33,095 nucleotides of DNA from Planctomycetota bacterium (GTDB lineage Bacteria; Planctomycetota; UBA8742; JACQVU01). Each line of letters opens with the position of its first letter. Position 1 is the first letter of the stretch. The stretch is from the NCBI GenBank assembly GCA_016209585.1, contig JACQVU010000012.1:1-33095 (forward strand), given 5' to 3'. The notes below the pieces were generated by a model. The model saw only the letters and a program-made list of their open reading frames with translations. It did not search any database and had not been told where the DNA came from. Positions 1 to 33,095 of this stretch are shown here, in pieces. A program made the translations under genes and the position numbers.

Positions 1-3000
1 GCGCGAACGTCACGCTGACGAACAACAGCAGCATCGATCTCACCGGCACTATCACAGTGGCGGGCACGCTCAACGCGTCGAACGCCGGCACGTCCATCGC
101 CTTCCTCGGCAGCGTGCTGCAGACGTCGGGCGCGGGCGTGATCAACGTGGCCGGCGCGCTCACCGCCGGCGCGACGAGCGTGCTGGACCTGTACGACGGC
201 GCGACGGGCGGCACGCTCAAGTTCACGGCGACGTCGGGCACGCCCATGCCCGACACCTTCGGCACGGTGGATTTCCAGGGGTCCACCGTGGAGTACGAAT
301 CGCTCTTCATCTCCGACGTGACGATGCAGACGCGCTACAACGCGGCGGCCTCGACCATTTCGTACAACAATCTGATTATCGATAACGCCGCTGCGGCGAC
401 GATCAAGGCCGTCACCCCTGCCGGCACGCTGCTCAAGGTTGACGGGACCCTCACTGTCGATGACGGCACGTTCACGCCGGCCGGCAACGGCGACTTCAAC
501 AATGTGACGATCGACAGTGGACAAGGCGAGTTGTTCGAGGGCGGCGCGAACACCTATACCGTCAGCGGGAACTGGTCGAACGCGGCTGTCGGCAATTACA
601 GCGCGGGAACCAGCACGGTGGACTTCGACGGAACCGGCACGGTCACGCTTTCCACGTTCAACAACGTCATCATCAGCGCGGGCACGCGCACGATCATCAC
701 CAGCAACACCATCACCGTCAACGGCACGCTGGAGATGAAGGGCGGCGCGACGTGGGCGCTGGCGGGGTTCGATCCGGTGGTCACGGGCCTGGCGACCGCC
801 ACGGGCAACTTCACCATCAGCAGCAGCGTCGCGGGCACGCTGGCGCTCAATGGCGGCTTGACGGTCAGCGGCGGCGACTTGACGCTGTCGGCCGGCGCAG
901 CCACCACGGTGACGGTGAGCAACACGGCCACCACGGTGAACGCCACGCGCGCGCTGACGGTGGGCGCAAACATCACGCTGACGAGCAACACCACCGTCAA
1001 TCTGTCGGGCACGACCACCGTCACCGGGGTTTTGAACGCCGGCGCGACCACGGCCATCGCGTTCACGGGCGGCACGCTGGCCACCTCCGGCGCGGGGACC
1101 ATCAATGTGACGAACGCCTCCGGCGTCTTCACGGAAAGCGGCACAAGCATCATTGACCTGTACGACGGCGCAACCGCCGGCAGCCTGACGTTCAGCGCCA
1201 CTTCGGGCACGCCGATGCCGAACACGTTCGACACGGTGGATTTGGCCGGCTCCACGGTCACGTACAACGCTGTGGTGATCGCCGCCGACACGGTCATTCA
1301 AACGCAGTACGCCGGAGGAAACATCTCGTACTACAACCTCACCCTTCAGAACGGCGGGGCCACCGGCGCACAATATGTTACCACGGGCGCGGGCACCTTG
1401 GTGGTGGCCAACACGCTGACCATCGACAACCGCGCGGGCGTCGGCGTCGGCGAGTTCGCGCCGGCCACCAACGGCGACTTCGCCAACGTTTCGATCCTCG
1501 GCGGCGCGACCTTCTTCGCCGGCTCATATTCGCACACCGTTTCCGGAAACTGGGCCAACAGCGGCACGTTCACGGCGGGAACCAGCACGGTGGAGTTCGA
1601 CGGCGCGGGCGGGGGCACGGCCTCCGTAACGCTGAACGGCACGTCCAGTTTCAACAACGTCCGATTGAACAAGAGCGGCGGCGCGACGCTTACCGTCAGC
1701 GCGGCCATGAACGTGAACGGCACGGCGCAGTTCACGGCCGGGCGCATCAGCCACTCGACGCTGGCGGTCACCATCGTGGGCCTCAGCACGTTCGACGGGT
1801 CGGTCACGATCCAGGCCACCACCGGCGCGATGACGCTTTCGGGCGGTTGGGCCTTCACGAACGGCACGCTGCTGACGGCGAGCACGCCCACGATCGTCGT
1901 CGCGGGGACGGGCAGCGAATCGGGCACGTCCACGCTCGACCTCTACGACGGCACGAGCGGCGGCACGCTGCGATTCACCAGCGCGTCGGGCACGCCCATG
2001 CCGGCGACGTTCGACACGATCGACTTCGGGACGAACTCGACCATCGAGTACGAGTCGACGCCCACCGCGGACGTCACCGTGCAGACGACCTACGCGGGCG
2101 GAACCATCTCGTACTACAATCTGACGATCGACAACGGCGCGGGCGCGGCCTTCAAGATGATCACGCCCGCCTCGCCGCTGCTGAAAGTCGACGGCACGCT
2201 GCTGATCGACGACGGTAACTTCTCGCTCGGCGGAAACGCCGATCTGAACAACGTCACCATCGGCGGAACCGGCGCGAGCGAGAAACTGATCATCGCGGGC
2301 GCGGGCGCCACGGTCACGGTCTCCGGCGCATGGACCAACAGCATCGGCGCGGCGGGGCTGGACGCGGGAACGAGCCTCGTGGAGTTCGACGGCGCCGGCG
2401 CGGTCACGGCCTCGGGCGCGCAGACCTGGTACGACGTGAAGATCAACAAGTCTGGCGGCGGCACGGTCACCTCCACCGGCGTCTGGACCATCAGCCGCCA
2501 CCTCACGCTGCAGGCGGGCACGTGGGACCAGGGCACGGCCAATCAGGCCCACACCGTCGCGGGCGACTGGACGGCCGCGGGCGGGTCGTTCACGGCGGAC
2601 TCAGGCACGATCACGTTCAACGGAACCGGAACGCAAACGCTCACCGCCGCGAGCAACTTCTACAACCTCAGCGTCACCGGCACGTCGAACACGGTGCAGA
2701 CCGCGTCGAACATCACCGCCGGCGGCACTCTCACGGTGAACAACACATTCAATCTCACGGCGAGCAATAGCCTGTCGGTGACGGGGGCGGTCACCATCGG
2801 CGCAAGCGGCACGCTCACGTTCGCGGGCACGAATACGGTCACATTCAGTTCAACCGTGGCGCAGGACGGCGTGCTCACGTTCAGCGGGGCTGCGACGGTC
2901 ACGGTGGGGGGCAACGTTACGTCGACGGGCGGCGTCACGTCGTTCGACGGCGGCGGCAGCATGAGCGTCACCGGCATCTACGACATGGACGCGGGCGCAG

Positions 3001-6000
3001 GCGCGCGGCTGAACGTGAACGCGGCCACGGTGACGCTCAGTTCCTACCTCCGCGGGCGGGTGGCGGGCCAGCAGGTGAACATCACCAGCGGGTCGCTCAC
3101 CTGCGCCTATTTCTCGAACGCGGGGAGTCCGTGGTGGTCGTACTTTGATCTGAACGTCACCGGCGCCGGGATGTTCAAGACCACGGGAACCACCAGCCAG
3201 GGTTCGTACGGGGCGGTGAGCATCACGGGCGCCGGGAGCCTCGTCGCGCAGGGATCGGGCACCTATTACACCCGGTTCTTCGGCACGGTCACGCTGGGCA
3301 ACAGCGGAGCGGTCATCGACGTCAATGGGCAATTGCGCATCGACGCGGGCGGGACGCTCACCGCCGCCGGCTTCGCGCCGAAGATTTACGTGGCGGAAGA
3401 CTTCCTGGCCGGCACGCCCAGCGGGTACGGAACGTTCACGCCGGGGAACTCGGAAGTGATCTTCGACGGCACGCTGGCGGCCGTGGTCTATCCCACCACG
3501 TTCTATGATCTCACCATCAACAAGAGCGCGGCGGTGACGGTCACGCAGAGTTCCACGGGCACGCCCATCGTCGTGCAGAACACGTTCACGGTTCAGGGAA
3601 GCGGAACCTACACGGCGAACAGCAAGGCGCACGATTTCAATGACGTCACGATCACCGCGGGCACATTCAACGCCACTGCCGTCACGCACACCGTCTCGGG
3701 CAACTGGAGCATGACGGGCGGCACGTTCACGAACACGGGAAGCACCATCAAGTTCGACGGCACGGGAACCATCGCCTCCACCGGCGCCTTCGACGGCTTC
3801 GAAGTCGCCGCGGGCGCCGGCACGCACACCGTCAGCGGCGCCGTCACCGTCAGTGGCGTGGGCACGATCACCAGCGGCACGCTGGCGGTCAATTCGAGCG
3901 TCACGCTCACGCTCAACGGAGCGATGACCGTCAACGGCGGGGCGCTCACGTCGGCGGGAACGCTGGCCGTGAACGGCGGTTGGACGGACAACGCCGGCAC
4001 GGTGAACTGCACCGGGGGCGACGCCGTTCTGGGCGGCTCGTCGGGAACCGCGTTCACGTCGAAGATTGGAAGCGTTTTCTACGACCTCACGCTCAATAAG
4101 AACGCGCTCGCCACCACCGTCACCTACTCCGGCGACGTGGCGGTGTCGCGCAACCTCACGCTCACGCGCGGCACGTTCGACATGCAGAACGCCTCGACCA
4201 TCGGCGTCAGCGACGCCACGACGCTCAACGTCGCCGCCACCAACGGCAAGTTGCGGGCGATGGGCACGTCGGCGGCGAACCGCATCACCATCGAGGGCGA
4301 CACGGCGACGCCGGCCGACGGCTTCACGTTCGACGTGTACGGCGTGCTGGAGGCGCGCAACTTCCGCGTGATCAACCCCGACGCCAACGGCCTGCGCGTC
4401 CACCCCGGCGCCACGGTCATCGAACTGAACTACGCCACCTTCGACTATCCCACGAGCGGCGGCTGTCTCCTCAACATCACGGGCGTCGCCGCCGGGTTCC
4501 CGACGACCAATCAAGGCTCCTCCTTCTCCGACAACGGCCTGCCCACCGGAACCATTTCCAACGTGAAGGCCGACGCCACCACCGTCAGCGTGGAGTTCAC
4601 CGACTTCTCGGGCAGCCTGGCGCACAACGTGGTGGTGGCTGAGAACCGCGACGACGACCCGATGGACCGCATCCGGTGGCGCGACGCCAGTTTCCCCACC
4701 ATCAGTTCTCTCGCCGACAACATCCCGGTGCGGCAGAACTCGCCGCAGATCGTCGATCTCTCGGCGTTCGAGTTCGACGTGGAAGACGGCGGCGGGCAGC
4801 GATTCATCGCCGTGGGCGATGACACCGGGCGGGTCTTCGTGGTGGAGGTCCTGGGCGGCGGCTCGTTCGGCGCGGCCGTGCAACTGACCGACACGTCTTC
4901 CTACGTGCGCGGCGTGGGCGTGGCCGACTTCGACAACGACGGCGACTTCGACGTGGTCTTCGCCGCCGGCAACGGCAACGCCTATCGCATCAAGCGCAAG
5001 TCGATCTCCTCGCCACTGGTGGCGGGAGACTTCGGCTCGCCAGCCATCATCGGCGCGTTCACGGCCGCCACTTACGGCATGGATATCGGCGTGGAGGATT
5101 TCAACAACGACGGCTTCATGGACTTCGTCGTCTCCGCCAACAACGCCTACTACACGCTCTTCAAGAACAACGGCAACGGAACCTTCCAGACCACGCTGCT
5201 CACCTCCACCGGCCCCGCCAACGGACGGGCGAAGACGGCGGCTGATTTCGACCGCGACGGCGCGGCGGACTTCGTCTCCCTCGACTCCGGAACCACGAAC
5301 GTCTACTTCTGGAAGGGGTTCGGCGACGGCGGCTTCGCCAGGTCCACCCAGAGTGCGGCGGTGACGGCCACCAACGGCTACGGCGTCGCCGCGGGGGATT
5401 ACGACGGCGACTTCCTGCCCGACCTGATGGTCGAGAACAGCGGCACCGGCCTCTTCTCGTTCCTCAAGGGGCTGGGCAACGGCCGCTTCGCGGCGCCAGC
5501 CAGCGCGGGGCAGACCGCCCCCGCCACCGGGGCCATCGGCTTCGACGCTTACGACGTGAACTCCGACGGCAAGATGGACGTGGTGGTGAGCATGGGCGCC
5601 GGTTACGACCTGCTCTACTACCCAGGCAACGGTAACGGCACGCTGGGCGCCGCGGTGACCATCCAGTTGAACTTCACCACCAGCGCCTCCTACACGCTGG
5701 CTGCGCCGACGCATGGCAACACGCGCCTCAACTGGAGCGTCGACACCGACACCGTCAACCCCGCGCTCATGTCGATCTCCGTCTCCAACAGCGCGGCGGA
5801 TCAGATCACCATCACGCCCGTCGCAAGCGCCACGGGCAGCGACGACGTGACGTTCATCCTGTCCGACTCCACCGGCTTCGTCTCGCTCAAGACCGACGTC
5901 ACCGTCAACGTCAACGCGGCCTCGGCCGCCGCGCCGGTCATCTCCTCACGGCTCGACAACATCAGCGTCAGTTACAACCAGCCTCTCAACGTGGATCTGT

Positions 6001-9000
6001 CGCAGTTCGGATCCGACCCGGACCAGGTGTGGGGGCGCGACTACTTCGTGACGGACAATGATTCGTCGAACGTCTACCTCGTGCAGATCAACGGCGACGG
6101 CACGTACGGCGCGCCCGTGAACTTCGGCGATCAGGGCAACTACATTCGTGGCTCCGCCGTGGCTGATTTCGACAACGACGGCGATCTCGACTTCATCATC
6201 GCCCGCAACGCCGACGTACAACTCTATCGCCGCGTCTCCGGCGGCGCATCGATCGAAACCACCGACTTCCTCGGCCCGACGCTGCTGGGGCCGTTTACCT
6301 CCAGCACGTGGGGCATGGACCTGGCCTGTGAAGACTTCAATGGCGATGGCTCCATGGACATCGTCTTCTCCGGAAACAACGGCTACTACTACTGCTTCCT
6401 CAACGACGGCAACGGGCGGTTCGCCGCGCTCACTCTCACCACCGCCGGCCCCAGCGCGGGGCGCGGCAAGGCCGCGGGCGACTTCAACGGCGACGGGTTC
6501 CTCGACTTCATCAGCGCCGACAGCGGCACGACGACGCTTCACGTCTGGCAGGGCGACGGCGCGGGGAATTTCGCCCGCACCGACCTGGCCACGGTGCTTC
6601 CCACGGCCGACGCTTACGGTCTTACCGCGGGAGATTTTGACGGCGACGGCAAGGACGACGCGGTGGCGAACGACACCTCGGGCAACCTTTACTTCCTGAA
6701 GGGCACGGGCAACGGAACGTTCGAGGCGCGCGTGCTGATCGAACCTTCGCCCACCACCGCCACGGCCGGCGGCGTGGCGCTCGATCGCGGCGACTTCAAC
6801 GGCGATGGCAACCTTGACCTCGTCGTCTGCGACGACCCGGACGACGATTTGCTGGTTCTCTCCGGTAACGGCGACGGCACCTTCGCCGCGGCCGTCACCG
6901 TGGCGGCAAACTTCACGACCGGAACGGAACGCATGGTGGCCGCGCCCACGCACGGCTCGCGCGTGCTTGCGTGGAGCGTCGATCCCGCGTCCGTCAACAC
7001 CGCGCTTCTCTCAGCGACCATCAGCGACGTGAACGCGGGCATTCTGTCGATCACGCCGGTGACGGGGCAGTCGGGAACCGACGAAATCACGCTCATACTC
7101 TCCGACAACAACATGGGCACGGTATCGAAGACGGACGTGACCGTCACCGTGTCGCCCTTCGTGGGCAATCCGCCCGTCGTTGAAGCCACGGCGGACAACT
7201 TCACCACCACCGACGACACCGTGCTCAAGGTAGACCTCTCCCGCTTCGGGTGGGATCCCGACGACGCCAACGGGCGCAGTTTCGTCGTGGTCGGCGACGA
7301 CAGCACCCGCCTCTACGCCATGGCCTATAACGGCGACGGGTCGTTCGGTTCGCCGGTCTCTCTCGGCGACGTGGGCAACACCATCCGCGGCGCGGGCATC
7401 GCCGACTTCGACAACGACGGCGACCTCGACGTTGTTTTCGGCGACGGGTCAGGCAACGCCTGGTTCATTCAGCGCGTGGCGCACTCCAGCCCGCTGCAGG
7501 CGGCCGACTTCACCACCAAGGTGCTGGCGGGAACGTTCTCCGCCTCGTCGTACGGCATGGACATCTGCGTGGAGGACTTCAACAACGACGGCAAGTCGGA
7601 CTTCATCGTCGGCGGCAACAACGGCGTCTACACCATGTTCCGCGGCAACGGCAACGGCACGTTCACCACGTCGGTCATCGACCCAGCCAACCCCGCCAAT
7701 GGCCGCGCGAAAGACGCAGCGGATTTCGACGAAGACGGCTTCATGGATTTCGTCTCGCTTTACAGCGGGGCTGGCAACCTCTACCTGTGGCGGGGCAACG
7801 GGGCGTACGCTTTCTCCCGCACCAACTATGCCGCCGCCGCGCCCACGGCCGATGGCTACGGCATCGCGGCGGGCGACTTCAACCACGACGGCCACCAGGA
7901 CGTGGTGGTCCAGAACAACGTCACCGGCCTCTTCTATTTCCTGGCCGGCAAAGGCGACGGGACGTTCTACGCCGGCGTCTCCACCGGCCAGTCCGTTCCG
8001 GCCGGCGCGGTGAACTTCGACGCCGTGGACATGACCGGCGACGGCAAACTCGACCTGCTGGTGGTCGCCAACGCCGTCGACACCTCCTTTCGCGTCTTCC
8101 CCGGCAACGGCGATGGAACGTTCAGCGCGGCGACTCTCATCCCCGCGACCTTCAGCAGCACGAACCTTGTGGCCGCCTGCCCGGACTACGGCAGCACGAC
8201 GCTCACGTGGAGCGTCGACGCGCCCAGCGTCAACACGGCGCTCTTCTCCGCCTCGGTCACGGACGCTACAGCCGACACGCTCACTATCACGCCCGTGGCC
8301 TCCGCGTTCGGCCAGGACGACATCACGCTCGTGCTCACCGACTCCAACTCCGGCGTGACGCAGAAGGTGGACGTGACGGTGCAGATTCTCAGCGCGGCGG
8401 CGGCGGGGGATCCGGTCATCCAGAACTCGCTCGACGCCATCCGTGTCCGGGAAGACACCGTGCGCCAGGTGGACCTCTCGGGCTACGGCTACGACCCCGA
8501 CTCGGCCAACGGCAAGCCCTTCATCTGTTACGCCGACGAGAACGGCATCTTCTGGGTCTGCGAGTCCACCGGCGCCGGAACGTGGGGCACGCCCATCAGC
8601 CTCGGCGACCTGGGCGGCAGCCTGAACGGGTATGGGGTGGCGGACTTCGACAACGACGGAGACTTGGACATCGTGTACGCGCGAAACAACGACACCTGCT
8701 ACATCCTGCGGCGGATCGCCGTTTCGGTTCCCATGGTCGCCGGCGACTTCGCGCCCACGGTGAACATCGGGGCGTTCAACGACGGCGGCTCCCCCGGCCA
8801 CGGCATGGATGTCGCCACGGAGGATTTCAACCACGACGGCAACATGGATTTCGTGGTCAGCGGCAACAACGGCGACTATCGCCTCTTCAAGGGCACGGGT
8901 CTGGGCACCTTCACCATGTCCACGCTCGACGCGGCGGTGCCCGGCAGCGGGCGAGGGAAAGACGCGGCGGACTTCGACAACGACGGCAACCCCGACTTCG

Positions 9001-12000
9001 TCGCCCTGGAAAACACCAACGCGTACATCCACCTCTGGAAGGGCGACGGCCAGGGCAATTTCCAACGCCTGGAAATCGTCGGCGGGGTTCCCGTGGCGAA
9101 CTCGTACGGATGCGCTGCGGCTGACTTCGACTCGGACGGCGACGCGGATCTCATCGTGAACAACACGACCGGCGGCGTGTACTACGTCCCCGGCAACGGC
9201 AACCTCTCGTTCGGCTCGCCCGTCCTCCTCTTCACCATCACGGGCGAAACCAACAACATCGGCATGGACGCCCACGACTGGGACAACGACGGCCTGCCCG
9301 ACCTGCTCGTCAGCGCCGACGTGGCCAACGACGTCATCTACTATCGCAACACCACCAGCGGCGGCACGGTGTCGTTCGCGGCCGGCGTCAACGTTCACGC
9401 CGACTTCACGGCCACCACCAACCGCGGCGTCGCCTGCCCGAACTTCGGCTCCAAGAAACTCCGTTGGTCCATCGACGCCGCCAGTGTGGACACCAACGTC
9501 TTCACGGCGGAGATCACCAGCACCGTCACCCAGCGCCTCACCATCACCCCCGTGGCGGGCGCTTCGGGAACCGACGACATCACGCTCGTGCTGAACGACG
9601 CCAACGGTGGCCAGACGCAGAAGACGAACGTCACCGTCACCGTTTCCGCCGTGGCTGACGGCAATCCCCTCATCGAGGGGCTGTTCGACAATCTCACGTT
9701 CCGGCAGAACCAGATCGGTTTCATCGACGCTTCGGCCTTCGGCTTCGACGCCGACGCGGCGAACGGGAAGCCCTACTTCGTGGTGAACGACGACGACACG
9801 AACTTCTACGTGGTGCAGATCAACGGCGACGGCACGTTCGGCACGCCGGTGAATCTCGGCAACTGGGGCGGGTCGGACAACGTTCACGGCGTGGCCATCG
9901 CCGACTTCGACAACGACGGCGACCTCGACATCCTCTTCGGCGACGACGACGGCAAGGTGATGATCGTCCGCCGCATCGCCAATTCCATTCCCCTCGTGGC
10001 GTCGGACTTCAGCGCCAAGGCCGTGGCCGGCACGTTCACTTCCGCCAGTTGGGGCATGGACATGGCCTGCGGCGACTTCAACAACGACGGCAACCAGGAC
10101 GCCGTCATCTCCGGCAACAACGGTGTGTATGCCCTCTTCATTGGGCGCGGCGACGGCTTCTTCGACACCACGGAAATCACCGCGTCCGGCCCCGCGAACG
10201 GTCGTGGGAAAGACGCCGCCGACTTCAACGGCGACGGCAAGATCGACTTCGCCTCCATCTGTTCCGGCACGCGCCACCTCACGCTCTGGTTCGGCGACGG
10301 CGCCGGCGGCTTCACCGAAACCACCTACAACAACTTCATCCCCGTGGCTGACTCCTACGCCCTGGCCGCCGGGGATTTCGACGGCGACGGCCGGGCCGAT
10401 CTGGTCATTTCCAACGACACCACCGGCGCCTTCTCGTTCTATAAGGGCGCCGGCGCCGGCACGTTCGCGTCGGGCGTCGCCACCGGTATCACGCACACGG
10501 GCGACTCCGGCGTCGACGCCGTCGATTTCAATGGCGACGGCAAACTCGACCTCATCATCAGCCAGGATTCCAACAACACCGCCGTCTTCCTCTACACCGG
10601 CGTCGGTAACGGCACGTTCAACAACGCGGGCAGCATCGCCGTCACCTTCACGAACAACAACCGCAACGTCGCCACGCCCGACTACGGCTCCAAGGCGCTC
10701 ACGTGGAGCGTCGACCCCGCCACCGTGAACACGGCGCTCTTCAACATCACCACGGAAAACGGTCCGGCCGCCCTCTTCAGCGTCACTCCCGTGGCGGGGC
10801 AGTCGGGCAGCGACGATGTGACGTTCGTCCTCACCGACAACAACGGCGGCACGGTCCAGAAGACCGACGTGACCATCACCTATACCGCCGTCGCATACGC
10901 CAACCCCCTCATCTCGGCCAAACTCGACAACTTCACCACCCCCGAAGACACCGGCTTCACCTTCGACCTCTCACGCTTCGGTTCCGACCCGGACGGCGGA
11001 AACGGGAAGCACTACGTGGTGGCCACGGACGACACGGGCAACGTCCGCACCATTCCACTCAACCTCGACGGCACATACGGTGCGGCGATCGTTCTGGGCG
11101 ATCTCGGCGATCTCATTGAGGGCATCGGCATCGCCGATTTCGACAACGACGGTACTCTCGATTACGTTTTTGCCGACGGCGTCGCAACGTACGGTGAGCA
11201 GGTGGAAGGCGGGGGCCAGATTTCGGAACTCTTCTTCGCCAAACGCGTCGGGACGTCGAACACCATGTCGTCGGACTGGGCCATTCCCGTTCCCGTGGGC
11301 GAGTTCACGGCATCCGGGCCGAGCTCGTACGACATCTTTTTGGGTTGGACCACCCCCACCAACTACGGCATGGACATCTGCGTCGAAGACTTCAACAACG
11401 ACGGCAAGATGGACCTCATCGTCGGCGGCGACTGGACGGTGATCGATCTCTTCATCGGCAACGGTGACGGCACCTTCGAAAAAACCACCGTTACTTCTTC
11501 TCTGACCGGCAACACCCGCGCCAAGGACGCCGCAGATTTCGACCGCGACGGCAACATGGACTTCGCCATGACGCTCAGCAATGACAACGAGATCTACGTC
11601 CATATGGGCGACGGCGCCGGTGGGTTCACGACGAGCACCTTGACGAACTACGCTTACAACAGCGGCTCGTACGCCTTGGCGGCGGGTGACTTCGACGGCG
11701 ACCACCTGCCCGACCTGGTCACCGGCAACTCCGGTAACGGTCGTTATTACTTCATCAAGGGCAACGGCGACGGCACGTTCCAGACGGGCGTCGAGTGCGG
11801 TACGCAGGATGCCGCTTTCACCAAGATCGCTGGCAACGCCACGCTTGACGCTATCGACGTCAACAACGACGGGCTGCTGGACTTGATCATCCACTACGAC
11901 AGCGGGCACACGGTGCGCGTCTACACTGGAAACGGCAACGGAACGTTCGCCTTCACCAACGGCGCGCCCATTCTCACCACTATGTCGGGCACCGACCTCG

Positions 12001-15000
12001 GCTTCGCCGCGCCCGACTTCGGCTCCACGGCGCTTGCCTGGACGCTTGACCCCGCCTCCGTCGACACCAATCTGCTCGACGTCTCCATCGTCAACGCCGC
12101 GTCCGGCATCGTCACGGTCACGCCCAAGACCAACGCCTTCGGAAACGACGACATCACCTTTACCCTCACCGACAACAACGGCGGCGTCACTTCCAAGACC
12201 AACGTCACCATCACCGTCCAGAGCGTGAACGATCCCCCCGTCTTCGGCGGCCTGCCCGACGTGGGCATCGCCACCAACTCCGCCGGCCTGCAGGACGTGA
12301 TCGCCCTGCCGGCCTACGCCTCGGATGTCGAGAGTTTCCCCTCGCTGGTCTACACCATCGACTCCCAGTCCAACGCCGCGATCTGCAACGTCACCATCGA
12401 CGGCTCGAACTTCGTCGATCTCGGCGCCACCGGCGCCACCGGCGGAACCAACACCGTGGTCATCCGCTGCTCCGACGGCGCCCCCTCCGACGACAAGACC
12501 GACACCTTCGTCGTCACCGTCGCCGGCGACCTCTCCTGGGTCGGCAAGTGGAACTACCGCAAGAACCTCACCTTCACCGCCGCCGCCGGCGCCTATTACG
12601 CTGACCTGACCATCTCCGACGCCGGAACGCTCGCCCACATGCGCGCCGACCGCGCCGACGTGCGCATCCTCACCGCCGGCCAGGAGACAGCCTACAACCT
12701 CATCACCACCAATCCCCTCCGCGTCCGCTGGAACCTCACCATTCCCGCGGCCGGGTACACGGCCGACACTTACATCTACTACGGCAACCCCGCAGCCGCG
12801 GCGCCCTCGTACTCGTTCACGCCCAACGCCACCTCCCTCACCCCGCGCGTGATGCTGGAAGACTCTACCTTCATCCGCCGCTGGTCCGACGCCATCAACT
12901 GGAGCCCCATCCTGGCGCCCACGGCCTTCACCAACGTCACCGTCAACACCGGCTACACCAACGCCCCGCTGATCGACGCCACCGCCGCGGCCCGCGCGGT
13001 GACCGTCGGCGTCGGCGCCACGCTGGACTTCGGCGAGGGCAACATCACCCTCACCGCCGGCGACGACGTGGCCGTGAACGGCACGCTCACGCTGCGGGAA
13101 GGCTCACGCCTGGCGCTGGTGTCCAACTCCACCACCAACGCCACCACCAAGGGGGTGATCGTCAGCGCCACCGGCTCGCTGTCGGCGAACGGCGCGGCCT
13201 TCGTCTCCGGCAGCGCCGGCGCGCTGACCAGCGAAACGCTCATCTCCGACCCCGGCGCGTTCACCGGCAAGAACTACATCGGGAAATGGATCCACATGAC
13301 CTCGGGCCTGGCCCGCGGGCGGTACTACTCGATTCTGCTCAACAACAACAACTCCCTCACCCGCGCCGATACCTCCAGCGCCACCGACACTGCCGGAACG
13401 CTCGACCCGGCGCTCAAGCGCATTTCGTGCGGGGGCGAGATGATCGCCTCCGACGGCGAACACGTCGGCCGGTACGTGAAAGACCTCACCGGCTCCACCG
13501 GCTATCACCGCATCGTCCGCACGGTGAACGCTTCTCCCGACCTCATCTATCTCACTGGCGACCTCACGAACTTCACCGTCGGTGACGACTACGAGATCAC
13601 CGACGGCGTCCAGGCCGGCGATGGCTACGAGGTGATGCAATTCGCGGAAGTCACCTCCGCTGCCCTCGACGGCGTCTCCAACGGCTACCTCCTGCTGCAA
13701 GACGGGGCCGAGGCCACTCTCCAGCGCGCCGACCTGCACGCCCTCGGCGCCAACTTCACCGACAAGCAGGGCTTCACCGCCAAGGGCATCACGGCCATGG
13801 GCGGCGCGGGGGAGGGCCTTTCGATGAACACCGTCCGCGTCCGCGATGGCTACGTCGGCCTGCGGCTGGAGACCACCACCGACCTGATGGCGGAGAACTT
13901 CGAGGTCACGGGCTGCGCCAGCCACGGCGTGCAGATGGCCAGCGGGTCGTCGCGCGCCCTGTTCAGCACCGTGCGCCTGGCCAGCAACGGCGGCGACGGG
14001 CTGCGCGCGGAAGCCGCGGGCGGCACGGGCGCGGTGCTGTACGACGTCACGGCGGCGAGCAACGGTGGCGCCGGTCTGCGCTTCCTGTCCGGGACGGGCA
14101 GCGTGGCCATCATCAAATGCGCGGCGTACTCCAACGGAGGCGAGGGCATCGTCGCGTCCTCGCTCGACTCGTTCCGGGTCTCGTCGTCGCTGGTGTTTGG
14201 CCAGCGGGCGGGAACCGGGCGCGGCGTTGACTTGGCGGCGGCGACGGACGTGGTGCTCACCGATGACACGATCGAGGCGAACCTCGTGGGGGTGCGCGCC
14301 GCCAACGACGTCACGGGCCTCACCATCTGGGGCGGAAGCCTGGGGTTCAACCAGCCCAACGACACGTGGCAGGCGCAGATGGGCGCGGGCGGGTCCGGCG
14401 CGGTGGTGCAGATGCGTGGGGCGTCGGTGGCGGAAACGAACGTGTTCGACCCCGCGGGCATCGACCAGGCCGGGGATCTGGTGATGAGTCGCGGCCACAA
14501 GACCCCCACGGGCGCGGCGAAGGGCGCAACCTACATCTGGGGCGACTACTCCATCGCCGGAGCCTCCACCGAGAAGTTCAACCGCGCCGACGCCTCCTAC
14601 GCCTCGGCCGCGTCCACGCCGCGGGTGCTGCGGGGAAACAGCAGCGTGGGGGCGGTCAGCACGTCCGACGCCAACGCCACCACCAGCGCCTGGGTGGTGA
14701 CCTACGACAGCGGCGTCGGGAAGTGGACCGTCTTCAATTCGCTCACCGGCGACCAGACGAACGTCGCCACGAGCGGCGTGCCCTATACTTCCGACGGCGG
14801 CGAAGTGACGTTCACGGTCACGGAGTCGTCGCCGCTCCCCTCCGACCTCATCGACTTCGTCACGCTGGCCGCCTCCGGCGACGCGAACACCAAGAAAAGC
14901 GTCTTCTTCGGCCCCACCGACGCCGGTTACAACGGCGGCCTCTCGCGGCTCACGGTTCCAGCCACCTCCACGCTTCAGATGTTGGGGAGCGCGGCCGGTC

Positions 15001-16130
15001 CCACGGCCGTCTCCGGGATGGACGCCAACACCCGCTACCTCTTCCGCGTGCAGGGAACGGTCAACGCCGACCAGTACGCTTTCACGCAGCCCGCCGTATC
15101 GGGGGTGGAGATCGACGGCGCGGCCACGGTGACGGCGCTCTCGAACGGCGCCTTCGACCTCCCCGCCGCCTCCGGCTCGCTGTTGAACTTCTCCACCTAC
15201 ACCGGGGCGGAACTGGTCATTTCCGGCTGCGCGTTCGAGAACTCCGCCGGCGCGGCTGGGGCCTCCAACGTGAAAGCCACCAGCGCCACGACCGACGCGG
15301 TCCGTTTCTCTTCCTTCTCCGGCTCGTTCGCCGGCGAAGACAACGACGACGACCCGGCGGAGCGGGTGCTCTGGGGTTCCGTCAACCTGCCTGACAAGGT
15401 GTACGCCGCCGATCCCCGCCTGGGCGCGCGCGCCGAGGTGGCCGGCGGCTTCAACGTGGGGACGGTGGTGTACGGCGACCTGCTGAACGACCGTATCGCC
15501 GGCCTGGCCTTCACCGCGCGCTACAAGGCCATTGACGCCGTGGTCGCCAAGAAGATGCGCGTGCAGGTCGGCACGGCGGCGGGCCTCGCCGACCTCTGGG
15601 ACTCCGGCATGGTCCGCGTGCCCGACCTCTCCAACAACGACCAGGGATACGACCTGCTCTACCGGGGCGCGTCGCTGGCCTACGGCGTCACCTATTACTA
15701 CCGTGTCCGCTTTGAGCAGGCGACCGGCATCCCCAGCCCGTGGGTCTCCTCCCAGTTCACCGTGCAACGCCCCGTGTCGCGCACCACGGCGGCGGGCACG
15801 TTCCGAAACGCGCCGGGCGGTCTGATGATCCGCGGCCGCGCGGTGGGGGCGCAAGCCTTCCTCGCTCCCACGGGAGCCACTTCCGCCTCCGTTGACGTCT
15901 GGGTCAAGAAGAAGGCCGGGTACAGCGGGGAGGCCACGCTCACGCTCTTCGACCCCGCGGGCAACCAGGCCGCGTCGATCAGCACCGACGCCGGCTCGAA
16001 CGACGCCTGGAAGAAGTACACCATCGCCGGCGCCATCTCGCAGTCCGGCGGTTGTCGGTTGGAGTTCTTCCTGCCGGACCCGGCGTCGGAAGTTTACGTT
16101 GACGACGTGGTGGCGACGTTCTCGCCGTAG
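1..16130 (+). CDS. Giant repetitive surface/adhesin-like protein, 5'-partial (>5,357 aa in the window). It combines beta-helix-like N-terminal repeats, 6 x (FG-GAP/VCBS propeller + Ig/cadherin-like) modules, DUF2341-like and PbH1 parallel beta-helix regions, and a C-terminal jelly-roll-like domain.
   Basis: A single uninterrupted frame runs from nt 3 to the TAG at 16128-16130. The GTG at 57 is not the real start. Codons 3-56 (ANVTLTNNSSIDLTGTITV) continue the same repeat seen later (ANITLTSNTTVNLSGTTTV), so the gene extends upstream of the window. Recurrent Ca-binding FG-GAP loops are present (ADFDNDGDLDxxF, EDFNNDGxxDxV, AADFDxDGxxDF, AGDFDGDG). Ig-like units have the form LxWSVDxxxVNTALF...ITPVAxxxGxDDITxxLxDxNG...TDVTVTV. 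Confidence 0.9.
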   Translation, partial: ANVTLTNNSSIDLTGTITVAGTLNASNAGTSIAFLGSVLQTSGAGVINVAGALTAGATSVLDLYDGATGGTLKFTATSGTPMPDTFGTVDFQGSTVEYESLFISDVTMQTRYNAAASTISYNNLIIDNAAAATIKAVTPAGTLLKVDGTLTVDDGTFTPAGNGDFNNVTIDSGQGELFEGGANTYTVSGNWSNAAVGNYSAGTSTVDFDGTGTVTLSTFNNVIISAGTRTIITSNTITVNGTLEMKGGATWALAGFDPVVTGLATATGNFTISSSVAGTLALNGGLTVSGGDLTLSAGAATTVTVSNTATTVNATRALTVGANITLTSNTTVNLSGTTTVTGVLNAGATTAIAFTGGTLATSGAGTINVTNASGVFTESGTSIIDLYDGATAGSLTFSATSGTPMPNTFDTVDLAGSTVTYNAVVIAADTVIQTQYAGGNISYYNLTLQNGGATGAQYVTTGAGTLVVANTLTIDNRAGVGVGEFAPATNGDFANVSILGGATFFAGSYSHTVSGNWANSGTFTAGTSTVEFDGAGGGTASVTLNGTSSFNNVRLNKSGGATLTVSAAMNVNGTAQFTAGRISHSTLAVTIVGLSTFDGSVTIQATTGAMTLSGGWAFTNGTLLTASTPTIVVAGTGSESGTSTLDLYDGTSGGTLRFTSASGTPMPATFDTIDFGTNSTIEYESTPTADVTVQTTYAGGTISYYNLTIDNGAGAAFKMITPASPLLKVDGTLLIDDGNFSLGGNADLNNVTIGGTGASEKLIIAGAGATVTVSGAWTNSIGAAGLDAGTSLVEFDGAGAVTASGAQTWYDVKINKSGGGTVTSTGVWTISRHLTLQAGTWDQGTANQAHTVAGDWTAAGGSFTADSGTITFNGTGTQTLTAASNFYNLSVTGTSNTVQTASNITAGGTLTVNNTFNLTASNSLSVTGAVTIGASGTLTFAGTNTVTFSSTVAQDGVLTFSGAATVTVGGNVTSTGGVTSFDGGGSMSVTGIYDMDAGAGARLNVNAATVTLSSYLRGRVAGQQVNITSGSLTCAYFSNAGSPWWSYFDLNVTGAGMFKTTGTTSQGSYGAVSITGAGSLVAQGSGTYYTRFFGTVTLGNSGAVIDVNGQLRIDAGGTLTAAGFAPKIYVAEDFLAGTPSGYGTFTPGNSEVIFDGTLAAVVYPTTFYDLTINKSAAVTVTQSSTGTPIVVQNTFTVQGSGTYTANSKAHDFNDVTITAGTFNATAVTHTVSGNWSMTGGTFTNTGSTIKFDGTGTIASTGAFDGFEVAAGAGTHTVSGAVTVSGVGTITSGTLAVNSSVTLTLNGAMTVNGGALTSAGTLAVNGGWTDNAGTVNCTGGDAVLGGSSGTAFTSKIGSVFYDLTLNKNALATTVTYSGDVAVSRNLTLTRGTFDMQNASTIGVSDATTLNVAATNGKLRAMGTSAANRITIEGDTATPADGFTFDVYGVLEARNFRVINPDANGLRVHPGATVIELNYATFDYPTSGGCLLNITGVAAGFPTTNQGSSFSDNGLPTGTISNVKADATTVSVEFTDFSGSLAHNVVVAENRDDDPMDRIRWRDASFPTISSLADNIPVRQNSPQIVDLSAFEFDVEDGGGQRFIAVGDDTGRVFVVEVLGGGSFGAAVQLTDTSSYVRGVGVADFDNDGDFDVVFAAGNGNAYRIKRKSISSPLVAGDFGSPAIIGAFTAATYGMDIGVEDFNNDGFMDFVVSANNAYYTLFKNNGNGTFQTTLLTSTGPANGRAKTAADFDRDGAADFVSLDSGTTNVYFWKGFGDGGFARSTQSAAVTATNGYGVAAGDYDGDFLPDLMVENSGTGLFSFLKGLGNGRFAAPASAGQTAPATGAIGFDAYDVNSDGKMDVVVSMGAGYDLLYYPGNGNGTLGAAVTIQLNFTTSASYTLAAPTHGNTRLNWSVDTDTVNPALMSISVSNSAADQITITPVASATGSDDVTFILSDSTGFVSLKTDVTVNVNAASAAAPVISSRLDNISVSYNQPLNVDLSQFGSDPDQVWGRDYFVTDNDSSNVYLVQINGDGTYGAPVNFGDQGNYIRGSAVADFDNDGDLDFIIARNADVQLYRRVSGGASIETTDFLGPTLLGPFTSSTWGMDLACEDFNGDGSMDIVFSGNNGYYYCFLNDGNGRFAALTLTTAGPSAGRGKAAGDFNGDGFLDFISADSGTTTLHVWQGDGAGNFARTDLATVLPTADAYGLTAGDFDGDGKDDAVANDTSGNLYFLKGTGNGTFEARVLIEPSPTTATAGGVALDRGDFNGDGNLDLVVCDDPDDDLLVLSGNGDGTFAAAVTVAANFTTGTERMVAAPTHGSRVLAWSVDPASVNTALLSATISDVNAGILSITPVTGQSGTDEITLILSDNNMGTVSKTDVTVTVSPFVGNPPVVEATADNFTTTDDTVLKVDLSRFGWDPDDANGRSFVVVGDDSTRLYAMAYNGDGSFGSPVSLGDVGNTIRGAGIADFDNDGDLDVVFGDGSGNAWFIQRVAHSSPLQAADFTTKVLAGTFSASSYGMDICVEDFNNDGKSDFIVGGNNGVYTMFRGNGNGTFTTSVIDPANPANGRAKDAADFDEDGFMDFVSLYSGAGNLYLWRGNGAYAFSRTNYAAAAPTADGYGIAAGDFNHDGHQDVVVQNNVTGLFYFLAGKGDGTFYAGVSTGQSVPAGAVNFDAVDMTGDGKLDLLVVANAVDTSFRVFPGNGDGTFSAATLIPATFSSTNLVAACPDYGSTTLTWSVDAPSVNTALFSASVTDATADTLTITPVASAFGQDDITLVLTDSNSGVTQKVDVTVQILSAAAAGDPVIQNSLDAIRVREDTVRQVDLSGYGYDPDSANGKPFICYADENGIFWVCESTGAGTWGTPISLGDLGGSLNGYGVADFDNDGDLDIVYARNNDTCYILRRIAVSVPMVAGDFAPTVNIGAFNDGGSPGHGMDVATEDFNHDGNMDFVVSGNNGDYRLFKGTGLGTFTMSTLDAAVPGSGRGKDAADFDNDGNPDFVALENTNAYIHLWKGDGQGNFQRLEIVGGVPVANSYGCAAADFDSDGDADLIVNNTTGGVYYVPGNGNLSFGSPVLLFTITGETNNIGMDAHDWDNDGLPDLLVSADVANDVIYYRNTTSGGTVSFAAGVNVHADFTATTNRGVACPNFGSKKLRWSIDAASVDTNVFTAEITSTVTQRLTITPVAGASGTDDITLVLNDANGGQTQKTNVTVTVSAVADGNPLIEGLFDNLTFRQNQIGFIDASAFGFDADAANGKPYFVVNDDDTNFYVVQINGDGTFGTPVNLGNWGGSDNVHGVAIADFDNDGDLDILFGDDDGKVMIVRRIANSIPLVASDFSAKAVAGTFTSASWGMDMACGDFNNDGNQDAVISGNNGVYALFIGRGDGFFDTTEITASGPANGRGKDAADFNGDGKIDFASICSGTRHLTLWFGDGAGGFTETTYNNFIPVADSYALAAGDFDGDGRADLVISNDTTGAFSFYKGAGAGTFASGVATGITHTGDSGVDAVDFNGDGKLDLIISQDSNNTAVFLYTGVGNGTFNNAGSIAVTFTNNNRNVATPDYGSKALTWSVDPATVNTALFNITTENGPAALFSVTPVAGQSGSDDVTFVLTDNNGGTVQKTDVTITYTAVAYANPLISAKLDNFTTPEDTGFTFDLSRFGSDPDGGNGKHYVVATDDTGNVRTIPLNLDGTYGAAIVLGDLGDLIEGIGIADFDNDGTLDYVFADGVATYGEQVEGGGQISELFFAKRVGTSNTMSSDWAIPVPVGEFTASGPSSYDIFLGWTTPTNYGMDICVEDFNNDGKMDLIVGGDWTVIDLFIGNGDGTFEKTTVTSSLTGNTRAKDAADFDRDGNMDFAMTLSNDNEIYVHMGDGAGGFTTSTLTNYAYNSGSYALAAGDFDGDHLPDLVTGNSGNGRYYFIKGNGDGTFQTGVECGTQDAAFTKIAGNATLDAIDVNNDGLLDLIIHYDSGHTVRVYTGNGNGTFAFTNGAPILTTMSGTDLGFAAPDFGSTALAWTLDPASVDTNLLDVSIVNAASGIVTVTPKTNAFGNDDITFTLTDNNGGVTSKTNVTITVQSVNDPPVFGGLPDVGIATNSAGLQDVIALPAYASDVESFPSLVYTIDSQSNAAICNVTIDGSNFVDLGATGATGGTNTVVIRCSDGAPSDDKTDTFVVTVAGDLSWVGKWNYRKNLTFTAAAGAYYADLTISDAGTLAHMRADRADVRILTAGQETAYNLITTNPLRVRWNLTIPAAGYTADTYIYYGNPAAAAPSYSFTPNATSLTPRVMLEDSTFIRRWSDAINWSPILAPTAFTNVTVNTGYTNAPLIDATAAARAVTVGVGATLDFGEGNITLTAGDDVAVNGTLTLREGSRLALVSNSTTNATTKGVIVSATGSLSANGAAFVSGSAGALTSETLISDPGAFTGKNYIGKWIHMTSGLARGRYYSILLNNNNSLTRADTSSATDTAGTLDPALKRISCGGEMIASDGEHVGRYVKDLTGSTGYHRIVRTVNASPDLIYLTGDLTNFTVGDDYEITDGVQAGDGYEVMQFAEVTSAALDGVSNGYLLLQDGAEATLQRADLHALGANFTDKQGFTAKGITAMGGAGEGLSMNTVRVRDGYVGLRLETTTDLMAENFEVTGCASHGVQMASGSSRALFSTVRLASNGGDGLRAEAAGGTGAVLYDVTAASNGGAGLRFLSGTGSVAIIKCAAYSNGGEGIVASSLDSFRVSSSLVFGQRAGTGRGVDLAAATDVVLTDDTIEANLVGVRAANDVTGLTIWGGSLGFNQPNDTWQAQMGAGGSGAVVQMRGASVAETNVFDPAGIDQAGDLVMSRGHKTPTGAAKGATYIWGDYSIAGASTEKFNRADASYASAASTPRVLRGNSSVGAVSTSDANATTSAWVVTYDSGVGKWTVFNSLTGDQTNVATSGVPYTSDGGEVTFTVTESSPLPSDLIDFVTLAASGDANTKKSVFFGPTDAGYNGGLSRLTVPATSTLQMLGSAAGPTAVSGMDANTRYLFRVQGTVNADQYAFTQPAVSGVEIDGAATVTALSNGAFDLPAASGSLLNFSTYTGAELVISGCAFENSAGAAGASNVKATSATTDAVRFSSFSGSFAGEDNDDDPAERVLWGSVNLPDKVYAADPRLGARAEVAGGFNVGTVVYGDLLNDRIAGLAFTARYKAIDAVVAKKMRVQVGTAAGLADLWDSGMVRVPDLSNNDQGYDLLYRGASLAYGVTYYYRVRFEQATGIPSPWVSSQFTVQRPVSRTTAAGTFRNAPGGLMIRGRAVGAQAFLAPTGATSASVDVWVKKKAGYSGEATLTLFDPAGNQAASISTDAGSNDAWKKYTIAGAISQSGGCRLEFFLPDPASEVYVDDVVATFSP
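90..2640 (+). repeat. Three divergent tandem copies of a ~260-320-aa N-terminal repeat unit inside the giant CDS
   Basis: The signature block occurs three times. Copy 1: LDLYDGATGGTLKFTATSGTPMPDTFGTVDFQGSTVEYES (nt ~183-302). Copy 2: IDLYDGATAGSLTFSATSGTPMPNTFDTVDLAGSTVTYN (~1152-1268). Copy 3: LDLYDGTSGGTLRFTSASGTPMPATFDTIDFGTNSTIEYES (~1935-2057). Each is followed by I(S)YYNLT(I/L) and (H/Y)TVSGNW motifs. The window-edge residues suggest a further copy upstream. Confidence 0.8.
4693..12224 (+). repeat. Array of six ~1.24-kb protein-coding modules, each an FG-GAP/VCBS beta-propeller plus an Ig/cadherin-like domain
   Basis: Module starts were read from the recurring (N/D)P(P)(V/L)I..LDN......(V/F)DLS.FG.D(P)D motif at nt ~4693, 5931, 7164, 8406, 9658 and 10894. 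The next unit begins at ~12225. Spacings are 1238, 1233, 1242, 1252, 1236 and 1331 nt. Module 6 is longer because of an insertion (ADGVATYGEQVEGGGQISELFFAKRVGTSNTMSSDW...). Confidence 0.85.
12225..12528 (+). other. Terminal cadherin-like/Ig domain of the giant protein, with no propeller attached
   Basis: VNDPPVFGGLPDVGIATNSAGLQDVIALPAYASDVESFPSLVYTIDSQSN...VVIRCSDGAPSDDKTDTFVVTV. The VNDxPV start and TV-ending strand are typical of bacterial cadherin-like repeats. Confidence 0.55.
12529..12830 (+). other. DUF2341-like domain within the giant protein
   Basis: WNYRKNLTF...YADLTISDAGTLAHMRADRADVRILTAGQETAYNLI...LRVRWNLTIPAAGYTADTYIYYGNPAA matches my remembered DUF2341 pattern (W.yRk.itv ... D(i)RF.d..g..l ... 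vWVkv..l.....iy.YYGN). Confidence 0.55.
13830..14350 (+). other. Parallel beta-helix (PbH1-type) repeat region within the giant protein
   Basis: There are about 22-24-aa periodic coils: ASHGVQMASGSSRALFSTVRLASNGGDGLRAEAAGGTGAVLYDVTAASNGGAGLRFLSGTGSVAIIKCAAYSNGGEGIVASSLDSFRVSSSLVFGQ... The repeated (S)NGG(D/A/E)G(L/I) turns are typical of right-handed beta-helix proteins. Confidence 0.6.
15760..16127 (+). other. C-terminal jelly-roll/CBM-like domain of the giant protein. No recognisable sorting signal.
   Basis: ...ASVDVWVKKKAGYSGEATLTLFDPAGNQAASISTDAGSNDAWKKYTIAGAISQSGGCRLEFFLPDPASEVYVDDVVATFSP*. The (E)VYVDDV ending and alternating beta pattern resemble carbohydrate-binding/galactose-binding-like modules. 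I saw no LPXTG, PEP-CTERM or T9SS-type tail. Confidence 0.35.
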
Positions 16131-16145
16131 GGGCATCGGATCTCC

Positions 16146-16471
16146 ATGGGTGACATCGAGGCGTACCCGAGGGATCCGCGCGGCGCGTTGTGCCTGGTGT
16201 GGGGCGAGTCCGCGCCGTGAGCGGAACGGAGGGCGGCATGCGGACGCCGATCACCGTCGAGTGGATTCGGCGGTGCGCGGAGCGGCAAGAGTACATCACA
16301 TCCCGTCACGCCGCTGAGGAGATGCTGGACGATGGGTTGGAGGAGCCGGTTGCGCTGTCAGCCGCGTCAGCGGGCGGTCGATCATCCGGGCGGGGCGGAT
16401 CGCGCGGAACCGGCGCCGGAAGGGCCTGTTTTTCCAGCGGCGGGGCTGATGGGTGGCGCGGGGAGCGGTAG
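16146..16471 (+). pseudogene. Frameshifted, mosaic DUF4258-like (toxin-family) gene fragments
   Basis: Frame 0 at 16146-16220 reads MGDIEAYPRDPRGALCLVWGESAP*. This resembles the central G(E)IIE.YP.D.P.PS.L.LG block of DUF4258 proteins. Frame +2 continues GRVRAVSGTEGGMRTPITVEW, like GRPLHVV....IITVY. The same frame then shows a DUF4258 N-terminal-like block, YITSRHAAEEMLDDGLEEPVAL (ATG at 16238, preceded by GGAGGG), which decays into Gly/Ser/Arg low complexity. The order (middle/C-terminal part first, then an N-terminal part) and the frame changes indicate remnants rather than an intact gene. Confidence 0.35.
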
Positions 16472-16583
16472 CAGTGCCGCGATGAGATGCTCTGGGCGGA
16501 GTTTCTCCGCGGTGGTTGCCACGTCTTCGGGAGGTCTGGTAGGGTACTCGCCCGGAGACACCGACGACCGGTCGTTCACGTTC

Positions 16584-19500
16584 ATGCTCGCTGGAAAACC
16601 CTTTTGGCGGATCGATACTCGCGGTCCCGCGAGGGAGATCCGCGACGCCGCGCGAACCGCGACCACTGAAGAAGACCTCAAAATACGGGTGGAGCCGCTG
16701 CTTCAGGCGGTCTTTCGCGAAACCGGCGTTGACGTCACCATCCGGCAGTACGAGAAGACCACGGCGGTCACCGCGAAGCGCATCGACGTCGTCTACGGGT
16801 ATCTCGTTATCGAGTACAAGGCGCCCGGAAAACTCGGGAACGCGCGGGCCCTCGACGGGGCGATACAGCAACTTCAGGGTTACCTCCAGGAAGAGTCTCA
16901 GCGCCACGCGGGTGACGCGGAAGGATTTCTCGAAAAGGCGGTCGGCGTGATCATCGACGGCGAGCAGATCGCTTTCGTGCGTTACAGCCGCAAGTCGCGC
17001 CTCTTGCCGCCCCCTATTCCACTGGACGATCAGAAGGGTCGGGATCTCTTCCCTTCGGCGACGCCGCGCAAGGGGTTCCAGGTGCAGGGGCCTTTCGCGG
17101 TCGACGGAGAAAGCCTGGCGTGTCTCCTGATCTACGTGCGATCCGCCGCGCGCCGGCCGCTCCGCGCGGAACACCTCGCGGAGGTTTTCGGGCCGGACAA
17201 TGAAGTCGCCCGCGTCGCCGTCGCCGAACTCTATTCCGCCGTCATGCGCGGCCAGCGCCCGAGCGCCCATTCGCGGGTCGAAACTCTTTACCGAGAATGG
17301 GAACGCATCTTCGGCGCCGTCTACGGCGAGCGCCTTGAGAAGGCAGAAGCGGCAGCCAACGAAACCGCTCGCCTCTATGGCATCGCGACTGGTGTCCGCA
17401 TCAAGCCGCTGCTGTTCGCGATTCACACCTACTACGGCCTGCTCATGAAACTCGTCGCCTCCGAGTTGCTGGCCCTGCAGAAGGAGGAGTTCCGGTCTCG
17501 CTCGATCGTCGACGGCCTGGAGGCCGCGGATGACGCGACGCTTCAGGAGCGGTTGACCTATCTGGAAAGCGGCGGCGATTTCCGCGCCGCGGGCATCACG
17601 AACTTCCTCGAGGCCGACTTCTTCGGGTGGTACCTCGACGTCTGGAGCCGGAAGATCATCGATTCCGTGCGCGGCATGATACGCGCGTTGGCCGGTTTCG
17701 AGCCGGCGACACCGGTGCTGGAACCGGACTGGACCCGCGATCTCTTGCAGAAACTCTACGAGATGGTGGTGCCGCGCGCGCTTCGCCACGGTCTCGGCGA
17801 GTATTACACGCCGGACTGGTTGGCGGACTACCTCGTGGATCGGAGCGGGTACACGGGCGATCCCGCGACCCGTTTTCTTGACCCGGCGTGCGGATCGGGG
17901 ACGTTTCTGGTGCAGGCGATCCGCCGGGTGACGGAGCACGTGGCAGCGAAGGGCAGCGTGGCGTTGAAAGAAGCGGGGCGGGCAATCGTGGCCGGCGTCG
18001 CCGGCTTCGATCTGAACCCTCTCGCGGTTCTGGCGGCGCGAACGAATTCCCTGATCGCTTTCGCGAAGTTCCTCCCGCACGTCAGGCCGATTTCGATTCC
18101 GGTCTATCTGTGCGATTCCGTCGCGCCGCCGGATCAGGCCGAGGCGAGCGACGGCAATTCGAGGCAACTGTATCCCGACGACACCATCGTCTTTCGCACC
18201 AGGGATCACGACTACGTCTTTCCACTGGCGATGAAAGACACGGAACGCATCGCGGACTTCTGCGGTCTCGTGCTGCAAGGGGTGGCCGGGAAAATGGTAC
18301 CCGCGGCCTTCCGGAAACTCCTGACCAGGAAATTTCCGCTGGCCGAGGCCGAGCAGGACCGGCTGATGGAGATTTACAGCCACATCAAGCAACTCCACGA
18401 CGAGAAGCGCGATGGCATATGGGCACACTACATCAAGAACGCCTTCGCGCCGGTGTACGTGGGCAAGTTCGACTACGTCGTGGGAAACCCGCCGTGGATC
18501 CGTTGGGGCTATCTTTCCGACGAGTACCGCGCGCGCACGCTTCCACTGTGGCACGGTTACGGTCTCTTCTCCCTCAAGGGCCACGAGACGCGCCTTGGCG
18601 CGGGCGAGAAGGACTTCTCCATGCTTTTCACGTACACCTGCGCGGATCGCTACCTGAAAGACGGCGGCACGCTCGCGTTCGTGATCACGCAGGAGGTGTT
18701 CAAATCCAAGGGCGCTGGCGAGGGGTTCCGCCGTTTCCGCATTGGCGACAAGGGCGCGCCGCTCAAAGTGCTTTGGATGGAAGACATGGTGCGCCTGCAA
18801 CCCTTCCAGGCGGCGAACAAGACAACGATCTTCGCCGTCCGGAAGGGCGCGGCGACGATCTACCCGGTTCCCGTGGTCCAATGGACTCGGAAGAGCGGTG
18901 TCGGCAAGATTCCGCCGGAGTGGCCGCTGAGCGAAGTGCGCGACGCCACGGAGCGCGTGGAGCAAGTCGCCGTGCCCGTGGATGCGGCCAAGCCCGTTTC
19001 CTCCTGGCAAACGGCGAGTCGCCCGGCGCTTAAGGCCTTTGGGGCAGTGAAAGGCGCGAATGCGTACAAGGCCTACCTCGGAGCCCGTGTCGAGCCCTAT
19101 GGCGTGTTCTGGCTCAACTTCATCGAACTCCGCCCCGATGGGCGGATCGTGGTCGAGAACCAGCACGATCGCGGCAAACGCGAGATCAAGCAGGTTCGCG
19201 ACGCCATCGAGTCTGATCTGGTCTATCCGGCGGTGGCGGGGGGGGATCTCACTCGGTACGGTGTCAACAAGCATTTCTATGCGCTCGTGTGTCAAGACCC
19301 ATCCCGTCGCTCGCCGTTCTCCGAAGATTGGATGATTGAGAACGCGCCGCTCACGCTCGCCTACCTCCATCAGTTTCGGGACGTGTTGCTTTCACGTGGC
19401 TCGAACGTGGTGAGGCAGTTCGCCGAAAAGACCGAGTTCTACGCGATGTACGGCATCGGTCCATACACCTTCGCACCCTATCGCGTCGCCTGGAAACGCA

Positions 19501-19877
19501 TGGCGAGCCACATGGCTGCGACGGTGCTGTCGAAACTCGACACGCCCTTCGGCCCGAAGCCCGTGATCTCCACGGATACTACCTCGTTGATGGTCGCGAC
19601 CTCTCGCGCGGAAGCGCATTATCTCTGCGCGGTGTTGAATTCGGACATCGTCAACGCCTACATCGCCAGTTTCTCTTCCGGCGGGCGCGGTTTCGGCGCG
19701 CCGTCGGTGATGTGGAATCTCGGCGTTCCGAAGTTCGAGAAGAAGAGGGCGCTCCACATGGAACTCGCCGAACTTTCCGAAGAGGCTCACCGGCGCGTTC
19801 AAAAGGGAATGCCGATTGCGGATGTGGACGAACAGGTGAACCTGGACGTGCGAAACCTATGGAATATCAAATCCTGA
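16584..19877 (+). CDS. Type IIG/IIL-like bifunctional restriction-modification enzyme: N-terminal PD-ExK nuclease, helical spacer, gamma-class N6-adenine DNA methyltransferase and C-terminal target-recognition domain
   Basis: The nuclease motif RIDVVYGYLVIEYK (D68-X8-E77-X-K79 counted from the ATG at 16584) lies at nt 16785-16820. GEYYTPDWLADYLVD sits before motif I. AdoMet motif I is FLDPACGSGTFLV (nt 17880-17909). Catalytic motif IV is VVGNPPWIRWG (NPPW at nt 18486-18497). The C-terminal part has a TaqI-C/TRD-like block, EAHYLCAVLNSDIVNAYI. The ORF is open from 16332, so the start is uncertain. 16584 is preferred because it removes Arg/Gly-rich junk, avoids the upstream fragments, and places the D/ExK near residues 68-79. 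Confidence 0.8.
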   Translation: MLAGKPFWRIDTRGPAREIRDAARTATTEEDLKIRVEPLLQAVFRETGVDVTIRQYEKTTAVTAKRIDVVYGYLVIEYKAPGKLGNARALDGAIQQLQGYLQEESQRHAGDAEGFLEKAVGVIIDGEQIAFVRYSRKSRLLPPPIPLDDQKGRDLFPSATPRKGFQVQGPFAVDGESLACLLIYVRSAARRPLRAEHLAEVFGPDNEVARVAVAELYSAVMRGQRPSAHSRVETLYREWERIFGAVYGERLEKAEAAANETARLYGIATGVRIKPLLFAIHTYYGLLMKLVASELLALQKEEFRSRSIVDGLEAADDATLQERLTYLESGGDFRAAGITNFLEADFFGWYLDVWSRKIIDSVRGMIRALAGFEPATPVLEPDWTRDLLQKLYEMVVPRALRHGLGEYYTPDWLADYLVDRSGYTGDPATRFLDPACGSGTFLVQAIRRVTEHVAAKGSVALKEAGRAIVAGVAGFDLNPLAVLAARTNSLIAFAKFLPHVRPISIPVYLCDSVAPPDQAEASDGNSRQLYPDDTIVFRTRDHDYVFPLAMKDTERIADFCGLVLQGVAGKMVPAAFRKLLTRKFPLAEAEQDRLMEIYSHIKQLHDEKRDGIWAHYIKNAFAPVYVGKFDYVVGNPPWIRWGYLSDEYRARTLPLWHGYGLFSLKGHETRLGAGEKDFSMLFTYTCADRYLKDGGTLAFVITQEVFKSKGAGEGFRRFRIGDKGAPLKVLWMEDMVRLQPFQAANKTTIFAVRKGAATIYPVPVVQWTRKSGVGKIPPEWPLSEVRDATERVEQVAVPVDAAKPVSSWQTASRPALKAFGAVKGANAYKAYLGARVEPYGVFWLNFIELRPDGRIVVENQHDRGKREIKQVRDAIESDLVYPAVAGGDLTRYGVNKHFYALVCQDPSRRSPFSEDWMIENAPLTLAYLHQFRDVLLSRGSNVVRQFAEKTEFYAMYGIGPYTFAPYRVAWKRMASHMAATVLSKLDTPFGPKPVISTDTTSLMVATSRAEAHYLCAVLNSDIVNAYIASFSSGGRGFGAPSVMWNLGVPKFEKKRALHMELAELSEEAHRRVQKGMPIADVDEQVNLDVRNLWNIKS

Positions 19878-20704
19878 ATCCAGGGAACGCCGAGTACCCG
19901 AAGCGGCTCGTCCAGCGGATGGGTACGGATGCGCCAACGCTCTACTGGAACGGCCCGCTTCGCCTTCTTGAGCGGTTCACGATGGCCGTCGCTTCGGCCG
20001 ACCACACGCCAGGAAAGGCCATGGTGGCGACGTGGGACATGCTGTTCACCATTCGGGAGTTCGGCCTGAACTACATCGGCGGTTGGCATGCGGTCATGGA
20101 AACGGAGATTTTCCGCCTCGCGCTGGATCGCAAAACCGACAAACAGTACACCCGATCGCTGGTGATGTTCACTGCCCGCGGGCTGGCGCGCGAGACCTGG
20201 GACGGCTTCCTCGGCGACCGCTTCGGATACCGGGGGCCGTTCACCGGATTCCCGGAGAAAGAGGAATACTACCGTCGCGGGCGCGACGGGGAAGTGCTGG
20301 TGCTCTCCATCACCGAGCCGGACTTCAAGAGGATGCTTCTCACGAACGTTCGCCGCCGCAATTTCGTCGCCTGCATGCTGGCCGACGTGGTCTACATTCC
20401 GTTCGCCGAAAAAGGGAACAAGACCTATCAACTGTGCAAGCAAGTGGTGGCGAGCGGCGTTCCGATTTTCACCTGTGACTGCGACGTGAACCATGACCTG
20501 TTCGACCTGGGAATACCGAAATTCAACCGCAAGAACGTCGGCAGGCACCTGGAAAGCCTCGGCGCTTCGAAAGAGGCTGCGCCGCCGTTTCCGCCCCGCG
20601 AAGAGAGGGCCGCAGAGAGCGCGCGCCATCAGTCTCTCGTGCTGTCGCGGCCCGAACCTCGGCGGGTCGGCGGCAAGCAGCGCGAGTTGTTTCCCAGGAA
20701 GTGA
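19859..20704 (+). CDS. Divergent DprA/Smf-like (SLOG/Rossmann-fold) protein, 281 aa, translationally coupled to the RM gene
   Basis: The ATG at 19859 lies 19 nt inside the end of the RM gene (TGA 19875-19877). It aligns by eye to DprA. YPKRLVQRMGTDAPTLYWNGPLRLLERFTMAVASA matches YP..L..i.daP.vLy.kG.l.ll....vAvVGSR. LNYIGGWHAVMETEIFRLAL matches ivSGlA.GID.aAH.aAL. EVLVLSITEPDFKRMLLTNVRRRNFVACMLADVVYIPFAEKGNKTYQLCKQVVASGVPIFTC matches lvlSEy.pg..p....FP.RNRIIAGL..gvivvEA..rSGSLiTa..A.e.GrdVFaiP. It has no SAM or winged-helix DprA end domains and carries a basic, disordered C-terminal tail. Confidence 0.7.
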   Translation: MEYQILNPGNAEYPKRLVQRMGTDAPTLYWNGPLRLLERFTMAVASADHTPGKAMVATWDMLFTIREFGLNYIGGWHAVMETEIFRLALDRKTDKQYTRSLVMFTARGLARETWDGFLGDRFGYRGPFTGFPEKEEYYRRGRDGEVLVLSITEPDFKRMLLTNVRRRNFVACMLADVVYIPFAEKGNKTYQLCKQVVASGVPIFTCDCDVNHDLFDLGIPKFNRKNVGRHLESLGASKEAAPPFPPREERAAESARHQSLVLSRPEPRRVGGKQRELFPRK

Positions 20705-20747
20705 CTCCCACCGGCTGATCGCCACGCTTTGCCGCGAGAAACGCGCG

Positions 20748-22193
20748 CTACACCGTTTCGGAGGCGTTGTACACCGGGATCACCGCGCCGCTGGCGGCCA
20801 CGTTCACCACCGGCGAGTCGGAAATACGCCCCAGGCTGCCCACGTACTCGCCCCCGAAGAGGTAGGGCGACAGGTTGAAGTACTTGCGCTCCAGCGCCAG
20901 CGTCTCGCCCTTGAACACCGGCGCACGCAAGGTCGGCACGTTCACGTACTCCTGCGCCACCCAGTCCGGGCTGCCCTTGCCGGCCTCCACCGCCGCCGTC
21001 CAGGCGGCTGGCTCCGCCACCCGGCCGATGATCACCCCCTTGCCCCCATACCCTCGGGAAGGCTTCAGCACCAGGTTCTCGCGCCCGGCGAGCAGGTGGT
21101 CGAAGAGCCGGCCCCGCTGGCCGTCGGGAAGCGTCGTCTCCTCCTCGTCGCAGGCCCGGGTCCAGGGAATGTGCGCCCGGCAGACGCGGGCTTCCTCGGG
21201 GGTCAACAGATAGTCGAACTCCGGGTTCGAGAGCACCGAGAGAATGTTCTTCTCGCCTCCGATGATCGACCGGAAGGGGTTCACATGGCAGACCTCGCCC
21301 CGCGTGGCCGCCGCGACGTAGTCGGCCAGTTCGTTCGGAAACTCCTTCAATTCCATCGCCTTCAGGCAGCGAATGACGATGTTGTACCGCCTTCCCTCCC
21401 ATTCCAGCCGCCCGCCGGCGCGGCGCAGTTGGCGCGGATCGCAGAAGACGGCGTGCACGCCTTGCGCCAGGAAGTAATCCCGCACGATTTCCGTGTCGCC
21501 CGTGACCCCCGAATGGGCGTAGTCCACCAGCGCCACCGACGGCTCTTCGCGCGGCTCCCGCCGCGGCTGAAACTCCTCCCAGCACTTCATCACCGTGCGG
21601 AACACGGCCGACGTCACCCGCCGCGCGTGGGTCACCCGGCGCGGGGGAACCACGTCGGAGAAGACCGGGACCTCGGCGACGATCTCTTCGTAGGTGTCGG
21701 TCCAGCCCTTGCCGCCCGGGTTGTCGCAGTTGAACTCCACGAACTTCAGAACCTGGCCGTCGAACAGCGCGTCGAGCCGCGCCAGCGGAATCTGGTTGGT
21801 GAAGCCGGGGTCGGCCGCCTGCCACTCAAACGGCACGTCGGCGAAGGTGAAGCGGCGCCGCACCCGCTCGTCGGTCAGCGCCGCCCGCACCACCTTGGAG
21901 ATCACGCCGGCCAGCGTCTCGGAGGTGCGCCGCAAAAGGTCGTGCTCTTCCGGCTCCAGCAGGATGGGCACGAGGGCGATGGGCATCGGCACGCCCTCGT
22001 AGGTGCACCGCCGGCGCACCAGTTCCTCGGCCACGAACTCGTGCAGTTTGCGGGCGATGTGCGGGTGGCGGGTGATCCACGCCACCGTGTCCATGTACCG
22101 CTTGCGCAACGTCTCCAGCGCCACGGGAGGCCCCTTCAACCGCGGTTGGCGTCGCGCGGACGCCAGGCCGGCGCGCGCTCGCCGCGCGGTCAC
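20748..22193 (-). CDS. ATP-grasp-fold amidoligase-like protein (circularly permuted ATP-grasp type 2 / glutathionylspermidine-synthase-like)
   Basis: 481-aa ORF with a GTG start at 22193. ARLDALFDGQVLKFVEFNCDNPGGKGW resembles the (l/f)EfN...P.G signature of this ligase family. LVLKPSRGYGGKGVIIG resembles the ATP-grasp vlKP..g.gG.Gv.iG motif. The exact family assignment rests on memory and was not searched. Confidence 0.55.
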   Translation of the reverse strand: MTARRARAGLASARRQPRLKGPPVALETLRKRYMDTVAWITRHPHIARKLHEFVAEELVRRRCTYEGVPMPIALVPILLEPEEHDLLRRTSETLAGVISKVVRAALTDERVRRRFTFADVPFEWQAADPGFTNQIPLARLDALFDGQVLKFVEFNCDNPGGKGWTDTYEEIVAEVPVFSDVVPPRRVTHARRVTSAVFRTVMKCWEEFQPRREPREEPSVALVDYAHSGVTGDTEIVRDYFLAQGVHAVFCDPRQLRRAGGRLEWEGRRYNIVIRCLKAMELKEFPNELADYVAAATRGEVCHVNPFRSIIGGEKNILSVLSNPEFDYLLTPEEARVCRAHIPWTRACDEEETTLPDGQRGRLFDHLLAGRENLVLKPSRGYGGKGVIIGRVAEPAAWTAAVEAGKGSPDWVAQEYVNVPTLRAPVFKGETLALERKYFNLSPYLFGGEYVGSLGRISDSPVVNVAASGAVIPVYNASETV

Positions 22194-23017
22194 GCCTTGA
22201 AAAACGCCCGCGTCAACGCCCGGAACTCCGACGGACAGTCCGCCGGCACGGCGTGGCCGGAGCGCTCGAAGATGCAGAGAATGGCGTTGGGCATCCCGCG
22301 CGAGATCTCCTCGGCGAACTGCCAGGGGCAGATCCAGTCGTGCCGCCCCGACACCACCAGCGCCTTGGCGGGAATGCTCTTCAACCGGGGCCGCACGTCG
22401 TACTTGGGAAACTCCTTGCTGAAGATCGCGTTGTGCGTCCGGTAGGTGTACTTCTTGGCCGCCAGCGCCACCTTGGCCTTCTCCGGGTCGTAGGCCGTGG
22501 AGTAGAGCGGGTAGATGGCCCGGAAGATCCCCTCGTACTCTTCGTTCGAGGACATCCGGCCGTTGAACAACTTCTCCAGCATGTCGCGCGTGACGCCCTT
22601 CACCCCGCGCGCCAGCGCGTTCTCAATCGCATGGTCATGGATGCGCTTGTCGGAGGCCGCGCCGCGCAGAACCATGTGCGTCACCCGGTCGGGGTGGCGC
22701 CAGGCGTACTCCAGCGCCATGAAGCCGCCGTACGACCCGCCGTAAATCCCCACCCGCTCCAGCCCCATCTGCCGCCGCACCTCCTCGATGTCGGCGCACC
22801 ACTGCTCGTGCGTGTAGGTGGCCGGGTCGCACTCCGGCGACTCGCCGCATCCCCGGAAGTCCAGGTAGACCAGCGTGAACTCGTCCTCCAGGAACTGCAT
22901 CGCGGCCCGCGTGTCGCGCCAGTCCGATAGCCCCGGCCCGCCGTGCAGACCGAGGATCGGCTTGCCGCTGCCGAACACCTCGACGTGTATCCGCGCCCCG
23001 TTGACGTTGAGAAACAT
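22190..23017 (-). CDS. Alpha/beta hydrolase, prolyl aminopeptidase-like (S33 family)
   Basis: 275 aa. It has an HGGPG oxyanion-hole motif (LGLHGGPGLSD), the nucleophile elbow GGSYGG (G-x-S-x-G), and a C-terminal SGH (ERSGHAVP) for the catalytic His. A GAGGAAGG Shine-Dalgarno lies 5 nt upstream of the ATG at 23017. Its stop overlaps the downstream GTG start (GTGA at 22193-22190). Confidence 0.8.
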   Translation of the reverse strand: MFLNVNGARIHVEVFGSGKPILGLHGGPGLSDWRDTRAAMQFLEDEFTLVYLDFRGCGESPECDPATYTHEQWCADIEEVRRQMGLERVGIYGGSYGGFMALEYAWRHPDRVTHMVLRGAASDKRIHDHAIENALARGVKGVTRDMLEKLFNGRMSSNEEYEGIFRAIYPLYSTAYDPEKAKVALAAKKYTYRTHNAIFSKEFPKYDVRPRLKSIPAKALVVSGRHDWICPWQFAEEISRGMPNAILCIFERSGHAVPADCPSEFRALTRAFFKA

Positions 23018-23026
23018 GCCTTCCTC

Positions 23027-23061
23027 TGTCAGTTGTCGGTTGTCAGTTGTCAGTCGTCGGA
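23027..23061. repeat. Heptanucleotide tandem repeat, 4-5 copies: TGTCAGT on the + strand, ACTGACA/TGACAAC on the - strand
   Basis: The + strand reads tgtcagt tgtcggt tgtcagt tgtcagt cgtcgga. It spans the last rluB codons, the rluB stop and the whole 32-nt rluB-hydrolase spacer. The minus-strand RNA reads UGACAACUGACAACCGACAACUGACAGAGGAAGGCAUG. Confidence 0.85.
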
Positions 23062-24000
23062 TGACGCTGGCGCGAGTCCGTCGCCTGGGGTCTTCCGGCC
23101 GGGGTTGTCGGCGGGGCGTTTGCGGCCGCGATTCTTGGGCCGGCGGGGTTGGTTGGCGTTGGACGGGTCTGGGGCGGCCGCCGCGCCGGCGTCGGGGCCG
23201 GGGTCGCGCCCATCTTCGTCGTCGGCCGGGGCGCCGGTGGCCGCGGCGGCGGGGCGAAGGGCGCCGTCAGACTGTTCGCCCTGGCGGGCGAGGTCTTTGA
23301 GGTGCTGGACTTCGTCGGGGGTGAGTTTGCGGTAGTGGCCGGGCTTGAGGTCTTCGAGCGAAATGTCGCCGATCTGGACGCGGACCAGTTTGATGACCGG
23401 GTGGCCCACCTTCGACATCACGCGGCGGATCTGGCGGTTGCGGCCCTCGGAGATGGTGCCTTGCAGGAGGGTGGCGCTCTTGTCGACCTTCTTGATCCGC
23501 ACGCGGGAGATGCGCGCGGGGCCGTCGGTGAGGCGCACGCCGCCCTCGATGGTTTTCACCGTGTCGGCGGAGACCTGGCCGCGGACGCGGAACAGGTAGG
23601 TGCGGGGGATGTGGTAGCGCGGATGGGTGAGATACTGCGAGAGTTCGCCGTCGTTGGTCAGCACCACGATGCCCTCGGAGTCGGAGTCGAGCCGTCCGGC
23701 GGTGTAAAGGCGCTGGGGAATTTTCGAGAGGAGGTCGATGGCCCGCGTGCGACCGAACTGGTCGTCGCTGGTGCAGAGGACGTTCCTGGGCTTATGGAGC
23801 AGGAAGTAGACGTAACGCTCTTTGCGGACGATCTCCCCGTCGCAGCGGACCTGATCCGCGGTGGGGTCCACCTTGACGCCCATCTGGGCGACGACCTGGC
23901 CGTTGACGGTGATCCGGCCCTGTTCGATCAGTTTCTCGCACGCCCGGCGCGATCCGTAGCCCGCGTGGGCGAGGAACTTGTGCAGGCGATCCAGAGGCAT
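23050..24000 (-). CDS. rluB: 23S rRNA pseudouridine synthase, RsuA/RluB family, with an S4 domain and a basic C-terminal tail
   Basis: S4 domain: RLHKFLAHAGYGSRRACEKLIEQGRITVNG. Catalytic motif: AGRLDSDSEGIVVLTNDG. Also SEGRNRQIRRVM. The long Ala/Pro/Arg-rich tail is typical of RluB. The ATG at 24000 (MPLDRLHKF) is preferred over the ORF-track start at 24018. Confidence 0.85.
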   Translation of the reverse strand: MPLDRLHKFLAHAGYGSRRACEKLIEQGRITVNGQVVAQMGVKVDPTADQVRCDGEIVRKERYVYFLLHKPRNVLCTSDDQFGRTRAIDLLSKIPQRLYTAGRLDSDSEGIVVLTNDGELSQYLTHPRYHIPRTYLFRVRGQVSADTVKTIEGGVRLTDGPARISRVRIKKVDKSATLLQGTISEGRNRQIRRVMSKVGHPVIKLVRVQIGDISLEDLKPGHYRKLTPDEVQHLKDLARQGEQSDGALRPAAAATGAPADDEDGRDPGPDAGAAAAPDPSNANQPRRPKNRGRKRPADNPGRKTPGDGLAPASSDD

Positions 24001-24066
24001 GCGCGGTTCGCGGCCCAATGGCCAAAACGGGAAACAGGAACGTGTAACACGCTCGCCGGGAGGGTG

Positions 24067-27000
24067 TCAAGGCGCGCGGGCGCGGCGAGCGCGGCCGGCG
24101 CCGGCGCGTCCGTCCGTCCCCGACGATCCGGGGAGGCGCGGCAGAGCCAGGTCGGGCCGTCCGGAGAAGTCGGGCCGCGGCGGGGGGTTCTCACGCAGAA
24201 GGCGCGACGCCTCCGCGATGGCGCGGTCCAGTTGCGGGTCGCGGCCGGCGGCGTGATCCTGCGGGGCGATGTCCACCTCGAGGTCCGGCTCCGTGCCGTA
24301 GTTCTCCACGCCGTAGCCCACGTCGTGGAACCAGAAACTGAACTCCGGCTGGGTGGTGAGCGAACCGTCCACCAGCCGGTGGCGGGGGTGGATGCCGATG
24401 ACGCCGCCCCAGGTGCGTTTGCCGATGAGCGGCCCCAGGCGCATCAGTTTGAAGCAGTGGCTGAAGATGTCGCCGTCGGAGCCGGCGTTTTCATTCGTCA
24501 GGCCGACCAGCGGCCCTTTCACGCTGTGCAGCGGGTAGGGGTCGGGCGGGCCGTACCGTTTGAGGTCGTAGCCCACGCGCTTGCGGGCCAGTTTCTCGAG
24601 GATGAGTTGCGAGACGTGGCCGCCGCCGTTGAAGCGGACGTCGACGATGAGAGCGTCGCGCTCCGACTCGGTGAGATAGGCGCGGTGGAACTCGGCGTAG
24701 CCCCGCGGCCCCATGTCGGGGATGTGGAGGTAGCCGACCCGCCCCTTGGTTTCCCGGAGCACGTGGCGGCGGTTGCTTTCCACCCACTCGCGGTAGCGGG
24801 CCGGATATTCGGACGACGCCACGGGCACGATGCACCTTTTCTCCGCGCCGCGGCCCTTGGCCTGGTAGGTCACCTCCACCTCCGCGCCGGCGCGATGCAG
24901 CAGCGCCTCGCCGGGGGTGAAGGTCTCGGTGAGCCGCACGCCGCCGACGGCGGTGAGCAGGTCGCCGGCGGCGATGGGAAGGCCGGGCCGCGCCAGCGAC
25001 GAGTTCTCGGCCCAGGAGTCGCCTTTCACGACGTGTTCGACGCGGTACCCTTTCGCCCGCCGATCCCACGCGAAGTCGGCCACCAGCGTCCCCTGCGAAT
25101 AGGACGGCCCGGGCCGGTAGTCGCCCCCGAACTCGTAGCAGTGCGAGGTTCCCAGTTCCCCCTGCATCTCCCACATGAGGTCGGAGAACTCCGACCGCGT
25201 TCCCACCCGCGGCAATAGCGGCAGGTAGCGGCGGTAGATCAACCCCCAATCCACGTTCGACATGTTGGGGACCCAGAAGTGGTCGCGCTGCAACCGCCAG
25301 GCCTCGCGGTACATCTGGCGCCATTCGCGCGCCGGCTCCACCGGCACCCTCACGCGGTCCAGGTCGATCCACCCGCCCTTCCGCCCGGAACCGTCGCCGA
25401 GGCGGCTGTCGTCGGGCTTCTCCCCGGCCTTGATCACCCGCACGTCGCGCCCCTGGTTGTAGACCAGCGTCTTGCCGTCGGGCGTGAGCGTGAACGACGT
25501 GATCCCCTTCACCAGCGTCTCGCGCTTCTTGTCCTCGTAGGTCCAGCACTCCAGCGCGCCACCGCTCTCCTCGGCCTCGTCGGTCCAGGACATGCCCAGC
25601 GACCCTTCCACCGGGAAGGAGGTGAACACCACCTTCCCGCCCGCCACCCCCCCGATCTGGCCGTACAGGCCGTCGGGCACGGGAAAGACGCAGACCCGGT
25701 CGGCGATGCCCTCGGCCTCGACCACCAGGAGCGCCACCGCGGCCTTCTTCTTCTTACCCTTGCCCTTGCCCTTGCCCTGGCGCGTCGCCGCGCCCGTCGG
25801 CGGCTTGCCAGCCTCGTTCTCTTTTCCCTTGGCGTCAGCCGCCCCCGGCTCCCGCGGCGGAGGGAGGAAGGGCGACGTGAGCGCGCGCTGCAACGTCGCC
25901 AGGCAGGGGCGGATGCTGCGCGGGAAGCCGAGATCGAAATACTGCGTGTCGTAGACCGGGTCGAAGCCCCGCGCCGAGAGGAAGTAGAGGTACTTGCCGT
26001 CCGGGTCGAACGAGGGGGCGTAGTCGCGGAACTCGCTGCGGGTCACGTCCAGCCTCCGGCCGTTCTTCACCTGGCAGAGCCGGATGATGCTGGTGGAGAG
26101 GGAGTCGGCCCAGCCGTACGCCAGCCAGCGGCCATCGGGTGACCAGGCCAGGCCGGCGATGCGGTCGAAGCCGGAGGTGTCCAGCACCCGAGTCTTGCGG
26201 GTCTTGAGGTCCACGTGCACCAGTTCGAAGCGGTGGTTGGTGATCGCCACCTCATCGGCGACCGGGCTGGGCAGCAGCGAGACCGGCCGGCCGAGCGCCG
26301 GGCCGCGGATGGCCAGCGTTTTGGCCGCGCCGGGACTCTTGAGGTCGTGGACCTCCAGGAACTCCTCCCCGCCGTCGTCGGTGACGGTGATCACGCGGCG
26401 GCCGTCGTGGAGGAAGCGCGCCAGGCGCCGACGCGCGCCCTCTTCGCCCTGCGCGCCGATCTCGGTGACCGGACCCTCGAAGTTAGAGAAGACGAAGGCC
26501 CGCGCCCGCGAGACGATGGCCAGCGCCTGGCCGTCCTTGCGCGGGTGGAAGGTGGTCAGGAAGCGCCGGCAGGAGGCGAAGCGGCGGTTGGCGCGCACGC
26601 GCGGCGAGTGGTAGTCCACCGCGACCCGTTTCTCACCGCCCGACGCGGGGTCGAAGAGGTAGAGGTCGGCGCCGCAGTGGTAGACGACGCGCCGGCCGTC
26701 GGTGGAGGCGTTGCGCGCGTAGTATTCCTCGTGATGGGTGTGCCGCCGGAGGTCGCCCCCCGCCGGCGTGGCGGAGTAGAGGTTGCCGATCCCCTCGTGG
26801 TCCGAGATGAAGTAGACCCGCCCGCCCACCCACAACGGCGAGGCCAGGTTCCCCTTGAGCGAGATCAGCCGCCGGAACTCGCCGTCGCCCGCGGCGTCAA
26901 TCCAGAGGTCCCCGCACCGGCCGCCGCGGTACCGCTTCCACCGCGCGGGGTCGGCGGTGTGGCGGCCGATGACGGCCCGCCCCCCCGGCCCGTACGAAAT

Positions 27001-27405
27001 GGCATGGGCCGGCCCCACCGGCAACCGCCGCGGCAGCCCGCCCGCGACCGGCACGGCGTACAAGTGCACCATGCCCGGCAAGGGGTGGCCGCCGGACGAC
27101 GCCGCCACGATCTCGCCGGCGGGCGTCCAGCCGGCCACGAACGTGAACGGCGAGCCGAGATAGGTCACCCGCCGCGGCTGGCCGCCCTCGGCCGGCATCA
27201 CGAAGACCTCGGGCGGGCCTTCCTCGCGGCTGGTGAAGGCGATCCAGCGGCCGTCGGGGGAGAGGGCCGGCCGGGTAGACTCGCCCTCGCCGGAGGTGAG
27301 CCGTCGCGCGACGCCGCCCGAGGCGCTCACGGCCCAGAGGTCGTCCTCGCTGATGAAGACCACGGTGTCGTCGTGACTGGTGGGGTAGCGGTAGTAACCG
27401 GGCAT
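24067..27405 (-). CDS. Tricorn-type protease homolog (beta-propellers + PDZ + S41 peptidase core)
   Basis: The N-terminus MPGYYRYPTSHDDTVVFISEDDLWAV is typical of tricorn homologs. PD40-type blades are present (SPDGRWIAFTS, SPDGRWLAYG, TPDGKTLVY). The S41 core shows YLHIPDMG...IVDVRFNGGG...GLTNENAGSDGDIFSHCF...IGKRTWGG. An alternative TTG start at 27468 would overlap the upstream stop (TTGA) and add a 21-aa basic extension. Confidence 0.85.
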   Translation of the reverse strand: MPGYYRYPTSHDDTVVFISEDDLWAVSASGGVARRLTSGEGESTRPALSPDGRWIAFTSREEGPPEVFVMPAEGGQPRRVTYLGSPFTFVAGWTPAGEIVAASSGGHPLPGMVHLYAVPVAGGLPRRLPVGPAHAISYGPGGRAVIGRHTADPARWKRYRGGRCGDLWIDAAGDGEFRRLISLKGNLASPLWVGGRVYFISDHEGIGNLYSATPAGGDLRRHTHHEEYYARNASTDGRRVVYHCGADLYLFDPASGGEKRVAVDYHSPRVRANRRFASCRRFLTTFHPRKDGQALAIVSRARAFVFSNFEGPVTEIGAQGEEGARRRLARFLHDGRRVITVTDDGGEEFLEVHDLKSPGAAKTLAIRGPALGRPVSLLPSPVADEVAITNHRFELVHVDLKTRKTRVLDTSGFDRIAGLAWSPDGRWLAYGWADSLSTSIIRLCQVKNGRRLDVTRSEFRDYAPSFDPDGKYLYFLSARGFDPVYDTQYFDLGFPRSIRPCLATLQRALTSPFLPPPREPGAADAKGKENEAGKPPTGAATRQGKGKGKGKKKKAAVALLVVEAEGIADRVCVFPVPDGLYGQIGGVAGGKVVFTSFPVEGSLGMSWTDEAEESGGALECWTYEDKKRETLVKGITSFTLTPDGKTLVYNQGRDVRVIKAGEKPDDSRLGDGSGRKGGWIDLDRVRVPVEPAREWRQMYREAWRLQRDHFWVPNMSNVDWGLIYRRYLPLLPRVGTRSEFSDLMWEMQGELGTSHCYEFGGDYRPGPSYSQGTLVADFAWDRRAKGYRVEHVVKGDSWAENSSLARPGLPIAAGDLLTAVGGVRLTETFTPGEALLHRAGAEVEVTYQAKGRGAEKRCIVPVASSEYPARYREWVESNRRHVLRETKGRVGYLHIPDMGPRGYAEFHRAYLTESERDALIVDVRFNGGGHVSQLILEKLARKRVGYDLKRYGPPDPYPLHSVKGPLVGLTNENAGSDGDIFSHCFKLMRLGPLIGKRTWGGVIGIHPRHRLVDGSLTTQPEFSFWFHDVGYGVENYGTEPDLEVDIAPQDHAAGRDPQLDRAIAEASRLLRENPPPRPDFSGRPDLALPRLPGSSGTDGRAGAGRARRARAP

Positions 27406-27464
27406 GAGGTTGTGGCGAGAACTGGTGGAAGCCGGCCGCCGGCGCGCGGGGCGCGGGGTGGCCG

Positions 27465-28790
27465 TCAATCGAGATGACGTTCAATCAGCGCGCGCACGTC
27501 GAGGGCCCGCGCCGGCCCGCTCGACCCGGCGGGCCGGGTCTCGGGTTGGTCGGAGAGAAAGACGGCCATTTCCTCCTCCCGCTCCGGCCGCCGACCGTGG
27601 GAGCCGCGGATGAGCGTGGTGTCAAGCGAGATGCACTCTCCGGCCTGGTCCCAGAACATCTCCAGCGGGTCGTAGCCGGCCTTGTTGTGAATGTCGATGC
27701 CGCGCGCGAAGGCGGGGCGCTTGGCGTCGTCGAACCACCAGGGGTAGGAGAACCACCACCCCCGCGCGGCCACGCACACCACGTCGCCGGCGCGCGGGTG
27801 GCCCAGGCCGGCCGCCGTCAGCGCCTTTTCCCCGACCAGCGTGGCGCCCACGCCCTCGGTCCGGGAGAGCAGCGCCGCCACCTCCCGCGGCCGGGCGCCG
27901 TGCTGGACGAAGACGTGGGCCACCTCATGATCCACCAGCGCGAAGGCCCGCGAGGCGCCGGCGTCGAGGTGCTCGATCCCCTCCACCTCGCGCACGGCGA
28001 GGAGGCCAGCCTGGCGCAGCGCGCGGTTGAGCGGCGCGGCATGCGACACCTCATCCATGCCGTATTCCGACAGGACGATGAGACGCATGCCCCGCGAGCC
28101 GGCGAAGTCAAAAAGCCCACCCAGGAGGGCGTCCACCTGGGCGAGATCGTCCAGCGCCTCCCGCGAGGTCGGCCCGAACTTCTGCAGGCTGTAATCCAGG
28201 TGCGGGAGGTAGGCCAGCGTCAGGTCCGGATCGAAGCCCTCCACCACCATCCGGACGCACCGCGCGATCCACTCCGACGCCGCGATGTTCGTGAGCGGCC
28301 CCCAGTAGCAGAACAGCGCGAAGGGCGAGAGTGCCGGCGTCAACCTCTCCTCGTAGAACCCCACCGGGCGCGACCAGCAGGTTGAAATCGTCTTGCCGTC
28401 CGGCGTGTGCACCGGCGCCGGCGTGACGATCACGTCGTTGCTCGAATACTTGGAGTTCTGCCAGAACAGCATCGCCGAGCGGAAGCCGGGCTGCTTCGCG
28501 CGGCGCGCTTCCCACACCTTCTCGCCCGCCACGAGTTGGGTCGGTTGTTCCCAGTTGTCCCAGCGGCAGTGGTCGCGGTCATACAGTCCGTTCGCCACGA
28601 CCCCGTGCTTCCCCGGCGGCAGGCCCGTGGTGTAGGTGGCCTGCGCCGGGCAAGTCAGCGCCGGGAAGACCGGCGCCAGCGGCGCGTACCAGCCGCGGCG
28701 GCGAAGTTCGGCGAGGCGGGGGCAGCGGGATTCATGCGCCAGGAGCGCCGGAGAGAGCCCGGCGACGTTGAGCACCAGGACCTTGGGCAT
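27465..28790 (-). CDS. Alkaline phosphatase superfamily protein, nucleotide pyrophosphatase/phosphodiesterase (NPP)-like
   Basis: 441 aa. VFPALTCPAQATYTTGLPPGKHGVVANG aligns with the NPP signature (P)TxTfPnh.sivTGl.P..HGi..N, which contains the nucleophile Thr and metal ligands. YLPHLDY and VLSEYGM blocks are consistent with the metal-site D/H motifs. The ATG at 28790 is preferred; the TTG at 28793 is also in frame. Confidence 0.7.
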   Translation of the reverse strand: MPKVLVLNVAGLSPALLAHESRCPRLAELRRRGWYAPLAPVFPALTCPAQATYTTGLPPGKHGVVANGLYDRDHCRWDNWEQPTQLVAGEKVWEARRAKQPGFRSAMLFWQNSKYSSNDVIVTPAPVHTPDGKTISTCWSRPVGFYEERLTPALSPFALFCYWGPLTNIAASEWIARCVRMVVEGFDPDLTLAYLPHLDYSLQKFGPTSREALDDLAQVDALLGGLFDFAGSRGMRLIVLSEYGMDEVSHAAPLNRALRQAGLLAVREVEGIEHLDAGASRAFALVDHEVAHVFVQHGARPREVAALLSRTEGVGATLVGEKALTAAGLGHPRAGDVVCVAARGWWFSYPWWFDDAKRPAFARGIDIHNKAGYDPLEMFWDQAGECISLDTTLIRGSHGRRPEREEEMAVFLSDQPETRPAGSSGPARALDVRALIERHLD

Positions 28791-28907
28791 CAATCAATCC
28801 CGGGGGAGCGCCGAAAGCGAAGCGAACGCCCCGATGCGATGCGAGGCGCCGCGGCCGACCGCGACCCCGTGGCCGCCGGACGCGCGCGCCGCGTCTGGAA
28901 ACGCGGC

Positions 28908-28937
28908 ACTCTACGGCGCGGTTCTCCCCCATGTCAA
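28908..28937 (-). promoter_or_regulatory. Candidate sigma70-type promoter for the NPP-like/tricorn/rluB gene string
   Basis: The minus strand reads TTGACA (28937-28932), an 18-nt spacer, then TAGAGT (28913-28908). A perfect -35 hexamer is rare in sequence this GC-rich. The implied TSS near 28900 gives a leader of about 110 nt that begins with a 7-bp hairpin (28888-28907). This is pattern-matching only. Confidence 0.25.
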
Positions 28938-29443
28938 GCGCGGCGCCGGGGCGCGGCGGGGTGCGGATTGAACGTGTACGCGCCAAGTGTGGGCGGCCCT
29001 ACCCAACCTCGCGGGGGCGCCGGGGAGATCACTTTCGCGACCAGGCCCGCCGGCGTTCAACACGGAGACCCGGAGAGACGGAGAGCGCACGGAGAAGAAC
29101 CCGGTCGCGGACGATCGGACGAATCCGACCGATCGGACCGATCCCCCGTCCTGTGTCCCGCGCCCAACCACCGCCGCCGGTGGGGCAGGCCTCCGGGCCT
29201 GCCTGCGCGCAATCGCCGGCAGAGACGCCGGCGCCACCGTCGGCTCCGCCCCCGCGACGCCACGATGGCCTCGTACACCATCAATCCGCACCCGGCGCGG
29301 CCGAGGCCCGCCCGCCGGCACACCGACGGGCGGCTGAAGCCGAAGATCTCCCGCGTGAAGGCCGGTTTCGGCGGGAATGGGCCCGCTGGTGAGTGATGTG
29401 CGGACGCGATGGAACACCCTCCTCCGCGGAGGGAAAAAGGCGA

Positions 29444-29872
29444 TCAGGAGCGAGGCCGCGCCATGAAGACGAGAATCTCGCCGTAGTACCCACCACAAAC
29501 GTCTTCGGGTGATTGGGAACAGATGTCTTCGAGATCGCCCAACTTGTGAAGCCACGAACCGTTCGGACTCTGCCTGGCGGCATGGGTCCACTTGCCGTCC
29601 CTCTGATACAAAGCCACTTTCTCGATTCCTTCTTCCGGATCGGCGTTATCGCATACCTTGTATCCCAACGCTTCGAAAAGGTTCACGAGCACGCGCTGGT
29701 CCTCGCTCAACTCGATACCGTCGGGCCAGTAGTAGCCGCCGGGGTTCGTATCCCACCTTCGATACGTTTCTCCCACCGCGAACGCGATGCAGTTGTACGT
29801 TTTATCCTCCGGGCTGGTCACCCGATACCGATCCGGCTGCAATCGGGGAAAGTCGTTCTTGTCCCAGACCAT
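29444..29872 (-). CDS. Small conserved hypothetical protein with a Cys/His pair suggesting a papain-like (NlpC/P60- or CHAP-like) hydrolase fold
   Basis: 142 aa from the ATG at 29872, which lies 2 nt after the upstream stop. The motifs YNCIAFAVGE...YYWP...LGYKVC...IEKVALYQRDGKWTHAARQSPNGSWLHKLGDLEDI...YGEILVFMARP match a widespread uncharacterised family I recall as YNCIAWA...THAARQL.nG.W.SKLG. The invariant-looking C (NC) and H (THAAR) are spaced as in Cys-His hydrolases. The function is inferred only. Confidence 0.6.
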   Translation of the reverse strand: MVWDKNDFPRLQPDRYRVTSPEDKTYNCIAFAVGETYRRWDTNPGGYYWPDGIELSEDQRVLVNLFEALGYKVCDNADPEEGIEKVALYQRDGKWTHAARQSPNGSWLHKLGDLEDICSQSPEDVCGGYYGEILVFMARPRS

Positions 29873-29874
29873 GG

Positions 29875-30387
29875 TCAGCAGTACCCGTTGCGCGCTCCCC
29901 ATTCCAACCAGGCTTTGGCCATGCGATCGAGAATCCCCGCGTCTTCCGCCGGAACAGGGTTCTCTTCGGTGATGTAGTGAAGAGCCGGAAACCAGTGATC
30001 CGGCCCTTTCTTCAACTCTTCAAAGACGAACGGAAGCGCGGCACGGCCCATGCCGATGATCTTCTGGTATGAGTCGTGCATGCACATGTCGCGAACGCGG
30101 CTGCTAACGCTCGGACGATTGGCGTACCAGTCTTCGGCCAGACGGCGGAACTTCTGACGATTCTCCACGTCTGCGGGCACGTAGAGACCGGGCAACGGGA
30201 GACTCGACCCCTGCGAGAAGCCGCGCTTCGTTGAAGTGACAACTCGCCCCCCCTTGACGGTCACGTGCCATGTGTCCGCCGCCCCGTCGAAAGTGGTTCC
30301 GAAACCAGGCTGGGAGGGATCTTCCGCTTCCAACGTCAGCGGCGCGACACACCCCTCCTGCCGCCTCGGCGTCGTCACAGGGGTCAT
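29875..30387 (-). CDS. Hypothetical protein, 170 aa, middle gene of the three-gene cassette
   Basis: The ATG at 30387 overlaps the upstream stop (ATGA at 30387-30384). The ORF track extends to 30441, but that start would overlap the upstream gene by 58 nt. The C-terminal half, FRRLAEDWYANRPSVSS...HDSYQKIIGMGRAALPFVFEELKKGPDHWFPALHYITEENPVPAEDAG...AKAWLEWG, resembles a recurrent small helical family (hpaY..IigmG..alP.iL.eL....dhWf.aL..iTg.nPv). I know of no assigned function. Confidence 0.6.
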   Translation of the reverse strand: MTPVTTPRRQEGCVAPLTLEAEDPSQPGFGTTFDGAADTWHVTVKGGRVVTSTKRGFSQGSSLPLPGLYVPADVENRQKFRRLAEDWYANRPSVSSRVRDMCMHDSYQKIIGMGRAALPFVFEELKKGPDHWFPALHYITEENPVPAEDAGILDRMAKAWLEWGARNGYC

Positions 30388-31181
30388 GCCTTGCGCCTTC
30401 CCCGGCGAATGCCGGTCCTGGCGATGGACTTGATGTGCCACAAGTACTCGCGGAACAAGACCATCGACGCCTTGAAACCTCGCGGTCCTCCCCGCTGCGT
30501 TCCCACCTCCAGGGCCACGGTGGCCGCGAAAACCACCTCCGGGACGTCAGCGTCAACCGAGACCCCGACCTCGGACAACGCCTCGCGCGGTTTCGCCGTG
30601 TCCACAAAGCACTTGGAGAGCACGTTCAGGTGAGTCCCCCCTCCGAGCACCTTGCTGGGCGCCGGTCGGTTCACCTGATAGACGAAGTCACAGGAATTCT
30701 CCGTGTCGATATGAACAGTCTTCAGGCATGGCGCCATGATTCGCAACGCCTCGTTTTGACTGCTCCCCGCGTCTGCGACGAGTGCCGCCTTCACGCCTTG
30801 GCGGTCCAGTAATGGGAGATCGGAATGCGAATACCACTTCTTGATGAGTGACTCGAACAGGTCAAGGACCTCACCGCACGCGCCCATCGCTGGAACCCGG
30901 CGAAGCCGATCCGCCGTTTTCGGTGAAGCGATCGGAAGCAGCGCCCAGATGACTTCATTGCGTGCCACGCCGAGCGCGAGCGCCGCGAACTCGTTCTCCA
31001 AGACGCCGGTCGTCCACGCTTCCGGCGCCTCGGGCGGCCCGTCCGCACGCCGACTATCCGGCGCCACCGGCGAAACCCGCTTCCACCACTTGTCCGTGAC
31101 CGAAGGAGCGGGAGCCTGGGCGAACGTTGAGACCAACGCGACCCCCCGGAGGTTCCAACGATTGGTGTCCGTTTTCACCAT
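30384..31181 (-). CDS. Hypothetical protein, 265 aa, first gene of the three-gene cassette
   Basis: The ATG at 31181 is preceded by a GGAG 8 nt upstream. The amino-acid composition is balanced, unlike the Arg/Pro/Gly-rich alternative-frame ORFs here. I recognise no family motif. Confidence 0.6.
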   Translation of the reverse strand: MVKTDTNRWNLRGVALVSTFAQAPAPSVTDKWWKRVSPVAPDSRRADGPPEAPEAWTTGVLENEFAALALGVARNEVIWALLPIASPKTADRLRRVPAMGACGEVLDLFESLIKKWYSHSDLPLLDRQGVKAALVADAGSSQNEALRIMAPCLKTVHIDTENSCDFVYQVNRPAPSKVLGGGTHLNVLSKCFVDTAKPREALSEVGVSVDADVPEVVFAATVALEVGTQRGGPRGFKASMVLFREYLWHIKSIARTGIRRGRRKA

Positions 31182-31227
31182 GGCGACTGCTCCATTCTAC
31201 AGCGAGTCCGGTTCCGATCGTAGCCGG

Positions 31228-31266
31228 AAAACAGCGGGCTGGAGCGCCGCCAAGGCGCTCCCGCCC
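31228..31266 (-). terminator. Candidate intrinsic terminator after the histidine kinase gene
   Basis: The minus strand, just after the HK TAG (31274-31272), reads GGGC-G-GGAGCGCC TTGGC GGCGCTCC-A-GCCC GCTG TTTT CC. This gives an 8-bp perfect stem (31254-31261 / 31241-31248) extended by 4 bp across a 1x1 mismatch. A T4 run follows 4 nt after the stem, so the U-tract is short and offset. Confidence 0.35.
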
Positions 31267-31271
31267 CACCG

Positions 31272-32993
31272 CTACAACCGGATGGTGGCTTCAGCCACGG
31301 CGGCGGCGGGGGCGATGGGCAGGATCACCTGGAACCGGCTGCCCTTGCCGCGCTCGCTCTCGACGTCGATGCGCCCGCCGTGCCCCTCGACGAGGTACTT
31401 GCAGATGGTGAGGCCGAGTCCGGAGCCGTCCACCTCGCGGGTGAGTTTCTCGTCCACGCGGTAGAACTTGCGGAAGATCTTCTTCAATTCCTTCTTCGGA
31501 ATGCCGATGCCGTGGTCCACCACCTCCAGCACCACCTCCGCGCCCCGCCGGTAGAGGCGCAGGAAGACGGTCTTGTCGACCGGCGAGTACTTCAGGGCGT
31601 TGGAGAGCAGATTGATGATCACCTCGCGCACCGCGTTGCGGTCGACGAAGCAGGGCGGCAGGTCTTTCTGGATGTTCAACACCACCTTCCCGCCGCCCTT
31701 GGCCATCTGCGTGCGGTAGAGGTCGATGGTGGAGCGCGCGATGCGCTCCATGTCTTCCTGGCGGCGATGGATCACTTTGTTGCCGGCCTCCATCTTCGAG
31801 AAGTCGAGGACGCGGTCGATGAGAATGGAGAGCCGCTCCGACTCCTGGAGGATGATGTCCAGCGCCTCCTGCGTCTCCTCCCGGGAATTCACCCGGCCCA
31901 TCTGAAGCGTCTCGATGAACATGCGGATGGACGTCAGCGGGGTCTTCAGTTCGTGCGACACGTTCGACACGAAGTCTGACTTCAGCCGGGCCGTGTTGAT
32001 CTCCCGCGCCACCATCAGCGTGAGAAAGCCCGCGCCCGACAGCACCACGATGGACGCCAGCAGGCCGATCAGCAGCCAGAAATAGGCCCGCGCCTCGCTG
32101 GGCGCGCTCACCGCGCGCGTCTCGGCTCGCAAACGCCAGCCGGCGGCGACGGGGTTGGTGAACGCGGCGTAGGAGACGGTTTCCTCCGCGTCGGCGCCGC
32201 CGGACGCGCCCGCGCCCGCTTCCGCGCCGGCCGCGTTCCCCGGTTCGCCCTCGGACGCGGCGTCGGTGAGCAGGGTGATGCGCGCTTCCCCCGGCAGGCG
32301 CAGGTCGGCGATGCGCCGGCGCAGGTCGGCCGCGATCCCCGCGGCGTCCACCAGAAACACCGCGGCGCCCAGGCGCTCCTCGGTCTCGCCCGCGTTCCAC
32401 ACACGATGGATGATGAAGGCGTCCGCCCCCGGACCAGGGCCGCCCGGCGCCCCGGCGCCGCCCACGGAAGCCGACGTCGGCGCCGGCGCGGACGCGGACG
32501 CGGACGCGGACTGCGCGGCCGGGGCTGGAAGCCGGCGGAGTTCGCATTTCCGGTAGGGGCGCGGCGGGAGTTGCGCGAGCAGACGCGCGGCCTCGTCCGC
32601 GACCCACGGCGCGGCCGGCGTCGCCACCGGCGCCCCGCCAGGCGGCGGGGGAGGCGCGGCCAGGCGGTTGCGGGCGTCAAACAGCAGCACGCCGGCCAGG
32701 CCGGGCGCTCCGCGCGCCAAGGCGTGAAGCCCCGGCGCGGCGGCGTTGAACTCGGCGGCGGTGGCGAAGTCGGGCGCGCCGCGCTCCAGGAGATCGACCG
32801 TCTCCCCCACGCGGCGGTCGGTCTGGCGCGCCAAGTCGTCGGCCAGGCGGGCGGAGACGGCGCGGAGTCGTTCCTGAACCGCCTTCTCTTCGCCGGAGAG
32901 GGTGATGGTTCCCACCGCGACCAGAAGGAAACTGGGCACGGAGACCAGCACCAGGATGGCGGCGAATATCTTTCGGACCGAGAGCGTTTTCAT
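31272..32993 (-). CDS. Membrane sensor histidine kinase (HisKA + HATPase_c), PhoR-like core
   Basis: TM1 is IFAAILVLVSVPSFLLVAVGTI and TM2 is YFWLLIGLLASIVVLSGAGFLTLMVA. The H-box is FVSNVSHELKTPLTSIRMF and the N-box is IINLLSNALKYS. G1 is VVDHGIGIP and G2 is GSGLGLTICKYLVEGHGGRI. A GGAG lies 5 nt upstream of the ATG at 32993. No response regulator is in the window. Confidence 0.9.
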   Translation of the reverse strand: MKTLSVRKIFAAILVLVSVPSFLLVAVGTITLSGEEKAVQERLRAVSARLADDLARQTDRRVGETVDLLERGAPDFATAAEFNAAAPGLHALARGAPGLAGVLLFDARNRLAAPPPPPGGAPVATPAAPWVADEAARLLAQLPPRPYRKCELRRLPAPAAQSASASASAPAPTSASVGGAGAPGGPGPGADAFIIHRVWNAGETEERLGAAVFLVDAAGIAADLRRRIADLRLPGEARITLLTDAASEGEPGNAAGAEAGAGASGGADAEETVSYAAFTNPVAAGWRLRAETRAVSAPSEARAYFWLLIGLLASIVVLSGAGFLTLMVAREINTARLKSDFVSNVSHELKTPLTSIRMFIETLQMGRVNSREETQEALDIILQESERLSILIDRVLDFSKMEAGNKVIHRRQEDMERIARSTIDLYRTQMAKGGGKVVLNIQKDLPPCFVDRNAVREVIINLLSNALKYSPVDKTVFLRLYRRGAEVVLEVVDHGIGIPKKELKKIFRKFYRVDEKLTREVDGSGLGLTICKYLVEGHGGRIDVESERGKGSRFQVILPIAPAAAVAEATIRL

Positions 32994-33017
32994 GGTGCTC
33001 CGCGCTCACGATCGCCG

Positions 33018-33078
33018 GGGTGCTGGGTGCTGGGTGTTGGGTGCTGGGCCCAACACCCAGCACCCAACACCCAACACC
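33018..33078. repeat. Imperfect ~30-bp-arm palindrome built from heptad repeats GGGTG(C/T)T, with G-quadruplex motifs on both strands
   Basis: The + strand reads GGG TGCT GGG TGCT GGG TGTT GGG TGCT GGG | CCC AACA CCC AGCA CCC AACA CCC AACA CC. The arms pair around the GGG|CCC centre (33048/33049). Non-Watson-Crick pairs occur only at the variable heptad position (44/53, 37/60, 30/67, 23/74). It starts 26 nt upstream of the HK start codon. Confidence 0.85.
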
Positions 33079-33095
33079 GCGGTACTCCGCCTGAC

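Follow-up and report, generated by a model that had tools for sequence, protein, structure and literature searches.

A Type IIG restriction-modification enzyme is followed by a conserved partner protein with a predicted DprA-like fold

We analyzed a 33,095-nucleotide stretch of DNA from a Planctomycetota bacterium (GCA_016209585.1 JACQVU010000012.1:1-33095, hereafter the window), in which two overlapping genes on the plus strand lie between unrelated neighbors. Gene A (16584..19877) runs from an ATG at 16584 to a TGA at 19875-19877 and encodes a protein of 1097 aa, and gene B (19859..20704) runs from an ATG at 19859 to a TGA at 20702-20704 and encodes a protein of 281 aa. The two genes share the 19-nt overlap ATGGAATATCAAATCCTGA (19859..19877), where A ends with LWNIKS* and B begins with MEYQIL. 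A longer open reading frame for A opens at 16332, but homologs align from residue 1 of the 16584 start with the consensus MxxxKxxWQINTE, so 1097 aa is correct, and the MEY start of B is shared by all of its homologs. Upstream lies a gene for a 5357-aa repetitive protein (57-16130), separated from A by a GC-rich spacer of 453 nt (16131..16583) that presumably holds the promoter, although a promoter and terminator scan of 16000-20900 found no sigma-70-like or other promoter-like site and nothing else useful. A 77-codon ORF in this spacer (16238-16471) was suspected to be a DUF4258-like remnant, but this idea was dropped because it has no Pfam hit. Downstream lie convergent housekeeping genes encoding an ATP-grasp-like protein, an alpha/beta hydrolase, a 322-aa ORF that was left out of the profile search, a tricorn-like protease and a phosphodiesterase. 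Nothing examined in the window is a specificity subunit or a BREX or DISARM component, and no PglZ, BrxC, BrxL, DrmA, DrmB or DrmC partner was found in the window or conserved across the loci described below. The original prediction of a fused nuclease-methyltransferase gene overlapping a DprA-like gene, with no such partners, is therefore correct as an observation.

To determine the identity of A, profile searches were carried out. A matched the PADLOC profile PDLC03630 (REase_MTase_IIG) at E=1.4e-252 over profile positions 135-1082 of 1100, a near full-length match that includes the C-terminal target-recognition region, and it matched Pfam N6_Mtase and Eco57I, whereas the TaqI_C hit alone was below threshold. 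The PD-(D/E)xK nuclease motif DVVYGYLVIEYK (16785..16820; D68, E77 and K79) is invariant in 26 sequences, including plasmid relatives of 29% identity. The SAM-binding methyltransferase motif I, DPACGSG (17880..17900; residues 433-439, with D433, P434, C436, G437 and G439 invariant), precedes the catalytic N6-adenine methyltransferase motif IV, GNPPW (18483..18497; G634-W638 invariant). These data show that A is an intact Type IIG restriction-methyltransferase by sequence, as had been predicted. The additional label of "IIL-like" is unsupported, since among the MmeI_N, MmeI_hel, MmeI_Mtase, MmeI_TRD and MmeI_C domains only MmeI_Mtase was hit, at 21.5 bits against a cut-off of 27. PglX and DrmMI hits to A cover only the shared methyltransferase core. 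An AlphaFold2 model of A had a mean pLDDT of 53.6 and a pTM of 0.36, and was too poor to be used for fold comparison.

B has no Pfam hit and no extra domains, and its fold was examined with an AlphaFold2 model (pLDDT 85.9). The 14 best Foldseek matches in the PDB are DprA or ShosA (E=9e-12 to 1.7e-9, TM 0.55-0.75), indicating a Rossmann-like DprA fold at an identity of only 15-19%. We reasoned that if B were a canonical DprA/Smf, it should carry the hallmarks of that family. However, the window protein has no hit to PF02481 even at E<=1, its homologs have only faint or weak precomputed hits, and the Rossmann domain starts at residue 1 and is followed by a disordered 44-residue tail in place of flanking SAM or C-terminal winged-helix (DML1/Z-alpha) domains. 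In addition, a profile alignment to ShosA placed GVVGTR against aviaaD of B, so that the position of the ssDNA-binding arginine of DprA (R52 of HpDprA, the H. pylori protein, and R139 of ShosA) is occupied by Asp48 (20000..20002), which is invariant in the alignment of B homologs. The "RN" motif of DprA is retained as invariant R167 and N168 (20357..20362), R167 being equivalent to HpDprA R143. B also carries a family-specific insertion (20177..20293; residues 107-145, RGLARE..DRFGYxGPFTGFPxKEEYYRR) with many invariant residues, and short DprA-like relatives match only in two stretches on either side of it. Based on these data, B is not a canonical dprA.

The loss of the arginine bears on two possible functions. 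B might keep the classical DprA role as a recombination mediator, loading RecA to repair double-strand breaks caused by self-restriction or processing restricted or incoming DNA, which is consistent with the fold, the RN motif, a mostly basic position equivalent to R170, and the fact that clamp-associated repair factors are common. However, the R52E mutation costs HpDprA about 315-fold in ssDNA affinity, the SAM and winged-helix domains and a PF02481 hit are absent, and no conservation of RecA-interaction residues has been shown, so this role appears doubtful. Alternatively, B might be an infection sensor or antitoxin-like guard, as are ShosA and PsyrA, the DprA-like partners in the ShosTA and PsyrTA defense systems, and might hold A or a host process in check until phage ssDNA, RecA filaments or a nucleotide signal titrate it away, which would release restriction or trigger abortive infection. 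ShosA (8zva) is among the top structural matches and is a DprA-like antitoxin that acts through ssDNA and RecA without binding its toxin (PMC12961424), weak PADLOC hits to PsyrA and ShosA were obtained, and copies of B that lack A resemble orphan antitoxins. Nevertheless, R139 is essential for ssDNA binding and antitoxin activity of ShosA, the PsyrA hit covers only residues 3-45 at E=8e-5, the partner is a self-protecting restriction-modification enzyme and not a ShosT (PRTase) or PsyrT (RecQ-like) homolog, and this model does not explain the tail motif described below. We consider it unlikely, and the earlier suggestion that B senses ssDNA is likewise weakened by the invariant Asp.

To test whether the pairing is local to this genome, we examined gene neighborhoods across homologs, a key check that had been named in advance. 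B has 201 homologs of 50-65% identity. A lies directly upstream of B in 33 of 35 genome loci and in about 69 of 86 informative loci overall, from several phyla, and B lies downstream of A in 6 of 6 look-ups that started from A. The overlap is conserved in 43 of 43 intact pairs, being 19 nt in 36 and 16 nt in 7, which implies coupled translation, and all 120 listed A homologs (of 3594 hits) end in an LWNI-type tail (LW[NTSI]..), mostly LWNI... Programmed frameshifting to make an A-B fusion was rejected because there is no slippery heptamer in the overlap. Pairwise identities of A and B are correlated (r=0.944, Mantel p=0.001), indicating co-divergence. No third gene is conserved, and the flanks differ between lineages, for example inside a V-ATPase operon or between a PLP-binding (Ala_racemase_N) gene and a pyrroline-5-carboxylate reductase gene. 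B is found almost only next to restriction-modification genes, at different chromosomal sites and with patchy taxonomy, unlike a core gene whose synteny is unrelated to restriction-modification. Type IIG enzymes are treated as single-gene systems, but this clade (at least 54% identity to A, all 120 listed members) has a translationally coupled second gene. In contrast, plasmid relatives of A at about 30% identity have no B anywhere on the plasmid, and the two whose neighborhoods were inspected show none next door; this comparison leaves out A-family members of 35-50% identity.

Lower G+C of the pair had been suggested from hand counts of single 60-nt lines and taken to fit horizontal acquisition. 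The difference is real but modest, with A at 0.626 and B at 0.617 against 0.66-0.71 for the flanking genes, and is clearer at third codon positions, at 0.79 for both A and B against 0.88-0.94 for seven of the eight other genes measured. Since the window has other low-GC patches (10.5-12 kb and 29.5-31 kb), this supports horizontal acquisition but does not prove it. A tblastn search of plasmids with B and a scan of viral contigs found nothing, giving no evidence that the cassette is carried by a plasmid or a phage, and a repeat search around the cassette found only short chance-level repeats, without target-site duplications or terminal inverted repeats.

The C-terminal tail of B (20570..20701) is poorly conserved and predicted to be disordered, with a pLDDT of 44-52 over the last 30 or so residues, yet it carries KQRELF (20675..20692; residues 273-278 of 281), a short motif of the form [RK]-Q-x-x-L-[LFW] that resembles the beta-clamp-binding motif. 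This motif is present in 107 of 113 homolog tails, against a mean of 7 (maximum 16) in 500 shuffles, and lies at the exact C-terminus in 49. The published clamp-binding consensus is Q-L-x-L-F and is usually C-terminal, as in polymerases, MutS/MutL, Hda and many IS transposases (PMC4549789), and the motif of B fits it more closely than chance conservation would need, although it is short and a conserved tail peptide could bind another partner. A C-terminal protease degron was rejected because 2-19 residues follow the motif in 58 of the 107 cases. To our knowledge, no restriction-modification component or DprA-family protein has been reported with such a motif, and a literature search for clamp-binding motifs together with restriction-modification returned nothing.

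We then asked whether B depends on A. B persists intact in several loci where A is deleted, and it occurs with Type II, Type III-like and DndC-like modification or restriction genes; in one locus (L081), a Type II system replaced A in situ. Q-anchored motifs are kept in most of the B copies that lack A or sit beside other restriction-modification types (QQLSFI, QMSFF, LQGK[LF]NF and QTE[IM]VF, with a looser QLSFV in another locus, L045), which argues for a universal host partner, not A, as the target of the motif. This weighs against the possibility that B is an obligatory structural or activating subunit whose tail docks onto A and without which A cannot cleave or methylate, as do the absence of B beside the plasmid relatives of A and the close fit of the motif to the clamp consensus. 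Tight coupling, co-divergence, fusions of a DprA-like domain to a Type IIG-like scaffold and the conserved insertion, which could be an interface, speak for such a subunit, but it appears unlikely. The survival of B without A could also mean that B has a role independent of A, or that it is merely a passenger with no functional link; the latter is very unlikely given the conserved overlap, the correlation of identities, the occurrence in multiple phyla and different insertion sites, and the parallel association and fusions in a second Type IIG-like family.

Taken together, we tentatively suggest that this is a horizontally mobile two-gene restriction-modification cassette, in which A is a complete and, from its intact motifs, probably active enzyme with a PD-ExK nuclease, a gamma-class N6-adenine methyltransferase and a target-recognition region in one chain, and B is a dedicated accessory subunit made by coupled translation from the same mRNA. 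In this view, the tail docks B on the beta sliding clamp (DnaN), and B would sit at replication forks or on clamp-marked DNA and tune its partner, most likely favoring methylation and restraining cleavage on newly replicated, not yet methylated host DNA, which would lower the autoimmune cost of the enzyme, particularly after transfer to a new host. A precedent is that H. pylori DprA binds methyltransferases, stimulates methylation and inhibits restriction enzymes (PMC3597690), but B differs in being encoded inside a mobile cassette and not as a core gene. Independent support comes from the nearest DprA-like relatives of B, which lie in operons with, or are fused to, a second Type IIG-like family, PDLC03628. 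Clamps also load on phage and plasmid DNA, so clamp tethering alone would not distinguish self from foreign DNA. What the analysis itself establishes is what A and B are, their coupling, conservation and co-divergence, and the existence of the motif, while cleavage and methylation by A, clamp binding, physical contact between A and B and the direction of regulation are inferred from sequence and analogy. The interpretation in the original prediction is thus partly supported: the type of enzyme, the DprA fold, the coupling, the recurrence in unrelated lineages and the lack of an earlier description hold, but it missed the tail motif, the association of B with other restriction-modification types and the wider link between DprA-like and Type IIG-like proteins. 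The pair is not described in PADLOC-DB or in the papers searched, which did not include Burroughs et al. 2015 on SLOG proteins, and the MANTIS preprint found in that search does not involve DprA or SLOG proteins.

Type IIG enzymes are annotated and engineered as self-contained single genes, and a conserved, co-evolving and translationally coupled partner means that one clade needs, or benefits from, a second component that defense-system finders currently miss; co-expressing B may be needed to clone or use these enzymes. The finding also widens the roles of the DprA/SLOG fold in defense beyond ShosA, PsyrA and ThsA. If the tail does bind the clamp, this would be the first link that we know of between a restriction-modification system and the replisome, and it would make directly testable how such systems, especially those with asymmetric or hemimethylating sites, avoid cutting freshly replicated host DNA and survive transfer to a naive host.

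A broader possibility, which we regard as speculative and rather unlikely, is that DprA-fold proteins are a general, so far unrecognized accessory class for methylation-based defense. B would then be a clamp-tethered adaptor, portable between Type IIG, Type II and Type III-like systems, that couples these enzymes to the replisome for replication-coupled maintenance methylation and self-protection, a bacterial counterpart of DNMT1-PCNA, and a sister DprA-like family would do a related job for PDLC03628-type Type IIG-like and HKD-SNF2 systems, with which it is sometimes fused. The outgroup family of short DprA-like proteins lies in operons with a PDLC03628 Type IIG-like methyltransferase. The cassette in the window has only A and B, with no helicase, PLD or ATPase partner as in multi-gene methylation-based systems with helicase-nuclease partners (DISARM DrmD/DrmMI-like, Hma-like), whereas in the two outgroup loci where the upstream gene is visible there is also an HKD-SNF2 protein.

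To establish whether the two genes exist as proposed, we first re-examined the open reading frames of the window (33,095 nt, 66.8% G+C), and both were found as described in the original prediction. Gene A runs from ATG 16584 to TGA 19875-19877 and encodes 1097 aa, gene B runs from ATG 19859 to TGA 20702-20704 and encodes 281 aa, and the two share the 19 nt ATGGAATATCAAATCCTGA. A longer ORF opens at 16332, but homologs from other genomes align from residue 1 of the 16584 start, so the originally proposed start of A is right, and the MEY start of B is shared by every homolog. Upstream of the pair lies a gene for a highly repetitive protein of 5357 aa (57-16130, + strand), which starts 57 nt from the contig edge and contains long internal repeats and FG-GAP/VCBS-like DFDNDG units. 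ARAGORN called a 91-nt tRNA-Thr on the opposite strand within this ORF (12390-12480, - strand), which is probably spurious. Between this giant gene and A is a GC-rich spacer of 453 nt (16131-16583) that holds a 77-codon ORF (16238-16471) with no Pfam hit and no promoter-like site. Convergent housekeeping-type genes lie downstream of B. The G+C content is 0.626 for A and 0.617 for B, compared to 0.66-0.71 for the neighboring genes, and at third codon positions it is 0.79 for both A and B, compared to 0.88-0.94 for seven of the eight other genes measured. This fits acquisition of A and B as one unit. No flanking repeats, integrase or genuine tRNA were found to mark the borders. A second patch of low G+C (0.60-0.64) was observed at 29500-31200, where an ORF of 265 aa (30384-31181, - strand) has no Pfam hit and a third-position G+C of 0.77, similar to A and B, and it may be another foreign gene.

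To determine what A is, its product was searched against the PADLOC and Pfam profiles. A matches the PADLOC Type IIG model PDLC03630 at E=1.4e-252 over almost the whole profile, and it also matches Pfam N6_Mtase and Eco57I. We then aligned 24 homologs of 55-76% identity together with two plasmid relatives of 29% identity, in which the nuclease motif D68...E77-x-K79 (DVVYGYLVIEYK), the methyltransferase motif I (DPACGSG) and the methyltransferase motif IV (GNPPW) are all invariant. Therefore, A is a complete Type IIG enzyme as judged from its sequence, and it is probably active. The Type IIL-like character that had also been suggested for A was not borne out, since A is not a member of the MmeI family (Type IIL) by Pfam, and its hits to BREX, DISARM and MADS profiles cover only the shared methyltransferase core.

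The product of B has no Pfam or NCBIfam hit, and its only PADLOC hit is a weak partial match to PsyrA. B has 201 homologs of about 277 aa and 50-65% identity, many of which carry a faint PF02481 signal. An AlphaFold2 model built from 27 sequences is confident (pLDDT 85.9), and its 14 best PDB matches are all DprA or ShosA, namely the DprA proteins of S. pneumoniae, H. pylori and R. palustris and the DprA-like antitoxin ShosA, with E=9e-12 to 1.7e-9. A sequence profile finds only those same proteins. Therefore, B has the DprA fold. However, B is not a canonical DprA. Its Rossmann domain starts at residue 1 and there is no SAM or winged-helix domain, it has a conserved family-specific insertion at residues 107-145, and it belongs to a small and tight family, with only 24 representative clusters scoring E<=1e-30 among 1.84 billion proteins. 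In addition, ShosA R139 and HpDprA R52 align with an invariant Asp48 in B (GVVGTR in ShosA against aviaaD in B). R139 is required for the ssDNA binding and the antitoxin function of ShosA, and the R52E mutation lowers the ssDNA affinity of HpDprA about 315-fold, whereas the RN motif, which contains the equivalent of HpDprA R143, is retained in B as R167 N168. The proposal that B acts as an ssDNA sensor is weakened by these data. We consider it unlikely that B is a guard or sensor like ShosA or PsyrA, and more unlikely still that it is a RecA-loading repair factor.

A further feature of B, which had not been noticed in the original prediction, is found in its C-terminal tail. The last 44 or so residues of B are disordered and poorly conserved, apart from one invariant Gln. 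Among 113 near-full-length homologs, 107 carry [RK]-Q-x-x-L-[LFW] in the tail, compared to a mean of 7 and a maximum of 16 in shuffled tails, and in 49 homologs the motif is the exact C-terminus. In the window the motif is KQRELF (20675-20692). This is the form and position of the bacterial beta-clamp-binding motif, from which clamp binding by B can be inferred. A second B subfamily carries QQLSFI, or a C-terminal LQGK[LF]NF or QTE[IM]VF, and the last two correspond to the hexapeptide class of the motif.

Recurrence of the pair in unrelated genomes had been proposed as a test of the association, and we examined it in both directions. Starting from B, a scan of one genome per species found 35 loci from Verrucomicrobiota, Lentisphaerae/Victivallales, Planctomycetota, Chromatiales, several "Deltaproteobacteria"/Thermodesulfobacteriota, WOR-3 and Gemmatimonadota, and in 33 of these 35 loci an A homolog of 55-67% identity ends just inside B. 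A metagenome scan added 58 loci, and over both scans A is adjacent to B in about 69 of 86 informative loci. Starting from A, all of the homologs examined, at least 120, end in an LWNI-type tail, mostly LWNI.., the peptide that encodes the start of B, and six of six look-ups showed B downstream with a 16- or 19-nt overlap. In 43 intact pairs the overlap is 19 nt in 36 and 16 nt in 7, and the pairwise identities of A and B correlate at r=0.944 (Mantel p=0.001). The pairing is therefore conserved, and it is better supported than could have been known from the sequence alone; that B is merely a passenger gene appears very unlikely. No third gene is conserved across the loci. The cassette sits in unrelated places, for example inside a V-type ATPase operon, between a PLP-binding (Ala_racemase_N) gene and a pyrroline-5-carboxylate reductase gene, and between M16 peptidase genes and a rubrerythrin gene. 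It was not found on plasmids or viral contigs, and relatives of A at about 30% identity on plasmids have no B anywhere on the plasmid, with none next door in the two neighborhoods that were inspected. Additional genes were seen beside the pair in individual lineages. In one locus (L108, 5120-5623), a 167-aa PLDc_2 nuclease-like gene overlaps the stop of B by 4 nt in the order A-B-PLD, and a HicA toxin gene lies upstream. In one B subfamily (locus L026, 8913-10931, and also L038-L041), a 673-aa protein with a PDC-M30A-like N-terminus and a C-terminus resembling radical-SAM/spore-photoproduct-lyase is encoded directly downstream of B, both with A upstream (L040) and with a ResIII/D12-methyltransferase system upstream (L026), and it may be a third component in that lineage.

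We next examined the loci in which B is not accompanied by an intact A. B remains an intact ORF, and in most cases keeps its tail motif, in the loci with a reduced, replaced or missing A. A has been reduced to an N-terminal stub in loci L062, L066, L073 and L074, and to N- and C-terminal stubs in L050 and L051. In locus L081 (290-2976), an N-terminal stub of A (aa 1-46) is followed by a Type II methyltransferase, a Type II restriction enzyme (PDLC03442) and then an intact B, which looks like in situ replacement of the Type IIG gene by a classical restriction-modification pair. B follows an N6_N4 methyltransferase plus an unknown 330-aa protein in L056, and a D12 methyltransferase, a Schlafen-like gene and a ResIII helicase in L026, L038 and L039. 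In L045 (4417-6439) and L046, the genes upstream of B are DndC-like, REase-like and two unknowns, and B precedes a V-ATPase subunit A gene. This is the same location where, in L096 and L097 (6001-10055), the A+B cassette sits inside the V-type ATPase operon between subunits E and A with a 4-nt overlap to the upstream gene, and the site looks like a swap hotspot. Two loci, L043 and L088, have B alone. In several MAGs (loci L006, L021, L024, L034 and L035), the A homolog is split into two or three tblastn segments by frameshifts, or by an internal deletion in L034, while B appears intact, which could reflect either decay of A or assembly errors. B therefore behaves as an accessory associated with restriction-modification systems in general and, as inferred from these loci, is harmless on its own, and its tail motif does not depend on A. 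That B is an obligatory subunit whose tail binds A remains possible but is considered unlikely.

Taken at the level of sequence, the analysis shows that A is a complete Type IIG enzyme, that B is a diverged DprA-fold protein made from the same transcript, as judged from the conserved start-stop overlap, and that the two are inherited together. The binding of the B tail to the beta clamp and the modulation of the partner enzyme by B are inferred, as is the enzymatic activity of A. We tentatively favor a role at replicating DNA, in which B would promote methylation and restrain cleavage of newly made, unmodified host sites. This hypothesis is supported by the finding that H. pylori DprA binds methyltransferases, stimulates them and inhibits restriction enzymes (PMC3597690), and by the observations that B is portable between restriction-modification types, that it is tolerated alone, and that its canonical ssDNA pocket is disabled. 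The functional interpretation offered in the original prediction is only partly supported, and clamp tethering is a more specific and testable hypothesis. Type IIG restriction-modification systems are already known, and what is new here is the dedicated, conserved DprA-fold accessory. No description of such a pair was found in searches, of an incomplete literature, on DprA-like or SLOG proteins with restriction-modification, methyltransferases, Type IIG enzymes or defense, or on a clamp-binding motif with restriction-modification, and PADLOC-DB v2 has no model for B.

To examine whether the association extends beyond the B family, we looked at its next-closest relatives, which are short DprA-like proteins of about 215 aa that pass the Pfam PF02481 threshold and resemble PsyrA. 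In three of three look-ups (loci L102, 1-7660; L103, 1-7645; L104, 2-3604), they lie at the end of operons with a different Type IIG-like family (PDLC03628, E=0, Pfam MmeI_Mtase plus Eco57I). In L102 and L103, the two loci where the upstream gene is visible, there is also an HKD/PLD-SNF2 protein. Variable defense cargo, including an AbiL-like PDC-M38 pair, RhuM-Fic and DUF3800, sits between these genes and the DprA-like gene, and we did not find this system named. Proteins of about 700-760 aa (P0304, P0321 and P0350) fuse a PDLC03628-like scaffold to a C-terminal DprA-like domain. The scaffold keeps its SAM loop (DPxCGxG), but the catalytic NPPY is replaced (FDVVLGDSA and similar), so the methyltransferase module is probably inactive. 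Therefore, a link between the DprA fold and Type IIG-like methyltransferases appears in two distant families and also as gene fusions. Two other DprA-like architectures were observed, a DprA-like domain fused to an IS200-type Y1 transposase domain (P0272, 448 aa) and a DprA-like protein with a precomputed PF11867 hit (P0438, 229 aa).

Follow-up and report, generated by a model that had tools for sequence, protein, structure and literature searches.

The window, by which is meant the whole 33,095-nt stretch of DNA that was analysed, is part of contig JACQVU010000012.1 of a Planctomycetota bacterium. Near its end, at 29444-31181, three open reading frames lie on the minus strand and encode proteins of 265, 170 and 142 amino acids, which are referred to here as A, B and C. 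The features of this cassette are as follows.

29444..31181, minus strand: low-GC3 compositional island over A, B and C (500-nt G+C windows and GC3)
30384..31181, minus strand: gene A, open reading frame of 265 aa
30384..30387, minus strand: ATGA overlap of the stop TGA of A with the start ATG of B (sequence)
29875..30387, minus strand: gene B, open reading frame of 170 aa counted from the ATG
29878..30171, minus strand: conserved carboxy terminal region of B, a six-helix domain with a HEAT-like core motif (profile search and AlphaFold2)
29444..29872, minus strand: gene C, open reading frame of 142 aa
29789..29791, minus strand: codon of Cys28 in the motif Y-N-C, predicted nucleophile (conservation and model)
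29582..29584, minus strand: codon of His97 in the motif T-H-A-A-R-Q, predicted general base on strand 94-101 (conservation and model)
29516..29548, minus strand: segment with His109 (29546-29548) and Ser119 (29516-29518)

The tight coupling of the three genes described in the first-pass annotation is borne out. The stop codon TGA of A overlaps the start codon ATG of B at the junction CGCAAGGCATGACCC, and B and C are separated by a gap of 2 nt at the junction TGCTGAccATGG. Alternative starts are present for the last two genes: a GTG at 30441 that would lengthen B to 188 aa and an upstream ATG at 29902 that would lengthen C to 152 aa.

The same annotation considered the cassette to be compositionally foreign from hand counts, and the computed values agree. 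The G+C content across 29501-31000 is 0.574, 0.630 and 0.620 in successive 500-nt windows, while the 3' side reaches 0.708-0.738 and the mean of the whole window is 0.668. At the third codon position, G+C is 0.77 for A, 0.74 for B and 0.72 for C compared to 0.88-0.94 in the histidine kinase, phosphodiesterase, tricorn protease, pseudouridine synthase and hydrolase genes; thus, the contrast is real at the codon level. The cassette had also been described as an island bounded by long non-coding DNA. This is correct for the downstream side, where there is a spacer of 650 nt, but upstream only 90 nt separate gene A from the histidine-kinase gene. The B-C pair is located between the histidine kinase and phosphodiesterase genes, and the nearest defence or restriction-modification (RM) gene, an Eco57I-like methylase at 16332-19877, is about 9.5 kb away. 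Around the cassette, a direct-repeat search identified no target-site duplication, no terminator was found, and the Rfam search returned only a sub-threshold match to ALIL.

Protein C and the C-terminal domain of B

Protein C belongs to DUF7689 (PF24738), a Pfam family without an assigned function, with a score of 111.2 bits against a cut-off of 22.6. The match spans residues 17-137 of C and positions 1-117 of the 118-position model, and an end-to-end match was also obtained for 61 of the 61 C relatives tested. From an alignment of 241 unique DUF7689 sequences, N27, C28, H97, W107 and K110 are invariant, and all five are present in the window protein. The cysteine of YNC and the histidine of THAARQ, which had been picked out by eye as conserved-looking, are C28 and H97 in this set. 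Two further positions are nearly invariant, with a serine at 109 in 237 sequences and a histidine at 119 in 239 (99%). H119 is missing from two sequences, window C and the database entry of that same protein; no other member has the family Ser109/His119 arrangement swapped to His109/Ser119. In the model, these positions are on adjacent strands (107-110 and 116-119). Since it does not have the near-invariant His119, this copy of C may be inactive.

The AlphaFold2 model of C has high accuracy scores (pLDDT = 95.4, pTM = 0.90) and places Cys28 at the amino terminus of a helix (aa. 28-32) with the histidines on the strands that follow. This order of elements fits that of NlpC/P60 and CHAP hydrolases such as AvPCP (PDB: 2hbw), NpPCP (PDB: 2evr), LytE (PDB: 8i2d) and MepS, in which a nucleophilic cysteine at a helix amino terminus is followed by a β-sheet bearing a histidine and a second histidine. 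We take the Cys-His-His pattern of the DUF7689 family to be the canonical NlpC/P60 pattern. When the model was searched against the PDB with Foldseek, the similarity to NlpC/P60 was weak (E = 0.046, probability 0.63, TM 0.34). NlpC/P60, CHAP and transglutaminase-like proteins recurred as the best informative matches from two libraries, all of them weak, and the best matches in BFVD were unnamed proteins (probability 1.0, TM 0.55).

Unlike the NlpC/P60 proteins, C carries the motif YNC rather than DCSG or QC and has no HMM link to them. The NLPC_P60, CHAP and Tox-PL Pfam models did not match any of the 61 C relatives even at E ≤ 5, the NLPC_P60, CHAP and related models did not match window C at E ≤ 1, and a search of the C family profile against PDB sequences found nothing. 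C also differs in being cytoplasmic, with no signal peptide or transmembrane segment (maximum KD(19) of 0.43), no Pfam domain besides DUF7689, and no trafficking or cell-wall-binding domain. The earlier view of C as a papain-like protein is upheld with respect to a probable NlpC/P60-type fold but not with respect to sequence membership of NlpC/P60 or CHAP, and the structural matches are weak. From these weak matches and the model, C is predicted to be a cytoplasmic papain-fold (NlpC/P60-like) thiol enzyme and is the proposed effector of the pair. Its catalytic residues would be Cys28, His97 and the family His119, a set that would be compatible with peptidase, amidase, deamidase or transglutaminase-type activity. 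One match of C to Leu/Phe-tRNA protein transferase (phmmer against the PDB, E = 0.07) was discarded as the family profile gives no such match. Matches to Ribonuc_red_2_N, APH and blaCHC from the Pfam, NCBIfam and PADLOC searches (E = 0.02-0.13) are far below the cut-offs and were regarded as noise.

Protein B may be considered in terms of two regions. Residues 1-70 are disordered and unconserved (pLDDT = 48-71 from AlphaFold2), and residues 72-170 were modeled with a pLDDT above 94 for the most part. The conserved helical domain occupies residues 73-170 approximately, or about 95 aa, and the recurrent helical motif pointed out in B at first reading proved to be the core of this very large family: YQxIIGMGxxAxPxxxxEL...DHWFxAL..IT.ENPVP. 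A tail, W..WG...GY, follows at 0-6 residues before the stop. A profile of the domain matched 9130 representative proteins (50%-identity clusters) at E ≤ 1e-3, of which 7212 remained at E ≤ 1e-10. The match is nearly always located at the very carboxy terminus; the domain ends six residues or fewer from the stop in 148 of 153 proteins. In none of 150 members did the domain itself have a Pfam match, and no NCBIfam relative was identified. Searches of the PDB likewise gave no relative, either by Foldseek (best E = 1.1) or by profile with hmmsearch, where ClpC/ClpB appeared only at E of 0.26 or higher.

What precedes the domain is variable. In the window, the amino terminus of B contains no DNA-binding or other domain according to a Pfam scan and the AlphaFold2 model. 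Across the family, the median amino terminal extension is 30 aa and often disordered, and in about a quarter of B proteins it is essentially absent. RHH_5, AF2212-like and NikA-like amino termini were each found on single proteins among 150 members, and a Walker-A NTPase precedes the domain in one.

Pairing of B with C and the slot upstream

The conserved unit is composed of two genes, B and C, and not three. Of 98 DUF7689 reading frames at 87 loci, 94 have a B-domain reading frame that ends directly upstream on the same strand, and the other four are frameshifted C fragments or lie at a contig edge. The C domain starts a median of 7 nt before the end of B (IQR -12 to +1, 155 pairs). Viewed from B, a C gene is directly downstream in 72 of the 84 genes with downstream room and the remaining 12 are solo B genes, while no solo C was seen in the loci scanned, an asymmetry that combines two sets of 80 loci, one anchored on C and the other on B. 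Several of the solo B genes adjoin what are presumably MazF-like and PIN-like genes, as recognised by eye and not by a model search. The two proteins diverge together: the distances between B proteins correlate with those between the matching C proteins (r = 0.63, 125 pairs, compared to a maximum of 0.10 in 200 permutations). No natural fusion of B with C was present among 276 proteins.

Gene A provides some contrast to this pair. It has the signature of a coding sequence, with GC1/2/3 values of 0.64/0.50/0.77 and a coding-type periodicity that is correct in the A frame only, and its product is predicted to be soluble as there is no transmembrane segment or signal peptide (maximum Kyte-Doolittle score of 1.43). 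No homologue was identified among 5.8 billion proteins or in the related B-C loci; Pfam, NCBIfam and PADLOC gave no match and the PDB only noise. Judged from its sequence, A appears to be a lineage-specific ORFan in a variable slot before the conserved B-C pair. Since it is absent from all related loci, the three genes do not co-occur as a unit whereas B and C do, and the three-family cassette proposed in the first-pass annotation did not survive the comparison.

The full A-B-C cassette might still be the functional unit, with A as a lineage-specific sensor or third component in a role like that of TIGR04255. The stop of A overlaps the start of B, its GC3 is low like theirs, and its GC periodicity is of the coding type. 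Moreover, the slot can be filled in a comparable manner: 10 of 80 related loci have a TIGR04255 gene of a size near A (248-279 aa) that runs into the start of B, with a gap to B of -3 nt in eight of those, and a family of 90 aa does likewise in six more. TIGR04255 itself is named as a 'sporadically distributed' protein family and has no known function. While A resembles these proteins in position, overlap and size, it has no similarity to TIGR04255, and a relationship was ruled out by hhalign (probability 0.04) and by NCBIfam. Most B-C pairs have no upstream gene coupled to B, so A cannot be essential to the core activity of the module; it may be a passenger, or else a gene of recent origin. 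A three-gene unit is consequently viewed as rather unlikely.

Distribution and restriction-modification partners

A genome scan with a query alignment of 12 sequences located at least 587 C loci. The best 80 of these represent at least 11 phyla, with 37-49% identity to window C. Several metagenome-assembled genomes have more than one copy, tandem B-C pairs occur, and five copies of C are split and decaying. Singulisphaera sp. GP187 (L085) and Argonema antarcticum (L074) are cultured carriers of the pair. Some of the loci adjoin IS1595 transposase and resolvase genes, and the other flanking genes are unrelated; downstream of C, genes are either unrelated or on the opposite strand. Most related loci are found amid ordinary metabolic genes without a recognisable defence island, and neither conserved pathway neighbours nor T6SS, T7SS or RHS neighbours were found around them. 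No match to C was present in sequenced plasmids or isolated phages, and among 2.9 million viral contigs just 4 contain it. Two sets of neighbours were rejected as partners: WD40 and protein-kinase genes (10 loci), which belong to families expanded in Planctomycetota generally, and a DnaE2-like polymerase upstream in two loci, which was taken as lineage synteny.

The B domain has a recurrent association with RM enzymes. In 6 of 80 genomes, it is fused to the carboxy terminus of an intact RM enzyme: three type IIG-like proteins (HSDR_N+N6_Mtase), a 1796-aa Mrr+helicase+methylase protein, a type III Mod, and an HsdS half. The RM proteins with the domain represent five distinct domain architectures, and in all six fusions C still follows directly downstream. 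In addition, the B-C pair lies between mod and res in L071 and after hsdM in L052, and MmeI-type enzymes are directly upstream of B-C in three loci, at a distance of 4 nt in L034 and L038. By blastp alone, an RM gene is within 6 kb in 14 of about 83 loci. Attachment to or embedding in an RM system is a property of the relatives (the six fusions, L071 and L052) and is absent in the window.

Reading of the B-C pair

The favored explanation, put forward tentatively and at somewhat less than an even chance, is that B-C is an autonomous and horizontally mobile conflict module, similar to a toxin-antitoxin (TA) or abortive-infection system, in which B restrains the thiol enzyme C. A toxin/immunity or anti-phage role was already suggested at first reading. 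It is still the most likely reading given the strict pairing of B and C across phyla with a patchy and multi-copy spread, the decayed copies, the occurrence of orphan B but no orphan C, the occasional antitoxin-type amino termini of B, and the fusion or adjacency to RM enzymes. On the other side, no PADLOC model describes the pair: A, B and C had no match in PADLOC-DB v2 at E ≤ 1 and the recurrent upstream genes of related loci had no meaningful match. The pair is also absent from plasmids and phages, few loci are in defence islands (the window cassette is outside of one), DNA-binding amino termini on B are scarce, the structural likeness of C to NlpC/P60 is weak with no sequence link, and window C has no His119.

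As a conflict module, C would be made together with B by coupled translation, and the helical domain of B (about 95 aa) would bind C and hold it latent; the target of C would be intracellular. The gene layout, the family conservation, the strict pairing, the fusions, the class of fold and the composition are results of the analysis, whereas we infer that B binds C and that C is toxic, and also what it would act on and what would trigger it. The amino terminal part of B may be a free slot that is often absent or disordered and is occasionally filled by an antitoxin-type DNA-binding domain, a P-loop NTPase, or a whole RM enzyme or subunit. When fused to an RM enzyme, B would tether latent C to it, and C may then fire once the restriction enzyme is disabled, following the same logic as PrrC held by EcoprrI. 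The pair in the window probably arrived by horizontal transfer, with or next to the unrelated orphan A, and A would fill the variable slot upstream.

In the PrrC-EcoprrI and RloC systems, a type I restriction-modification enzyme guards a latent effector, and PrrC combines an ABC-ATPase with an anticodon nuclease. Some B-C relatives resemble these systems in that the gene of the proposed effector lies inside an RM operon at L071 and L052 and that tethering is implied by the six B-domain fusions. In contrast to PrrC, C has a different fold and the tether would be a discrete fused domain; most B-C pairs, including that of the window, have no RM partner. Purely by analogy, anti-restriction proteins might activate C. 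Type II TA systems offer a second comparison, as B is a small, neutraliser-like upstream gene translationally coupled to an enzyme of about 140 aa, the pair is patchy and multi-copy, upstream genes occur as orphans and downstream genes do not, and RHH and AF2212-like amino termini are occasionally present on B. Unlike type II TA systems, B-C matches no known toxin or antitoxin family, most B proteins (that of the window included) have no DNA-binding domain, and conservation in B falls on a folded helical domain, not on a disordered tail. To our knowledge, a papain-fold enzyme is not an established class of TA toxin. The terms papain, NlpC and HEAT do not occur in the NetFlax paper.

A related possibility, to which only a minor chance is given, is that the B domain is a portable dock that tethers a latent DUF7689 effector to restriction enzymes, NTPases or small baits as a widespread and so far undescribed form of second-line guard immunity. 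If true, C would fire when a phage disables or engages the dock-bearing protein. Bacterial defence would gain an effector class and an adaptor domain that are both new, in at least 11 phyla, and the Ser109/His119 swap would be a natural case of a catalytic histidine moving to a neighbouring strand.

The position of the B domain may also be explained without toxicity. In this alternative, the domain is a carboxy terminal recognition tag and C is a dedicated thiol peptidase or transferase that trims, cleaves or modifies B-tagged proteins, for example to control restriction-enzyme activity, much as ClpXP controls it in restriction alleviation. The nearly constant placement at the extreme carboxy terminus with a conserved W..WG...GY tail, the very different amino terminal cargo including five RM architectures and an NTPase, and the dedicated papain-fold enzyme always encoded next to the domain are what a tag would lead one to expect. 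However, with about a quarter of B proteins having essentially no cargo and a median extension of 30 aa, there would be nothing to process in most loci; solo B genes persist without C, and no cleavage motif was identified. Tagging and processing is thus judged to be unlikely.

More improbable again is a role outside of conflict, in which C serves housekeeping or metabolism as a thiol amidase or acyltransferase, with B as its chaperone or regulatory subunit. The ordinary metabolic surroundings of most loci, the lack of a PADLOC match, and the absence from plasmids and phages would suit such a role. The patchy occurrence over at least 11 phyla with identities of about 45%, the multiple, tandem and decaying copies, the transposase and resolvase neighbours, the RM fusions, the foreign codon usage in the window, and the lack of conserved pathway neighbours all argue against it.

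An exported peptidoglycan hydrolase with an immunity protein, whether a classical NlpC/P60 or CHAP enzyme or a polymorphic-toxin effector, is very improbable: the top structural matches of C are indeed cell-wall endopeptidases and its NC...H pattern is reminiscent of 'NC, H, D', the signature listed for Tox-PL1 (PMC3482391), but C is a stand-alone protein of 142 aa without the export, trafficking or wall-binding features and the family-model matches sought above, there are no T6SS, T7SS or RHS genes nearby, and its partner is upstream and not downstream, and is cytoplasmic as well.

No paper on DUF7689, PF24738 or TIGR04255 was found in open-access text, and the obligate upstream partner B and the RM link of DUF7689 are not described in the open-access text that could be searched. 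The B domain spans more than 9000 clusters at 50% identity, yet no Pfam model, structure or literature in open-access text was found for it. In environmental bacteria, and above all in Planctomycetota, Chloroflexota and Acidobacteriota, B-C is one of the more abundant two-gene modules that have yet to be characterised. The repeated and independent fusions to RM enzymes, in five architectures, provide a testable idea that restriction systems may be coupled to a second effector. If the conflict module reading is true, a papain-fold enzyme would join the known intracellular toxins and effectors of defence.

Cassette anatomy and composition

The cassette is composed of three genes on the minus strand, with the boundaries and junctions reported in the first-pass annotation:

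30384-31181, minus strand: gene A, 265 aa
29875-30387, minus strand: gene B, 170 aa
29444-29872, minus strand: gene C, 142 aa

The stop codon of A and the start codon of B share an ATGA, and 2 nt separate the stop of B from the start of C. The G+C contrast that had been noted is also real. Between 29.5 and 31 kb, G+C falls to 0.57–0.63 compared to 0.71–0.74 on the 3' side, and the difference extends to synonymous sites, with GC3 at 0.77 in A, 0.74 in B and 0.72 in C versus 0.88–0.94 in the genes nearby, which encode a histidine kinase, a phosphodiesterase, a tricorn protease, a pseudouridine synthase and an alpha/beta-hydrolase. No signal peptide or transmembrane segment was identified in A, B or C, and the cassette ends presented no terminator, no Rfam family above threshold and no flanking direct repeat.

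The 650-nt spacer downstream of C (28794-29443, 73% G+C) contains an imperfect 48-nt inverted repeat (28945-28992 / 29260-29307, 73% complementary) as well as a short CGATCGGAC motif in tandem (29112-29144), at which a match to the ALIL pseudoknot fell below threshold (22.8 bits; gathering score 50). A sigma-70-like promoter match at 28937-28908 points toward the phosphodiesterase gene. A second low-GC3 island (16332-20704, plus strand), separated from the cassette by 9.5 kb that carry ordinary genes, encodes a 1181-aa Eco57I/N6_Mtase/MmeI-type restriction-modification (RM) enzyme (GC3 0.79) and, overlapping or adjoining it, a 330-aa ORF (GC3 0.72) with no Pfam match. The first half of the window is filled by a single 5357-aa ORF (57-16130, plus strand) with strong coding periodicity and a GC3 of 0.91; a 91-nt tRNA-Thr call by ARAGORN on the opposite strand inside it (12390-12480, minus strand) is probably false. 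G+C also dips to 0.59–0.62 at 11–12 kb.

Fold and conserved residues of the DUF7689 protein

C is a full-length member of DUF7689 (111 bits), a family already catalogued in Pfam with no function assigned. Its approximately 690 relatives are mainly stand-alone proteins of 140–160 aa. An AlphaFold2 model built on a 61-sequence alignment had high accuracy scores (pLDDT = 95.4, pTM = 0.90). A Foldseek search with this model identified no strong structural neighbour; the informative top PDB matches were NlpC/P60 endopeptidases (2hbw, 2evr, LytE, RipD and MepS), the best of which scored E = 0.046 with a TM of 0.34. Among BFVD matches, NlpC/P60, CHAP and transglutaminase-like proteins recurred, and the two best were unnamed giant-virus-type proteins (probability 1.0, TM 0.55). 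From the model, a papain fold is a reasonable assignment. The earlier description of C as a papain-like Cys/His protein agrees with the predicted fold and with the invariant Cys28 and His97, but sequence methods tied C to no named peptidase family. Placing C within NlpC/P60 proper would go beyond the present evidence, the resemblance consisting of weak structural matches.

Across 241 unique DUF7689 domains, N27, C28, H97, W107 and K110 are invariant, with H119 present in 239 and D116 in 236. In the AlphaFold2 model, a helix has Cys28 at its N-terminus, the next long strand carries His97, and residues 107–110 and 116–119 form the hairpin that follows. The canonical NlpC/P60 triad is Cys-His-His and, from the conservation of these residues, a similar triad is likely in DUF7689. 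Asp116 is argued not to be the third catalytic residue since a subgroup (loci L027, L049, L019 and L032; motif WRSKMGxGP[LV]IEH) replaces it with Leu/Val while retaining His119.

The C protein of the window departs from its family in one segment, identified from the family alignment:

29516-29548, minus strand: His109/Ser119 segment of C

Ser109 and His119 are the family state in 237–239 of the 241 domains. The window's C alone has His at 109, and it alone has Ser at 119, a reciprocal swap that changes the family motif WTSKLGxxEDIEH to WLHKLGDLEDICS. The two positions are predicted to occupy neighbouring strands of one hairpin. Either the third catalytic His may have shifted to the adjacent strand or this copy may be inactive.

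The B domain and its pairing with C

Conservation in B is limited to the last 95–100 residues (the B domain), which are missing from Pfam, NCBIfam and the PDB. AlphaFold2 predicts residues 1–70 to be disordered and residues 72–170 to form a confident six-helix bundle, for which structure and profile searches found no PDB neighbour. Against a 50%-clustered protein library, the B-domain profile matched 9130 representatives at E≤1e-3, of which 7212 also reached E≤1e-10; in nearly all of them the domain forms the very C-terminus of a 100–240-aa protein. The stop codon falls 0–6 residues past the domain in 148 of 153, and the N-terminal extension measures 30 aa at the median and 1 aa at the lower quartile. 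Of 150 members searched with Pfam, none had a match over the B domain; RHH_5, AF2212-like and NikA-like N-termini were each observed on single proteins. Among unusual representatives, P0224 (475 aa) carries a Walker-A P-loop NTPase (AAA_22/STAND-type matches) ahead of the B domain, and in P0128 (449 aa) an N-terminus that is HicB-like by eye precedes two B domains in tandem. P0123 and P0124 (loci L172/L173) belong to an atypical branch, with a ~100–140-aa extension after the B domain; the genes downstream, of 71 and 211 aa, are unrelated and not DUF7689.

A C-anchored scan of one genome per species returned at least 587 loci, of which the best 80 span at least 11 phyla (36 Planctomycetota, 11 Chloroflexota, 10 Acidobacteriota, also Pseudomonadota, Cyanobacteriota, Nitrospirota and others). 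When these 80 were combined with the first metagenomic contexts, a same-strand B-domain ORF ended directly upstream of 94 of 98 DUF7689 ORFs; the rest comprised pieces of C genes broken by frameshifts, and one contig edge. In a metagenome scan, DUF7689 followed 72 of the 84 B genes with downstream room, and several of the 12 solo B genes adjoin MazF-like and PIN-like genes (identified by eye). The C domain begins a median of 7 nt ahead of where B ends (155 pairs), so coupling is a family trait. B-domain and C distances are correlated (r = 0.63, 125 pairs; permutation maximum 0.10). The pairing of B with C is obligate and does not extend to A.

IS1595 transposases occur in five loci and resolvases in three; there are also tandem B-C pairs and five C copies that have decayed. 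Four Dehalococcoidia loci (L012, L034, L038 and L049) have two tandem pairs each, with the upstream C copy split by frameshifts in L012 and L034, and identities of 50% in B and 73% in C between the paralogous pairs of L038. The module was not found in PLSDB plasmids or GenBank phages, is rare in IMG/VR, and has no PADLOC model. On three metagenomic contigs (L005-L007), a convergent gene for a 609-aa DUF7380 + EMARD_N (PF13910) protein lies ~300 nt downstream of the pair:

5741-7570 of L005, minus strand: 609-aa DUF7380/EMARD_N gene

The slot upstream of B varies between loci. In ten (L028, L029, L046, L050, L056, L062, L063, L082, L084 and L087), a 248–279-aa TIGR04255-family gene overlaps B at its start to form a three-gene TIGR04255-B-C operon; L046 has a Mod-like methylase 2 nt past C and L084 an N6_Mtase gene 3 kb downstream. 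A 90-aa family fills the slot in six loci, an MmeI-type IIG enzyme does so in three among the tandem-pair Dehalococcoidia, and the remainder have unrelated genes, often on the opposite strand. Membership of A in TIGR04255 was ruled out by hhalign, and no homologue of A was found among 5.8 billion proteins, in related loci or in the PDB. The coding-type GC periodicity of its frame indicates that A is probably a genuine gene confined to its lineage. The conserved unit is therefore two genes and not the three originally proposed; a three-component A-B-C unit is unlikely, although compatible with the reading favoured below.

Restriction-modification fusions and a possible conflict module

Six of 80 genomes encode an RM polypeptide that ends, at its C-terminus, in the B domain:

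L001: N6_Mtase type IIG-like enzyme, PD-ExK-like N-terminus by eye
L014, L054: HSDR_N + N6_Mtase type IIG-like enzymes, L014 also matching Methylase_S
L027: 1796-aa Mrr + helicase + methylase enzyme
L071: type III Mod
L052: half HsdS

The NPPF/NPPY/DPPY methylase motifs are intact in the fusion sequences, and C is directly downstream of all six. In L071, mod and a ResIII-type res gene flank the pair, and in L052 it follows hsdM. By blastp alone, an RM gene lies within 6 kb in 14 of ~83 loci.

B-C may tentatively be considered a conflict module of the toxin-antitoxin (TA) type that resides on chromosomes and is exchanged horizontally, given the obligate coupled pair, its patchy multi-copy spread, the decay of C, the occurrence of solo genes for B but none for C, and the occasional antitoxin-type N-termini of B. 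C would act as a cytoplasmic thiol enzyme whose latency is imposed by the B domain. Fusion to five different RM domain architectures suggests that the B domain may double as a dock for the effector on defence proteins. PrrC is held latent by EcoprrI; by this parallel, the fusions would attach the C effector to defence proteins. The toxin/immunity or anti-phage role put forward in the first-pass annotation is supported in part, with two genes in place of three and a function that is a proposed one.

A tag-and-processing system, in which B-tagged proteins are acted on by C, is likewise unlikely, and a non-conflict enzyme-chaperone pair appears more improbable still. An exported wall hydrolase with its immunity protein is very improbable as C has no export signals and the gene order is unfavourable.

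No literature on DUF7689, the B domain or their pairing was found in open-access text. If the TA-type reading is correct, B-C would be a TA-like or defence-associated module made of new domains.
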